Shown: one piece after another, positions 1 through 64,000 of the stretch
Layout of the letters: each line of letters starts with the position of its first letter
How positions within the stretch are numbered: the stretch's first letter is position 1
Assembly (NCBI GenBank): GCA_045863395.1
Contig: BTVJ01000031.1
Coordinates: 20,186 to 84,185, forward strand
Reading direction: 5' to 3'
Length of the DNA: 64,000 nt
Source of the DNA: Myxococcales bacterium
GTDB taxonomy: Bacteria; Myxococcota_A; UBA9042; JABWCM01; BTVJ01
The notes under the pieces: generated by a model
Databases searched by the model: none
The model's input: only the letters and a program-made list of their open reading frames with translations
What the model was told of the DNA's origin: nothing
Translations under genes and position numbers: made by a program

Positions 1-657
1 TACCTGGACCCGAACAGCGTGTCGCAGCTCCGCTACGTGCTCGCCAACGACTGGTTCCGCCCGCAGGGCACGACGGGCCTCTACTTCCAGGACTACGGCG
101 GCGGCTGGCACATGACGGACACGACGTGGGTGCGAGTCTACAACGGAAAGAACGTCTATGCGGCTGGAGCAATAATTCGGACAGATGGCGACATGCGCTC
201 GCCCATCTACTATGACCAGAATGACACGGGCTTCTACATGGACCCCAACGGCACGAGCCGCATCAACGCCATGCGCGTCGATGGTCGAGTCTACTACGAT
301 GGCGGATGCCCGGCTCCCTTTACCTCCAACGGCGGCTATTACACCTACGCCGGATACGGCAACAAGCTGTGCATGTGGAAGTGGGGCTATAGCAACTACC
401 AGGAGATGCAGGGAGTGTGCTTCGCCCTCGGCGGACACATCTGCTCCTACGGAGAGATCTACAAGATGTCGCAGTCCTACGGGACGACGCCGTCCGGCAT
501 CGGCTTCGTCAACGGCGACTGGATCGGCAACCGGGTCAACGACGACAACGCGTACTACGTCAACAACGCGGGCAACCTTGGCAACTTCGAGGGTCACGCC
601 AACAAGAACGACAACCGCTACGCTGCCTGCTGCTATGGCTCCAGCATGATCGACTGA
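1..657 (+). CDS. 5'-truncated adhesin/tail-fibre-like protein (C-terminal part), with a shufflon PilV-like motif and a Cys-containing C-terminal domain
   Basis: Frame +1 is open from base 1 (YLDPNSVSQL...) to TGA at 655-657. DWFRPQGTTGLYFQDYGGGWHMTDTTWVRVYNGKNVY resembles the GGGxYMxDxxWVR motif of PilV/tail-fibre proteins. Repeated Y(L/M)DPNxxS; ends CFALGGHICSYGEI...ACCY. Confidence 0.6.
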   Translation, partial: YLDPNSVSQLRYVLANDWFRPQGTTGLYFQDYGGGWHMTDTTWVRVYNGKNVYAAGAIIRTDGDMRSPIYYDQNDTGFYMDPNGTSRINAMRVDGRVYYDGGCPAPFTSNGGYYTYAGYGNKLCMWKWGYSNYQEMQGVCFALGGHICSYGEIYKMSQSYGTTPSGIGFVNGDWIGNRVNDDNAYYVNNAGNLGNFEGHANKNDNRYAACCYGSSMID

Positions 658-658
658 G

Positions 659-1633
659 GTGCCTGTGTCCCCACGCACGGCTCAGATTGTCCGCACCTCC
701 CTGCTCCTCCTCGGCGCCCTGGGAGCCGGATGGCTCGGCTCCCGCCTCGGCGGGGGCGGTTCGCAGTCCTCCCCGGTCGTTCAGGGTGAGACTGCAGCAC
801 AGACAGAGCACGCGAGACCTCGGGACCTTGGTCCGAGCATGGCGCCCGTAGGACTCCCTGCCGGCAGCCGCAAGGTGATGGCCAGAGAGATCGCCGTCGC
901 CCCGAGCCAGGCAGAGCTACTCGAGGGCACGCGCTCCTCGGAGGAACGGGCTCGCCGCGCACGGGCGCTCCTGCGCTCCCTCGACGCGCTGGACCGGACC
1001 GAAGGGCTGCACCTCCTGCACGAGGAAGATCCTGCGCAAGCCATCGACGTCGCGCGCTCGCTGCTCCGCGAGCGGGACGTCGACCTGGCCAGCCCCGCCG
1101 CTCGGGTCCTGGCCATGAACAAGGTCATGGGCGCAGAGGACTATGAGGCGCTCGGGAGCATCATGAAGGACGGAAGCCTGAGCCCGGAGGCCCGGACTGC
1201 GGCGACCGGAGCCCTGATGAGCGCTCAGCGCATGGCCGACAGCGGCGACATCGGCCGCTGGTACGACGCTGCCCTCGAGAGCGACGTCGGCTGGGTGCGT
1301 GGGAGCGCCGTCGCGAATGTCGCGCAGCTCCCGACGGAGCAGGCAGTTCCACTGCTCGCAAAGGCCCTCAAGGACCCCGACCCTCAGGTGGCCAAGGGCG
1401 CCCTGATGGCGCTCGTGCACGGACACGGCGGGGAGGAGTCGGTCGGCACGGATCCCGCCGCGTGGCAGGCGTGGCTCGCCGAGCGCAAGGCCGCCGCGGA
1501 GAAGAAGGCGGCAGACGACTACGCCATGCAGAACCCGAAGATCGATCGCCCTGCCGAGGCGACCATCCCCACAGACGACTTCGCGCCCACCCCCGACGCG
1601 CCAATAGTCCCCGACGGCCCCGCCAAGGAGTAG
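659..1633 (+). CDS. Membrane-anchored HEAT-repeat protein
   Basis: GTG start 1 bp after the upstream stop; N-terminal hydrophobic stretch (LLLLGALGAGWLG); HEAT-like AVPLLAKALKDPDPQVAKGALMAL and DPAAWQAW. Confidence 0.65.
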   Translation: MPVSPRTAQIVRTSLLLLGALGAGWLGSRLGGGGSQSSPVVQGETAAQTEHARPRDLGPSMAPVGLPAGSRKVMAREIAVAPSQAELLEGTRSSEERARRARALLRSLDALDRTEGLHLLHEEDPAQAIDVARSLLRERDVDLASPAARVLAMNKVMGAEDYEALGSIMKDGSLSPEARTAATGALMSAQRMADSGDIGRWYDAALESDVGWVRGSAVANVAQLPTEQAVPLLAKALKDPDPQVAKGALMALVHGHGGEESVGTDPAAWQAWLAERKAAAEKKAADDYAMQNPKIDRPAEATIPTDDFAPTPDAPIVPDGPAKE

Positions 1634-1636
1634 CTG

Positions 1637-4600
1637 ATGACGCGCCGATCCTTGGAGCGCCTCGGCGCCGCAGTGCTCGCGGCCTGCCTGGTGACGGCGT
1701 GCCCGGACGCGACCCTGGCTCCTCCACCAGGTTCCACGGATGCCACCGCCGAGGACGCGCTGAATGACGCGACCGACTCTGGGACCGCGATGGACGACGG
1801 CGCGATTCAGGATGCGACGGGCGACGTATGGGACGTCGCCGTGGACGCGGCGACCGACGCTCCGAGCAAGCCCGACGGGATCACGGACGCAGGGACCGAC
1901 GCTGCCGATGCCGCGGACGCCGCGGCGGATGCCCAGGACGTACCGAGCCTCAGCGACGCGGCAGACGGTGACGCCGCAGATCCCACGGACGCAGGAGACG
2001 TCTCCCCGCATCCCGACGCGGACGATGTGCCGGACGTGCCCGAGCCCCTCGACTCGGGTGGCCCCCCCGACGCGGACGACGACACAGGGACCGACGGAGG
2101 CCCCGCCGATACGGGTCCCGCCGACGCAGAGCCGGACGCCGGCCCCTGCACCCTCGCCGCCCACTGCAGCGACGGGGATCCATGCACCGTCGATGACTGC
2201 GACGAGGGCACCTGCATCGCGACGCCCAAGATCTGCGACGACGACAACCCGTGCACCGATGACTACTGCAGCCCCCTGTCGGGCAACTGCCTCGCCCAGG
2301 CGGTCACGTGCAACGACGGAGACGCCTGCACCGACGACCTGTGCGTCCCGGGGCTCGGATGCATCACGTTCGTGAAGCCCTGTGACGACGGCAACGCCTG
2401 CACCCTCGACGACTGCTCGCCGCTCACCGGGTGCGCCCACGTCCCCGACCCCTGCGACGACGGCGACCTGTGCACGGCGGACGCCTGCGACCCGGCGTCT
2501 GGCTGCGACCACGCCGGAAAGGCCTGCGACGGAGGCAAGTGCTTCGTCGGGACCTGTGACGCCCTGACCGGCGGGTGCTCACAGGAGCCCCGCGACTGTG
2601 ATGACGGCGAGCCATGCACGGGGGACGGCTGCGATCCCGTCTCCGGGTGCGTGCACACCGGTTTCTCCTGCATGGACACGAACCCGTGCGTGTTCTCGTG
2701 GTGCGACGGCGCCGCGGGCGGCTGCGTCCAGACCCCGGTGGAGTGCGGCGACGGGGGCCCCTGCATCGCGCTGGAGTGCAGTCCATCGCAGGGCGGCTGC
2801 GTGTCGGTGCCCGTCACCTGCGCCGACGGCGATCCGTGCACGACGGACGCCTGTGGCAGCTCCGGTTGCGTCCACGTCGCGAAGCCCGGCTGCGCGGGGT
2901 GCGCCGGCGACGGGGACTGCGACGACGGCAACGCGTGCACGGTGGAGTCCTGCACCGCCGGGACGTGCAAGGTCGACGGCATCGGGTGTGACGACGGCGA
3001 TGCCTGCACGACGGACTCGTGCTCCAAGGCCCTGGGCTGCCTCCACGTGCCGACGGCCTGCGGCGACGGCAACCCCTGCACGGTCGACTCCTGCGACCCG
3101 GCGACGGGAGGGTGCCTCCACCCCGAGCTGCCCTGCGACGACGGCGACTCCTGCACCCTCGACGGCTGCAACGCCGCGCTGGGCAAGTGCGCCAGCCTCC
3201 CCGTGCCCTGCAACGACGGCGACCCCTGCACCGCCGACGACTGCGACGCCGCCACGGGCAAGTGCGTCTTCCTGGCTCAGAAGTGCGACGACGGCAACGC
3301 CTGCACGACCAGCTACTGCCACCCCATCACGGGCTCCTGCCAGCACGACGGCACGGTCTGCGACGACGGCAACCCCTGCACGACGGACAAGTGTGACGGA
3401 GCCACTGGCCAGTGTACGTTCACCGCGCCGCAGTGCAGCGACGGCGACCCGTGTACCGACGACCTGTGCAACGCGGTGACGGGGGCCTGCGTGTGGCTGC
3501 CGTCCAAGTGCGACGATGGCTCCAAGTGCACGACCGATACCTGCATCGCGGGCGTGGGGTGCGCGCAGACTCCCGTCGACTGTAGCGACGGCGACCCCTG
3601 CACGAGCGACGACTGCGAGCCCATCCAGGGCTCCTGCGTGAACCTGACGGGCAAGTGCGACGACGGGGACGCGTGTACGATCGACTCCTGTCACCCCACG
3701 ACCGGCGCCTGCACCAACGCCACCGTCGACTGCGGGGACGGCAACCCGTGCACCGACGACACGTGCGACCCGGCGATGGGCTGCGCGTCGGTGGCGTCTG
3801 CGTGCGACGACGGCGACGCCTGCACGGACAACGTCTGCACACTGCCGTCCGGGTGCTCCAACCCGCCGGTCTCGTGCAGCGACGGCGACGCCTGCACCTT
3901 GGACACGTGCGACGCAGCAGCCGGCTGCGACCACGTCGCGGTAGCCTGTGACGACGGCGAGCCCTGCACCATCGACCTGTGCAACCCCGCCGACGGGCAG
4001 TGCGTGTACCCACCCGACGACTGCGACGACGGCAATGAGTGCACGACGGACCTGTGCATCGACGGGGCCGGGTGCGAGAACGCTCCCAAGGCGTGCGACG
4101 ACGGGGAGGTCTGCACCACCGACACCTGCGACCCGCTCACCGGGGCGTGCGCATCCGCGCCCACGGACTGCACCGACGGCAACGCCTGCACCGTCGACTT
4201 CTGCGACCAGGGCAGCGGCGCCTGCGCCAACGCGCCCGTGGTATGCGACGACGGCAACCCGTGTACCGACGAGACCTGCGATCCCGCCTTCGGCTGCACA
4301 TCGGCTCCTGCCGCATGCGACGACGGGGATGCCTGCACCCAGAACCTGTGCGCCCTCCCAGGCGGCTGCTTCCACCCGCCCACGGTCTGTACGGACGCCG
4401 ACGCCTGCACCATCGACACGTGCGATCCGACGACCGGGTGCGCCCACGCCCCTGTGCAATGCGACGACGGCGATGTGTGCACGGCCGACCTCTGCAACTC
4501 CGCGGATGGGTCCTGTACCTTCCCGCCCGAGGACTGCGACGACGACGATCAGTGCACCGTGGACGCCTGCGCCGCCGGCGTCGGGTGCGTCAATGCACCC

Positions 4601-7600
4601 AAGACCTGCTCCGACGGGGACCTGTGCACCCTCGACGCCTGCAACCCGCTGGACGGTGCCTGCTCCCACAGCCAGAGCGCCTGCGACGACCTGAGCGCCT
4701 GTACGCTTGACTCCTGCGACCCGGCGTCCGGGGCGTGTTCCTATCTGCCCGTCGACTGTACCGACGGCGACGTGTGCACCGATGACGGGTGTGATACCGC
4801 GTCGGGATGCGTCTCGTCGCCCGCCGCCTGCGACGACGGGGACCCCTGCACGGCCAACGAGTGCTCGCTACCCGGTGGGTGCACCAACCCGCCGCTGGTA
4901 TGCGGAGACGGCGACCCGTGCACGCTGGACACGTGCGACCCGGTCACGGGATGCGTCAACCCGCCCGTTCAGTGCGGCGACGACGAGCCCTGTACGATGG
5001 ACGTGTGCAACCCGCTGGACGGACAGTGCATGTACCCCCCAACCGACTGCGACGACGGAGATGAGTGTACGGCCGACGTGTGCAACGATGGCGTGGGGTG
5101 CGACAACGTCCCCAAGGTGTGCGATGACGGGGAGGTGTGCACGACGGACACGTGCGACCCGGTCACGGGGGCGTGCGCGTCGGGGCCGACCGACTGCGAC
5201 GACTCCAACGCATGCACCATGGACTTCTGTGACCTTGGAACCGGTGTCTGCGCGAACGTGGCAGTGAGCTGCGCCGACGGAGATCCGTGTACCGACGATG
5301 CGTGCAACCCGGCGACGGGGTGCGAGTCCAAGCCCGCCGCGTGCGACGACGGCAACGCCTGCACGCAGAACCTGTGCGCCCTGCCCGGTGGCTGCACCAA
5401 CCCGCCGGTGGTCTGCGCGGACACCGACCTCTGCACGCTGGACACCTGTGACCCGGCGACGGGGTGCAAGCATGCCACCGTCGACTGCGACGACGGAGAG
5501 ATCTGTACGGCGGACGTGTGCAACCCAGCCACGGGGGCGTGTCTGCACCCGGACGCGAACTGCGACGACGAGAACGAGTGCACCCTCGACTCCTGCACTC
5601 CGGGGGTCGGCTGCAAGCATACGGCCAAGGACTGTGGCGACGGGCAGGTCTGCACGACCGACACCTGTGACCCCCTCACGGGGGCCTGCGTCTCCAAACC
5701 CACGGACTGCAACGACGGCAACGCCTGCACCGCGGACTTCTGCGACCTGGGCACTGGGCAGTGCGCCTATGTGGGGGTGAGCTGCGAGGACGGCAACCCG
5801 TGCACGGACAACGCATGTGACCCGCTGAGCGGGTGCAAGACCACCCAGAAGAGCTGCACCGACGGCAACGCCTGCACGGTGGACTCCTGCTCCGTACCGG
5901 TCGGCTGCGTCAATACCGCGATCACGTGCAACGACGGAAACACCTGCACCCTGGACTCCTGCGACCCGTCGACCGGCTGCGTCTTCGCTCAGAAGGACTG
6001 CGACGATGGCAACGCGTGCACCGACGACGCGTGCTCCGGCGGCGACTGCGCCCACGAGGCCGTGGACTGCGAGGACTTCAACTCCTGCACCAGCGACGCC
6101 TGTGACCCCCTCGGGGGTTGCATGCACGTGCCCGTCAGTTGCGGTGGCACCGGCTGTGCCAAGCTCTTCTGCGTACCGGGACTGGGCTGCCAGCCCCCGG
6201 TCCTCCCATGCGACGACGGCGACGCCTGCACCGCCGACGCCTGCGTGGCCAATGGGTGCGTCCACACCCCGACGAACTGCAACGATGGCGATGTCTGCAC
6301 CACCGACACCTGCGACGCCGTCACGGGCGCCTGCGTAGGCACGACGGTGAAGTGCACGTCGCCGGACGGCTGCCTCGTGGGCAACTGCGAGGGACCGACG
6401 ACGGGCTGCGTGTTCGCACCGCTCCAATGCGTGAGCAGCGGACTCTGCGAGGACGCGGAGTGCGTGGGCGGAGCCTGCATCGTCACACCCTTCGACTGCA
6501 ACGACGACGACCCCTGCACCACCGACTCCTGCGACCCGGAGACCGGGTGCGCCCACACTCCCGTGCCCGCATGCTCATCGTGCCAGGGCCCCGCCGACTG
6601 CCCCGTGCCCGGGCCGTGTACGTGGTTCTCCTGCGAAGAGGGACAGTGCGTCTCCAACGAGACCCTCTGCGTGGGCGGTGGGCCATGCTCGCCGGGCGCG
6701 TGTGACCCGCAAGTCGGCGCCTGCACATACACCGCAGTGGACTGCGACGACGGCAACGCCTGCACCAACGACGTCTGTGTCGACGATGGAGACTGCGCCC
6801 ACACCCCGGTGGACTGCGAGGACAGCGACCCGTGCACCTTCGACGCCTGCGCCGGAGGGGTGTGCACGCACGTCGCCGACCCGGAGTGCGACCTGTGTGA
6901 GTCTGACGAGGAGTGCGCCGACGAGGAGCCCTGCACCAACGACCTGTGCGTCACCGGCCAGTGTGAGCACGTGGCCAAGGATTGCGACGACGGCGACGAC
7001 TGCACCGGAGACGCCTGCGGTGCGCTGGGGCAGTGCTTCCACTTCCCGATCCTGGAGGACGGCTGCCAGGGGTGCACGACGGCCGCCCACTGTGCGGACG
7101 GAGACCCCTGCACGGTCGACTCCTGCGCCGACGGGGAGTGCGTCTTCAACCCGAAGAGCTGCGACGACGGAGACTCGTGCACGACGGATTTCTGCGGCCC
7201 GTCGGGTGAGTGCGAGCACTTCCTGGCCATCGACTGCGTGCCGTGCACGACGCCCGGCGACTGCGAGACAGGGGACCCGTGCATCCTGGCGGGGTGCGTG
7301 GGGGGGTTCTGCACGGCGACGCCCAAGAACTGCAGCGACGGCGACCCCTGCACCCTCGACCTCTGCAACGGAGACGGAGACTGCATCCACAATACGGTCC
7401 CCGGCTGCCAGAAGTGCGCCTCTGCGGCGGTCTGCAACGATGACAGCGCCTGTACCGTCGACACGTGCGAGGGAGGCGTGTGCGTATGGACCCAGAAGGT
7501 GTGCGACGATGGGGATCCCTGTACGGCAGATCTCTGCAACTCTGCGGGTGTCTGTGTCTTCCTTCCGAAGCAGGGCTGCACCCCTTGCGAGTCGGACGCC

Positions 7601-8224
7601 ACCTGCACGGATGGAAACCCCTGCACCACGGACGCCTGCATACAGGGTGGCTGCTCGTACCAGCCCATCGTCTGTCCGACTCCCGACAAGTGCAATTCCG
7701 GTGTCTGCGTAGCGGGCGTGGGCTGCGCAACGACCCCGCTCCCCTGCGGCGATGGCGACCCGTGTACGACGGATGCGTGCGACGTGGACGACGGCTGCAT
7801 CCACACGCCGAAGGCGGGCTGTACGGGCTGCCAGACCGGCGCCGACTGCGCCGACCAGGACCCCTGCACGACGGAGAGCTGCGTCGGTGGATCCTGCCAG
7901 TTCGCGCAGGTGACCTGCCCGGCCTCGGGAGATCTGTGCCAGCCGAAGGTGTGCGTTCCCAACCTCGGCTGCCAGGCGCAGCCCAAGTGCGACGATGGCA
8001 ACGCCTGCACGACCGACCTGTGCAACCCCTCCACCGGGGCGTGCAGCACCCAGCCCGTATCGTGCTCGGACGACCCGATCTGCTTCCCCGCGACGTGCTC
8101 ACCGACCGCAGGCTGCCAGATCACGCCGCTGTGCAACGACGGGGACCCCTGCACCAAGGACGGGTGCAACCCCGCCACGCAGCAGTGTACGTTCACTCCC
8201 GTCGACCCCTGCGTCCAGCCCTGA
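1637..8224 (+). CDS. Giant Cys-rich repeat lipoprotein (2195 aa; CDDGxxCTxDxC, Dicty_CTDC-like repeats)
   Basis: Lipobox-like LVTAC, Asp/Ala/Thr-rich linker, then dozens of ~24-25 aa CxDGxxCTxDxC repeats up to the stop. Confidence 0.85.
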   Translation: MTRRSLERLGAAVLAACLVTACPDATLAPPPGSTDATAEDALNDATDSGTAMDDGAIQDATGDVWDVAVDAATDAPSKPDGITDAGTDAADAADAAADAQDVPSLSDAADGDAADPTDAGDVSPHPDADDVPDVPEPLDSGGPPDADDDTGTDGGPADTGPADAEPDAGPCTLAAHCSDGDPCTVDDCDEGTCIATPKICDDDNPCTDDYCSPLSGNCLAQAVTCNDGDACTDDLCVPGLGCITFVKPCDDGNACTLDDCSPLTGCAHVPDPCDDGDLCTADACDPASGCDHAGKACDGGKCFVGTCDALTGGCSQEPRDCDDGEPCTGDGCDPVSGCVHTGFSCMDTNPCVFSWCDGAAGGCVQTPVECGDGGPCIALECSPSQGGCVSVPVTCADGDPCTTDACGSSGCVHVAKPGCAGCAGDGDCDDGNACTVESCTAGTCKVDGIGCDDGDACTTDSCSKALGCLHVPTACGDGNPCTVDSCDPATGGCLHPELPCDDGDSCTLDGCNAALGKCASLPVPCNDGDPCTADDCDAATGKCVFLAQKCDDGNACTTSYCHPITGSCQHDGTVCDDGNPCTTDKCDGATGQCTFTAPQCSDGDPCTDDLCNAVTGACVWLPSKCDDGSKCTTDTCIAGVGCAQTPVDCSDGDPCTSDDCEPIQGSCVNLTGKCDDGDACTIDSCHPTTGACTNATVDCGDGNPCTDDTCDPAMGCASVASACDDGDACTDNVCTLPSGCSNPPVSCSDGDACTLDTCDAAAGCDHVAVACDDGEPCTIDLCNPADGQCVYPPDDCDDGNECTTDLCIDGAGCENAPKACDDGEVCTTDTCDPLTGACASAPTDCTDGNACTVDFCDQGSGACANAPVVCDDGNPCTDETCDPAFGCTSAPAACDDGDACTQNLCALPGGCFHPPTVCTDADACTIDTCDPTTGCAHAPVQCDDGDVCTADLCNSADGSCTFPPEDCDDDDQCTVDACAAGVGCVNAPKTCSDGDLCTLDACNPLDGACSHSQSACDDLSACTLDSCDPASGACSYLPVDCTDGDVCTDDGCDTASGCVSSPAACDDGDPCTANECSLPGGCTNPPLVCGDGDPCTLDTCDPVTGCVNPPVQCGDDEPCTMDVCNPLDGQCMYPPTDCDDGDECTADVCNDGVGCDNVPKVCDDGEVCTTDTCDPVTGACASGPTDCDDSNACTMDFCDLGTGVCANVAVSCADGDPCTDDACNPATGCESKPAACDDGNACTQNLCALPGGCTNPPVVCADTDLCTLDTCDPATGCKHATVDCDDGEICTADVCNPATGACLHPDANCDDENECTLDSCTPGVGCKHTAKDCGDGQVCTTDTCDPLTGACVSKPTDCNDGNACTADFCDLGTGQCAYVGVSCEDGNPCTDNACDPLSGCKTTQKSCTDGNACTVDSCSVPVGCVNTAITCNDGNTCTLDSCDPSTGCVFAQKDCDDGNACTDDACSGGDCAHEAVDCEDFNSCTSDACDPLGGCMHVPVSCGGTGCAKLFCVPGLGCQPPVLPCDDGDACTADACVANGCVHTPTNCNDGDVCTTDTCDAVTGACVGTTVKCTSPDGCLVGNCEGPTTGCVFAPLQCVSSGLCEDAECVGGACIVTPFDCNDDDPCTTDSCDPETGCAHTPVPACSSCQGPADCPVPGPCTWFSCEEGQCVSNETLCVGGGPCSPGACDPQVGACTYTAVDCDDGNACTNDVCVDDGDCAHTPVDCEDSDPCTFDACAGGVCTHVADPECDLCESDEECADEEPCTNDLCVTGQCEHVAKDCDDGDDCTGDACGALGQCFHFPILEDGCQGCTTAAHCADGDPCTVDSCADGECVFNPKSCDDGDSCTTDFCGPSGECEHFLAIDCVPCTTPGDCETGDPCILAGCVGGFCTATPKNCSDGDPCTLDLCNGDGDCIHNTVPGCQKCASAAVCNDDSACTVDTCEGGVCVWTQKVCDDGDPCTADLCNSAGVCVFLPKQGCTPCESDATCTDGNPCTTDACIQGGCSYQPIVCPTPDKCNSGVCVAGVGCATTPLPCGDGDPCTTDACDVDDGCIHTPKAGCTGCQTGADCADQDPCTTESCVGGSCQFAQVTCPASGDLCQPKVCVPNLGCQAQPKCDDGNACTTDLCNPSTGACSTQPVSCSDDPICFPATCSPTAGCQITPLCNDGDPCTKDGCNPATQQCTFTPVDPCVQP
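3821..5950 (+). repeat. 513-bp (171-aa) higher-order repeat within the giant lipoprotein
   Basis: The marker motif CTxNxCxLPxGC starts at 3821, 4334, 4847 and 5360, with a degenerate copy at 5873; the spacing is exactly 513 bp each time. Confidence 0.8.
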
Positions 8225-8231
8225 CCCCGAG

Positions 8232-8260
8232 TTGACAGCCGCCAGGCGCCGTCAGATGCT
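8232..8260 (+). promoter_or_regulatory. Putative sigma70 promoter for the halogenase-like gene
   Basis: TTGACA (8232-8237), 17-bp spacer, GATGCT (8255-8260); the -10 element is weak. Confidence 0.35.
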
Positions 8261-8286
8261 GAGGTTCTCACCTGATGGAGGGCCTC

Positions 8287-9861
8287 ATGAAGGTAGATCA
8301 CGTCGTCATCGGTGCTGGAATCGCAGGCATCGCCCTGCGCCGCGCGCTGACCGGCAGCGTCGTCATGCTGGACCCGGAGCCGGCGGGCTACAAGATCGGC
8401 GAGTCGATCATCCCCGAGCAGTTCCACCACCCGCTGATGAGTGAGGCGCTGCCCGACGTCCGGCGCTGCGCCTCCTATTCGCCGAAGATCGGCACGACCT
8501 TCATCGGCGCTGGGGAGGTCGCCTGTTTCCCGCTCCAGACCCACCGGCTGCGGACCATGCACATCTACCGCTCCGAGATGGAGGCGCTGCTCCTCGAGCG
8601 CTTCGGCATCGAGGTCCGGCGCGAGCGGGTGACAGGCGTCGATGTGGCGGCGCGGGCCGTGACCACCGCCCAAGGGGTCTACGAGAGCCGAGGCCCCATC
8701 ATCGACTGCTCGGGGCCCGCCATGGTCGTCGCCCACGCCATCGGCGAGGTGAAGCAGCTCTGGCCCGTGCACGCAGTGTGGGGCTACTACGACGTCACCG
8801 ACGTGGACGACGGCCGCTTCTGGCGCGCGGTGGACGAGCGGGGCTGGAGATCCGCCTTCCTGGACATCCCGAGCGGCCACCTCATGCCCGAGCACAGCCC
8901 CGAGTCCTTCTCGCCGAGCCGCACGACCATCCTCGTCCAGCTCCGCCCGGGCACCTGGATGTGGCAGATCCCGCTCTGGAGCAGGTCACGCCTGAGCGTC
9001 GGCGTGGTCTCCCGCGGAGAGCCTTTCACGGTGGCCGCCTATCGCGCCCTCGTCGAAGAGCACGTGGCCCCGTGCTACACGCTGCGCTCCCGGGGCGACG
9101 ACGGCCTCGACGGCCTCGACCGCATCCACCGGCGCTCCGGCTTCGCGCGCCGCGCCCACAGGGCGGCGACCGAGGACTACATCCTGCTCGGGGACGCCTT
9201 CGCCTTCGCGGACCCCGTGTACTCCGTCGGCACGGGCCTCGCCGTCAACAAGGCCATCGCGGTGGGGCAGCACCTGAGCGCGGCCCCCTGGACTGCGGCC
9301 GACGCAGCGCGGTACTGCGCCGAGTACGACCACCTCATGGAGCGGGCCGTCCGCGCCTTCGACTTCTGGTACTCCGGGGAGGTGATGCGCGACGACAGCG
9401 CCGCCATGGAGGTGCAGGACGGCTTCCTGGTCGGCGGCGCCTTCCAGAAGGGCGCCTTCCACGCCTACGCGTCCGTGGTGCAGGACGCCGCCGAGGCGAC
9501 CGACTCATGGCTGCTCTTCGAGGTGTCCGAGCTGCTGGGCGATGCGAGCGATCCCGGTCCCTGGCGCCTCGACCGGGTGGACGTGACCGGCGAGCGCGAC
9601 GCCCTGCTCATCAGTTGGGTGCGGGCAGCGGGGCCGACCGTGTGCCTGGAGGTGGGCCCGGTCTCTCCGGGGCGCATCGCGCTCCGCACCTCTACGGGGC
9701 TCCGCATCAGCCACCGGGGCGACGCCCTCCCGGGCTTCACGGAGAACCCGGAGATGATGGCCCTCGTCGACGGGACGGCGCGGGCCATCGCGAGCCACCC
9801 GGACGGCTGGCGCCGGGTGCTCTCGGCGCTTCACGGGTCGTCGGAGCCCCAGTCCGAGTAG
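8287..9861 (+). CDS. Flavin-dependent halogenase-like FAD oxidoreductase (tryptophan halogenase superfamily)
   Basis: GAGIAG FAD motif, KIGESIIP, WMWQIP (WxWxIP, 8956-8973), LLGDAFAFADPVYSVG. ATG at 8287 follows GGAGGG; alternative start at 8275. Confidence 0.75.
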   Translation: MKVDHVVIGAGIAGIALRRALTGSVVMLDPEPAGYKIGESIIPEQFHHPLMSEALPDVRRCASYSPKIGTTFIGAGEVACFPLQTHRLRTMHIYRSEMEALLLERFGIEVRRERVTGVDVAARAVTTAQGVYESRGPIIDCSGPAMVVAHAIGEVKQLWPVHAVWGYYDVTDVDDGRFWRAVDERGWRSAFLDIPSGHLMPEHSPESFSPSRTTILVQLRPGTWMWQIPLWSRSRLSVGVVSRGEPFTVAAYRALVEEHVAPCYTLRSRGDDGLDGLDRIHRRSGFARRAHRAATEDYILLGDAFAFADPVYSVGTGLAVNKAIAVGQHLSAAPWTAADAARYCAEYDHLMERAVRAFDFWYSGEVMRDDSAAMEVQDGFLVGGAFQKGAFHAYASVVQDAAEATDSWLLFEVSELLGDASDPGPWRLDRVDVTGERDALLISWVRAAGPTVCLEVGPVSPGRIALRTSTGLRISHRGDALPGFTENPEMMALVDGTARAIASHPDGWRRVLSALHGSSEPQSE

Positions 9862-10493
9862 CCGGCGAGGCCCAGCGAGTCCCGGACACACCCCTCGAAG
9901 GCAGCGCACCGGAAGTCCAGGGGCGGAGGGTTCGGCGGCGCGAAGCGGGGACCCACGTCCCGCGCCGCGCACTGCTGGACGGCCACCATGTCCACCCGCC
10001 GGTGCGCCGCAACGAGACAGTGCAGTCGGGCCGTGTCGCGGTCGGCGACCGAGAAGCGGCAGCGCTCCATGGGCAGGTCCAGGGCCTCGCAGACCGCCCT
10101 TCGAGGCGCGGGCGCGGGTCCCGTGAGGTCCTCGAGGCAGCGGAGCGTGTCAGCCGCGACGAGCGCCCTGCACCCGTCGCGCGTCAGGCAGGCGAACACG
10201 GGCGCCGCCGCCGGGCCCAAGGCCGCGGCTGCCGGGGCGCAGTCTCCGGGGTGGCTCGGTGGCGCTCCGGTGCAGGCGGTCGTCCAGGCGAGGAGCCGGT
10301 CACAGGCTTGCGCGGCCGAGAGATCGGCCCACGGGTCCACGTCCTGGGCCGCGGTGGCATCGACAGCGTCAGTGGGGGGGGCGCCGTCCTCTGTACCAGC
10401 GTCAGGGGAGGCCGCACGCTGCCCGGCGCAGGCCGACACGGCCAGAACGACAGAGATCGCCGGGGCCACTGCGCGCATCCCCGCCTCGATCAC
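9831..10493 (-). CDS. Cys-rich lipoprotein, hypothetical
   Basis: Lipobox-like LAVSAC and paired Cys. The GTG start overlaps the RNB stop (alternative ATG at 10478). The 3' end overlaps the convergent halogenase-like gene by 31 bp. Confidence 0.55.
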   Translation of the reverse strand: MIEAGMRAVAPAISVVLAVSACAGQRAASPDAGTEDGAPPTDAVDATAAQDVDPWADLSAAQACDRLLAWTTACTGAPPSHPGDCAPAAAALGPAAAPVFACLTRDGCRALVAADTLRCLEDLTGPAPAPRRAVCEALDLPMERCRFSVADRDTARLHCLVAAHRRVDMVAVQQCAARDVGPRFAPPNPPPLDFRCAAFEGCVRDSLGLAGYSDWGSDDP

Positions 10494-12511
10494 TCGACGA
10501 CGTCCGCCAGCACGAGGCGGTCACGGCGCGCATCCACGTCGGTCACACGCACGCGCACCCGCGCCCCGACCTGCGCTGGGGACGTGGGGGACCAGGTCGC
10601 CTGGATGCCGAGCTCCGTCAGCTCCACGACGACGCGGGAGCCCATCTCCCGCAGCACGACCGCCTCCAGGACGTCGCCGCGCCGCCCGCCCAGGTGCTTG
10701 AGGATCCAGTAGCGCTTGGCCTCCCGCTCCATGCGCGAGAAGAGGCTCGACACTCCCTCCAGCTCGCCGAAGACGTGCAGGATCTCGCGCTCCCCGAGCG
10801 GCGCGACGCCGTCCCGCAGCGCCCCCTTGATCTGCGCGTGCATGACGAGGTCCTGGAAGCGCCGGATGGGCGAGGTCACCTGGGTGTAGGTGTCGACGCC
10901 CAGGGTGTAGTGGCGGTCGGGGACCAGCGACACCTCCGCCTTGCGCAGGCGGCGCAGGAGCTCGCTGATGGCGACCGGATCGTCTTCCTGGGATGGGTCG
11001 AGCTCGATGGGCTCGTCGGGGGCACCCTGGGTACGATAGACCGCCGGGATGCCTCGGGCGTGGCACCAAGCGGCGGCGTGCGTGCAGGTGGCGATCATGG
11101 TCTCGGCGACCAGCTCGCGGCTCGCGGACGCCCGGTCGATGCGCTCGACCCGCACGCCGTCCGAGCCGACCTTGACCTTGACCTCGGTCTGCTGAAACAG
11201 CAGCGCTCCACCCCGCCGGCGCGCCTCGCGGAGGTCTGCGGCGATGCCTCGCAGCCGCTCCAACAGAGGCGCGAAGGGTGAGGGCGCACCCCCCAGGATC
11301 GCGTCCCCATCCACGTAGGTGATCCGGGCCGCGACGCGCGCCAAGCCCTCGACGACCTCCGTCCCGATCACACGCCCGCCGTCCAGGTCCAGGCGGAAGT
11401 CGAGCACCAGGCGGTCCACGCCCGCCTCGAGGCTCAGCGCCACCTCGCTGAGCACCGGCGGCAGCATGGGCACCACCTGATCTGGCAGGTACAGGCTGGA
11501 GGCGCGGCGCCGGGCCTCCATGCCCACCTCGGTCTCCAGGGGCACGAGCTCGGAGGCGTCGGCGATGAGCACATGGAGCCGCGTGCGCCCGCCGGGCAGG
11601 TCCTCGACGGCCAGCGCGTCGTCCACGTCGCGAGTGTCCGCGTCGTCGATCGCCACGGCTACGAGGTGACGCAGATCCTCGCGGCCCCCGGTGGCCAAGG
11701 GACGGGCGGCCAGGCGCTCCGCCTCCGCGAGCACCGTGGCGGGGAAGGCTACCGGCACCTTGTGGCGGACCAGATCCAGGTTCTGGTCGGGGCCGAAGAC
11801 GCCGAGGCGCGTCAGAACGTCCAGGGCGTGCCAGGCGTTCACGGTCTGCCGGTCGGGGAGCACGAGCTGGAGGATGGCCAGCGCCTTCTTCTCCCGCGCC
11901 CCCTCGATGGTCCCGAGGGCCAGGTCCCGCAGAAGGCGCACCCACGGCTCCGCGGCGGCCGGGGGCGGATCCCCCACGGTCTCACCCTTGTCCAGGAGCG
12001 CACGAATCTCCGCGGCTGCTCCCTGCTCCTCGTCACGAGCGGCCGTCTCTGCCCGGGCCTGGGAGCGCATCTGGTCGACGGTGCGCCGGGGGTTGGGGAC
12101 GAGGCCCTCCTTGCGGGCCTTGAACCAGACCCGATCAGACCACAGCGCCAGCGCCATGGCGTCGGTGGCCACGGTGTCTCCCCCCGGGTTGGCGAGATCC
12201 GCCAGGTCGGCCAGGGACCAGGCGCCGCCATCGTCGACGAGGATCTCCCAGAGGGCCTCCATGTCCAGAGCGGCCAGTGACTCCTGGACGCGGACAAGGT
12301 ATGCCTCCGCCTCGGCGACGGCCTGGGCCCCACGTGCCGCCGGAGACTGGATGCGCCGGGCGGAGACCCGGATGACCTTGTCGGACTTGAGCTTCTGGCG
12401 CACGCCACCGTGGAGCAGGACGTCCAGGGTGCCCCGGTCCTCGCCCAGCGCCACCGCTGCGACGAGCCGGCCGCCCAGCTCCGTGATCAGCACCGCCCCT
12501 TCCAGGCTCAT
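10490..12511 (-). CDS. RNB-domain exoribonuclease (RNase II/R family)
   Basis: AIDDADTRDVDDAL catalytic motif, SLYLPDQVVPMLP, HYTLGVDTYTQVTSPIRRFQDL, C-terminal S1-like domain. The true start MSLEG (12511) overlaps the recD2 stop (ATGA). Confidence 0.9.
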   Translation of the reverse strand: MSLEGAVLITELGGRLVAAVALGEDRGTLDVLLHGGVRQKLKSDKVIRVSARRIQSPAARGAQAVAEAEAYLVRVQESLAALDMEALWEILVDDGGAWSLADLADLANPGGDTVATDAMALALWSDRVWFKARKEGLVPNPRRTVDQMRSQARAETAARDEEQGAAAEIRALLDKGETVGDPPPAAAEPWVRLLRDLALGTIEGAREKKALAILQLVLPDRQTVNAWHALDVLTRLGVFGPDQNLDLVRHKVPVAFPATVLAEAERLAARPLATGGREDLRHLVAVAIDDADTRDVDDALAVEDLPGGRTRLHVLIADASELVPLETEVGMEARRRASSLYLPDQVVPMLPPVLSEVALSLEAGVDRLVLDFRLDLDGGRVIGTEVVEGLARVAARITYVDGDAILGGAPSPFAPLLERLRGIAADLREARRRGGALLFQQTEVKVKVGSDGVRVERIDRASASRELVAETMIATCTHAAAWCHARGIPAVYRTQGAPDEPIELDPSQEDDPVAISELLRRLRKAEVSLVPDRHYTLGVDTYTQVTSPIRRFQDLVMHAQIKGALRDGVAPLGEREILHVFGELEGVSSLFSRMEREAKRYWILKHLGGRRGDVLEAVVLREMGSRVVVELTELGIQATWSPTSPAQVGARVRVRVTDVDARRDRLVLADVVE

Positions 12512-14694
12512 TGGGCCTCCCGCACGGCGTCTCGGATGCGGCTCGCCAGCAGCGTCGCACGCACGGACTGGTCCTGCCGCTCGACCGCGATCTTCAGCGC
12601 GCGCTGGGGGCCGACCACCACGACGAGGCGCCGGCCGCGCGTCACCGCCGTGTAGAGCAGGTTCCGCTGCAACATCATGTAGTGCTGGGTGTGCAGCGGC
12701 AGGATGACCGCTGGGTACTCGCTCCCCTGGCTCTTGTGGACGGTGACCGCGTAGGCGAGCACCAGCTCGTCCAGGTCGGCGGCCTCGTAGAGCACCTCGC
12801 GCTCGTCGAAGCGGACCGCCGCCTCTCCTGCGTCGGGGTCCACGCGGGTGACCCGCCCCACGTCGCCGTTGTAGACGTCCTTGTCGTAGTTGTTGCGGAT
12901 CTGCATCACCTTGTCTCCCTCCCGGATGAGCCTCGTCCCCCGCCGCAGCTCGGGCCCCTCCGGATTGAGCAGCGCCTGGAACCGCTGGTTCAGGCGCTCG
13001 GCGCCCAGGTCGCCGCGGTGCATGGGGCACAAGATCTGGACGTCGTCCACGGGGTCGAGCCCGAAGGCGCTCGGGATCCGGCGCGTCAGCAGGCGATCGA
13101 CCACGTCGAGCACGGCCTGGGGGTCGTCCTTGTCGATGATGTGGAAGTCGCCGGCGGGTCCCGGAGTAGCGGTCTCGGGCAGCTCACCGTGGTTGATGCG
13201 GTGAGCGTTGGTCACGATGGCGCTCCGGGCACCCTGGCGGAACACCTGGTCCAGGCGGATCACCGTCGCGACTCCCGAGGCGATGATCTCTTTCAGGACG
13301 GCGCCCGGCCCGACGGGGGGGAGCTGGTCCACGTCGCCGACCAGCACCAGGCGCGCGTGAGCGGGCACGGCGGCGACCAGCGCGTCGGCCAGGGGCACGT
13401 CCAGCATGCTCGACTCGTCGACGATCACCGCGTCCGCGGAGAGCGGCTCGTCCTCGTTGCGCTGGAAGGCGCCCGCCCGCGGGCTCCACTCCAGCAGGCG
13501 GTGGACCGTCATGGCGCGGGCCCCCGTCGCCTCCGTCATGCGCTTGGCGGCGCGACCGGTCGGCGCGCAGAGCGCGACCCGCAGCGCCTGCTCCACCAGC
13601 GCGTGGACAACGGCGCGCAGGATGGTCGTCTTGCCCGTGCCGGGCCCTCCGGTGATCACCACCACCTTGCGCTCCAGCACCGACGCGACGGCGAGACGCT
13701 GGAGGGCGGCCAGCTCCAGGCCCAGGGCTGCCTCGGCCTGCGCCACGAGGCGGGCCGCGTCCTCGGGCAGGACGTGGTAGCGCCCGAGGGACAGAACGGC
13801 GAGGCCAGTGCCCAGGCGACGCTCGGCCTCGTACAGCCGGGCCGGGTACACGGCCGTGGCGCCGTCTTCGAGGGCGTCGAAGACGATGCGACCCTCTGCG
13901 ACTAGGATCGGGAGGACGCTCTCCAGGACGTCGAGGGGGATGTCCAGCTCCTGGGACGCCCGGCCGAGCAGGGTCCCCCGCTCGCAGAACAGGTGGCCGT
14001 CCTCGGAGACGCGGGAGAGCACGTGGACGATGCCCGCCTCGGCGCGCCGCGGGGAGTGCCGGTCGATGCCGACGCGCGCCGCGATGGCGTCCGCGATCTT
14101 GAACCCGATGCCGACGACCTCGTCCGCGAGGCGGTAGGGATCGTTGCGGACGACCTCGACGGCCCGGTCGCCATAGGTCCGCACGATGCGGCTCGCGTAG
14201 GCCGACGAGATGCCCACGCTGTGCAGGGTGACCATGATGGCCTGGACGGAGGCGTGGGCCTCGAAGGAGCGGCAGATGTCCCGTGCCCGCGCCTCGCCGA
14301 TGCCCTCGACGTCCAGCAGGCGCGATGGGTCGGTGGCGATGACCGCCAGCGTCTGCTCTCCGAAGGCCTCCACCATGCGCCGCGCCGTCACGGGGCCGAC
14401 CCCCTTGATGAGGCCCGACGCCAGGTACGCCTCGATGCCTTCGATGGTCGCCGGCACGCGCAGCTCGAAGGAGCGCACGCGGAACTGGCGACCATAGCGC
14501 GGGTCGGTCACCCAGTCGCCGTCGAGCCGCAGATCCTGCCCCGGGGCGATGGCCGGGATGGTCCCCACCACGGTGACCGTGTCCAGGAACAGGGGGACGT
14601 CCGTCCCCTGGATGGGGCGCACGTGCGCAACAGCGTAGTGAGTCTCGTCGTTGGAGTAGACGACGTGGTCGACCGTACCCTCCAGGGTAGCCAT
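12508..14694 (-). CDS. recD2: ATP-dependent RecD-like DNA helicase RecD2
   Basis: N-terminal LEGTVDHVVYSND and HhH region (IKGVGPVTA); Walker A GGPGTGKTT; VDESSM; LVGDVDQLPPVGPG; AYAVTVHKSQGSEY; LLYTAVTRGR. Confidence 0.93.
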   Translation of the reverse strand: MATLEGTVDHVVYSNDETHYAVAHVRPIQGTDVPLFLDTVTVVGTIPAIAPGQDLRLDGDWVTDPRYGRQFRVRSFELRVPATIEGIEAYLASGLIKGVGPVTARRMVEAFGEQTLAVIATDPSRLLDVEGIGEARARDICRSFEAHASVQAIMVTLHSVGISSAYASRIVRTYGDRAVEVVRNDPYRLADEVVGIGFKIADAIAARVGIDRHSPRRAEAGIVHVLSRVSEDGHLFCERGTLLGRASQELDIPLDVLESVLPILVAEGRIVFDALEDGATAVYPARLYEAERRLGTGLAVLSLGRYHVLPEDAARLVAQAEAALGLELAALQRLAVASVLERKVVVITGGPGTGKTTILRAVVHALVEQALRVALCAPTGRAAKRMTEATGARAMTVHRLLEWSPRAGAFQRNEDEPLSADAVIVDESSMLDVPLADALVAAVPAHARLVLVGDVDQLPPVGPGAVLKEIIASGVATVIRLDQVFRQGARSAIVTNAHRINHGELPETATPGPAGDFHIIDKDDPQAVLDVVDRLLTRRIPSAFGLDPVDDVQILCPMHRGDLGAERLNQRFQALLNPEGPELRRGTRLIREGDKVMQIRNNYDKDVYNGDVGRVTRVDPDAGEAAVRFDEREVLYEAADLDELVLAYAVTVHKSQGSEYPAVILPLHTQHYMMLQRNLLYTAVTRGRRLVVVVGPQRALKIAVERQDQSVRATLLASRIRDAVREAQ

Positions 14695-14803
14695 GACGGT
14701 CCTTTCGGCGCGGGAGAACCCAATCAAGGCGGCAAGGTGCCACATCTCGGGGGCAGCGGCAAGGGGCCGGCGGTCGGAGCCCCCAAGCGGGTCCGAGGGT
14801 TGA

Positions 14804-14833
14804 TTGACAGGGCCTTCCGTCGCCTTCTATGAT
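14804..14833 (+). promoter_or_regulatory. Putative sigma70 promoter
   Basis: TTGACA (14804-14809), 18-bp spacer, TATGAT (14828-14833), upstream of the ATG at 14886. Confidence 0.6.
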
Positions 14834-14885
14834 TTGCGGCCCGCGACCCGCCGGTCGCTTGCGACGCACCCTCGGAGCACCGCCC

Positions 14886-16223
14886 ATGAGAACTCCCGCC
14901 CCCACCTCTCGGCACCTCTGGCTGCTCGGCCTCCTCGCCGCCCACGTCCTGGCAGGCATGGCGGCCTGCAAGGGGTCCGACGACGCCGCGGAGGCCCCTG
15001 CGGCGCCGGCTGCGAACACGAAGAAGGCGGACAAGGGCGCGGACAAGGCGGACAAGGGCGCGGACAAGGCAAGCAAGGGCGCGGACAAGGCGGACAAGGG
15101 CGCGGACAAGGCAAGCAAGGGCGCGGACAAGGCGGACAAGACGAGCAAGGGCGCGGACAAGACGAGCAAGGGCGCGGACAAGGCGAACAAGGGCGCGGAC
15201 GACGCGGACAAGGGCGCGGACGAGGCGGACAAGGGCACCGCGACCAAGGGATCTGCGACCAAGGACGCGCCCGCAGGACAAGCGCAAGGCGGACCGGCAC
15301 CCAGGGCTGCTGCGGGGACACCGGCCCCGTCCGTGGCACCACGGACTGCTGCTGCCGGAGCAGACAAGCTGGCGCCAGGCGCCCGAGCCGAGGCCGATCC
15401 GCCCGCCCTCCCCGTCACGGACTCGAGCGCCCTTGCTCCCCGTGGCGGAGAGAAGGGCCTGGTCGTCGACCCGGGGCCGTCGCCCGTCCTGGCGCGAGCC
15501 GCCGCTCCGGCCGCGCCCCGCGGCGCCGACGCCGCAGTCGTCGAGCCCTCACTGGCGGTCGCTCCGCGGGGCGCGACGCCCGAGGACAGGGCCCGACCCG
15601 TCGCTCCCCCCACAGACCGCGGCGGCTCCCCGGAAGCCGGCCCCACCCCACCCGCCATCGAGCGCCTCGGGTCGCCGGAGCGCGTGGCGCCGGCCCTGCG
15701 CCCCGTGGAGGCGCCCGTCCCTCCGTCGGACCGCGTCGCCGCGTCCTCCACGCCAGAGCGTGGGGCGGCCCCGAGCCCGCGCATCGCTCCCGTCCGCCCC
15801 GCGGGCGCGCCCCTGGACATCAGCCAGGCGCTGACCGCCAGCGAGCTCAAGGTGCTCTCGGGGGGCAAGGCGTTCAAGCAGGGGACGCTGGCCGGTCGCG
15901 AGGGGGATCCCTCCTACAACTCGCTCTACTTCGCCCCGGCCAAGGGCGGCGCCTATGGGGTCGGGGTGCAGGTGTGGTACGAGCCGACCATCCGCGACAC
16001 GCGCACGCGGTACGAGGACATGAAGCTGACCTACCCCAACGTGCAGGAGACCGGGAACGTCACCAACTACACGTACTTCGCCTTCTGGAACGACGTCTAT
16101 TACCTCGTCTTCATGGGCCTGAAGCAGCGCCTCGTCATCTCCGTGACCGCGTCCAACGAGACGCTGAGCCCGAACCAGCTCTTTGCGGTGGCGACCAAGG
16201 TCCGGGACCGCCTCATCCGGTAG
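14886..16223 (+). CDS. Lipoprotein with KGADKAD repeats, a Pro/Ala-rich linker and a small C-terminal globular domain
   Basis: Signal peptide ending MAAC; nine KGAD units; low-complexity linker; aromatic-rich C-terminal ~125 aa. Confidence 0.7.
   Translation: MRTPAPTSRHLWLLGLLAAHVLAGMAACKGSDDAAEAPAAPAANTKKADKGADKADKGADKASKGADKADKGADKASKGADKADKTSKGADKTSKGADKANKGADDADKGADEADKGTATKGSATKDAPAGQAQGGPAPRAAAGTPAPSVAPRTAAAGADKLAPGARAEADPPALPVTDSSALAPRGGEKGLVVDPGPSPVLARAAAPAAPRGADAAVVEPSLAVAPRGATPEDRARPVAPPTDRGGSPEAGPTPPAIERLGSPERVAPALRPVEAPVPPSDRVAASSTPERGAAPSPRIAPVRPAGAPLDISQALTASELKVLSGGKAFKQGTLAGREGDPSYNSLYFAPAKGGAYGVGVQVWYEPTIRDTRTRYEDMKLTYPNVQETGNVTNYTYFAFWNDVYYLVFMGLKQRLVISVTASNETLSPNQLFAVATKVRDRLIR
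15024..15236 (+). repeat. 21-bp coding tandem repeat (AAGGGCGCGGACAAGGCGGAC-like; KGADKA[D/S])
   Basis: About nine imperfect in-frame copies are directly visible. Confidence 0.85.
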
Positions 16224-16235
16224 GGACACGTTTCG

Positions 16236-16265
16236 TTGACCGTCGTCCCGCCTCTCGCGTAGACT
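16236..16265 (+). promoter_or_regulatory. Putative sigma70 promoter
   Basis: TTGACC, 18-bp spacer, TAGACT, upstream of the CDS at 16362. Confidence 0.45.
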
Positions 16266-16361
16266 ACGCCCTCGCAGCAAACATCACCGAAGCGCCCGAT
16301 TCAGCGCAACCCGACCCATCGGCGGGGCCACGGCAGGCTCCTCCGGAAGACGAGGAGTGAC

Positions 16362-17297
16362 ATGGCTCGAAGTGCCAGCACGATCCACCGCCTCACGACC
16401 CGGCTGCGTTGGGTCGCGGCGCTCGGGGCGGCCTCCCTGCTCGCCGCCTGTCCCGACGACCCAAGCGCGCCGCCCGCCGACACCGGAGCGGTCCTCGACG
16501 TGTCCGACGCCGGAGCGTCGGACGCGAAGGCTGCCGACGGGGTCCAGACCACCGACGCTGGCACCGACGCCGCGGCCGATGCTGCTTCGGGGATCGACGC
16601 CCCGGACGCTGGGCCCCACGACACCGCAGACTCCTCCGGAGCCCTCGACACGACGGACGCCGGTGACGCCCAGGCGGGCGACGCGGGCCCCGTCGACACG
16701 AGCGACGGCGCGGAGGACACCGCCGCGCCCCCGGACTTCCCCTTCAAGACCGCGCCGGGCCCGACCAACGGGGCGCTGCTCGAGCTCTTCGAGGTGGCAC
16801 ACAGGGCGGCCACCACCGCCGAGGAGGCCACCGCGATGCACGAGCAGCGGGCGGCCGCGCAGGCGGCCATCGAGAAGGATCTGGAGGGCGCGCGAGCGGC
16901 CCTGCTCGCGAGCCTCGACACCCTGGCGCCGGATGCCTACATGGGGATGGCGTCCCTGGCGCCGCTCCTGCGGGCGACGGGCCCCTCCCCTGCCCTGGTC
17001 GGGGCCCTGTCGGACATCGTGATGGCGCCCCCCTCGGCTGAGGATCCGGCCAGCCACGACGTCCCGCCCGACGAGATCAAGCGGGGGATCGCCATGGAGG
17101 TGCTCCAGTCCTGGGCGCGCGCGGGCGATGGGGGCGCCTATGGGGCCATCGTCGCCGCGGTGGCCGCCCCGGACGCCTACACGGCGATGCTCGCCATACG
17201 CCACACCTACACCAACTCCGCGGACCGCCGCGATGCGCAGCGCATGATGCGCGGGCTCCTGTCGCCCGACCGCGTCTTCCTGCTCTACCGTTATTGA
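16362..17297 (+). CDS. Lipoprotein, hypothetical (Asp/Ala linker plus helical domain)
   Basis: GAGGAG RBS; lipobox LAAC-PD; DAG-rich linker. Confidence 0.7.
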   Translation: MARSASTIHRLTTRLRWVAALGAASLLAACPDDPSAPPADTGAVLDVSDAGASDAKAADGVQTTDAGTDAAADAASGIDAPDAGPHDTADSSGALDTTDAGDAQAGDAGPVDTSDGAEDTAAPPDFPFKTAPGPTNGALLELFEVAHRAATTAEEATAMHEQRAAAQAAIEKDLEGARAALLASLDTLAPDAYMGMASLAPLLRATGPSPALVGALSDIVMAPPSAEDPASHDVPPDEIKRGIAMEVLQSWARAGDGGAYGAIVAAVAAPDAYTAMLAIRHTYTNSADRRDAQRMMRGLLSPDRVFLLYRY

Positions 17298-17312
17298 GCC
17301 GAGGAGGGACCC

Positions 17313-19241
17313 ATGCTGAAGACGCGCCTGTTGCTCCTCGCCCTCGCGCTCTGGCCGGCCACCGTCGCGGCCCAGCCGAGCTGCATGTTGCCGCCCTCCA
17401 ACGCCTGGAGCTCGGCGGCCACCAACGGCGGCACCTTCGACGCGACCTACGTGACCCAGTGGGAGGGCACGAGCCTGTTCGACACCCTGTTCACTGGCCT
17501 CCGGTGCGATGAGGACGACTGGGACGAGGGCTGGGGCTTCGAGGACCCGGGCGACCTCGGCCTGATGCTCTCGCGCCTGATGAACGCCGCGTTCATCGTG
17601 CGCATGGTCCAGGGCTACACGAGCACCGGCAGCCTGGACCTCCCCGTGAGCGACCTGCCCGAGGAGTTCAAGAAGGGCCGGTGGTGGGACTTCGTCTCCG
17701 ACTACGGGACCGACGAGTGGGAGCCGACGTGCAGCACGGACAGTACGAACGCCTCGTACAACCAGGTCGTCGACTGGTACTACCTGCTCTTCCCGGCGGG
17801 CGCCTACCGCTACGAGGCGGTCAACCGCGCCGGGACGATGGTGCATGAGACGACCCACGAGGACGTGGGCCACATCGACGAGAAGTACTGCACGCCCCCG
17901 ACCAAGTCCTGCGATCACCAGTACGGCGAGTACAACTCGAACACCATGCACATCAACTTCCTGCTCGATGGGCTGGTCTCCCGCCGGAGCAGCGGCGGCA
18001 AGCTCATGGTCGCCAAGGTGGACTCGAGCACGTGCACCTACGTGGACATGTTCTCGGAGGTGGAGCAGGTCGCCATGCTCGCCCGGGCCAACGGAGTCAA
18101 CGCGCGCTTCATGGGCAGCGTGTTCCTCCCGGGCTGGCTCATCGACCAGCGCAAGGCCGCCGACACGTGGACCTGCGAGAGCTGTGCGCCGTCCAAGTGG
18201 AACTTCATCCCCTCCCAGTGCAATCAGACCGCGTGCAACGAGGTGCTCAACCCCGCCAACAAGACGATCAACGAGGGCAACAAGAGCGCCTGCATCGGGT
18301 ACAACGGCTCGGTGACCTCCGACCCGGCCACCCTCGCCGAGGCCAAAGCCAAGCTCGACGCCGCCACGAAGAGCTGCCAGAAGCCGACGCTGGAGGCCGC
18401 CACCGCCTACTGCACCGCGCAGATGGACAAGGCCCAGACGGTGGCCGACATCGACGCCTGCGGCTGGCTCGACACGACCAACGTGGCGCCCATGGACAAG
18501 CTCACCTGCGTGCAGCTCTTCTGCAAGCACTGGTACCAGGAGACCGCCGGTGAGGGGTGGGGCGCCAGCGATCCCTACGGCTGCCTGGACTACCTCTGCC
18601 AGGGGGGCGAGTGCAGCGAGGATGGCGCACCCGACCGCTGCATCTTCGGCTTCAAGCTGGCAGAGGGTGACCCCGCCAACTACACGCCGAGCTGCCAGCT
18701 CGGCGGGTGCCACGACGCCGTCATCGACTGCGTGATGCCGCTGGAAGCCGCAGGGACCTGGCAGCTCGGCGACCCGATCCCCGCGGACTGCAAGCTCAAG
18801 AAGGATCTGTGCGAGCTCGCCACGCGGCTCGCAGCCATGGTGCTGACCAGCGTGGAGCCAACCGTCGACCCAGGCCCCCTGAAGTGGCTGTTCGACTACG
18901 CGGACATCACGACGCCGGCCCAGTCGTACTTCGACTACGCGGAGAAGCTCCTCGGGGGCGGCCTCACGCCGACGAGCGCCTATGCTCTCGGCCTCGCCAA
19001 GTCACCCGAGCGGGTCGCCCTGCTCTATGGCCAGGCTCCCGAGGCCGCCGTCTGGATGCTGGGGGCCGAGAACCTGACCCCCATCGCGGGGCCCAGCGCC
19101 GGGGTCGTCACCGGCAAGGCCATCGTCGCCCAGGATCTCCCGCCAGCGGGTCAGGCCGCGCTCCAGCAGCTCCAGACCATGGCCGCGCAGCAGCCAGGCA
19201 CCCCGCTCGTGACCGCGTTCGGCCCCCTCGCCATGCCCTGA
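17313..19241 (+). CDS. Secreted Cys-rich protein with a HExxH zinc-metallopeptidase-like motif
   Basis: GAGGAGG RBS; signal peptide (…TVAA|Q); AGTMVHETTHEDVGH; many Cys in the central region. Confidence 0.7.
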   Translation: MLKTRLLLLALALWPATVAAQPSCMLPPSNAWSSAATNGGTFDATYVTQWEGTSLFDTLFTGLRCDEDDWDEGWGFEDPGDLGLMLSRLMNAAFIVRMVQGYTSTGSLDLPVSDLPEEFKKGRWWDFVSDYGTDEWEPTCSTDSTNASYNQVVDWYYLLFPAGAYRYEAVNRAGTMVHETTHEDVGHIDEKYCTPPTKSCDHQYGEYNSNTMHINFLLDGLVSRRSSGGKLMVAKVDSSTCTYVDMFSEVEQVAMLARANGVNARFMGSVFLPGWLIDQRKAADTWTCESCAPSKWNFIPSQCNQTACNEVLNPANKTINEGNKSACIGYNGSVTSDPATLAEAKAKLDAATKSCQKPTLEAATAYCTAQMDKAQTVADIDACGWLDTTNVAPMDKLTCVQLFCKHWYQETAGEGWGASDPYGCLDYLCQGGECSEDGAPDRCIFGFKLAEGDPANYTPSCQLGGCHDAVIDCVMPLEAAGTWQLGDPIPADCKLKKDLCELATRLAAMVLTSVEPTVDPGPLKWLFDYADITTPAQSYFDYAEKLLGGGLTPTSAYALGLAKSPERVALLYGQAPEAAVWMLGAENLTPIAGPSAGVVTGKAIVAQDLPPAGQAALQQLQTMAAQQPGTPLVTAFGPLAMP

Positions 19242-19279
19242 TCACGCGGCGGGGCGCCCGGCCGAAGCGCCTCTCTCCG

Positions 19280-20803
19280 TCACCGCCCTGCCACGACCCG
19301 CACGAGCGCCGTCAGCCACCGCACGTGCCGCGCCAGGCTCTGGCGGCTCGTCAGCTCCTTCTCGCTCTCCGGCGCGAAGTAGCCGGTGCCCAGGTTGGCG
19401 ACGGGGATGCCAACGGCCAGGAACGGGTCCACGCCCGTCCCGCCGCGGATCGGCTGGCGCACGATGCGCTCGCCCACCGCCTGCGCCGCCGCCTCGGCCC
19501 ACGCGACCAGCTCCGGGTGGGGCGCCAGGGCCGGGCCCATGTTGACGTACTGGTGCTCCACGTCCACGTCGCGGGCCAGGGCGCGCACGTCGGCGATGCG
19601 GGCGGCGAGGCCCTCGGGGGTGAAGTCGCGGATGCGGTACTCCACGATCCACCCGCCCCGGTGCACGACGGCGTAGGGGTTGGTGTAGCCCTGGTGCCCG
19701 GTGCTGTGCTCGCTCAGGACGGGGGTCACGCGCGCTTCACCGAGAAAGGCCGCCACGTGGGCCAGCGCGCGGCGCAGCCCGTCGTCGGCGGTGATCCGGG
19801 CCACGGGCCGCTCCTCGACGACGGTGGCGGCGGCGCCGCGGCGCGCGTGGGGGGCGATCTCGGCTGCGAGCGCCTCCAGCAATACCCCGCGAGAGTCCGG
19901 GGTCACGGCGAAGGTCACGGTGGCGTCCACCTCGGCGGCGGGGCTCTGCACCCACGCGATGGGGACCGCGACCGCGTCTTCGAGCGCGGCCAGCGCGCGC
20001 GCCACGATGACGGTCGCGTTGCGGTACCCCTCCGCCTTGGCGGTGGCGCCGTGGCTCTTGACCCCATCCACCCGGACAGTGAGGGTGGGGAGCTGCATCG
20101 CCAGCGGACGCCCCTGGAAGCGGACGCGGGCGCGAGCGGCGTTGAAGTTCTCGACGTTGACCTCGAAGCGGTCCAGACCGTCGACGGTGTAGCCGTGGCG
20201 CACACCCTCTGCGGCCAGCTCCGCGGCCAGGCCCACGACGGCCTCCATGCGACCGATCTCCTCGTCGGGGCGGAACACCAGCAGGAGCGGGCCGTGCGGC
20301 AAGGCCCGGTCGTCCGCCAGCACCTGCGCCAGGGTCATGAGCTGCGCCATGCCCAGCTTGTCGTCCAGCCCGACGGGCGCCAGGCCCGGCCCGTGGAGCA
20401 GGTCCTCCCCGACGTAGGGCAGGAGCTCCGGGTAGTCCTCCACCGACACGTGCAGCCGGTCGTTGGCGGGGTAGTCGACCAGGCGGCCGTCCCAGCCGGG
20501 CACTACCTGGAGCCGCGGGACCGCGCTCGTGCCCTCGGCGGTGTCCATGTGGACCATCAGGGCGAGCGGAGGCAGCGCCTCGCAGCCGGGGGACCCGGGT
20601 ATGCTCACGATCAGGTTGGCGTTGGCGTCGCGCCGCGACGAGCACCCGAGCTCACCGAAGAACCGCGCCAGCTCCTCGGCGAGACGCACCTGTCCGTCGC
20701 TGGACGGGATGGTGCCGCTCGCCTCGCGGCTCTGGGAGTCGATGGCGATGACGCGCTCCAGGTTGGCGGTGCCGAGGGCGGCGAGGGTCGAGAGGTCGTG
20801 CAT
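19280..20803 (-). CDS. Peptidase T-like M20 metallopeptidase with an enlarged lid domain
   Basis: HMDT, GLDDKLG, FRPDEEIG, YTVDG, ENFNAA, YRIRDF, QYVNM and PIRGGT match the PepT motif order; GGAGG RBS. Confidence 0.8.
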   Translation of the reverse strand: MHDLSTLAALGTANLERVIAIDSQSREASGTIPSSDGQVRLAEELARFFGELGCSSRRDANANLIVSIPGSPGCEALPPLALMVHMDTAEGTSAVPRLQVVPGWDGRLVDYPANDRLHVSVEDYPELLPYVGEDLLHGPGLAPVGLDDKLGMAQLMTLAQVLADDRALPHGPLLLVFRPDEEIGRMEAVVGLAAELAAEGVRHGYTVDGLDRFEVNVENFNAARARVRFQGRPLAMQLPTLTVRVDGVKSHGATAKAEGYRNATVIVARALAALEDAVAVPIAWVQSPAAEVDATVTFAVTPDSRGVLLEALAAEIAPHARRGAAATVVEERPVARITADDGLRRALAHVAAFLGEARVTPVLSEHSTGHQGYTNPYAVVHRGGWIVEYRIRDFTPEGLAARIADVRALARDVDVEHQYVNMGPALAPHPELVAWAEAAAQAVGERIVRQPIRGGTGVDPFLAVGIPVANLGTGYFAPESEKELTSRQSLARHVRWLTALVRVVAGR

Positions 20804-20891
20804 GGGGGCTCCTCCAGGGGCCGCACCCTAGCAGAGCGGTGGGGTCCCTGCCAGTGGAGCGAGGGCACCACCCGTGCTATAACGGCGGCCC

Positions 20892-22226
20892 ATGAAGATC
20901 ACCCGACGCGACGCCCTCCGAATCGCCGCGGGGGCCCTCCTGGCGCCAACGGCCCTCGCCGCGCCCAAGAATAAGACCCGTGGCCTCACGCCGCCGTCGG
21001 CCCCCTTGCCGTTGCCTCCTTGGAGCTACGGCACGTCCAGCGCGGCGACGGACACCGTGCTGATGTTCCGCGGCAACCCGGCGCACACCTTCTACGGGAC
21101 CGGCCCCATTCCGACCGCACCGAAGCAGCTCTGGACCTTCAAGCTCGGCTTCCTGGAGCGCATGCTCCGCGACAAACCCAAGCGGTGGGTGGGCACCGGC
21201 TGGACGGGGCAGGCGGCGAAGCTCGGCGGGTGGGTGTTCATCGGCGCCGTGGACGGCTTCCTCTACGCGCTGGACGCGGAGACGGGCGCGCTGGGCTGGA
21301 AGCTCCAGGGCGGCGACATGTTCAAGTGCTCGGTCTGCGTCTACGAGAACCGCCTCTACATCGGCAACGTGGACAACCACCTGCGCTGCGTGGACGCGGC
21401 GACCGGCGAGCTCGTCTGGTCCATCAACACGGGCAAGGATCTCGACTCCTCGCCCTGCGTCGTGGGCGACCGCCTCTACGTGACCGGTGAGAGCGGCTAC
21501 GCCTGGTGCATCGAGCCGCGGACGGGGAAGGTCATCTGGAAGACCCACATCGGCGGCACGGGGCCCGGCACCCTGCTCGGCAGCAACGGGTCGGAGACCT
21601 CGCCAGCCGTCGTCGACGGCGCCCTCTACGCAGCCACCTACGACGGCGTGCTCCTGTGCCTCGATACGGCCACCGGCAGGATCCGCTGGAAGGCCAACAC
21701 GGGAGACGACACGGACGTCTCGCCGGTCGTCTCCGGCGGACGCCTGGTGATCGCGCCTGAGGAGGCGGCCCCCTTCGTCCTCTGCTTCGACCTGGAGGGC
21801 CGCCTCCTCTGGAAGTTCGACGAGGCCAAGGGCGAGGCCGACTCAGCACCGCCACCACCGGCCTCAAAGGAGCGCACCAACGGCAGCGGCACCTACGGTG
21901 GCCAGGGCTACTGGTCCACCCCGGCCGTGGTCGACGGCAAGGTCTACGCGGCCTCCCAAACGGGGCGAGTACACCGCCTCAGCCTCGAGACCGGCGCACC
22001 GGACTGGTCGGTCAAGATGGGCGCGTCCATCTGGAGCTCCCCCTGCGTGGTCGACGGCAGGGTGGTCTTCGGCAGCTCCAAGGGCACCCTGAACATGCTG
22101 GACGCGGCCACCGGCGCCGAGGTGTGGAGCCACCCCCTCAGCGGAGGCTGCATCAGCACGCCGTGCATCGTTGGGGGGCGCATCTATGTCGGTGACGGGG
22201 GCGGGACCTTCCACTGCTTCGGGTGA
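20892..22226 (+). CDS. Tat-exported PQQ-like/BamB-type beta-propeller protein
   Basis: TRRDALR twin-arginine signal; MFRGNPAHT; repeated LYALDAETGxxxW / SSPxV blades. Confidence 0.85.
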   Translation: MKITRRDALRIAAGALLAPTALAAPKNKTRGLTPPSAPLPLPPWSYGTSSAATDTVLMFRGNPAHTFYGTGPIPTAPKQLWTFKLGFLERMLRDKPKRWVGTGWTGQAAKLGGWVFIGAVDGFLYALDAETGALGWKLQGGDMFKCSVCVYENRLYIGNVDNHLRCVDAATGELVWSINTGKDLDSSPCVVGDRLYVTGESGYAWCIEPRTGKVIWKTHIGGTGPGTLLGSNGSETSPAVVDGALYAATYDGVLLCLDTATGRIRWKANTGDDTDVSPVVSGGRLVIAPEEAAPFVLCFDLEGRLLWKFDEAKGEADSAPPPPASKERTNGSGTYGGQGYWSTPAVVDGKVYAASQTGRVHRLSLETGAPDWSVKMGASIWSSPCVVDGRVVFGSSKGTLNMLDAATGAEVWSHPLSGGCISTPCIVGGRIYVGDGGGTFHCFG

Positions 22227-22295
22227 GCGGGGACCGCGCCACAGGCCCCGTCCAGAGTTGAGAACCCGTCTTCGACCAGCAGAGCGAGGTGCGCC

Positions 22296-23912
22296 ATGAC
22301 CCACCGCATTGGTGCCCTGTGGCTGCTGCTAGCCGTGGTCGCGTGTGGCTCGGATCGAGGGTGCGCCGATGCCCCTCCGGCTCCCCGTCGGGAGGATCCT
22401 CCTCCGCCCGCGCGGGCCGAGCCCGTCTCCATCATCGTAGAGGCGGAGGCGAGCGGCTCTCCCGACGACGTCGAGGCGCTCGTCGCGGTCCCACTGGAGT
22501 CGGCGTTGCTGAGGATCCCGGGCGTGGAGGAGGTCGCGTCGACGGTGCGAGCCGGCCACTCGTCGAGCGCCGCCCGGTTCCGCTCGGGGGAGGACCCGCT
22601 CCGGGCCGCGGCGGCCGTGCGCGAGGCCCTGGAGGGCGCACGCCCCTCGTTCCCCGAGGGGACTCTCCCGACGGTGCGCATCGACACACGCCCGGTCCCC
22701 GCGGTGCGGCTGACGATCTCCGGCGCGCACCCATCGGACCGGAGCCTCGCCGAGGAGGTCAGCCGCCCGGCTCTGCTCACCCTCCCAGGCGTCGCGGAGG
22801 TCGCGCTCTGCGGTGGCCACTCGGCGCGCATCACCGTGCGCGCCGACCCCCGGCGCCTGGAGGCCCTGGGCCTGGAGGCCGCCGCTGTCCGCGACGCCCT
22901 CCGAAGCGCCCTGCTGGCGGCGTCGCCCCTGGTGCCGCCCAGCGCCGGCCCCGGAGACCTCGGGGACGTCGCCGTGGGCGCGGCCCGGGTCAGGGACGTC
23001 GCCACCATCGCGGAGGAGCTGATCCCCCTGCCGTGCATGGCGGCAGATCCGCGGGGAGCCGTCGTCCTCGTCACCGTGCTCGCCCGCGAGGACCAGGCCG
23101 AGGCAGTGACGGAGTCCGTGGCGCAGCGGATCGACGGCCTGGCACTCCCCCCGGACGCCGTCGTGTTGGCGCTCCCCCACGACCCGACCGTGCTGGAGCT
23201 CGACCTGCCACCGGACGTGGAGCCCAGCGCGGCGCTGGCGACCATGCGGTCCATCGCCGCGGAGGCAGGCCCGTGGGTCGGCACGCTCCAGACGCCTGAC
23301 CGCGCCACGCTGCTGCTCTGGACGGGCAGACCCGGTGCCGACGCGACGCGAGACCCGCTGGCGGCCGCGCTGCGCACCCCCGGGGTGACCGTGCGCCAGA
23401 GCTCGGGTGCGGCGCTGGTCCTGCGCCTCACGGGGGCTGACGCGGAGGGCGTCGTGGCGGCGGCGCGCGCGCTCGCGGAGGCGCCCCGCCCGGCCGGAGT
23501 CCTGGCGGTGGCCGCGCTCGACGTCGGCGAGGCCCCCGTGATCCGGGTCAAGCCCGATCATGCTGCGATCGCCGCCCACGGGCTGACGATCCAGGACGTG
23601 CTGGAGGCAGCGCACCCCGAGGGCGTCCGGGTCGGCGCCGTGCGCCAAGGCTCACGCTTCATCGACGTGGTGCTCCTGCCGGTCGAGGCCCCGACGGACG
23701 CTCGGCTCCGTGCCCACGATGGCGCAGCGGTGCCGCTGACCTCGGTGGCGACCATGGAGCTCGTCACCGAGCGGACCACCCGTCGTCGGGTCGACGGCCG
23801 GCCGATGGCCGATGTCGTGTTCCACCTGGAGGTGGGAGCAGACGCAGAGGCGGTACGCCGCTCGGTGAAGGTCGAGGCGCTCGGCGTCGAGGCCCGGTGG
23901 GTCACGCGGTGA
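22296..23912 (+). CDS. Lipoprotein made of AcrB/CzcA-like periplasmic (porter/docking) subdomains, with no transmembrane domain
   Basis: Lipobox LAVVAC. SPDDVEALVAVPLESALLRIPGVEEVAS, LPGVAEVAL, VRADPRRLEALGL, VRDVATI, GLTIQDV and VPLTSVATME…RRVDGRP resemble RND periplasmic segments; no internal TM helices. Confidence 0.65.
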   Translation: MTHRIGALWLLLAVVACGSDRGCADAPPAPRREDPPPPARAEPVSIIVEAEASGSPDDVEALVAVPLESALLRIPGVEEVASTVRAGHSSSAARFRSGEDPLRAAAAVREALEGARPSFPEGTLPTVRIDTRPVPAVRLTISGAHPSDRSLAEEVSRPALLTLPGVAEVALCGGHSARITVRADPRRLEALGLEAAAVRDALRSALLAASPLVPPSAGPGDLGDVAVGAARVRDVATIAEELIPLPCMAADPRGAVVLVTVLAREDQAEAVTESVAQRIDGLALPPDAVVLALPHDPTVLELDLPPDVEPSAALATMRSIAAEAGPWVGTLQTPDRATLLLWTGRPGADATRDPLAAALRTPGVTVRQSSGAALVLRLTGADAEGVVAAARALAEAPRPAGVLAVAALDVGEAPVIRVKPDHAAIAAHGLTIQDVLEAAHPEGVRVGAVRQGSRFIDVVLLPVEAPTDARLRAHDGAAVPLTSVATMELVTERTTRRRVDGRPMADVVFHLEVGADAEAVRRSVKVEALGVEARWVTR

Positions 23913-23996
23913 CCACCATGAGGGCGAGAAACCGGAGCGTTCTGAGGCGCCGCCTGGCGCTCGGTCAGGACGGAGGCGGGTGTCCCCGAACGTGCG

Positions 23997-25712
<1,716 letters not shown>

Positions 25713-25929
25713 CGCAGCCTCCCGTGTCAGTCGGCGCCGCGTCTATCATGGCGCCCTCGGGACCGCAAGGGGGTGCGTCGGTGCCGAGGCGCTCCGGGAC
25801 TCCGGGAGGGCGCCGCGGGACCGCCATGGCCGTATCGACAGCACCACCGAAGCGTGTCATCCTGCGAGAATCTGCACGGTGGCGAGCTGCTCCGCCCGCG
25901 GTCTCTCGTGGCGGAGGCTGGAGGTCAAG

Positions 25930-28491
25930 ATGCGTGCGCTCGTGGTCGCCCTGGGGGTGGTGCTCTGTGCTGGCTGCGTGGACGACGCCGGACCGCAGCC
26001 GGCTGCAGACGTCGGCGCAGGCGCGCCTGACGGGACCGACGGCACCGATGGAGACACCGCGGGCGGGGTGGACGCAGGTGGCTCGGACGCCACGACCGAC
26101 GCCGGCCCGCCCCAGGACGACGACGGAGACGCAGGGGTGGACGCGGGCGGAGATGCCGGGAGCGCCCCGGACGTTCAACTGGACGTCCACGCGGACGGCG
26201 GTGGCGCCCCGGACGTCCAGGACGGGGGCGGTACGGACGCCACGACGGACACCGGGCAGTCCCAGGACGATGGCGGCGACGCGGGAGATGACGCGGAGGG
26301 AGACACCGGGGCCATCCAAGACGTCCAGGTGGACGCCGGTACGACCGACACTGGCCAGACTGGGCAGGACGCGAGCGACGCGGCCGACGTACCTTGTCCG
26401 GGCGGCTGCGACGACGGCGACGCCTGCACCGTGGACTCCTGCGGCGCCAGCGGGTGCGAGTCCCAGGCCCTCACGTGCGACGACGGGCTCGCCTGCACGG
26501 TCGACGGCTGCGACGCGGCCATCGGGTGCACCGCGGTCCCGCTCGCCTGCGACGACGGGGACCCCTGCACGACCGACGCCTGCGCCGAGCCGCTGGGCTG
26601 CTCGCACGCGCCCACGACCTGCGACGACGGCAACGCCTGTACGGTGGACTCCTGCACGCCGGGCTCCGGGTGCGCCCACGCCCAGGTCTCCGGCTGCACG
26701 CCCTGCGTCTCGGTGCTGGCCTGCAACGACGGGGACCCCTGCACCGACGACGCTTGCACTGCGGGCGCATGCGCCCACACGCTGGCCACCTGCGACGACC
26801 TGAACCCCTGCACGGCCGACACGTGCGGTCCCGGCGGCTGCGCTCACCCCCCCGCCGAGTGCGACGACGGCGACGCCTGCACGACGGACGGCTGCGACCC
26901 GAGCAAGGGCTGCGCCCATGTGGCGCTCCCGTGCGACGACGGCGACGCCTGCACCGACGACCCGTGCGACCCGGTCAGCGGCGCCTGCGGCTACGTCCCG
27001 GTCGCCTGCGAGGACGGCGACGCCTGCACCGTGGACACCTGCCTGCCCTGGGCCGGGTGCGCGCACGACCCGACGAGCTGCAACGACCTCGACGGCTGCA
27101 CCGCCGACGCATGCGTCGCCGGCGCCTGCATCCACACGCCGCTTGCCTGCGAGGACGGCGACCCCTGCACGGCGGACGCCTGCGTGGAGGGCGTGGGTTG
27201 CGCTCACGAGCCGACCTCGTGTGACGACGGCGACGGCTGCACGGTGGACTCCTGTGGTGCCACGGGTTGCACGCATGTCCCGAAGCCCTGCGACGACGGC
27301 AATGCCTGCACGGCCGACTCGTGCACATCGGGTGGCTGCGCCCATGCTCCGATCCCCTGCGACGACGGGATCTTCTGCACCGTCGACGGCTGCAACCCGG
27401 CGAGCGGCTGCACCCACGCCACCCCGCCTGGCTGTGAGCCATGCGCCGCCGACGCACAGTGCGACGACGCCGACCCGTGTACCGCCGACGCCTGCACGGG
27501 GGCCAAGGTGTGCGCCCACACGCCGCTGCGAGGGTGCGCCACGTGCTCCAGCGACGCCCACTGCGCCGACGGCGACCCCTGCACCACCGACGCCTGCGAC
27601 CTCGCCTCGTCGCGCTGCGTCCACGCAGCCGTCCCCTGCGACGACGGCGATCCGTGCACCACCGACGCGTGCTCGCCGGTCTCGGGCTGCACCCACCTGG
27701 CGGACGTCTGCGACGACGGCGACCCGTGCAGCGCTGACGCTTGCACGCCGACCGGGTGCCTGCACACCCCTTCCCAGGCACCCGTGTGCGCCTGTGCCGG
27801 CCACGTGGACTGTGGCGACGGCGACGTCTGCACCGACGACCTCTGCGAGGCGGGCTTCTGCCGGCACCTCCCGGCGGGCTGCGACGACGGCCTCGCCTGC
27901 ACGGCGGACGCGTGCGCGCCGGGGGCCGGGTGCGTCTGGGCGGATCTCTGCGCGGACGGCGACCCCTGCACCGACGACACCTGCGGCCCGCAGAGCGTGT
28001 GCGAGCACGACTTCGCGTGCGACGACGGTGACCCCTGCACCGACGACCTGTGCTCGGCGACCCAAGGGTGCCGCAGCGAGCCCGTCGATTGCGGCGACGG
28101 CGACCCCTGCACCTTCGACACCTGCACCGCGGGCTCCTGCACCAGCGAGCCACTGGCGGGCTGCGCCCCCTGCACGTCGACGGCCCAGTGCGCCGACGCC
28201 GACCCCTGCACCAGCGACACGTGCGAGGACGGCACGTGCCACAACCGGCCGCTGCCGTGCGACGACGGGGACCTGTGCACCGCGGACTCCTGCTCCCTGG
28301 CCACGGGGGGATGCGCCCACGCGCCCCTCTCGTGCGACGACGGCCACCCCTGCACCGTCGATGGGTGCGACCCGGCCCACGGCGGCTGCTACGGGACGCC
28401 AGTGCTGTGCGACGACGGGGACGCCTGCACCCTGGACGCCTGCTCCTGGGCCAAAGGGGCCTGCATCCATGTCGCCATCTGTGGGGGTTGA
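25930..28491 (+). CDS. Cys-rich repeat lipoprotein (CDDGDPCTxDxC repeats)
   Basis: GGAGG RBS before the ATG at 25930; lipobox LCAGC; acidic linker; tandem Cys repeats. Confidence 0.85.
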   Translation: MRALVVALGVVLCAGCVDDAGPQPAADVGAGAPDGTDGTDGDTAGGVDAGGSDATTDAGPPQDDDGDAGVDAGGDAGSAPDVQLDVHADGGGAPDVQDGGGTDATTDTGQSQDDGGDAGDDAEGDTGAIQDVQVDAGTTDTGQTGQDASDAADVPCPGGCDDGDACTVDSCGASGCESQALTCDDGLACTVDGCDAAIGCTAVPLACDDGDPCTTDACAEPLGCSHAPTTCDDGNACTVDSCTPGSGCAHAQVSGCTPCVSVLACNDGDPCTDDACTAGACAHTLATCDDLNPCTADTCGPGGCAHPPAECDDGDACTTDGCDPSKGCAHVALPCDDGDACTDDPCDPVSGACGYVPVACEDGDACTVDTCLPWAGCAHDPTSCNDLDGCTADACVAGACIHTPLACEDGDPCTADACVEGVGCAHEPTSCDDGDGCTVDSCGATGCTHVPKPCDDGNACTADSCTSGGCAHAPIPCDDGIFCTVDGCNPASGCTHATPPGCEPCAADAQCDDADPCTADACTGAKVCAHTPLRGCATCSSDAHCADGDPCTTDACDLASSRCVHAAVPCDDGDPCTTDACSPVSGCTHLADVCDDGDPCSADACTPTGCLHTPSQAPVCACAGHVDCGDGDVCTDDLCEAGFCRHLPAGCDDGLACTADACAPGAGCVWADLCADGDPCTDDTCGPQSVCEHDFACDDGDPCTDDLCSATQGCRSEPVDCGDGDPCTFDTCTAGSCTSEPLAGCAPCTSTAQCADADPCTSDTCEDGTCHNRPLPCDDGDLCTADSCSLATGGCAHAPLSCDDGHPCTVDGCDPAHGGCYGTPVLCDDGDACTLDACSWAKGACIHVAICGG

Positions 28492-28556
28492 ACATGCTCC
28501 CCAGACGGGTCTACTCTGAGGTCACATCACCCCTCACTGGTCGCCGGAGGTCTCCC

Positions 28557-31500
28557 ATGACCTGCGCTCGCCTGTCGCGTTCCATCGTGGCGCTCGTGGC
28601 CCTCCTGTCCACCACCGCGCACGCCGACCCCCTCAGCCCCGTGGTCCAGGTGCAGGGCCTCGTGCAGACGGCCGGGGGCTCTCCGGCGTCGGGGGCGTTC
28701 CCCATGACCTTCCGCCTCTTCGGGCAGCAGGTGGGGGGCACCGCCCTCTTTACGCAGACCTTTGCGAGCGTGACGGTGACGACGGGACTCTTCGACGCGG
28801 CGGTGGGGCCTTTCCCGGATGGAGTCCTCGAGTCGGTCGCCGAGCCCTGGCTGGAGACGCAGGTGGGCACGGAGGTCATGCCCCGCACCCGCCTGCGCCC
28901 CGTCGCCTACGCGCTGGTGGCACGCACCGCCACCCTGGCGGCGACGGCGGCCGACCTCGCCTGCTCCGGCTGCGTGGGCGAGGACGAGCTCGGCGCCCCC
29001 TGGGCCCGCGCCGCCACCCCCGGCGGCGCGGCGAGCGACCTCGCCTGCACGGGCTGCGTGTCGGCCGCGGAGCTCGCTACCGGCGCGGTCACCTCCGCGG
29101 CAATCCAAGACGGCTCCATCGGCGCCGCAGACGTCGGCTTCCCCTACGCCGCGTCGACCAGCGTCGCCGGACCGGCCGTGGACCTCGCCTGTACGGGCTG
29201 CGTCGGCTCCACCGACCTCGCCGCCAACCTCACGCTGCAGGGCAACGTGACCACCACCGGCGGGCTGACCGCCTGCTCCGCGGGGCAGCCTGGGTGTGGC
29301 ATCATCCTCGGTCCCACGAAGCTCTCCAACGACAACGGCTTCCTGACCGTGCTCACGCAGGGTGGCGTGCGGGTCCGGAGCGAGGCCAACGACGCCTGGA
29401 GGCCCCTGGAGATGGGCGGCGGGCGCTCCTACGCGAAGTTCGTCGTCGATCCGGGCGACCTGACCGTCAGCGGCAAGGTGGGCGTGGGCATCGCCTCACC
29501 GGGGGCCTCCCTCCACGTGGCGGGCGACTCGATCTTCGGCGGCCCGGTGACCTTCGCCTCCACCGTCACCTACGGCGGCGACCTGCTGCTCGGCGGCAAC
29601 GTCGGCATCGGCACCAACAGCCCGGCGGCGCGCCTGGACGTGGTGGGGGGCATCAAGGCGAGCGGCCCCGTGCAGGTCGGGGTCGACAACGGCCCGTGCA
29701 ACCAGTCCAAGGTGGGGGCGCTGCGGTGGAGCGGCACCACCATCGAGTACTGCAGCGGCACCGCCTGGCAGGCCATCTACGACCCCGCGGCCACCGGCGG
29801 GAGCCAGACCGAGGCCGCCGCGTCCTGCCTCGCCATCCTCCAGAACGGCTACGCCAATGGCGACGGCTTCTACTGGGTCGACCCCAACGGCGGCTCCAAC
29901 AACGACGCCTTCCGCGTCTGGTGCGACATGACCACCGACGGCGGCGGCTGGACCCTGCTCTTCAACCTGGACTCCACCGACGGCGCCCGCCACGACCACG
30001 ACGACACCGCCTTCTGGCTCGGCACGGGGGTGGAGAACGAGATGACCAGCGCGCTGGCGACCGGCATCAAGACGCAGGCGTTCACGAAGATCGAGGGCGG
30101 CACGGAGATGATGGTCCTGGCCCACACCAAGGGGGTCAAGAAGGGCTTCGCCACCTACACCATCAAGCAGTCATACCGCGGCAAGTCCATGCACTGGCTC
30201 ATGAACAACGTGACGGCGGGCACGCTCACGTCGAAGCGCAAGGCGGCCGGGGGCACCGTGGGGGCGACCCTCAACGTGGACCGCCCGCAGCCTGAGTTTG
30301 GCGACCCGTTCATCAACCACGACGAAGCGCTCGTGGTCAACCGCCAGAACGCCTGGGGAGCCGCCGAGAACAAGGCCCGGCTGGCGACCACGCTCACGAA
30401 CACCAGCTATGGCCACACGTTCGACGGGTTGGGCGGGCGCCACTTCTATGGGGGGTGGGGCCTGATGTACGAGTCGGCGCCCATCACGTCCTACTGCGAC
30501 GAACGCAACCTCTACGGTGCCGACGGCAACTACGCAGGCCACCCGAGCGGCGGAAACGTCGCATCGACCCCCTCGTGCCGCCACGGCGCCTTCGCCTGGC
30601 TGCCCATCGACACGGCGGTCTTCGTGCGCGAGACGGACCTGACGGCCGAGAAGGACGGCTCCTCGCAGGTGCTGGCTGCCCCGTCATGCGCCGCATTGGC
30701 CTCCTTGGGCAAGGACCAGGACGGCCTCTACTGGATCGACCCGAACGGCGGCGCCACGGCGGACGCGTTCCCGATCTACTGCGATCTGAACAGCGCGGGC
30801 GGCGCCGGCTTCGAGGTGGTCGCCTCCTGCAAGGACGCGCTGGCCAAGGGGCTCTCGAAGGGCGACGGCGTCTACCTCATCGACCCGCTGACGCCCACCA
30901 CCGGGGCCAACCGGTTCCTGACCTGGTGCGACATGACCACCGACGGAGGCGGCTGGACGCTGCTGTTCAACCTGGACTCCGGCGACGGCGCCAACCACCA
31001 CTACGACGACACCGGCTTCTGGCTCGGGACGGGGACCGAGGGCTCCCCGGGCTCCGCGCTCACGGCGGGCTTCAAGTCAGCGGCCTACAGCAAGTTCGTG
31101 AAGTCCGAGGAGCTCCTCGTCGTGCTGCACCAGGGCGGCACCAAGAAGGGGCACGCCCGGTACGCGCTCTCGTCGCTCTTCAAGGGGCGCACCATGCACT
31201 GGATGCAGAACAACCTGGTGCACCAGCCGATCACCGGGGGGCGCGTGGCGGGCAGCGGCACGGCAGGCGCGACCCACAACACCCTGCGCCCGCAGTCTCA
31301 GTTCGGCGACCCCTTCATCGACAAGACGAGCCCGCTCATGATCAACCGCCAGACGGCGTGGGGCTCCGAGAATCGCGCCCGCGTGGCCACGACGCTGACC
31401 AACACCGAGTATGGCCACACCTTCGACGGCCTCGGTGGGCGGCACGAGTATGGCGGCTGGGGGACCCTCTACGAGTCGGCCCCCATCTCTTCCTACTGCG

Positions 31501-32624
31501 ACATCCGCAACCTCTACGGTGGAGACTCCAACTACGCCGGCCACCCTGGTGGTGGCAGCGTCCCGTCCCAGTCGAGCTGCCGCCACGGCTCGTTCGCGTA
31601 CCTCCCGCTCGACACGGCCGTCTATATGCGGGAGGCGGACCCGCTCGGCGGCGCCGACGGTTCGTCCCAGGCCCTGGCGGCCCCGTCGTGCTTCCACGTC
31701 CCGCCGACCAGCGCCGTCTACTGGATCGACCCGAACGGCGGCTCCACGGCCGACGCCTTCCAGGTGTTCTGCGACCAGACGACGGACGGCGGCGGCTGGG
31801 CTGTGACCGCGTCGTGCAAGGACGCCCTCGCAAAGGGCCTGTCCGTCGGCGACGGCGTCTACATGATCGACCCGGTCACCCCGTCCACGGGCGCCAACCG
31901 GTTCCTGGCCTGGTGCGAGATGACCACGGCAGGCGGCGGCTGGACCTTGGTGTTCAACGCGGCGTCCCGGGACGGCGTCCGCCACACCTACGACGACACG
32001 ACCTTCTGGACCGGCACCGGCACGGAGGGCAGCGTCTGGGCAGCCCTCGGCACGGGCTACAAGGGTCAGGCGTACTCGGCGCTGCCCATCGCCGCCGAGA
32101 CGCTCGTCTTGATCCACGACGCCGGGACCAAGAAGGCCCACGCGGTCTACGACGTGGTCGGGGCCCAGCAGGGCCGCACCTTCCAGTGGTGGGCGGCGAA
32201 CCTGTCGGACACCGTGGTCACGGCGCCGCGCAAGGCCGCATCCGGGACAGTCGGGGCGACCCTCAACGTGTGGCGCCCCCAGACGAAGTACGGAGACCTG
32301 TTCGTGGACAACCCGGAGGCGCTGGTCATCAACAAGCAGAGTGGATGGAGTGCCACCGAGAACAGGAACCGCCTGGCGACGACCCTGACGAACACGCTCT
32401 ACGGGCACACTTTCGCCGGCCTCGGCGGCCGCCACGCCTACTCCGGCTGGGGCACCGTGTACGAGTCGGCGCCGATCTCCTCCTACTGCGACCTCACGAA
32501 CGGCTACGGCACCGACTCCAACTACGCTGGCCACCCGAGCGGAGGCAGCGTGCCCACCCAGAGCTCTTGCCGCCACGGCAGCTTCACCTGGCTGCCCGTG
32601 GACACGGCGGTGCTCGTGCGCTGA
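28557..32624 (+). CDS. Large secreted protein with three fibrinogen-like (xCDMTTDGGGWT) domains
   Basis: GGAGG RBS; signal peptide (…TTAHA|D); DLACxGCV repeats; GNVGIGTNSPAARLDV; three WC[D/E]MTTxGGGWTL domains plus two short half-copies. Confidence 0.85.
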   Translation: MTCARLSRSIVALVALLSTTAHADPLSPVVQVQGLVQTAGGSPASGAFPMTFRLFGQQVGGTALFTQTFASVTVTTGLFDAAVGPFPDGVLESVAEPWLETQVGTEVMPRTRLRPVAYALVARTATLAATAADLACSGCVGEDELGAPWARAATPGGAASDLACTGCVSAAELATGAVTSAAIQDGSIGAADVGFPYAASTSVAGPAVDLACTGCVGSTDLAANLTLQGNVTTTGGLTACSAGQPGCGIILGPTKLSNDNGFLTVLTQGGVRVRSEANDAWRPLEMGGGRSYAKFVVDPGDLTVSGKVGVGIASPGASLHVAGDSIFGGPVTFASTVTYGGDLLLGGNVGIGTNSPAARLDVVGGIKASGPVQVGVDNGPCNQSKVGALRWSGTTIEYCSGTAWQAIYDPAATGGSQTEAAASCLAILQNGYANGDGFYWVDPNGGSNNDAFRVWCDMTTDGGGWTLLFNLDSTDGARHDHDDTAFWLGTGVENEMTSALATGIKTQAFTKIEGGTEMMVLAHTKGVKKGFATYTIKQSYRGKSMHWLMNNVTAGTLTSKRKAAGGTVGATLNVDRPQPEFGDPFINHDEALVVNRQNAWGAAENKARLATTLTNTSYGHTFDGLGGRHFYGGWGLMYESAPITSYCDERNLYGADGNYAGHPSGGNVASTPSCRHGAFAWLPIDTAVFVRETDLTAEKDGSSQVLAAPSCAALASLGKDQDGLYWIDPNGGATADAFPIYCDLNSAGGAGFEVVASCKDALAKGLSKGDGVYLIDPLTPTTGANRFLTWCDMTTDGGGWTLLFNLDSGDGANHHYDDTGFWLGTGTEGSPGSALTAGFKSAAYSKFVKSEELLVVLHQGGTKKGHARYALSSLFKGRTMHWMQNNLVHQPITGGRVAGSGTAGATHNTLRPQSQFGDPFIDKTSPLMINRQTAWGSENRARVATTLTNTEYGHTFDGLGGRHEYGGWGTLYESAPISSYCDIRNLYGGDSNYAGHPGGGSVPSQSSCRHGSFAYLPLDTAVYMREADPLGGADGSSQALAAPSCFHVPPTSAVYWIDPNGGSTADAFQVFCDQTTDGGGWAVTASCKDALAKGLSVGDGVYMIDPVTPSTGANRFLAWCEMTTAGGGWTLVFNAASRDGVRHTYDDTTFWTGTGTEGSVWAALGTGYKGQAYSALPIAAETLVLIHDAGTKKAHAVYDVVGAQQGRTFQWWAANLSDTVVTAPRKAASGTVGATLNVWRPQTKYGDLFVDNPEALVINKQSGWSATENRNRLATTLTNTLYGHTFAGLGGRHAYSGWGTVYESAPISSYCDLTNGYGTDSNYAGHPSGGSVPTQSSCRHGSFTWLPVDTAVLVR

Positions 32625-32704
32625 GGCTGGCCACTCGGACACCAGGCTCGTAGAATCCTGCCCGAGCGGCGCCGTGCCGCCTCCCCCCAGCCAGGAGCGA
32701 TGCC

Positions 32705-33790
32705 ATGAGTGCCCTCCCCGCGCACGCCCCAGCCGCCCTCTTTGCCGTCGCCCTCACGACGGGGCTGCTCCCGACGACCTCCCGCGCCAACGACTCCTCC
32801 TACGCTGGCTGCGCTGGCGCCCCGGCTACCATGGCCGGCGAGACCTGCGTCCCCGAGAAGCGCGACGACGTCCTGCTCGCCGACGAGGCGCTGCGCTTCA
32901 CCGAGACGCTGGTGGACGGCAAGAGCGTCTGGGAGGTGGAGGCCCGCTACACGTTTCGGAATCGGGGCGCGGACGTCACCCTGCAGGTGGGCTTCCCCAT
33001 CGACGACCCCATGACGGAGACTCCCGGCGCCCAGGCCGTCGAGGGCTACGCGGTGACCGTGGACGGCGCCCCCGCCACCTGGCGCGCGTTCGAGCCCGCC
33101 AAGGAGGGCGATGACGCGTCGCGGGCACAGGCGCGAGCCTTCGGCTACGACCGGGTCCACCTGACGGAGGTCCACTTCCCCGGTGGTGGCGAGCGCACCC
33201 TGACCCACACCTACCGGGCCCGGGCCAGCAACAACAACTATTGGATGGCGTGGCACACCTACATTCTCAAGACAGGCGGCCACTGGAAGGGCGGGCGCAT
33301 CGGACACATCGTCGTCACGGTGACCCACGCGCGCCCGGTCGCCTATGACCACCACTCCGCGAGCCTGAGGGGAGGCACGTGGGACGCTGCGACCCGCACC
33401 TGGCGCTGGGAGGCGAGCGGCTGGGAGCCGACGACGGACCTGAACTACCTCTGGGGCAACCCGGAGGCCATCGCCTGGGAGTCTGGGCAGCTCGGCGACC
33501 TGGACGAGGCCGATCTGAGCACGGTGAAGACAGACAGGCTCAGGAGCGCGCTGACAAAGATCCTCCAGGTGTTTCGCCACGGGGCACTGCCGGCGCGGCG
33601 CACCTACGACCCGCGAGGCAAGCTGCTCCGAGAGGCGTGGGGCCGGAGTCTCCACCCGGTCACCCCGGCGCCGGACCCGAACCTGACGCTGGCCGACCTG
33701 GCGGGAGAGACCCGAGCGCTCGTGCTCGCGCTGGACCGGGAGCTGGAGAGGCGGAAGGCGCGGAGGGTGGCGCTGCCGCCGGCGCGTTGA
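32705..33790 (+). CDS. Secreted DUF4424-like protein
   Basis: Signal peptide then ANDSS; YTFRNRG…VGFP; FPGGGERTLTHTY; YILKTGGHWKGGRIG. Confidence 0.6.
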   Translation: MSALPAHAPAALFAVALTTGLLPTTSRANDSSYAGCAGAPATMAGETCVPEKRDDVLLADEALRFTETLVDGKSVWEVEARYTFRNRGADVTLQVGFPIDDPMTETPGAQAVEGYAVTVDGAPATWRAFEPAKEGDDASRAQARAFGYDRVHLTEVHFPGGGERTLTHTYRARASNNNYWMAWHTYILKTGGHWKGGRIGHIVVTVTHARPVAYDHHSASLRGGTWDAATRTWRWEASGWEPTTDLNYLWGNPEAIAWESGQLGDLDEADLSTVKTDRLRSALTKILQVFRHGALPARRTYDPRGKLLREAWGRSLHPVTPAPDPNLTLADLAGETRALVLALDRELERRKARRVALPPAR

Positions 33791-33810
33791 GATGGCAAGC
33801 TGGCTGTGCG

Positions 33811-35541
33811 CTACTTCGACTTCTGCTCGTCGTGCTGCCGCTGGGCCTCATTGCCGGCCATGCCGCCGGTGACACCAGCGACCGTGAACTGGAACCGCTC
33901 AACGTCAGTGGCACGGGAGAGCGCCTCCTCTCCCAGCATCTTCACGGCGTCGCCCGCCGTCAGGTCACCCTTGGCGGCGCGCTTGGCCGTCGCCTGGAAG
34001 GCCCCGGTGACGCTGCCGAGCAGGTGGGACTCCAACACGGACACGCCGGCTTGTACTACCGATGACGGGGCGACGGATGTACCGAGGGTTCGCTGGATCC
34101 GGGCCGCCAGGTCCCTGGTGATCGCGGCCTTCTGTCCGGCGTAGAGGGACTGAAACCTGCTGACGGCCATGCCCGTGGCCAAGCTCCATGCGGCGGTGTC
34201 GAGGGCCGTCTCGGCGAGAGCGCCAGTGTCGCTCCACTCCAGCCCACCGCCGTTCATCTCCTTGTCGGCGCCCGCTGCGATCACGGCGACGCCAGCATCG
34301 ATGGCCGCACTGACCAGCGGTCCACCAGGCCCCTGCGCAATGACCCACTTGAGGGCGGCGATGAGCCCAGTCTTCGCGGTCTCTGCGCACAGCGCGCCGC
34401 GCTCGGCCAGCTCCGCCTCCTGCGCGCCCACCTTGCGGGCCATGGCCGACGTGTCGGCGTCCCGAACACCGAGCCTCTCCAGATGACCATGGAACTGGAT
34501 GAGCGCAGGGGCCGCATCTCGGAGGCGCGGAGCCACCTGTGCGATCATTGCGGCCTGCTCGGCCACCTGGTCCATCTCGGCCGCGACCTGGCCCTGGCCA
34601 GTGCGGAACGGCACCACGGCGTCGATGAAGCTCCGCGCCATGAGCTCCGGAGCAGTCAGCTTACCGATCTGGACGTGGCGGTACATGGCCGCCTTGCCAG
34701 CCGCCGAGGCGCCGAGGACGCTGGCCGAGGCGCGCAGCCGCATCGCGTAGGCTTCGAGGACCTGGGCGAAGCGCGTCGCCTCGTCGGGGCTCGGCGTCGG
34801 CGGCAGGCCGCGCTGCAGCTCGGTTCGGAGGGCATCGAGGCTCCCGGCCGCGAAGACCTCCACCTGGCTCGCCTTCGTCCGGGCGGGGACCTGCGGGGCG
34901 GCAGGGGCGGCAGGAGCGGCAGGGGCGGCAGGGGCGACGCCACGATCCGCGTCGTGGGCGACCGGAGCGGGGCGGCTGGCGGGCGAGACCTCCGGGACAC
35001 CATCCTGGACCGGCGCCGGCGCGACGCCAGGGAGCGCTGCCTGGAGTCGCTGGAGGGCGTGCTGTTCGCGCCCCTGCGCCGCGGCGCGCGCCACGATGGC
35101 CTGTGCGATCACGCTCGCGTCCACCGGGGCGCTGATCACCGCGAGGGCCTGAGCGGCCCCCGCCACGTCCTCCTTGCCCGTGGCCATGTGGGCGTGGACG
35201 AAGCGGCCGGCAAACTCGGGGGCTCTTCGCGCCTCCACGACGGCCGCCGCCGAAGCAGCGACCAGGTCGGCGACGTCGAGACCGTTCTGCTCGGCGAGGG
35301 CTCGCGCGGCCTCCTGGAGACGCTGCAATGCAAAGGGTTGGGGGGCCGCGTCCCACGCCAGGCGCCGAATCTCGTCCCGGACCCCGTCGGGGCCGGAGGT
35401 GCAGGCGGCCAGCGTGGCTCCGGAGTCTACGGTGCGGGGCTGGCCTGAGTGCTTGCCATTGGGTCGGTCGCGTGCGGGCTCGGGGCGGGTCGTGTCCTTC
35501 TGGAGCTCTGAGATGCGCTGCGCTGCCTGCCTGTGGCCCAT
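33811..35541 (-). CDS. Hypothetical Ala-rich helical protein
   Basis: GGAGG RBS before MGHRQ (35541); open frame to 33811; hydrophobic Gly/Ala segments near the C-terminus. Confidence 0.55.
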   Translation of the reverse strand: MGHRQAAQRISELQKDTTRPEPARDRPNGKHSGQPRTVDSGATLAACTSGPDGVRDEIRRLAWDAAPQPFALQRLQEAARALAEQNGLDVADLVAASAAAVVEARRAPEFAGRFVHAHMATGKEDVAGAAQALAVISAPVDASVIAQAIVARAAAQGREQHALQRLQAALPGVAPAPVQDGVPEVSPASRPAPVAHDADRGVAPAAPAAPAAPAAPQVPARTKASQVEVFAAGSLDALRTELQRGLPPTPSPDEATRFAQVLEAYAMRLRASASVLGASAAGKAAMYRHVQIGKLTAPELMARSFIDAVVPFRTGQGQVAAEMDQVAEQAAMIAQVAPRLRDAAPALIQFHGHLERLGVRDADTSAMARKVGAQEAELAERGALCAETAKTGLIAALKWVIAQGPGGPLVSAAIDAGVAVIAAGADKEMNGGGLEWSDTGALAETALDTAAWSLATGMAVSRFQSLYAGQKAAITRDLAARIQRTLGTSVAPSSVVQAGVSVLESHLLGSVTGAFQATAKRAAKGDLTAGDAVKMLGEEALSRATDVERFQFTVAGVTGGMAGNEAQRQHDEQKSK

Positions 35542-35799
35542 GGAGGCTCCTCCTGTGTGATTGGTCAGCTCCCGCGGTGGGGATCGTGGGCGCCGCTTCG
35601 TGCCGCCGTGCTCCAGGTTGCGCGGTTTGTGCACCACCCTTCCCCCGGACCCGCGCACGGCGCTGCGCGGTTGCCCTACGACCCGCTCCCGAGGCCGCGC
35701 ACGCGCCTTCGCGCCACTGGCACATCCGCATGAAATCAGAGCACTTCTCACACTGGCACGCTCCTCGCTTCCCTCGGGGGGCACACATGGAGGTGTCTC

Positions 35800-36213
35800 G
35801 TGATTGGAGTGTCATCGGTGGAGATCCTGGTGCGGAGCCTGCTCGTGGGGGTCGTGGCGACGGTGGTCGATCTCGCGGCGCTGTGGGCGCTGGTCGACGG
35901 GCTCGGCTGGGCGGCGGTGGCGGCCAACGTGCCGGCGCTGGCGCTCGGTCTGTGTGTGCAGTTCGCGGGCAACAAGTGGTTCGCGTTCCGTGACCCGTCG
36001 CGTGACTACGCACGGCAAGGGGCGGCCTTCCTGGCGGTGGAGGCGGGCGCCTTCACGCTGAACGCGGCGGCCTTCCACGCCCTCTCCGTCTTGGGGGCCG
36101 GGTGGATGGCCGCGCGGCTCGTCGCCTCGGCGGCGGTGTACGTCGGCTTCAGCCTGCCGCTCTGGGGGCGCATCTTCCAGCCGTCCGCGGAGACGGTGGG
36201 GCAGGCGCGGTAG
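35800..36213 (+). CDS. GtrA-family membrane protein
   Basis: Four TM segments; VGVVATVVD, QFAGNKWFAFRD. Confidence 0.8.
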   Translation: MIGVSSVEILVRSLLVGVVATVVDLAALWALVDGLGWAAVAANVPALALGLCVQFAGNKWFAFRDPSRDYARQGAAFLAVEAGAFTLNAAAFHALSVLGAGWMAARLVASAAVYVGFSLPLWGRIFQPSAETVGQAR

Positions 36214-36297
36214 CGACGGCCTCACCCACCGGAGTTCTCTCCTTGACGCAGTGCCGGACTCGGGCGGATCATCGAGACCCAACCAGCGGGGTGAACG

Positions 36298-36924
36298 ATG
36301 GTCCCAGTCGAGCTTCGTACCGGCCGGCGAGAGCGCGGATGGCGCCTCTGGGCATTCCGGCTGTTGGTCGCATCCATGCTGCTCTTCAGTGCCTTTGGCG
36401 CTGTGGTCCGCTGTAGCGGTCCCCCTCCAGGCGTCGCGGCGGCGAGCCCCGGAGACCCACGTTGGCTTGCGGCGGCGAAGACCGAGAAGGTGGACGCCCA
36501 GGAACGGCGGCGCCGTGAGCAGGAGTCGATGAGCGTCCAGCTCGCGCTGATCGCGGGCGCGTGTGCGGCGGCTCTGATGGGGCTGCGGCTGACGCGAGCC
36601 CGTGGAACCGTCACCATCGACGATCACGGCATGAAGGTAGACTCAGGGGGGGAGCAGCGGAGTATCGCGTGGTCCAATCTGGTGTCGGCGTATTGGGATC
36701 GCCCGGTTTCGGGGCGTCCCAACCCCAATGTCTACATCGAGCCGCACATCGGTAGCGCCGCGGCGCCGGCCCTGGCGAGCCTCGCGAGCGACAACTGGGT
36801 GGTGGAGTTTCGCGACGGATCCGGGGGTCCGCCCATCGTCCTCGACGGTCGGGACTTCTATCGTGCCCACGCGGCGCTGCAGGCCATACGCGACGCGCTA
36901 CCCCCTCGCTTCCCGCGCCACTGA
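36298..36924 (+). CDS. Hypothetical membrane protein (two TM segments, PH-like C-terminal region)
   Basis: Two hydrophobic segments followed by VTIDDHGM…SIAWSNL. Confidence 0.45.
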   Translation: MVPVELRTGRRERGWRLWAFRLLVASMLLFSAFGAVVRCSGPPPGVAAASPGDPRWLAAAKTEKVDAQERRRREQESMSVQLALIAGACAAALMGLRLTRARGTVTIDDHGMKVDSGGEQRSIAWSNLVSAYWDRPVSGRPNPNVYIEPHIGSAAAPALASLASDNWVVEFRDGSGGPPIVLDGRDFYRAHAALQAIRDALPPRFPRH

Positions 36925-36948
36925 GCGTCTCCCAGTGAGACGCCCCGC

Positions 36949-38154
36949 TCAGACCGTCCGGTACAGCTCCGCGAGCGTCGGCAGCACGCTCTCCTTCGCG
37001 AAGTGGGCGCGCCCGATGGCCGCGATGGCGGCCCGGCGTGCGTCGTCCTGCCCGTCGAGCAGCCGCGCGAAGGGCCGGAGATAGCTCGCCGGGTCGTCCT
37101 CGTTGAGCAGCACCCCCGTCCCGTGATCCCGGACGAAGGCGCTGTAGTCGCCGATGCCCTCGTTGATCAGCACGGGGAGCCCCGCGAGCAGGTACTCGGC
37201 GAACTTGGTGGGGGCCGCCACCTCGTTGACCGGGTGGCGTGCGCGCAGGAGGATGCCGGCGTCCGCGGCGTTGAGCCAGCCGTTGACCTCCGCGTGGGGG
37301 ACGCGCAGGACCCGCGCTCGTCCGTCAGGGATGCCCGCCTCCGCCAGCGCGCTGCGCATGGCGTCGAGGCCCGGCGTGAGCGCGACGAAGGTGACCCGCG
37401 CGTCGGCCTCCATGAGGGTGCGCACGACCCGCAGCGTGGCGGGGAGGTGGTGCCACTTGCCCGTGGCGCCCGGGAACACGATGACGCGCCCGTCGAGGCC
37501 CTCCCGCTGGCGCACCTCGGCGCGCAGCGCGGGGTCGAAGCGGAACGTCTCGTCACTGGCGAGGCAGGGGACCACCCGGATCTTCCCGGCATCGGCGCCG
37601 AAGTCGCGGACCAGCCAGTCGCGCAGCGGGCCCGACACCGCGATGATCGCCGCGGCGCTCCGCACGGCCTCCTGCATCCAGACCGGGGCGACGCGCGCCA
37701 TGACCGCGGCGCCTCGCTCCCCTTGCGCGGCCATCATGCCCAGCTCCGCCAGGTGGCCCCGCACGTCGAGCACCAGGCGCACGCCCGGGTGCAGCCGCGC
37801 GACGTTCATGGCGATGGCCGCCGCCTTCACGGAGCGGGCGTGGATCACCACCTCGCGCGCCAGGAGCGCCGGCCCCGCCGCGGCGATGACCGCCGCCGTG
37901 GCCGCCGCCAGCCCCACCGGCAGGTCCGCGCGGTAGTGGGGCACGACCAGCACGCGCCCCTGGAGGCGCGCGGCGACCTCCCGGCGTCGCTGGAGCAGCG
38001 TGTGGCGGTCGCGCAGCATCATCCCGGCGGAGACGCTGGAGATCAGGTCGAAGTGCAGCCCGAGCCGGTCGAGCAGGGCGAGGGGCTCCACCACCTGGGA
38101 GTCGATGACCGTCGGCTGGAAGGGCTCCGTGAACAGGTACAGGTAGCGGCGCAT
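36949..38154 (-). CDS. Glycosyltransferase, GT-B fold (family 4-like)
   Basis: IAVSGPLRD; VPHAEVNGWLNAADAGILL…AAPTKFAEYLLAGLPVL. Confidence 0.85.
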   Translation of the reverse strand: MRRYLYLFTEPFQPTVIDSQVVEPLALLDRLGLHFDLISSVSAGMMLRDRHTLLQRRREVAARLQGRVLVVPHYRADLPVGLAAATAAVIAAAGPALLAREVVIHARSVKAAAIAMNVARLHPGVRLVLDVRGHLAELGMMAAQGERGAAVMARVAPVWMQEAVRSAAAIIAVSGPLRDWLVRDFGADAGKIRVVPCLASDETFRFDPALRAEVRQREGLDGRVIVFPGATGKWHHLPATLRVVRTLMEADARVTFVALTPGLDAMRSALAEAGIPDGRARVLRVPHAEVNGWLNAADAGILLRARHPVNEVAAPTKFAEYLLAGLPVLINEGIGDYSAFVRDHGTGVLLNEDDPASYLRPFARLLDGQDDARRAAIAAIGRAHFAKESVLPTLAELYRTV

Positions 38155-38157
38155 GGG

Positions 38158-40341
38158 TCACTCCCGCTCGACGGCGACGGCGCGCCCTGCCTCGATGCGC
38201 ACCACGTCGACGCCGCCGGGCACCGGGATGCGGAGGCGCCCCTCCTCCCACACCGGCCGCCCGCAGGTCGCAGGCGCGAGCAGCAGGGGACGGCGCGCCG
38301 GCAGCGGCTCATCGCGCCAGAGCCCGATGGTCGTGCCGTCGCGGCGCTCCCCGTACCGAGGCGCGAAGAGGCCCAACCCAGGCTCCGGGGAGTCACCGCG
38401 GCGCAGCTCCGCCCGCAGCTCGGACGACCACCAGGCGTGTGCCAGGAGGCGGCCGTCCCGCAGGAGCGCGAGGCCGCCCTCAACGGTCCGCGCCTCGACC
38501 GCCCCGACCTGGAGCCACTGCCGGGTCCGGTGGACCCCTGCGCCGCTCCACGCGTCGCTGAGGAGGATCCAGCCCGGGTCGGGCCGCCAGAGGAGCTGGC
38601 GCTCCAGCGTGGCACTGCGATCGGGGCCCGCGGGCACGCGGAAGGCGACGCGGTGGTGGTCCTCGGCGCCCTCCCACTCCACCACGTCGGCGGTCTGCTG
38701 GCCATCGACACCGAACCGCCAGGTGGTCACGTCGAAGGGGTCCCGGTCGTCGAGCTGGAGCCCCGAATGGGCGTCAGCCCCCCGGAACGCCGCGCGCAGG
38801 CGGTCCTCCCCCGCGTAGAGCCAGACGCCCGGGTCGACGAGCAGCTCCTCCCCGTCGAGCCACCACGTCAGCGAGAGGCCGTGGCAGTGCTGGTGGCTCT
38901 GCGAGACGCCGATGCGGCGCGCGGTGGGTCCGGCGGTCATCACGACGTGGCTGCGAGACACGCCCACATCCTGGCGCAGCACGGCGAAGCCCCCGCACTG
39001 GAACAGGCGGGCCCTCTGCCCGGGCTCGTCCCGGCGCAGGCGGCGCCACGCGTCGAAGGCGGCCGGCCCCAGGAGCCACGCCGGCTCCTCCGGCATCTGC
39101 GACAACCCGCAGGCCATGTCGCCGCGCCCCAGCAGCAGCGCGCCGACCGCGAGCACACCCCGGCGGTCCCGCCCGTCGTCCAGGTCCGTCAGGCGGAACC
39201 CGCGCCCGCCGTCGGCGTCGCCGATGAGCGGCACGGAGCCGTCCGGGCGCACCACCCGCCGCGCGAAGTCCAGCATGGCGAGCACGCGGGCGCGCACTCC
39301 GTCATCGAGCGGCAGCACCGCGTGGCGGCGTAGCGCGAGAGCCTCCACGACGCTCTCCAGGACGAACAGGTGGTAGGAGGTCGCGCCCTCGCCCGGGGAG
39401 CCCTCCTCCCAGAACTGCTTGAGGACCTCGGCGTGGAGGGTCGCCGACGCCCTCAGCGCGGCGCGGCGGAGCGGCCGCAGCCCGGGCACGGCCACACCGA
39501 GGGCGAGCAGCCCAGCGACCTCGGTGATCAGGTGGTTGTGGGTCGTCGCGCCGGACGAGAGGGTGCGCACCACATACTCTCCGTGGAGCCACAGCAGCTT
39601 GTAGATGAGGAGGCGCCGCTCCGGCGGGATGGCGTCGGACCGGCTGGTCGCCGCCAGGGCGAGCAGCCAGGACCTGATGCGGAGCGCCGCCTCCTGGGCG
39701 TGGAGCCAGTGCACGCCGACGCCGAAGGGGTTGTGGGCGATCCAGTCCGCGAGGGTGTCCCCGATGGCCTCCGCATAGCGCCCTTCGCCCGTCACAAGGT
39801 GGGCGCGGGCGAGGGTGCCGAGCCACTGGTGGCGCGACAGCTCCCAGATGCGGCGCACGTCTCCAGGGCGCCGCGCGCTGTCGATGTCCAGCGCGGAGGC
39901 GGGCTCGAGCGGCCAGTCTGCGGGGCTGTCGATCAGCGCGTGCCAGCGGAGCGCCCCGTCCGGGTAGCCCGAGATGAGCCACGAGAAGCGCCCCGCCAGG
40001 ATGTCCTCGGCGCGGCGCAGCGTCGCCGCCGCGCAGTCGGGCCGGTGCTCTGCGATGGCGCGCGCGGTCGCAGGGTCCGACAGGCTGGGCAGGTAGCGCC
40101 GCCGCAGGGTGGCGTCCAGGTCGGCGACGGCGCGGCGCAGGTCGGCAGCCGTGGACGGTACGGGGCGCCCCAAGGCCCTGAAGAAGTCCGCGTCCGAGGG
40201 GATCGTCGCCAGGTGCCGGTCGATCCACCGCTGAGCCGCCGCCGAGCGGGATCCCTTGAACAGAGCGTCACGGACCACGGCCGCCCCGTGGACCGGCCCG
40301 TCGCTGCGGAAGCGACGGATGGCGCGGGCGATGAGCTCCAC
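38158..40341 (-). CDS. Heparinase II/III-family (alginate lyase-like) protein
   Basis: GDVRRIWELSRHQW, WIAHNPFGVGVHW, HNHLITE, EGATSYHLFVLE, PLIGDADGG, HQHCHGLS, LVDPGVWLY. Confidence 0.85.
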   Translation of the reverse strand: MELIARAIRRFRSDGPVHGAAVVRDALFKGSRSAAAQRWIDRHLATIPSDADFFRALGRPVPSTAADLRRAVADLDATLRRRYLPSLSDPATARAIAEHRPDCAAATLRRAEDILAGRFSWLISGYPDGALRWHALIDSPADWPLEPASALDIDSARRPGDVRRIWELSRHQWLGTLARAHLVTGEGRYAEAIGDTLADWIAHNPFGVGVHWLHAQEAALRIRSWLLALAATSRSDAIPPERRLLIYKLLWLHGEYVVRTLSSGATTHNHLITEVAGLLALGVAVPGLRPLRRAALRASATLHAEVLKQFWEEGSPGEGATSYHLFVLESVVEALALRRHAVLPLDDGVRARVLAMLDFARRVVRPDGSVPLIGDADGGRGFRLTDLDDGRDRRGVLAVGALLLGRGDMACGLSQMPEEPAWLLGPAAFDAWRRLRRDEPGQRARLFQCGGFAVLRQDVGVSRSHVVMTAGPTARRIGVSQSHQHCHGLSLTWWLDGEELLVDPGVWLYAGEDRLRAAFRGADAHSGLQLDDRDPFDVTTWRFGVDGQQTADVVEWEGAEDHHRVAFRVPAGPDRSATLERQLLWRPDPGWILLSDAWSGAGVHRTRQWLQVGAVEARTVEGGLALLRDGRLLAHAWWSSELRAELRRGDSPEPGLGLFAPRYGERRDGTTIGLWRDEPLPARRPLLLAPATCGRPVWEEGRLRIPVPGGVDVVRIEAGRAVAVERE

Positions 40342-42453
40342 TCAGGCCTCTCCGCGCAAGGCGGCGTCGATCCGCACGGCGAGGCGAGCGGTCGCGGCGC
40401 AGGAGGTCGCCGAGACCAGCGGCGTCGTCTCCCCGCGGATCGCCCGAGCGAAGGCGTCGAGCTCCGCGACGTGCCCCTTGTCTCTGCGCCCCCTCCACGA
40501 CGGGTGCCCGAAGCCCTGGGCCGCGGCGAAGTCGTCGATGACGACGCTGGCGCCGCCGGCCATCACCTCGATGCGCTCCTTGGGAAGGTCACGGGCCCCG
40601 AGCGCCGTGTAGACGATGGTGGCGACGGACCCGTCGCCGAGCTCCAGGGCGATGCTCACGTTGTCCAGGGCCTCGACCCCGGGGCGCCCCGGCGCCACCG
40701 CGGTGGCCTGGGCACGCACCACGGGCGCGTCGCCCGCCAGGTAGGAGCACAGGTCGAGGAAGTGGCACACCTCCCCGATGATGCGCCCGCCGCCCACCTG
40801 GCGGTCCTGGGTCCAGTGGGTCGCGGGGATGGCCCCCGCGTTGACGCGACAGACGATGACCGCCGGCGTGCCGGCGCGGGCGACCAGGTCCCGCGCGAGG
40901 CGGGCGGCGGGCGCGTACCGGCGGTTCGTTCCGACGGCCAGGACCCTCCCGCTCAGGCCATGCGCCGCCATCACCGCGTCGATCTGCGCCTCCGTCAGCC
41001 CGAGCGGCTTCTCCACGAGGACGTGCTTCCCCGCCTCCAGGGCGGCGACGCACAGCTCCGCGTGGGTGTCGTGGCGCGTGCTGATCACGACCGCGTCGAC
41101 GGCCGGGTCCGCGAGGGCCTCCCGCCAGTCCGTCGAGGCGTAGAGCGCCCCGAAGGACCGCGCCTCCCGGGCCGCCGAGGCGCCGCTCTTCGCCACCGCC
41201 CAGCGCAGCGCGAACGCACCGCTGCGGGTGAGGTTCGGGAGGTGGACCTCCCGGGCGAAGCCGCCGAGCCCGATGGCCGCCACCTGGATGCGGTGCCCGA
41301 GCGCGCGCTCCTTGCCGGTCTGCACGGTGCGGGCGGGCGCCGGCCCCCTCCGCTCCGACGCCGGGTAGCGCAGCAAGACCCCGAGCGTCGTCGCCGGCTC
41401 CTTCACCAGCAGGTCGTAGGCGCGGGCCCCGTCGCCGATGGGCAGCTCGTGGGTCACCAGCGGCCCGACGTCCACCTGGCCGCTCGCGCACAGCCGCAGG
41501 AAGGCGTCCAGGTTGCGCTGCAGCGTCCACCGGGCGAAGGCCGGGGGGTAGTCGATTCCTCCGATCTCATAGGAGGGGTCGTAGCGCCCCGGCCCATACG
41601 AGCACGAGATGGTGACCTCCGCCTCCTTTTCATAGAAGGGGCTCCGGGGCATCGTCAGGCCCACGTCCCCGACCACCACCACCCTGCCCCGCTGGCGGAC
41701 GACCTGCAGCGCGTCCCGCATGGGGTCGCTGGACGACGTCGTCGCGCACAGCAGCACCGCGTCGGCGCCGAGGCCCCCGCTGGCCCGGGTGACCGCCCCG
41801 GCGAGGGCTGTCGGCTCCACGGCCTCGGCGCCCGCGAGCTCGGCAACCCGGCGCCGCTCGGGCAGCAGGTCCACGGCGATGACGCGGCACCCCGCCGCGC
41901 GCAGGAGCTGGACCGCCAGCGCGCCGAGGAGCCCCACCCCGGTGACCACGACCAGCTCGCCAATCTGAGGCGCCGCCCGCCGCACCCCTTGCAGGGCGAT
42001 GGCGCCGACCGTCGTCCACGCGGCGGAGCGCAGCGGCACTCCATCAGGCACCCGTGCGCACAGCATGGCGGGCACCGCGACGACCTCGGCGTGGGACGCA
42101 TGGCCGCCCCCCGCGCAGGCCACCGCGTCCCCCACGGACAACCCCGCCACGTCGGCGCCGACGGCGACCACCCGGCCGGCCGACGAGTAGCCCAGAGGCT
42201 CCCCGAGGTTGCCCTGGTTGCGCACCTTGTGGGCCAGGGCGTGGAGGCCGTCCTGGTCGAGGACCTGCAGGCCGCGCTTGAGGAGGGAGCGGCGCCGCCC
42301 GGCGCGGGCCCCCTGCGTCAGGCCCTTGGTCTCCGTGCCGGCGCTGATCAGGGACCACCAGGTCTCGACCAGCACCTCGCCGGCGCCGCAGGCGGGCGCC
42401 GGCACCTCGGCGACCGTGATCGCGCCGCGTTTGGTCTTGAAGAGCTGCTTCAC
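40342..42453 (-). CDS. Bi-domain oxidoreductase (Zn-ADH-like plus Gfo/Idh/MocA)
   Basis: SLISAGTE, PLGYSSAG, SYGPGRYDPSYE, ISTRHDTH, GKHVLVEKPL, GGGRIIGEVCHFLD. Confidence 0.9.
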   Translation of the reverse strand: MKQLFKTKRGAITVAEVPAPACGAGEVLVETWWSLISAGTETKGLTQGARAGRRRSLLKRGLQVLDQDGLHALAHKVRNQGNLGEPLGYSSAGRVVAVGADVAGLSVGDAVACAGGGHASHAEVVAVPAMLCARVPDGVPLRSAAWTTVGAIALQGVRRAAPQIGELVVVTGVGLLGALAVQLLRAAGCRVIAVDLLPERRRVAELAGAEAVEPTALAGAVTRASGGLGADAVLLCATTSSSDPMRDALQVVRQRGRVVVVGDVGLTMPRSPFYEKEAEVTISCSYGPGRYDPSYEIGGIDYPPAFARWTLQRNLDAFLRLCASGQVDVGPLVTHELPIGDGARAYDLLVKEPATTLGVLLRYPASERRGPAPARTVQTGKERALGHRIQVAAIGLGGFAREVHLPNLTRSGAFALRWAVAKSGASAAREARSFGALYASTDWREALADPAVDAVVISTRHDTHAELCVAALEAGKHVLVEKPLGLTEAQIDAVMAAHGLSGRVLAVGTNRRYAPAARLARDLVARAGTPAVIVCRVNAGAIPATHWTQDRQVGGGRIIGEVCHFLDLCSYLAGDAPVVRAQATAVAPGRPGVEALDNVSIALELGDGSVATIVYTALGARDLPKERIEVMAGGASVVIDDFAAAQGFGHPSWRGRRDKGHVAELDAFARAIRGETTPLVSATSCAATARLAVRIDAALRGEA

Positions 42454-43262
42454 GGCTTGGGCTCCGGTTCAGGGACCTCCTGGGCGAAGTCTGGCGCCCT
42501 GCGCGCGAAGAACTCGCGCAGGGCCCGCCGATGCTCCTCGGAGGCCCACCGCTGGCCGAACAGCTCGTTCTCCAGCGCGGTCGCCGCTCCAAGCGGGAGC
42601 TCCGCGCTCCGCCAGACGAGCTCTTTGAGGGCCCGGATGCTCGCCGCCGGGTGGCGCGTGATCTGGCGGGCCAGGTCGAGGGCGGTGGCCAGCGCGAGGC
42701 CGCTCGGCGCGATGGCGGCGCACAGGCCGATCTGCTGGGCCTCCCGCGCCCCGACGTACTGGCCCGTCAACAGGATGCGCATGGCGTGGCCGCCCCCGAC
42801 CGCCCGCACCAGCCGCGGCGTGCCCCCCCAGCCCGTGATCAGCCCGAGGCGCGCTTGAGAGAAGACGAGGTGTGCGTGCTCCGCCATCACCCGCAGGTCG
42901 CAGGCCAGCGCCACCTCGCACCCGCCACCGTAGGCGTCGCCCCCGACGGCGGCGATGGTCGGCACGGGCAGGGCCTCCAGTCGCGCCAGGATCTGCTGCA
43001 TGCGCGCGCCCATGGCCTGCCCTTTCTCTGGCGTGTCGAGGGAGGCGAAGTCGCGCAGGTCGCCCCCCGCGATGAAGGTGCGCTCGCCCTCCGCGGCCAG
43101 TATGACGCAGCCCAGGTCGGCCTCGCCCTCCAGGCGCGCGATGGCGGCGTCCAGCTCCTCCATGGTCGCGCGGTCGATGGCGTTGCGCACCTCGGGGCGC
43201 GACACCCGCACCACCGCCACGCGGTCCGCCCGCCCGACCTCGACGCTGATGCTCTCGCCCAT
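42450..43262 (-). CDS. Enoyl-CoA hydratase/isomerase family protein
   Basis: RPEVRNAI, FIAGGDL, AYGGGCEVALACDLR, LGLITGWGGT. Its stop overlaps the next start (GTGA). Confidence 0.9.
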   Translation of the reverse strand: MGESISVEVGRADRVAVVRVSRPEVRNAIDRATMEELDAAIARLEGEADLGCVILAAEGERTFIAGGDLRDFASLDTPEKGQAMGARMQQILARLEALPVPTIAAVGGDAYGGGCEVALACDLRVMAEHAHLVFSQARLGLITGWGGTPRLVRAVGGGHAMRILLTGQYVGAREAQQIGLCAAIAPSGLALATALDLARQITRHPAASIRALKELVWRSAELPLGAATALENELFGQRWASEEHRRALREFFARRAPDFAQEVPEPEPKP

Positions 43263-43383
43263 GGCCGCACCTCTCGGTGGCGGCACGTTACCCCGCGCCC
43301 CTGCGGCGATCAACCGCTCGGCATGGCGCAAGGGGGCAGGATCTGCTATTGCTCAGGGGCCGTCGTGACCTGGGAGGTGAGCC

Positions 43384-44232
43384 ATGAAGCGCGCAGTGTT
43401 GCTGGCCAGTACGCTGATCGCCGCACAGGTCGCCGCCTGCACCTCGGAGAGCGGCGCGCCGCTGTTCATCTCCGAGGAGCAGGAGATCGCCGTCGGCCAG
43501 CAGGTCCACGCGGACATCCTGGCCGAGTACGGCGGCGCCTGCGTGGAGCCTGTGTGCCCCGCGGCGCTCCAGCAGTACGTGCAGGGCATCGGCCAGGCCA
43601 TCGTGGCGAAGTCCACGCGGAGCAAGCTGAAGTTCACCTTCACGATCCTGCACACGGACCAGATCAACGCGTTCGCGGCCCCGGGCGGGTTCCTCTACAT
43701 CACGACGGGGCTGATGCGGCAGGCCCACGACAAGTCGGAGATCGTCGGCGTCCTGGGTCACGAGGTGGGCCACGTCACGCTCTACCACGGGGCCAACGCC
43801 ATCCAGCGCAACGCGACGGTGGCGCTCCTGAACGAGCTCTTGCTTGGCAGCGACTCGGCCGCGGGGGAGATCGCCGCCGCGGTGTTCGGCGGCTACGAGG
43901 CCTTCGTGCAGAGCCCGGACCAGGAGCTGGAGGCGGACAGCGAGGGCGTGGTCCTGTCGGCCGCTACGGGCTACACACCCGACGGGCTCGTGGACTTCTT
44001 CGAGGTGCTCGCCGAGCTGAAGAAGGGTCGCGACCCCATCTCCGCTGGCCTCGGGCGCATCCTGAGCACCCACCCGCCGGAGGACAAGCGCATCGCCCAC
44101 GCGAAGAAGGTCATGAAGGCAAACGGCATAGACCCGAACGATCCCGCGCTGGCGGTGGACGGTGAGCCGCCATTCAGCGAGATCCTGGCCATGCTCCCGC
44201 CGCCCAAGGGCGACGCCGGGGGCGACAAGTGA
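43384..44232 (+). CDS. M48-family metallopeptidase lipoprotein
   Basis: Lipobox VAAC; INAFAAPGG, VLGHEVGHV, QELEAD, LSTHPP. Confidence 0.9.
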   Translation: MKRAVLLASTLIAAQVAACTSESGAPLFISEEQEIAVGQQVHADILAEYGGACVEPVCPAALQQYVQGIGQAIVAKSTRSKLKFTFTILHTDQINAFAAPGGFLYITTGLMRQAHDKSEIVGVLGHEVGHVTLYHGANAIQRNATVALLNELLLGSDSAAGEIAAAVFGGYEAFVQSPDQELEADSEGVVLSAATGYTPDGLVDFFEVLAELKKGRDPISAGLGRILSTHPPEDKRIAHAKKVMKANGIDPNDPALAVDGEPPFSEILAMLPPPKGDAGGDK

Positions 44233-44240
44233 GGGCTTCC

Positions 44241-44717
44241 ATGTCTGACGCGATCCTGATCGACGCGGTGCGCCCCGAGGACCGGGAGGTGGTCGCCGAC
44301 CTGTTCCTCGCCGACCTCGACACGGTGCGCGTGCGCAAGACCCGGGCGGAGGTGCTCGCGGTCATCGACTCATTGATCGAAGGGACGCGACCCCATGAGC
44401 TGTTCTGGGCGGCCAGGACGGCCCCCGGCGGGCGGCCTCTTGGCGCGCTGCTGGCGACGGTCGTCACGAGCGTCAAGCACGGCGGACGCGCGCTGTGGCT
44501 CGAGCAGCTCTTCGTGGACGGTTCGGCCCGCCGCATGGGGGCGGGGCGTGCCATGGTCGAGCGCCTCCTGTCCTGGTGCCGTGAGAACGGGGTCGTGGGC
44601 ATCGACCTGGAGAGCTACCAGCTCAACGCTCCCGCCTCCTGCCTGTACCGCTCCCTCGGCTTCCGGCGCCTGGGCCGCGAGCGCTTCACCATCGACCTCA
44701 CCGCGACGGACGCATGA
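44241..44717 (+). CDS. GNAT-family N-acetyltransferase
   Basis: LEQLFVDGSARRMGAGRAM (acetyl-CoA motif A); NAPASCLYRSLGF. Confidence 0.85.
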   Translation: MSDAILIDAVRPEDREVVADLFLADLDTVRVRKTRAEVLAVIDSLIEGTRPHELFWAARTAPGGRPLGALLATVVTSVKHGGRALWLEQLFVDGSARRMGAGRAMVERLLSWCRENGVVGIDLESYQLNAPASCLYRSLGFRRLGRERFTIDLTATDA

Positions 44718-46039
44718 CACAGAACCTGGCCCTTGGATCCCTGTGCGCGCTCTTCCTCACAGCCTGCGCCTCCTCCGATGACGGCACCGCCCCCTCGGGC
44801 AGCGACGCCGGGGCCGACGCCGCGGCGGGCGAGCTCGCCGGCTTCGAGCTCATCGTCCCCCAGTCCCTGGTCGAGGGGCGGCCCTTCGCGATGACCGTGC
44901 GCGCCCAGTCGACGCTCGGGGGGACGCTCACCACCTGGAGCGGCAACGTCGCGCTGTCGGCGAGCCGCGGCGCCATCGAACCTGCCCAGGTGAGCGTCAG
45001 TGGCGGCGAGGTCACGGTCCAGGCAACGCTGAGCCGGGAGGGCACCGTGACCATCACGCTGACCGGCGGGGGCACGAGCTCCTCGGCGACGCCGGACGTC
45101 AGCGCCATGCGCTGGGTCCGTGACCCCGCCCAGGACGCGGTGGCCAAGGCAGGCGGCGTCGGCTCCTGGCGCTATGCCGGGTGGCGGGGCGCGAGCGTGG
45201 CGACCTCAGATGGCGGGCTCGTCGCGGCCTTCGCCACGGGCGCCACCCTGACGGACGGCATCGGAGACGTCATCGGGATCGCGACCTCCCCCGACGGGCT
45301 CACGTGGACGGTCGACCCGGAGGAGCCCGTGCTCATGCCCGCCGACTTCGGCGCAAACGGCCTCGCGAACCCCCACCTCGTTCGCGCGCCGGACGGGACC
45401 TGGCACCTGTGGCTGGAGACCCTCACCGGCGATGCGGGCAGCGCCGTCCATGGGATCCGCCACGCGACCAGCACGGACGGGCGCCACTTCACGCCATCGG
45501 GCTGCCCCTTGTTCGGCGCGCAGGCCTTCGGAGACTGGACGTCGGCCGGCGTTGGAGCGCCCGCCGCCATCAGCCGCGAAGACGGCAGCTTCGCGCTCTG
45601 GTTCACCGCCTGGCACCAGGAGGTGGACGGCCTCGTGACCCGCATCGGCCGCACCGAGGGCCTCGTCGGAGCCACGTGCGAGGCGTCCTGGACGACGGCG
45701 TCCATCGTCGTGGAGCGGGGCGCCAAGCAGACCTGGAGCTCGTTCCGGGTCTCCTCGCCCCATGTGTGGCAGGATGCGAACGTCTGGCGCATGCTCTACG
45801 TGGGGACCTCGCGGATCGACTCCGCGCCGTCGCTGGGCTACGCCACCAGCGCCGATGGCCTCGCTTGGGAGGTGAGCCCGAGCAACCCGGTGCTCGTCCA
45901 CAGCTTGTGGGATGGCCAGGGCGTGCAGTCACCGTCCGTCGCCATCCTCGGAGACACGCCGGCCCTGTTCTTCGAGGGCCTGGCCGCCATCGACAAGCGC
46001 TCGCGACTGGGCCGGGCGGTGCCCGAGCAGGCCCCGTGA
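44714..46039 (+). CDS. Lipoprotein with an Ig-like domain and a five-bladed glycoside-hydrolase-like propeller
   Basis: Lipobox LTAC; Asp-box-like IGIATSPDGLTW, HATSTDGRHF and LGYATSADGLAW…NPVL. Confidence 0.7.
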   Translation: MTQNLALGSLCALFLTACASSDDGTAPSGSDAGADAAAGELAGFELIVPQSLVEGRPFAMTVRAQSTLGGTLTTWSGNVALSASRGAIEPAQVSVSGGEVTVQATLSREGTVTITLTGGGTSSSATPDVSAMRWVRDPAQDAVAKAGGVGSWRYAGWRGASVATSDGGLVAAFATGATLTDGIGDVIGIATSPDGLTWTVDPEEPVLMPADFGANGLANPHLVRAPDGTWHLWLETLTGDAGSAVHGIRHATSTDGRHFTPSGCPLFGAQAFGDWTSAGVGAPAAISREDGSFALWFTAWHQEVDGLVTRIGRTEGLVGATCEASWTTASIVVERGAKQTWSSFRVSSPHVWQDANVWRMLYVGTSRIDSAPSLGYATSADGLAWEVSPSNPVLVHSLWDGQGVQSPSVAILGDTPALFFEGLAAIDKRSRLGRAVPEQAP

Positions 46040-46205
46040 GCGCGGGGACGATCCAGCGATCCGTGGGGTCCCGCCGGGCTCAGTGGCGTTTGACAGATCC
46101 GCCGGGTTGGCGCTAAAACTGGCCAGCCCCTCACCCCGCGGCCACTGCCGGCGCCCTTCGGCGCGAGCTCCTGCGCCCGGGGTGCGTGCCCGCAGGAGGA
46201 ACGAC

Positions 46206-47141
46206 ATGAGCCCGAGGCGACCGATGAGGGTGGCGATGGCCGCGCTGCTGCTGTGTCTGGGCGTGGTGCCCGGCGCGTCGGCGGCCAGGCGCCCGAAGCT
46301 GCCGAAGGTGGTGACACCCGTCGAGTACTGCGACGAGCAGGAGTTCGGCACGCGGGGCGAGGCGGAGGACCCGGGCATCTTCCCGCTGGAGCGGACGGGG
46401 CTGCGCTTCGATCCCATGTCTCCCCCCGACTATGCGACAGAGCTCGACGACTCGGACATGGTGCCCTTCCATGTGACCGTCGTGAACGGCACCGACGAGC
46501 CCTCGGATGCCATCCTGGAGATCAACATCTGCGGGGCGCAAGAGGAGTGCATGAGCGTCGGGGCGGACCTCTGGGAGGCGCCCCCCTACATGAGGCTCCT
46601 GCCCGGCGAGCGCCGCAGCGTCGTGGTCTGGACCCCCGACCCGGTCACCCTGGGCTCCCACCGGGTGGCCATCTCGCTCCTCGACGGCGACAACAACGGC
46701 GCCGACTTCTTCTTCGGGCCCTTCCTGAAGGTGGGCAAGGCGGAGGTGCGCATCGGCGCCGTCTCGGCCGACGGCCAGGCGGTCAAGGCGCGGGGGGCGA
46801 CCCAGGTGCGCATGAACGACCCGCAGAAGGGCGTGGAGCTGAGCGTGGACGTCTCCAACCAGGGCTTCGCCCCGACGGCCCTCTACGCGGTCTTCTCCAT
46901 CTACGTGAACCGCACCTGCATGGACGAGGTGTACGCGCCCACGAAGCTCACGGAGGCCACGCGCACCAAGGACTTCGTGGTGGAGCCGCGCCGGGTCGAG
47001 GGCGGCGAGGAGGGCGTGGCCATCAGGGGTCTCTGGAGCCGCAGCAACATCGTCGGCGACCACATCATGACGGTGCAGGTCTTCGACGAGACGGGCGAGA
47101 AGCTGCACGAGCAGCGGGGCATCCGCATGGTCGTGAGGTAG
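46206..47141 (+). CDS. Secreted hypothetical protein (two beta-sandwich-like domains)
   Basis: AGGAGGA RBS; signal peptide (…GASA|A); typical high-GC3 coding frame. Confidence 0.65.
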   Translation: MSPRRPMRVAMAALLLCLGVVPGASAARRPKLPKVVTPVEYCDEQEFGTRGEAEDPGIFPLERTGLRFDPMSPPDYATELDDSDMVPFHVTVVNGTDEPSDAILEINICGAQEECMSVGADLWEAPPYMRLLPGERRSVVVWTPDPVTLGSHRVAISLLDGDNNGADFFFGPFLKVGKAEVRIGAVSADGQAVKARGATQVRMNDPQKGVELSVDVSNQGFAPTALYAVFSIYVNRTCMDEVYAPTKLTEATRTKDFVVEPRRVEGGEEGVAIRGLWSRSNIVGDHIMTVQVFDETGEKLHEQRGIRMVVR

Positions 47142-47148
47142 CCACGGT

Positions 47149-47550
47149 TCAGGCGGTCTGGGGCTGGGCGACCTGCTGGGGTGGGGGCACCAGCGTCTCG
47201 ATGATCTCCTGGTGGTAGTGCCCGGCGCGGAAGCCGACCACGCGCTCCACCTCGTTGGCCTTGTTGAAGTAGATCACCGTCGGCGTCCCCCGCACGTTGA
47301 GACGCGCGGCGGTCCGCGGGGCAGAGGCCGCGTTCATCTCGCACACCTTCAGGCGCCCCTCGTAGCGAGCGGCCAGCTCCATGACGACGGGCTCGAGCTG
47401 CCGGCAGGGGGCGCAGCCGGGCGACCAGATGTCGAGCAGGACCGGAAGCTCCGATTTGCGGACCTCCGCGGCGAAGTTGTCGTCGGTGATGGAGACCGGC
47501 TGGACCTGGCGCTTCTCCTCCAGACCCAGCATCTTCTTGATCCAACCCAT
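47149..47550 (-). CDS. Thioredoxin family protein
   Basis: ITDDNF…PVLLDIWSPGCAPCR (CxxC), VRGTPT; GGAGG RBS. Confidence 0.9.
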   Translation of the reverse strand: MGWIKKMLGLEEKRQVQPVSITDDNFAAEVRKSELPVLLDIWSPGCAPCRQLEPVVMELAARYEGRLKVCEMNAASAPRTAARLNVRGTPTVIYFNKANEVERVVGFRAGHYHQEIIETLVPPPQQVAQPQTA

Positions 47551-47632
47551 GGTGTCCTCCGTGGGGGTGTGTGTCGTGGCCATGGGAGCCGCCAGGACGC
47601 CGATGGGGTTCATGCGCAGCCTGACGCGGCGA

Positions 47633-47661
47633 TTGACAGCCCTGGGCGCCGCCCGTAGGAT
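47633..47661 (+). promoter_or_regulatory. Putative sigma70 promoter
   Basis: TTGACA (47633-47638), 17-bp spacer, TAGGAT (47656-47661). Confidence 0.6.
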
Positions 47662-47691
47662 CCCCCGGCCACGTCGCCGGAGGTGCTGTCC

Positions 47692-48081
47692 ATGGCCATC
47701 CCGCAGGAGCCCCGCCACGCCTGCTACAAGTGCAAGGAGGAGCTCGTCTTCGAGGTGAAGATCGGGCGCCGCGACACCTGCCCCAACTGCGCGGCCTACC
47801 TCCACTGCTGCTTCAACTGCTCCTACTGGGACCCGAACGTACACAACCAGTGTACGGAGAACCAGGGCGAGTTCATCCGCGACCGGGCCGAGGGCAACTT
47901 CTGCCTCTACTTCACGTTCGCGCAGATCGGCGAAGACCGCACGAGCGAGGCCGACGCCGCCAAGAGCCGCCTCGAGGCCCTGTTCGGCGGCAAGCCGGGG
48001 GGGAGCGCCGCCCCGCGCCCGTCCGCGCCCTCGAAGGAGGACGAGGCCCGCGCCCGCCTGGAGAAGCTGTTCGGCAAGTAG
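47692..48081 (+). CDS. Small Cys-rich (Zn-ribbon-like) conserved hypothetical protein
   Basis: CYKC, CPNC, CCFNC, C…NFC; GGAGG RBS. Confidence 0.7.
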   Translation: MAIPQEPRHACYKCKEELVFEVKIGRRDTCPNCAAYLHCCFNCSYWDPNVHNQCTENQGEFIRDRAEGNFCLYFTFAQIGEDRTSEADAAKSRLEALFGGKPGGSAAPRPSAPSKEDEARARLEKLFGK

Positions 48082-48084
48082 GAC

Positions 48085-48645
48085 CTACTCCGGTGGTTTG
48101 CGCCTTCCGCGGCTGACGGGGACTGCGCCGCCAGCGACCTCCCGGTGATCGGCCGGTGCGAGCCCCCCCCGCTCCTCCAGGGACTTTCGCACCTCCAGGT
48201 ATCGGATGTCCTCCTCGTCGCGGGGGTGCGGCAGGCGCACCTTCTTGAGCGCGATCAGGTCGTCGATGGCCGGGATGCGCAGGACGAGCCCGCTGTCCTG
48301 CCTCTCCACGGACCGCCCGTACACTCCCTCGAAGTCGAGGGTCTGGCCCTCCTGGTTGCGGATCGCTCGCACGAAGATCAGGTCGATCTGCCCGAGCCCG
48401 GCATGCACGTGGACGATGGGGCGAACCCCGCGGCGGTCATCGGACATCTTATAGCCCAGCGCGTCCTCCAGGTACTCGAAGGTCGCCAAGCGGTGTGTCG
48501 AGGGGAGCCAGAGGTCGAAGTCCACGGAGAAGCACGTCGAGCCATACAGGCGCACGGCCTGGCGGCCGATCAGCAGAAACGGAATGCGGCGCTGGTTCAG
48601 GCCGGTGGCCACATCTGCGAAGTCGAACGCGGGCTCAGCCTTCAT
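48085..48645 (-). CDS. Nucleotidyltransferase-fold protein
   Basis: FLLIGRQAVRLYGSTCFSVDFDLW (Pol-beta-like G..A..xG…DxD) and DDLIALKK…RDEEDIRYL. Confidence 0.7.
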   Translation of the reverse strand: MKAEPAFDFADVATGLNQRRIPFLLIGRQAVRLYGSTCFSVDFDLWLPSTHRLATFEYLEDALGYKMSDDRRGVRPIVHVHAGLGQIDLIFVRAIRNQEGQTLDFEGVYGRSVERQDSGLVLRIPAIDDLIALKKVRLPHPRDEEDIRYLEVRKSLEERGGLAPADHREVAGGAVPVSRGRRKPPE

Positions 48646-48856
48646 GTCCCGAGTCGACAAGCGGACGCGACCGGCGCTCCCACGCAATGTCATTGGCGAT
48701 GGCGCGGAGCTGCTGCCTCAGCGGCAGGCGACCGAAGTAGAGGATGTTCCGGGCGATGGCGTCGTACTCTGCTGCTGAGATGCCCGGAACGGGAGAGGGC
48801 TCCGCCGCTCGCGGGTCGGGGAGGAGCAGGTCGACGGCAGAGGGTTCAGCGTCCAT
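48635..48856 (-). CDS. Small hypothetical protein overlapping the nucleotidyltransferase start
   Basis: 73 aa (MDAEPSAVDLLLPDP…); 11-bp overlap with the downstream gene. Confidence 0.5.
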   Translation of the reverse strand: MDAEPSAVDLLLPDPRAAEPSPVPGISAAEYDAIARNILYFGRLPLRQQLRAIANDIAWERRSRPLVDSGHEG

Positions 48857-48898
48857 GAAGAGACCGTAGCAGTCGTTCGTGGGAGGGCGCAAGCCCCA

Positions 48899-49588
48899 TC
48901 AAGGCTCCGCCCGCGCGAGCATCCCGTTCAGCCAGCGGTGGAGCGGCGCTAGGCGCTCGTAGCGCTCGAAGCACCAGTCGACCAGGGCGGGGCTGTGCAG
49001 CTCGGCTGGGACCGCCTGCTCCACCGCCGCGTACAGGCCGCCGTGGCGCAGCAGGGCCGCGTGGGGGTGGTCCTTCGCGAAGCCCTGCGGGACCCGGGCG
49101 AAGGTCTGGCCCCCGAGGCGCGCGCCGGCGGCCTCGATGCGCGCCGCGATCTCGGCCAGCTCCTCTCCAGCGTCATCCACCGCAGCCCGGTAGGCGAGGA
49201 GCAGGGGCTTGCTGAACTCGTACATGCCGACGCCCAGCATCAGGGACGACGGCTCCAGGTGGAAGTAGAAGCCCGAGCACTCCATGCGTGGGCGGGCGCC
49301 CTCCCAGAGCCACAGGCCCAGGTTGGTCTTGTAGGGGGTCTTGTCCTTGCTGAAGCGGGTGTCCCGGTAGATGCGGAACAGGGACTGGTTCATGCGGCCG
49401 TCCGCGATGATGCCCGGCGCGACGGCCAGCAGGCGCTCGCCCAGCGCCTCGACGAAGGCGCGGGCCGGCTCGAGGACGTCCGCCTGGTAGCGCGCCTTGT
49501 TCGCCTCGAACCAGGAGCGCTCGTTGTGGGCCGCCAGCTCCTGGAAGAACGTGACGGTCCCCGTGGGGAACCCAGAAAACGTGGCCAT
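48899..49588 (-). CDS. DUF2461 (TIGR02453-like) protein
   Basis: FFQELAAHNERSWFEANK, LFRIYRDTRFSKDKTPYKT, GFYFHL, RVPQGF…HP…LLR. Confidence 0.9.
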   Translation of the reverse strand: MATFSGFPTGTVTFFQELAAHNERSWFEANKARYQADVLEPARAFVEALGERLLAVAPGIIADGRMNQSLFRIYRDTRFSKDKTPYKTNLGLWLWEGARPRMECSGFYFHLEPSSLMLGVGMYEFSKPLLLAYRAAVDDAGEELAEIAARIEAAGARLGGQTFARVPQGFAKDHPHAALLRHGGLYAAVEQAVPAELHSPALVDWCFERYERLAPLHRWLNGMLARAEP

Positions 49589-49755
49589 GACTCCTCCGCC
49601 GTGGGTGGTGAGCCCGAGTGTCGGCGCGGTGGGGGTGCGCGTCAAGGGGGCTTCGAAACCGCGCGCGCCATATGTGCTTGACAGGGATGGGCGCTGAGGC
49701 GGACGGTCGAGGGTGCCCCCCGCCGTGCCGGCGAAGGTGGGCAGAGGAGGTCACC

Positions 49756-51468
49756 ATGCACGTCGTCCGTTCGTCCGAGGAGACCCGCCGTCGCGTCGAC
49801 GCCAACGGCTGGAGGCCACGCAACTGTGTGTGGGAGCTGACCCTCGCCTGCAACCTGCGATGCGCCCACTGCGGCTCGGTCGCCGGCCGGGCGCGCGCGC
49901 GGGAGCTGGGGACGGCGGACTGCCTGCGCATCGTCGACGAGCTCGGCGACCTGGGCTGCGAGCTGGTGACGCTCTCGGGCGGGGAGCCCACGCTGCGCCG
50001 GGACTGGGACACCATCGCGGCCGCCATCTCCGCGCGGGGCATGCTCGTCAACATGGTGACCAACGGCGTGACGCGCGACGAGGCCGCCGCCCGGTCCATC
50101 GCGCGGCGCGCCCTGGACGCCGGGATGTGCAACCTGGGGGTCAGCGTCGACGGCCCGCGCGAGATCCACGACACCATGCGGGGGGCCGGCACCTGGGACC
50201 GGACCATGGCGAGCATCGGGGCCTTCGTCGGAGAGGGGATGCGCGTGTCGGTCCTGACCACGGTCACCAAGGCGAACCTGAGCCACCTGGCGGCGATCAG
50301 GTCGCTGGCGCTCGCGGCGGGGGCTTCCCAGTGGCGCGTCCAGCTCGGCAAGCCCATGGGGAGCATGGCCGAGCAGCGGGAGCTGCTGCTCGATCCGGAC
50401 GACCTGCTCGTCCTGATCCCGGAGCTGGCCCGCCTGGCGCGGCTCCGCGGCATCACGGTGCGGGTGGGGGACTCCATCGGGTACTACGGCCCCCACGACA
50501 AGGTGCTGCGCGGCACCGGCTGGCGCGGCCGCAAGGAGTGCTGGAGGGGCTGCCAGGCGGGGATGCAGGCCATCGGGATCCAGGCGGACGGGACGGTCAA
50601 GGGGTGCCTGTCGCTCCAGGCGCGGTGGGGAGACCGGGACCCCTTCGTGGAGGGGAGCCTCGCGGAGGCCTCCCTCGCGGACATCTGGTACGGCGCGGGG
50701 GCCTTCGCGTACAACCGGGAGCACCGCCCCGAGGACCTGACGGGCGCGTGCGCGGCGTGCAAGTACGGGCGCCTGTGCCGGGGCGGAGCCCGGTGCGTGT
50801 CGGCGGCGGTCGCGCAGACCGTGACCGAGGACCCGTACTGCTGGACGCGGGTGGCCGGTGAGCAGGCGCCCGGGCGCTGGGTCACCGCAGGGGGTGCGGC
50901 CCTGGCCGTGATCGTGGCGCTTGCTGGGTGCCCGGACACCGGCTCCGCCGCGGACACGACGGTGGCGACGGACACGGCGGACGTGGGGCAGGCTACGGAC
51001 GCGGTGGCGGACGGCGGCGGTGATGGCGGCGGTGACGGCGGGGCGAGCGACGCCGGCCATGACACGGCCGCCCAGCCGGAGTACGGGGTGTCCCCCGACG
51101 CCTGGCCCTCGGGCGACGTCTCGGACGCCTCTGGCGTGAGCGACCTCGGCGACGTCGTGGACGCGGCAGCGCAGCCGGAGTACGGGGTCTGGCCCGACGT
51201 GACCGAGGTGGAGTGTCCAGGCTGGGAAGGAGACACGGAGGACGTGACGCCCGGCCACGACGCCGAGCCGGACGGCGCGCTGGACGCGGCGGACGCGCCC
51301 ACCGACGTGTCGCCGGACGCCATCGACTGCGAGGCGGTGTGCTGCGAGTGCGAGTACGGCATCATCCCCGACGACGTCTGGGACCAGTGCTGCAAGCCCG
51401 ACCCATGCGCCAACGTCTGCTGCGACTGCGACTACGGCGACCCGCCGCCGCCGGAGTGCTGCAAGTAG
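49756..51468 (+). CDS. Radical SAM/SPASM enzyme (PlpX/splicease-like) fused to a lipoprotein-like tail with repeated [E/D]YG motifs
   Basis: GAGGAGG RBS; VWELTLACNLRCAHCGS (CxxxCxxC), SGGEP, TNG, VSVDG; SPASM region GDSIGYYGP…WRGCQAG…IQADGTVKGC…CAACKYGRLCRGG…DPYC; then hydrophobic segment plus LAGC, acidic linker, QPEYGV x2, CECEYG, CDCDYG. Confidence 0.85.
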   Translation: MHVVRSSEETRRRVDANGWRPRNCVWELTLACNLRCAHCGSVAGRARARELGTADCLRIVDELGDLGCELVTLSGGEPTLRRDWDTIAAAISARGMLVNMVTNGVTRDEAAARSIARRALDAGMCNLGVSVDGPREIHDTMRGAGTWDRTMASIGAFVGEGMRVSVLTTVTKANLSHLAAIRSLALAAGASQWRVQLGKPMGSMAEQRELLLDPDDLLVLIPELARLARLRGITVRVGDSIGYYGPHDKVLRGTGWRGRKECWRGCQAGMQAIGIQADGTVKGCLSLQARWGDRDPFVEGSLAEASLADIWYGAGAFAYNREHRPEDLTGACAACKYGRLCRGGARCVSAAVAQTVTEDPYCWTRVAGEQAPGRWVTAGGAALAVIVALAGCPDTGSAADTTVATDTADVGQATDAVADGGGDGGGDGGASDAGHDTAAQPEYGVSPDAWPSGDVSDASGVSDLGDVVDAAAQPEYGVWPDVTEVECPGWEGDTEDVTPGHDAEPDGALDAADAPTDVSPDAIDCEAVCCECEYGIIPDDVWDQCCKPDPCANVCCDCDYGDPPPPECCK

Positions 51469-51610
51469 CGAGGGCAGACCCCACCCGCCCCCGGGCCTGG
51501 TTCAGCTCCTCCCGTCCAAGGGCAGACTCACTCACGTTCGATGAGCAGGAACACACGCACCGTGGCGGCACGGCCGGGGACCGACTCAGGCGGCCGTGGG
51601 CTCCCGCAGG

Positions 51611-51650
51611 GACCAGCGGGGACCAGCGGGGACCAGCGGGGACTCGCGGG
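51611..51650. repeat. 10-bp intergenic tandem repeat GACCAGCGGG x3 plus one degenerate copy
   Basis: gaccagcggg at 51611, 51621 and 51631; gactcgcggg at 51641. Confidence 0.75.
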
Positions 51651-51708
51651 CGCCAGCGTCGACAGCTCGCGGGACCGGCGCCATGGTAGTCGGAAGAGGA
51701 GGTGGACC

Positions 51709-52272
51709 ATGCCGCAGACAGCGCGAAAGAGGGGAGTGAGCTTCGAGGAGTACCTGGCAGGGGAGGAGGTCGCGGATCTCAAGCACGAGCTCATCGACGG
51801 GGAGGTCTACGCGATGACCGGGGCGATGCTGCGGCACGTCGCGGTCACGGGGAACATCCAGGTGGCGCTCCGCCTGGCCCTCCGCGGAGGACGCTGCCGC
51901 GTGTACGCGTCGGACGCCATGGTGCGGACGCCCGAGGACGCCGCCTTCTACCCGGACGTCGTCGTCACACGCAGCGAGCGAGACACGCACCCGCGCATCG
52001 TCGCCCATCCGTCCCTGGTCGTCGAGGTGCTCAGCGAGGGGACGGGCGCCTATGACCGGGGCCTGAAGTTCGAGCGCTACCGCGCGATCCCGACCCTCGA
52101 GGAGTACGTCGTCGTCGACCCGGACCGCGTCGCCGTGGACGTCCACAGGCGCGGTGAGTCGGGCCTCTGGGTGCTCCACCCCTTCCGCGACGGCGACACG
52201 GTGGAGCTCACGAGCGTCGGCGTCAGCCTCCCCATCTCCGCGGTCTACGAGGACGCGGGCGCGCCGGAGTAG
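51709..52272 (+). CDS. Uma2-family (PD-(D/E)xK) endonuclease
   Basis: FEEYL…KHELIDGEVYAMTG, FYPDVVV, PSLVVEVLS…YDRGLKFERY…EYVVVDP; GAGGAGG RBS. Confidence 0.9.
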   Translation: MPQTARKRGVSFEEYLAGEEVADLKHELIDGEVYAMTGAMLRHVAVTGNIQVALRLALRGGRCRVYASDAMVRTPEDAAFYPDVVVTRSERDTHPRIVAHPSLVVEVLSEGTGAYDRGLKFERYRAIPTLEEYVVVDPDRVAVDVHRRGESGLWVLHPFRDGDTVELTSVGVSLPISAVYEDAGAPE

Positions 52273-52459
52273 CCTCGCCTCTCACGGCCATCCCGCAGGA
52301 ACCCGCGCCCCCCGGCACGGCGGCGACGACCAGGGAGGGGTCCCCGGTCTGTCGATCCACGGCGCCAATGGGCTTGACCAGGGCCGCAGAGACCACGGCG
52401 GCGGCCGATGATCTCCGGACAACCCCGAGCAGACGCGCTCACCTCCACTCACTGTGTCG

Positions 52460-52489
52460 TTGACGTCGCCGAGTCGTTCGAACCATAAT
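52460..52489 (+). promoter_or_regulatory. Putative sigma70 promoter for the DUF4041 operon
   Basis: TTGACG, 18-bp spacer, CATAAT. Confidence 0.5.
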
Positions 52490-52534
52490 TCCAGGGGTCG
52501 CCCCAACGACACTCCCACGCTGAGGGAATGACGC

Positions 52535-54184
52535 ATGGATCTACTCGCACTCGCCTTTGGAATCGTCGCGGCCGCTTCCACGGTCTATGTCTTCCTTCTC
52601 CGAAAGGAGCTTCTTCGCGTTCGGAGCGAGCTTGAGCCCCTCAGGAAGTATGAGGTGGTCCGCAATGCGGAGGAGCGCGCACGACAAGTCATCGAAGAGG
52701 CGACGACGCGCGCGGCCGACGAGACTCGCCGTGCTCGCGCGGCGGCCGATCAGCTCATCGTTGAAGCTCAGACACGCAAGAGCGCGGCCGAACGGGACGC
52801 TGGCAGACTCATGGCCGAGGCGGAACAGCGGGCGAGGCACCTGATCGACGATGCCGCTGAGAGGTCGAAAGACGAGATTCAGCGGGCCCGACTCAGGGCC
52901 GAGCAGCTTGGGGCGGAGGCCCAGAGGCAGGTTGCGGCTGCCCGCGCCGACGCGAACCGCATCATCGACGAGGCGAACGTCAAGGCACGGGAGATCGCGG
53001 GAGACGCGATGGACGCCCTCGGTCGCGTCCGGGAGCTGGAACGGACCGCCTCGGCTCTGAAGAATGTCATCGAAGGATACGGCGACCAGTACCTGATACC
53101 GACCCACTCCCTCCTCGACGAGCTGGCCGAGGAGTTTGGCTTCACGGAGGCTGGGCAGGAGCTGAAACGGGCGCGCGACCGGGTCCGCGCCATGGTCAAG
53201 AGCAAACAGACCGCGACCTGTGACTACGTGGAGGCGGTGCGGCGCGACACAGCCATCGCATTCGTTACGGACGCCTTCAACGGCAAGGTCGACACCATCC
53301 TTGCCAGGGCGAAGAACGACAACTTCGGTACACTGCGCCAGGAGATCCTGGACGCATTCACCCTGGTGAACACGAACGGGGCGGCCTTCCGCGACGCCCG
53401 AATCCTCCCCGAGTTCCGCGATGCGCGCATCGACGAGCTGCGGTGGGCCACGGTCGCCCAGGAGCTGAAGCTGAAGGAGCGCGAGGAGCAGCGCGCGATC
53501 AAGGAGCACCTGCGTGAGGAGGAGCGCGCGCAGCGTGAGTTCGAGCGCGCGCTCAAGGAGGCCGCGAAGGAGGAGGAGCTCCTGAAGAAGGCCATGGAGA
53601 AGGTCCAGAAGCAGGTCGCCACCGCGACCGCAGAGGAGCGGGCGCGGTTCGAGGCCCAACTCCAGGACCTGAATCAGAAGCTCGCCGACGCGGAGGCCAG
53701 GTCGCAGCGGGCTCTCTCGATGGCTCAACAGACGAAGTCCGGGCATGTGTACGTAATCTCGAACATCGGGTCCTTCGGAGAGCACGTCTACAAGATCGGG
53801 ATGACGCGGCGACTCGAGCCACAGGATCGCGTGCGGGAGCTCGGCGATGCGAGCGTGCCATTCGAGTTCGATGTACACGCCTTGATCTACAGTGACGACG
53901 CGCCCCGCCTCGAGCGCGACCTGCACAGACGGTTTCTCCGGACCCAGGTCAACAAGGTGAACCCGCGCAAGGAGTTCTTCAGGGTCCCCATCGCCGCAAT
54001 CCGAAGCGAGCTCGATGGGCTCGGAATGAACACGTCATGGACAATGACTGCGGCGGCGCGGGAGTACCGCGAGACCCTGGCCATCGAGGCGGCCATGGAG
54101 AAGAACGAGTTCGACGAGTCCCGGTGGGCGGAGAGCCAGGTGGAGGCGATGGAGGCCGAGGTCCTGGAAGCGGTCGAAGCCTGA
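52535..54184 (+). CDS. Membrane-anchored DUF4041 plus T5orf172/GIY-YIG nuclease (SNIPE/PD-lambda-1-like anti-phage protein)
   Basis: N-terminal TM, long coiled coil, AFNGKVD…EREEQR (DUF4041-like), GHVYVISNIGSFGEHVYKIGMTRR…ELGDASVPFEFDVHA…VNPRKEFFR. Confidence 0.85.
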   Translation: MDLLALAFGIVAAASTVYVFLLRKELLRVRSELEPLRKYEVVRNAEERARQVIEEATTRAADETRRARAAADQLIVEAQTRKSAAERDAGRLMAEAEQRARHLIDDAAERSKDEIQRARLRAEQLGAEAQRQVAAARADANRIIDEANVKAREIAGDAMDALGRVRELERTASALKNVIEGYGDQYLIPTHSLLDELAEEFGFTEAGQELKRARDRVRAMVKSKQTATCDYVEAVRRDTAIAFVTDAFNGKVDTILARAKNDNFGTLRQEILDAFTLVNTNGAAFRDARILPEFRDARIDELRWATVAQELKLKEREEQRAIKEHLREEERAQREFERALKEAAKEEELLKKAMEKVQKQVATATAEERARFEAQLQDLNQKLADAEARSQRALSMAQQTKSGHVYVISNIGSFGEHVYKIGMTRRLEPQDRVRELGDASVPFEFDVHALIYSDDAPRLERDLHRRFLRTQVNKVNPRKEFFRVPIAAIRSELDGLGMNTSWTMTAAAREYRETLAIEAAMEKNEFDESRWAESQVEAMEAEVLEAVEA

Positions 54185-54212
54185 TCCCACGAACTTCACA
54201 CGGAGACTGCTC

Positions 54213-55181
54213 ATGAGCCTCAACAGGACACTCAGGGCGCTGGCGGCCGCGAGTCGGCGAGCAGAGAGGGAGTCGGCCCGCCGATATCGAGAGCGCGAGC
54301 GGAACATGAGGGAGTCCGCCAAGCTGGCCGAGAAGGACAGAGCACGGCATGAGGTCGAGCTTCACGACGCGCTCATCGAGACCCTCGTCTCCGTCCACAA
54401 GGACTGCTCGGATCCCATTGATTGGAAGAGTCTGCGAGACGCAGCGGCACCCGCCCTGCCGGACCGAAGCTCCAAGAACGAGGATGGGGCACGAATCGAG
54501 CTCGAAGGGTACAGACCCGGGCTGTTCACCAGGTTGTTCGGTCTCACGGCCCGACAGAGAGCGAAGCTGGAGGCCGCGATCACCGAGGGGCGAGCAATGG
54601 ACGACGCGGCCTACCGTGCGGCCTGCGCCGCCCATGACGAGCAGCGCGCCGAGTGGCAGGAGCAGCGCGACCTCGCCGCGAGAGTTCTGGCGGGCGACCT
54701 CGACGCCTACGTGACGGTCATTCAGGAGATGAACCCGTTTGCGGAGATTGCAGGTCTGGGGTCGTCGGTGTCCTTCTCGTCGGATGAGGCGACGATGATT
54801 GAGGCGACGGTGCGTGTGAACACCGACCGCGTCGTTCCAGCCGAGTCCAAGAGCCTGCTCGCGAGCGGGAAGCTGTCCGTCAAGGCGATGACGCCAGCCA
54901 GATTCAACGCAATCTACCAGGACTACGTGTGCGGCGCGGCCCTCCGTGTCGCGCGGGAGCTGCTCGCCATCCTGCCCGTCGAGGCCGTGGACGTGACGGC
55001 CACCGTGGAGGGGCTCGACACGGCCACGGGGCGCAATGACGTGAAGACCATCCTGTCGGTCCAGGTGACTCGCAAGGTCGCAAGCATGATCAACTTCGAG
55101 CTGGCCGACCCGTCGGACTGCATGAAGAACTTCAAGCACAAGATGAAGTTCACCAAGTCGGGCGGGTTCGAGCCCATCTGA
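54213..55181 (+). CDS. Hypothetical protein resembling the non-catalytic N-terminal region of Mrr-associated coiled-coil proteins
   Basis: 28 bp after the DUF4041 gene; IYQDYVCGAALRVARE…DTATG…ILSVQVTR…INFELADPSDC. Confidence 0.65.
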   Translation: MSLNRTLRALAAASRRAERESARRYRERERNMRESAKLAEKDRARHEVELHDALIETLVSVHKDCSDPIDWKSLRDAAAPALPDRSSKNEDGARIELEGYRPGLFTRLFGLTARQRAKLEAAITEGRAMDDAAYRAACAAHDEQRAEWQEQRDLAARVLAGDLDAYVTVIQEMNPFAEIAGLGSSVSFSSDEATMIEATVRVNTDRVVPAESKSLLASGKLSVKAMTPARFNAIYQDYVCGAALRVARELLAILPVEAVDVTATVEGLDTATGRNDVKTILSVQVTRKVASMINFELADPSDCMKNFKHKMKFTKSGGFEPI

Positions 55182-55294
55182 TAGCCGCGCGTAGCGGTTC
55201 CGAGGGTGCTGCCATCAGGCGCCCCGGTGGCGCTCCGCGAAGTGCCTGCTGCGCGGGCCCTCACAGGGGGGGCGCGGACCGTGAGGGCTTCGTT

Positions 55295-55460
55295 CTGGAC
55301 GCCTCGGAAGGGGTCGCGAGCCTTCCGGGGAACCTCCCCGACCCCTCCGGAGGGGTCCCCAGGTCTCCCCTGAAGGCTCCCGACCCCTCGGGGGCACCCC
55401 TCGGGAGGGGTCCGGAGCCCTCCGAGGGCCTCGCGTGGGCCTTGGGGGCTTCCGACCAGG
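55295..55460. repeat. Degenerate palindromic (CCCCTCCGGAGGGG-like) intergenic repeat cluster
   Basis: Perfect 18-bp palindrome GACCCCTCCGGAGGGGTC at 55340-55357; near copies at ~55396-55411 and ~55417-55429; lies between convergent genes. Confidence 0.55.
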
Positions 55461-55499
55461 CGCTCGGACACCTCGGGAGCTGTCGCGCAGTCGGCCCCG

Positions 55500-56270
55500 T
55501 CACGCGGGGGCGGGAGCCTCGGCGGGCGGCTCGGGCGCGGCGTCCGCTGGCGCGGCCGCCCCGGCAGGGTTGTGCGTGGTGAGCGGCAGCAGCAGCGTGT
55601 TCATGACCTCGATGGTCTCGGGCTCGTCGGGCTCGACGCTCGCGACCACCTTCTCCACGTACCGCTTCAGCTCGGTGCGCACCTCGGCGGCGAGCGGCGC
55701 GAGCCTCGCCTCCACGTCCGTCGCGACCATGGCGTCGGTGATCCCCAGGGCGTCGCCGTAGACGGCGTGCAGGCGCCGCAGGGAGTCGAGGAAGAACCCG
55801 CCGTGGAGCGCCTCGAAGTGGGCGGCGAGCCCCTGCTGGTCGGCGACCGTCATGCGCGCCTTCACGGAGGACCACTGGCGCTTGTAGGGGAGATTGACGT
55901 AGCTGAGGCCGTCGGCGAAGAACACGTCGTGGATGGCCTGCGCGTGCGCCTGCCCGGGGTTCTCGGGCTCGTCGAGAAAGAGGTGCGCCTCGGTCCACTG
56001 GCGCATGAGGCTGAGGACCCGATCCAGCCGGCGGTCTGCCAGGTGGGGGACGGGCCCCAGCGTCCCCTTCTTGGGGGTGACCAGCTCCGCGATCATGGCG
56101 CTGAGCGCAGAGAGCGCAGCCTCCAGCCGGGCCAGAGACTTGGCGGCGGACGCCGGAAACCCGGCGGTCGCCTTGGCGGACGTCAGGGTCGCGACCCCGA
56201 TGGCCTCCAGATCGAGAGCGGACGCCCGAGGGAGCTCGGCGAGCTCCCCGGCCTTGTACACCTTCCCCAT
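55500..56270 (-). CDS. Hypothetical helical protein
   Basis: GGAGGG RBS before MGKVY; 256 aa; typical coding bias. Confidence 0.65.
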   Translation of the reverse strand: MGKVYKAGELAELPRASALDLEAIGVATLTSAKATAGFPASAAKSLARLEAALSALSAMIAELVTPKKGTLGPVPHLADRRLDRVLSLMRQWTEAHLFLDEPENPGQAHAQAIHDVFFADGLSYVNLPYKRQWSSVKARMTVADQQGLAAHFEALHGGFFLDSLRRLHAVYGDALGITDAMVATDVEARLAPLAAEVRTELKRYVEKVVASVEPDEPETIEVMNTLLLPLTTHNPAGAAAPADAAPEPPAEAPAPA

Positions 56271-56496
56271 GCTGAGTCCCTCCGTGAGTGGGTGGTCGAG
56301 CGCCGACTGTAACGCCGCAGCAGGAAGGTGGCAAGCTCTGTGATCGAGCCGCAGACTGAGCGCACTTCACCCTCTGACGTTCCGGCGGTCACCCGCGCTT
56401 GCCGGTGCCGCGGGGCGCCTCAGCAGGCCGCCGTCCTTGTGCTCCCGTGCACGCCCGGGCTACGATGCGCCCGTCCGCCCTGGGAGGTCCCCCCGC

Positions 56497-59400
56497 ATGA
56501 GCGACGCACCGGTCTTCGACCCCACGGCCCGGCGCATGCCGGCCGCCACCCTGGAGCGCCTCGCGGCCTTTGCCCGCCAGTGGAGCGGAAAGGAGGGCAC
56601 GGAGCAGCAGCTCTCCCAGTCGTTCCTGAACGGCCTCTGCGACGCGCTCGGCACGCCGCGCCCCTACGCCGGCCAGCACAGCGTCGAGGACTACTGCTTC
56701 GAGAAGCGCGTGGACGTGCCGGACCGGAGCGAGCGCGGCCGCATCGACCTCTACAAGCGCGGCTGCTTCGTGCTGGAGGCCAAGTGCGGCCGCAACACCG
56801 CCGCGTCGCCCGGGTCCGCGCCCGTGCGCGGCGGAAAGCGCTACGTCGAGTACATCCAGAGCGCCTGGCTCGACCAGGCGAAGGTCTACGCGGCCCTGCT
56901 GCCCGAGGGACCGCCCCCGCTGCTCGTGGTCGTCGACGTGGGCTACCACTTCTGGATCTGGCGCGGCACCGACGGGCGCTTCGACGCGTTCCACAGCCCC
57001 CGGCGCCTCTCGTTCTCCATCGACGCCATCGCCGACGAGGAGAACGCGCGAGTGCTCTGGGCCTGCTTCGAGTCGCCGGGCGATCTCGACCCGTCGCGCG
57101 CCCAGCAGCGCATCACCGAGGACGCCGTCTCGCGCATCGCCCCGCTCGCCGCGCGGCTCGAAGGCCGAGGCCACCCGCCGGAGGACGTCGCCCGCTTCCT
57201 GATGCGCTGCCTGTTCTGCATGTTCGCGGAGGACGTGGGGCTGCTCCCCAGCGGCCACTTCTCCAAGCTCTTGCGGGGCGCGCTCCAGGTGCCCGACGCC
57301 TTCGAGCCCGAGGCCACGCGGCTGTTCGGGGCCATGGACCAGGGGGGCCTGTACGGCTTCGAGAGGATCCGGCGCTTCAACGGCGCCCTGTTCCGCGACG
57401 CCCGCGCCCTGCCGCTGGACCGCGACGCCCTCGGCTTGCTCGCCGGCGCCGCCGCGCTGAACTGGGCCTTCGTCGACCCGGCGATCTTCGGCACGCTGCT
57501 CGAGCGCGCCCTCGACCCCCGCGAGCGCCACCGCCTGGGCGCCCACTACACGCCGCGCGTGTTCGTCGAGCGCATCGTGCGCGCCACCGTCGAGGAGCCG
57601 CTCCGCGCCGAGTGGGACGTGGTGCAGGCCCGCGTCGAGGAGCTGCGGGCCGCGGAGCCCACCGAGACGAAGGCCAACGAGGCCGCGCAGAAGGTGCTGC
57701 TCCCGTTCCTGCGGCGCCTTCATGACGTGCGCGTGCTCGATCCCGCCTGCGGCACCGGCAACTTCCTCTATGTCGCCTACGCCGTGCTCAAGGAGCTGGA
57801 GCACGAGGTGTTGAGCGAGCTCGTGCTGGCCCAGGCGGCGCAGCAGGGCCTCCTGGAGGGCGCGGCGGTGGTCCCGGGCCACATGCTCGGCCTCGAGGTC
57901 AAGCCCTGGGCGGCGGAGATCGCCCAGCTCGTGCTGTGGATAGGCCACCTCCAGTGGGAGCTCCACCACGGGCGCCAGACCACCATCCGTGACCCGGTCC
58001 TGCCCGAGGAGCGGTCCATCGCCTGCTGGGACGCGCTGATCGGCTGGGACCGGGTGGCCGAGCGCCGCGGCCCCGACGGCGCGGTGATCACGCGGTGGGA
58101 CGGCCTGACGACGAAGGTGCACCACGCCACGGGGAGGGAGGTGCCGGACGACACGGCGCGGGTCCCCGTGATGGACTACGACGGCGTGCGCCGGTCCGCC
58201 TGGCCAGCCGCCACCTTCATCGTCGGCAACCCCCCGTTCCTCGGCAACAAGATGATGCGCGAGGCCCTCGGCGACGCCTACGTCGAGGCCGTCCGCGGCT
58301 GCTACGCCGAGGTCGGCAAGACCGTGGACTTCGTGATGTACTGGTGGCACCGCGCCGCGGACGCAGTGCGCGCCGGGCAGACTGAGCGCTTCGGTCTCAT
58401 CACCACCAACAGCATCGCGCAGACCTTCAACCGGCAGGTGGTCGAGGCGCACCTGGCCGCCGAGCCGGGGGTGGGCATCGTGATGGCCGTGCCGGACCAC
58501 CCGTGGGTGGACGCGGGCGCCGACGTGCGCATCGCCATGACCGTGGTGGAGCGCGAGCGCCCGGGCGTGCGCCGCCTGTCGCGCCTCGGCCGCGTGGTGG
58601 ACGAGGCGGGGGCGGTCGACCGCGTGGAGCTGTCCTTCCGCGCCGTGCCGCAGATCCACGCGGACCTGAGCGGCGGCGCCAACGTCGCCGGCGCCGTGGC
58701 GCTGCGGGCCAACGAGGGTCTGTCGTTCCAGGGCATGAACCTGGTGGGCAAGGGCTTCCGCCTCACTCGGGAGCAGGTCGAGGCGCTGGGCTTCGACGTC
58801 GCGGCCCTGCCGCCGATCATCCGGCCCTATCTGAACGCGCGGGAGCTCATGCAGACCCGCGAGGGCCGATTCGTCATCGACGCCTTCGGGCTGACCGAGG
58901 AGGAGCTGCGGGACGCCTGGCCGACCGCGTACCAGTGGCTCAGCGACCATGTGAGGCCGGAGCGGGAGCAGAACCGGCGAGCCTCCCGGCGAGAGCGGTG
59001 GTGGCTGTTTGGGGAGCCCGTCGGGAAGCTGCGGCGGGCCCTCGTCGGCCTAGGGCGCTACATCGCCACCCCCGAGACCTCGAAGCACCGCGTCTTCCAG
59101 TTCCTCGACGCGGCGACCTGCCCGGACCACAAGCTCTACGCGATCCCCCTCGACGACCCGTACCTCCTCGGGGTGCTCTCCGCCCGCGCCCACGTCCTGT
59201 GGTCGCTCGAAGCCGGCGGTCGCCTGGGCGTCGGCAACGACCCGGTCTACAACAACACCCGCTGCTTCCTCACGTACCCCTTCCCCGCCCCGACCGGGGC
59301 CTTGCGCGCCGCCGTGGCGGAGCTGGGCGAGCGCCTCGACGCGCACCGCAAGCAGGCCCAGGCGCGCAGCCCCAAGGCGACGCTGACCGCGATGTACAAC

Positions 59401-59907
59401 CTGCTGGCGAGGCACCGGGCGCGGGAGCCGTTCACGCCGGCAGAGCAGGCGCTCCACGTACAGATCGGGACCGACGAGCTGCTGCGCCTGCACGACGCGC
59501 TGGACCGTGCGGTCCTCGAAGCCTACGGCTGGCCCCCGGACCTGAGCGACGACGACCTGCTCGCGCGCCTGGTCGCCCTGAACGCGGAGCGAGCGGCGGA
59601 GGAGCGGGCGGGCCATGTGCGCTGGCTCAGAGCGCCCGCCACCGAGCCGGCGAGCCAGCCGGCCCTGGCGCTGGAGGAGGAGACGGCGGACGGAGAGGGC
59701 CCGCCCCCCTGGCCGGCAGACCCCCTCGACCAGCTCGCCGACATCCTGGCCCTGCTGCGATCCACGACGACGCCCCTGGACGTGGAGTCGGTCTCCGGCC
59801 GCTTCAAGCGGGCCCCGAGGAAGCGAGTCTCCGACCTGCTGAGCCGCCTGGAGCGACGGCGCCTGCTGGTCGCGGACGACGATGGTCGCTACCGAGTGAT
59901 CGCATAG
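56497..59907 (+). CDS. MmeI-like type IIL restriction-modification enzyme (endonuclease plus N6-adenine methyltransferase plus TRD)
   Basis: GRIDLYKRGCFVLEAK (PD-(D/E)xK), FCMFAEDVGLLP, FNGALF, PAIFGTLLE…LGAHYTPR, VLDPACGTGNFL (motif I), IVGNPPFLG (motif IV), HDALDRAVLEAYGW. Confidence 0.9.
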   Translation: MSDAPVFDPTARRMPAATLERLAAFARQWSGKEGTEQQLSQSFLNGLCDALGTPRPYAGQHSVEDYCFEKRVDVPDRSERGRIDLYKRGCFVLEAKCGRNTAASPGSAPVRGGKRYVEYIQSAWLDQAKVYAALLPEGPPPLLVVVDVGYHFWIWRGTDGRFDAFHSPRRLSFSIDAIADEENARVLWACFESPGDLDPSRAQQRITEDAVSRIAPLAARLEGRGHPPEDVARFLMRCLFCMFAEDVGLLPSGHFSKLLRGALQVPDAFEPEATRLFGAMDQGGLYGFERIRRFNGALFRDARALPLDRDALGLLAGAAALNWAFVDPAIFGTLLERALDPRERHRLGAHYTPRVFVERIVRATVEEPLRAEWDVVQARVEELRAAEPTETKANEAAQKVLLPFLRRLHDVRVLDPACGTGNFLYVAYAVLKELEHEVLSELVLAQAAQQGLLEGAAVVPGHMLGLEVKPWAAEIAQLVLWIGHLQWELHHGRQTTIRDPVLPEERSIACWDALIGWDRVAERRGPDGAVITRWDGLTTKVHHATGREVPDDTARVPVMDYDGVRRSAWPAATFIVGNPPFLGNKMMREALGDAYVEAVRGCYAEVGKTVDFVMYWWHRAADAVRAGQTERFGLITTNSIAQTFNRQVVEAHLAAEPGVGIVMAVPDHPWVDAGADVRIAMTVVERERPGVRRLSRLGRVVDEAGAVDRVELSFRAVPQIHADLSGGANVAGAVALRANEGLSFQGMNLVGKGFRLTREQVEALGFDVAALPPIIRPYLNARELMQTREGRFVIDAFGLTEEELRDAWPTAYQWLSDHVRPEREQNRRASRRERWWLFGEPVGKLRRALVGLGRYIATPETSKHRVFQFLDAATCPDHKLYAIPLDDPYLLGVLSARAHVLWSLEAGGRLGVGNDPVYNNTRCFLTYPFPAPTGALRAAVAELGERLDAHRKQAQARSPKATLTAMYNLLARHRAREPFTPAEQALHVQIGTDELLRLHDALDRAVLEAYGWPPDLSDDDLLARLVALNAERAAEERAGHVRWLRAPATEPASQPALALEEETADGEGPPPWPADPLDQLADILALLRSTTTPLDVESVSGRFKRAPRKRVSDLLSRLERRRLLVADDDGRYRVIA

Positions 59908-60328
59908 GTTCCGCTGAGAGGCCCAACGACACACTGCGGTCGACTGATCGCACCGGCGAGGGCGCGGCCGAGGACGCGGACTCCACGGAGCGCTGCCATG
60001 AGCACCTGGACGCCTGGAGTCGGTTGACACCGCCTGGAGACAGGTTCAGAGTGAGTCGCCAGGCACTTGGAGGTGGCCGAGTCGCCACTCGAGAAGCCGT
60101 GGGGCATTGGGGAGCAAGGGCTCCACGGGGGAGTCCTTCATCAGACAGAGAGCCGCATCTGCCCGACCGGAGTCAATGGGCAGTCGTTGCGTCGCAGCCG
60201 GTCGAGTGGTGGCCGCGGCGGGGCACGACCTGCCCGTGCGGGGGCTGGCGGCATTTCGGTATGGCGATCTCGGTCGCCGCCGTCGTGTTGTCGTGATGGC
60301 GCGGCTCGCACCACGAAGTGGAGGGTGT

Positions 60329-62627
<2,299 letters not shown>

Positions 62628-62635
<8 letters not shown>

Positions 62636-63929
62636 GTCAACCCAGACTCAGCCCCCCCGCCCCCGGCTCGCCTCACTCGCGCTTGTGGCGATTGGAGCGA
62701 TGGTGCCTGGGTGCGGGGAAGACACTCCTCCGCGTGAAGCGACTGACGCTGGCGTGCCGAGCGCCCTGAAGGACGCCCCCGGGCCGGATGCGCAAGACTC
62801 TACGACGTGCGTGCCCGACTGCGCCGGCCGTCACTGTGGGACGGACGGCTGCGGCGGCACCTGCGGATCGTGCCCCAGCGTCATCGATCAGTGCATCGAC
62901 GGCCAGTGCACCTGCGCAGAGACCTGCCCCAAGGACTTCTGCGGCGCCGACTCGTGCGGCAAGGAGTGCCTGTGCGCGACAGGCTCCATCTGCGGCTACG
63001 ACCACCGCTGCTTTCAGCCGGAGCCGGGGTGTGACACGGACGGGTACTGCCTGATCCCCGCCGGGAGCTTCGTCATGGGCGACGACGACGACTATGGGTA
63101 CAACGACCACCCGGAGCTGACCGCGAGGTGGATGCCGGCACACCAAGTCACCCTCACGCGGTCCTTCCTGATGAAGGCGACGGAGGTCACGGTCGCGGAG
63201 TGGCTGGCGTTGATGCCCCCCGGTTCGAAGAGCCCCTCCAAGTGGACGGAGTGTGGACCGGACTGTCCGGTGACGAACATCACCTACTTCGACATGCTGC
63301 GCTACGCCAACCAGCTCAGCGAGCTGCGCGGTCTCGACCCGTGCTACGTCCTGGAGGGCTGCTCCATGGATCCTGGGTCGGTGGGCGCAGAGTGCGCGCG
63401 GGCGCTCTTCGAGGGGCCGGACTGCGAAGGCTACCGCCTGCCGAGCGAGGCGGAGTGGGAGTACGCGGCGCGCGCTGGCACCCGGGGGTGCACGGCCGCC
63501 AGCGACGAGCCTGTCATCGGGTCAGTCGAAGACTGCATGGCGACACAGGCCCTGAAGGACATCGCGTGGTACTGCGCCAATGCGGGCACCCCAGAGTCAC
63601 CCCGGTGCACGCCGGCAGACACGTCGTCCTGTTGGGGACCGAAGCCCGTCGGGCTGAAAGCTCCCAACCCGTTCGGCCTGCATGACCTGCACGGCAATAT
63701 GAGAGAGATGACAGGGACCCTGGCTCACGCGTACTCGGCGGGACCCGTGACGGATCCCGGGTACGACGCGGAGGTGACCATTGACGGTGTCGTGCAGGTC
63801 CGAGGTGGTGACTTCCAAAGCCAGACCCTCCTGATCTGCTCTTTCTATCGGGGCATCGGGTCACACACGAAGATGCAGATTGCAGGAGTGGGCACGATCC
63901 GCCTCGTCCGCACCGTGCAGCATCCGTAG
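62628..63929 (+). CDS. Formylglycine-generating-enzyme (FGE-sulfatase/SUMF1) domain lipoprotein
   Basis: Lipobox-like VPGC; CGTDGCGGTCGSC; IPAGSFVMG, HQVTLTR…TEVT, YRLPSEAEWEYAARAG, PNPFGLHDLHGNMREM, RGG. Confidence 0.85.
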
Positions 63930-64000
63930 CGCCCGCTGGCGCCAACGGCAGCGGAGGCGTCTGCGGGTGCCGAAACGACCTGCCCATCCGCCCACCGCTG

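Follow-up and report, generated by a model that had tools for sequence, protein, structure and literature searches.

The window analysed here, a stretch of 64,000 nucleotides from an uncultured myxobacterium, contains a single gene that appears to join, in nature, a splicease-related radical SAM/SPASM enzyme to a protein that is its own substrate; judging from sequence, we put the probability of this reading at about 0.5. The 570-aa product runs from a radical SAM/SPASM enzyme (aa 1-365) through a signal-like segment ending at Cys392 and into an acidic tail (Table 1), and the tail is very probably the substrate of the enzyme. We propose, with similarly even confidence, that the enzyme rewrites the tyrosine sites of the tail, the likeliest reaction being excision of tyramine, and that the tail is afterwards exported through Sec, lipidated and cleaved at Cys392.

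Table 1. Features of the fused gene and its neighbours (window coordinates).
Feature	Position (nt)	Strand	Basis or remark
Neighbour DUF2461	48899-49645	-	
Whole fused gene	49756-51468	+	Single open frame, 570 aa plus stop
Radical SAM/SPASM enzyme domain (aa 1-365), predicted to be cytoplasmic	49756-50850	+	NCBIfam scores, AlphaFold2, Foldseek
Radical SAM cluster motif CxxxCxxC (C32/C36/C39)	49849-49872	+	Invariant in 106/106 aligned homologues
SPASM region, seven cysteines (C266, C284, C332, C335, C341, C347, C362)	50551-50841	+	Conserved columns
Internal signal-peptide-like segment W375-G391 and lipobox-like LAGC, Cys392 (nt 50929-50931)	50878-50931	+	Homologue conservation, split-form signal
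Acidic Asp/Ala/Thr/Gly-rich linker, aa 393-437	50932-51066	+	Sequence; pLDDT <50
Simple repeat 1, AAQPEYGVSPD (Y443)	51067-51099	+	Sequence
Simple repeat 2, AAQPEYGVWPD (Y476)	51166-51198	+	Sequence
Cys-rich module 1, C-x3-CC-x-C-EYG-x9-CC (C525-C546, Y534)	51328-51393	+	Conserved columns
Cys-rich terminal module 2, C-x3-CC-x-C-DYG-xPPPPx-CC (C551-C569, Y560)	51406-51462	+	Conserved columns
Neighbour Uma2	51541-52272	+	

The initial annotation had described the enzyme and a YG-bearing, lipoprotein-like tail as parts of one frame. This holds: the frame is free of stops throughout, homologues keep it, and independent contigs span the junction. A longer alternative frame starts from a GTG at 49618; homologue alignments begin at about residue 5-10, so the ATG at 49756 fits as the start. 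The junction is intact, with neither stop nor indel, in contigs from two other DNA studies (50709-51234), and one RNA-library contig also crosses it without either, so that the check for a lost stop codon or frameshift came out in favour of a genuine fusion. Contigs from other studies that span the gene contain 0 gaps, and the eight strain differences within the ORF comprise five synonymous and three conservative changes. The idea that two genes were merged through loss of a stop codon, frameshifting or faulty assembly is refuted by the homologue frames, the orthologues in sampled genomes and the independent contigs. One frame is retained across hundreds of independent assemblies, and the sole split form that we found runs from substrate to enzyme, the opposite order to the fusion. 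Nothing was found in favour of such an artefact, and we consider its likelihood negligible.

No separate precursor or PqqD/RRE gene adjoins the fused gene, as had been noted; its neighbours encode DUF2461 and Uma2 proteins, and neither these nor the fused protein itself matched PqqD/RRE. We found no conserved neighbour gene across the window and 11 orthologous loci. SecA is adjacent in two loci, both from a single family; we read this as shared gene order.

The fusion and the YG tail are kept in homologues, as the annotation would predict. A search at E<=1e-3 returned 690 homologues; among the 120 listed, which are 440-701 aa long, 103 span at least 90% of the query and 119 have at least one tail YG. 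When 401 genomes of the phylum were sampled, 29 proved to carry a fused orthologue, whose open frames were 501-1182 aa long. Tails on their own were scarce: among 5.8 billion proteins, just two in the size range of 112-359 aa were tail-like, one a fragment and the other ambiguous (P0121). A module profile gave 23 matches in 1.84 billion representatives, and most of the 16 unfamiliar ones were fused proteins or N-terminally cut pieces. The genome that carries the fused gene holds no stand-alone tail paralogue (next match E=0.02). The tail had no match in Pfam or NCBIfam at E<=10 and gave no lead in the ESM Atlas (best feature score 0.76, structure TM <=0.25).

The protein's N-terminal portion is a complete radical SAM and SPASM enzyme, as originally read. 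PF04055 matched aa 27-176 with 79.4 bits against a cut-off of 29.5 (E=4e-22), which places the protein in the radical SAM superfamily. Membership of the SPASM subgroup, whose hallmark is a C-terminal stretch of seven cysteines that serves two auxiliary 4Fe-4S clusters, is indicated by seven conserved cysteines and by a fold resembling PqqE, SuiB, CteB and anSME. Across 106 homologues, C335 is nearly invariant and the other six SPASM cysteines are invariant; DPYCW (C362, about nt 50841) marks the end of the enzyme. The Pfam SPASM model PF13186 was unreported for the fused protein at E<=0.01, though it is recorded on many homologues. AlphaFold2 modelled the enzyme domain with pLDDT mostly >90, and the best Foldseek matches were PqqE, SuiB, SkfB, CteB and anSME.

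Spliceases excise a tyramine equivalent (C8H9NO, -135.07 Da) and thereby generate an alpha-keto-beta-amide. The enzyme had been assigned to the splicease clade, and we found that this assignment stands only in part: the best models are indeed TIGR03913 (GDL motif peptide-associated radical SAM/SPASM maturase), TIGR04103 (PlpX-type splicease) and TIGR04133 (radical SAM/SPASM protein 'with lipoprotein'), in that order, but membership of the GDL, PlpX and rSAM-lipoprotein families does not, as the scores were 252.2 bits against a cut-off of 591.75, 243.5 against 725 and 149.2 against 425, respectively. The top two scores (252 and 243 bits) were followed by 149 and 131. The TIGR03913 match pairs aa 15-369 with profile positions 12-359 of 477, leaving the C-terminal ~120 positions unmatched; no match in the 401 sampled genomes passed the cut-off of this model. 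Because the enzyme scores best on two splicease-type models and yet reaches about one third of their cut-offs, we regard it as a relative of these families rather than a member.

Translation confirmed that the only tyrosines of the tail are those of four [DE]YG sites, as had been pointed out: E442-Y-G (51079), E475-Y-G (51178), E533-Y-G (51352) and D559-Y-G (51430). None of 200,000 shuffles of the tail reached four or more [DE]YG. In the 120 listed homologues, 560 of 682 tail tyrosines are followed by glycine, and 550 of these lie in [DE]YG; the tails of the family contain 22.9% D+E vs 2.3% K+R. Among the residues of module 1, P538 is invariant and seven others (C525, C530, C532, Y534, G535, C545 and C546) are nearly so; a 16-sequence module alignment contains 21 invariant columns. 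Module 2 has nearly invariant residues at C551, C555, C556, C558, D559, Y560, G561, P564, P565, C568 and C569, in agreement with that alignment. Homologues carry 0-4 copies of the Cys-rich module, and the copy number of the QP[ED]YG[VI]xPD simple repeat also varies. Either the simple repeats or the Cys modules can be absent from a homologue, while YG (YA in a few) persists; in one sub-clade, [DE]YA replaces YG. The Pro-x-Tyr-Gly-[LVI]-Pro context of the tail sites is the same as the Pro-x-Tyr-Gly-Leu/Val-Pro context of the PlpA-derived PlpXY splice tags (PMC10533398).

The simple EYG repeats were modelled by AlphaFold2 as disordered (pLDDT <50), so the model is silent on docking. For PlpA, PcpA and RhaA, reported models put the YG tyrosine beside the 5'-carbon of SAM. 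The C-terminal module reached pLDDT 73-89 in the full-length model (106 sequences) and a mean of 58.3 when folded alone from the 16-sequence alignment; since the depths of the alignments differ, the lower value for the lone module is no proof of dependence on the enzyme. A prediction of the complex of enzyme aa 1-372, tail aa 515-570, SAM and three 4Fe-4S clusters, run without controls, scored 0.00, which speaks neither for nor against binding.

That the YG tail is very probably the substrate of the enzyme is suggested by the splice-tag context and by the relatives of the two parts. In a rare split form, the same Cys-rich YG modules occur in a stand-alone lipoprotein (P0125/L080) that starts with a canonical lipoprotein signal, and a separate radical SAM gene lies 25 nt downstream; its enzyme shares 48% identity with the enzyme domain here and 65% with the corresponding domain in a fused homologue. 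The nearest unfused enzymes are 36-44% identical to the fused one, and unfused enzymes at 37-44% are encoded directly downstream of proteins that combine a zinc ribbon, a membrane segment and xYGxPP repeats, often with overlapping stop and start codons, and in these zinc-ribbon-type proteins every tyrosine is in a YG. With this level of identity, and with scores at about one third of the splicease cut-offs, the reaction of the fused enzyme may have drifted. More distant unfused relatives have Y-Ala/Met/Val at the site. Both these and the YA variants depart from the published XYG rule.

The zinc-ribbon-type enzymes score 463-514 bits on TIGR03913/TIGR04103. At E<=1e-120 on TIGR03913, they occur in 74 of 401 sampled genomes, and a YG protein lay alongside in 8 of 14 loci inspected; the genome carrying the fused gene has none at this threshold. 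A quick tree united the 29 fused enzymes in one clade (SH-aLRT 99) and joined this clade to the YG-associated unfused ones at 91. Placement of the split-form enzyme inside the fused clade was not obtained in a quick tree, where it fell in an unresolved basal polytomy. Both trees were quick IQ-TREE runs with SH-aLRT support only, and their sampling did not extend to the validated spliceases PlpX, PcpX, RhaX, RcsX and RasX.

Between enzyme and tail, the hydrophobic stretch followed by LAGC was found as annotated, and in the split form a genuine lipoprotein signal at the N-terminus is its counterpart. All 106 homologues have C392, and the position before it is G/A/S in 102. A strict lipobox, [LVI][ASTVI][GAS]C, is present in only 25 of these 106 and a loose version in 90. 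The uncharged stretch before the cysteine has a median length of 17 aa, and the 15 aa ahead of it are net positive in 83 of the 106. The genome contains lspA, and a lgt-like gene (below cut-off) adjoins it. One homologue has its tail modules interleaved with thrombospondin type-3 repeats. A lipoprotein signal that functions behind a folded domain of 370 aa would, to our knowledge, be without precedent.

These observations suggest the following course of events. The enzyme domain would act in the cytoplasm on the YG tyrosines, whether in its own tail or in that of a sister molecule, most likely excising a tyramine equivalent to leave an alpha-keto-beta-amide. The moderately hydrophobic, Ala-rich segment would then carry the acidic tail over the inner membrane via Sec, post-translationally; if the segment were instead targeted during translation, the tail would exit the cytoplasm before the enzyme could act. 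Cys392 would be lipidated and signal peptidase II would cut before it, a cut that would free the modified, disulfide-rich lipoprotein and leave the enzyme behind. The enzyme would thus stand in for a RiPP leader, and the lipoprotein pathway would provide both the 'leader peptidase' and the exporter. In its most specific form, which we advance tentatively and doubt more than we believe, the whole folded enzyme may serve as the 'leader': self-splicing at several tyrosines in the cytoplasm, followed by export through the internal signal, and disposal of the enzyme by signal peptidase II after roughly one round. What results would be a disulfide-knotted protein that is anchored in the outer membrane and bears several alpha-keto-beta-Asp/Glu electrophiles.

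The strongest competitor, which we hold to be somewhat unlikely but serious, keeps the architecture and the YG targets and changes the chemistry: a Tyr-centred cross-link or cyclophane, a thioether to the flanking cysteines, hydroxylation or epimerisation, with no ketoamide formed. The enzyme lies far under the splicease-model cut-offs, the solved folds closest to its own belong to SPASM enzymes that cross-link or oxidise, the module tyrosines are embedded in CC-x-C-[DE]-Y-G, and relatives show YA, YM and YV variants. In addition, a DYG site of RcsA is reported to be left unspliced by its own splicease (PMC11626197). However, the Cys-free simple repeats still keep [DE]YG-x-P, so a chemistry shared by all sites cannot require cysteine. 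Two splicease-type families also outscore all others by far, and the context of the motif equals that of proven splice tags (PMC10533398). On balance, we favour tyramine excision.

Two further alternatives question the role of the fused tail itself. The full-length protein could be made while the relevant substrate is a lipoprotein precursor started at an in-frame internal GTG (V366, nt 50851) and modified in trans. The V366 product would be a textbook lipoprotein precursor, with a short charged N-region, a hydrophobic stretch and LAGC; the split form occurs in nature, and the database protein P0121 (175 aa) begins exactly at the V366-equivalent point. P0121, however, lies on a contig of 1675 nt and could be a gene call cut short, the Shine-Dalgarno-like GGA upstream of V366 is weak, and homologues do not keep a possible start codon at this position. 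The scarcity of tail-like proteins of 112-359 aa also argues against it, and we judge this reading improbable. Still less probable, in our view, is that the tail is a membrane anchor with a domain outside the cytoplasm, disulfide-rich or metal-binding, by which the enzyme is positioned or regulated, the real substrate being another protein, a lipid or a small molecule. The Cys-rich modules could be structural, as the confidence of the C-terminal module in the full-length model would allow; no conserved partner gene lies nearby, and modification of the YG sites is so far a prediction. Against this, the enzyme lineage is tied to YG proteins in three arrangements (fused, split lipoprotein and zinc-ribbon protein), tail tyrosines are almost confined to YG, and tails without any Cys module still retain YG repeats.

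If the most specific form of our reading is true, with the whole enzyme as the 'leader', the gene would be the first natural splicease-substrate fusion and would contain the first lipoprotein signal to function behind a domain of ~370 aa, and a natural product of spliceotide chemistry would be a cell-surface protein instead of a secreted peptide. The fusion raises the questions of how an oxygen-sensitive cytoplasmic enzyme would modify an export-bound protein and whether a lipoprotein signal can function internally. In the sampled genomes of the phylum, the frequencies are 29/401 for the fused form and 74/401 for the zinc-ribbon-type enzyme. Wastewater and sludge are among the sample types in which the gene occurs. 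Our full-text literature searches returned no natural splicease-substrate fusion; Scott et al. 2022 (Chem 8:2659), reportedly a catalogue of 939 predicted splicease systems, or supplements may still describe one. No native splicease product had been isolated from a producer as of a 2022 review (PMC9811515). In the present case, a single gene predicts the product, a lipid-anchored envelope protein, and a direct search is thus possible.

The tyramine spliceases (PlpX-PlpY-PlpA, PcpXYA, RhaX-RhaA, RcsX and RasX; TIGR04103) resemble the system described here in having a radical SAM/SPASM enzyme and repeated X-Tyr-Gly substrate sites. As in spliceotide systems, an X-Tyr-Gly substrate is genetically tied to the enzyme, with all four tail tyrosines in [DE]YG and with the split and unfused forms as further instances. 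A separate Y protein, the PqqD-like activator of type I systems, is missing; binary spliceases likewise require neither a Y protein nor an RRE (PMC11414181). Unlike in spliceases, enzyme and substrate here share one polypeptide, and the substrate would be a ~180-aa exported lipoprotein-type protein instead of a Nif11/NHLP-type peptide. In addition, X is Asp or Glu, a leader helix is not evident, and the reaction is a prediction. The myxobacterial zinc-ribbon two-gene systems share with the fused gene their phylum and the design of the substrate, in which a head in the cytoplasm is followed by a hydrophobic stretch up to a Gly/Ala-Cys and then by an acidic, all-YG tail; they differ in that enzyme and substrate are separate and a zinc ribbon takes the enzyme's position.

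Engineered C-terminal fusions to spliceases (RhaX with the RhaA leader, PlpX with PlpY) are active (PMC11414181). Those constructs are artificial and attach a leader or an activator, whereas the present one is natural and would join the substrate; as their counterpart, it would constitute a single-gene splicing cassette for protein engineering. In the borosins (OphMA-type), the modifying enzyme likewise ends, at the C-terminus, in a core peptide of its own, on which it acts (PMC7878506). The borosin enzyme, however, is a methyltransferase with no export signal between enzyme and core, whereas the fused gene encodes a radical SAM enzyme followed by a signal-like segment.

We found that the fused gene is a single open frame, and a re-check of the sequence upheld every coordinate that the initial annotation had assigned to it (see table). 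The frame passes from enzyme to tail without a stop, through R374 and an uncharged stretch (W375-G391) into LAGC. The four tyrosines listed are the only ones in the tail, and shuffling the tail 200,000 times never yielded four [DE]YG motifs. No Pfam or NCBIfam model matched the tail at E<=10. In an AlphaFold2 model of the full protein (mean pLDDT 78.3, pTM 0.70), most of the enzyme scores above 90 and helix 376-388 about 54; residues 395-514, with the two simple EYG repeats, fall below 50, and the last 50 residues reach 73-89. Foldseek neighbours of the enzyme model were PqqE, SuiB, SkfB, CteB and anSME, with no solved splicease among the matches listed. Upstream of the gene, one of two proteins without a Pfam match (44714-46039) combines a lipoprotein-type signal with an Asp/Ala/Gly-rich linker resembling that of the fused tail; downstream lies a run of defence-type genes.

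Features of the fused protein, its surroundings and related pairs
Feature	Position	Strand	Evidence
Fused gene, 570 aa	49756-51468	+	translation of the window
Radical SAM/SPASM enzyme domain	aa 1-365	+	Pfam PF04055, 79 bits
CxxxCxxC motif	C32/C36/C39	+	invariant, 106-homologue alignment
Seven SPASM cysteines	C266 to C362	+	invariant except C335, nearly invariant (106-homologue alignment)
Cys392 of LAGC	nt 50929-50931	+	sequence
Asp/Ala/Thr/Gly-rich linker	after Cys392	+	sequence
Two near-identical AAQPEYGVxPD simple repeats	Y443, Y476	+	sequence
Two Cys-rich modules, C-x3-CC-x-C-[ED]-Y-G-...-CC	Y534, Y560, tail end	+	sequence
Upstream genes	43384-47141		
M48-peptidase lipoprotein	43384-44232		
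GNAT acetyltransferase			
Two proteins without Pfam match	44714-46039, 45912-47141		
Defence-type gene run	51541-59907		
Uma2 endonuclease	51541-52272		
DUF4041/T5orf172/MUG113 protein	52535-54184		
MmeI-like restriction-modification enzyme, 1,156 aa	56437-59907		
Zinc-ribbon YG protein with enzyme, example loci	L031-L035, L061, L064, L067, L071		

The proposal that enzyme and putative lipoprotein share one frame was borne out by homologues, genomes and contigs of other studies. A search of 5.8 billion proteins returned 690 homologues; the best 120 are 440-701 aa long, 103 of these align over 90% or more of the query, and in 119 the hydrophobic segment is followed by one or more YG sites, the sole exception (protein P0112) having an unrelated C-terminus. 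Orthologues (E<=1e-100; open frames of 501-1182 aa) are present in 29 of 401 sampled genomes of the phylum, with a patchy distribution (for example, 10 of 19 genomes of one family and 5 of 6 of another). The stretch that holds the gene is present in runs from 7 studies: a 9,912-nt DNA contig from another study aligns without gaps to 49500-51638, differing by 3 substitutions; a further DNA contig covers 49879-51700; and a 1,819-nt metatranscriptome-library contig aligns gap-free to 49744-51562, differing by 8 substitutions. The eight strain differences within the frame comprise five synonymous and three conservative changes (D215E, T498A, A527S). Contigs from other studies cross the junction, where a lost stop codon or frameshift had been considered, without a gap, and show no difference between 50709 and 51234. 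The limits of the RNA-library contig, 12 nt before the ATG and 94 nt past the stop, lie close to those of the gene; they hint only weakly at a single-gene transcript, given that the ends of a contig need not be those of a transcript and that DNA can occur in RNA libraries. We conclude that the fused design is real and conserved.

Among 682 tyrosines in the tails of 120 homologues, 560 are in YG, 550 of them as [DE]YG, and 21 are in YA (17 as [DE]YA); most of the remainder stand in place of Trp in the '...VW..CC' of the module. In some fused homologues (L054, L056), Ala, Pro or Leu precedes the Tyr. The simple repeats number from 0 to more than 10 per homologue and the Cys-rich modules from 0 to 4. 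Since some homologues carry only repeats and others only modules, either element can be lost while Y-G-[VIL]-x-P remains. In a 1,107-aa fused homologue (L022 478-3801, minus strand), variant modules (CxC.PCC..C[DE]YG...CGP...EW..CCEGPYP) alternate with thrombospondin type-3 calcium-binding repeats.

The suggested kinship of the enzyme with spliceases held in part: its best NCBIfam models are TIGR03913 (GDL motif peptide maturase; 252 bits) and TIGR04103 (PlpX type; 243 bits), but both scores fall below the cut-offs, 592 and 725, respectively. TIGR04133 (149 bits) and AhbD (131 bits) follow. Zinc-ribbon-type relatives score 463-514 bits on TIGR03913 and TIGR04103, and none of the 401 sampled genomes has a match above the TIGR03913 cut-off. 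Sixty enzyme domains went into a quick maximum-likelihood tree; any place inside the splicease clade is judged from HMM scores, not from this tree. In this tree, the 29 fused enzymes form one clade (SH-aLRT 99), 17 TIGR03913-like enzymes form another (100), and the two unite with the L027/L030/L039 group at 91. As described in PMC11414181, spliceases remove a tyramine equivalent at XYG, and binary types lack a Y protein. Splice tags of PlpXY have Pro-x-Tyr-Gly-Leu/Val-Pro/Val contexts, which the YG sites of the fused tail resemble (PMC10533398).

Unfused relatives of the enzyme, 37-44% identical, lie directly downstream of genes for zinc-ribbon proteins, often with overlapping stop and start codons. 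In these proteins a zinc ribbon is followed by a hydrophobic segment that ends in Gly/Ala-Cys and then by an acidic tail carrying x-Y-G-x-P-P repeats; all their Tyr residues belong to YG. The arrangement suggests that the cytoplasmic head before the signal may be the enzyme's handle in these systems, a place that the enzyme itself would take in the fused form. Among 14 loci chosen by TIGR03913 search, 8 have the enzyme next to a YG protein or to small YG precursors; a crude ORF filter revealed none in the other 6. More distant pairs (L027, L039) have Pro-x-Tyr-Ala/Met/Val repeats. The L027 protein (1038-2744, plus strand; 568 aa) is encoded immediately upstream of an unfused relative; its acidic double-disulfide repeats (NF033662, 308 bits) are interspersed with QP-x-Y-Ala/Met/Gly-x-P sites, an arrangement that would place the target site between folded extracellular repeats. 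In another of these more distant cases, locus L037, small tandem YG precursors (1406-1597, 6124-6432) lie on either side of a tandem pair of radical SAM genes; their repeat units end in ...PPPYAPGTxYGLVxRxNLR. In locus L058 (201-1386, plus strand), three tandem small genes upstream of a TIGR03913-like enzyme encode proteins of 111-132 aa, each of which has a single YG site besides a signal-like segment and a C-terminal region that is helical and conserved, a putative third substrate design. Loci L028 (2971-6423) and L029 (347-3743) have two tandem splicease-like radical SAM genes and then a sulfatase-family gene, with no YG protein seen nearby. As the initial annotation had indicated, the fused gene has no separate precursor or PqqD/RRE gene beside it: this genome contains no stand-alone copy of the tail, and the window and 11 orthologous loci revealed no RRE, protease or transporter near the gene, and no conserved neighbour.

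A profile of the C-terminal double module, run against 1.84 billion representative proteins, gave 23 protein matches, and most of the 16 unfamiliar ones examined were fused proteins or N-terminally cut pieces. One, P0125, is a stand-alone protein of 193 aa that begins with a canonical lipoprotein signal (two Lys, a hydrophobic stretch and LVGC), followed by three modules and a terminal module. In its metagenome locus, L080, the P0125 gene (6001-6591) is followed after 25 nt by a separate radical SAM gene (6616-7605), which the contig end truncates. This enzyme is 48% identical to the window's enzyme domain, 65% to that of the fused protein P0134 and 36% to a zinc-ribbon-type relative. When it was added to the tree, the fused clade stayed intact (92) and the split form fell in an unresolved basal polytomy. 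The fused arrangement accounts for 16 of the 21 loci recovered with P0125: 8 have one intact frame, 5 are cut at the contig start with the SPASM end in frame, and 3 have a radical SAM motif at a fitting distance upstream. Of the other five loci, one is split and four are ambiguous. We take the split form, the unfused pairs and the lack of an alternative partner as evidence that the tail would be both the enzyme's substrate and a lipoprotein.

All 106 aligned homologues have Cys392, preceded by Gly, Ala or Ser in 102 of them; the lipobox there has the strict form in 25 and the loose form in 90. The uncharged stretch before it (median 17 residues, mean hydropathy 1.5) is Ala-rich and resembles signal peptides more closely than stable membrane helices. 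The 15 residues ahead of it carry a net positive charge in 83 of 106 homologues, and homologue tails are acidic (22.9% Asp+Glu vs 2.3% Lys+Arg), a pattern compatible with an N-in, C-out orientation. The genome has lspA, and an adjoining lgt-like gene scores below its cut-off. The fused gene adjoins secA in two genomes from a single family (L015 2937-5714, L016 8170-11007), together with a Wzy_C/TPR gene, which we read as shared gene order, notable given the question of export.

The most likely mechanism, to which we give a probability of about 0.5, is that the YG tyrosines are modified in the cytoplasm before the tail is exported, lipidated and cleaved. The enzyme would act on these tyrosines in its own tail or in that of a sister molecule, with tyramine excision as the likeliest reaction; the signal-like segment would then export the tail post-translationally, and Cys392 would be lipidated, with signal peptidase II parting the product from the enzyme. 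Weak points of this mechanism are the divergence of the enzyme from spliceases, the YA, YM and YV variants in relatives, the loose lipobox, the lack of any precedent known to us for a lipoprotein signal inside a protein, the timing if targeting occurs during translation, and the Asp or Glu before the Tyr. The RcsA DYG site was not spliced, according to PMC11626197. We consider the mechanism plausible and directly testable.

Our search of the full-text literature, with the Scott et al. 2022 catalogue outside its coverage, found no description of a natural splicease-type enzyme-substrate fusion or of zinc-ribbon or lipoprotein YG substrates. Enzyme-core fusions are already known among borosins (PMC7878506), and engineered PlpX or RhaX with an activator or leader fused C-terminally is active, as stated in PMC11414181. 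The fused gene would be a natural counterpart to these engineered splicease fusions.
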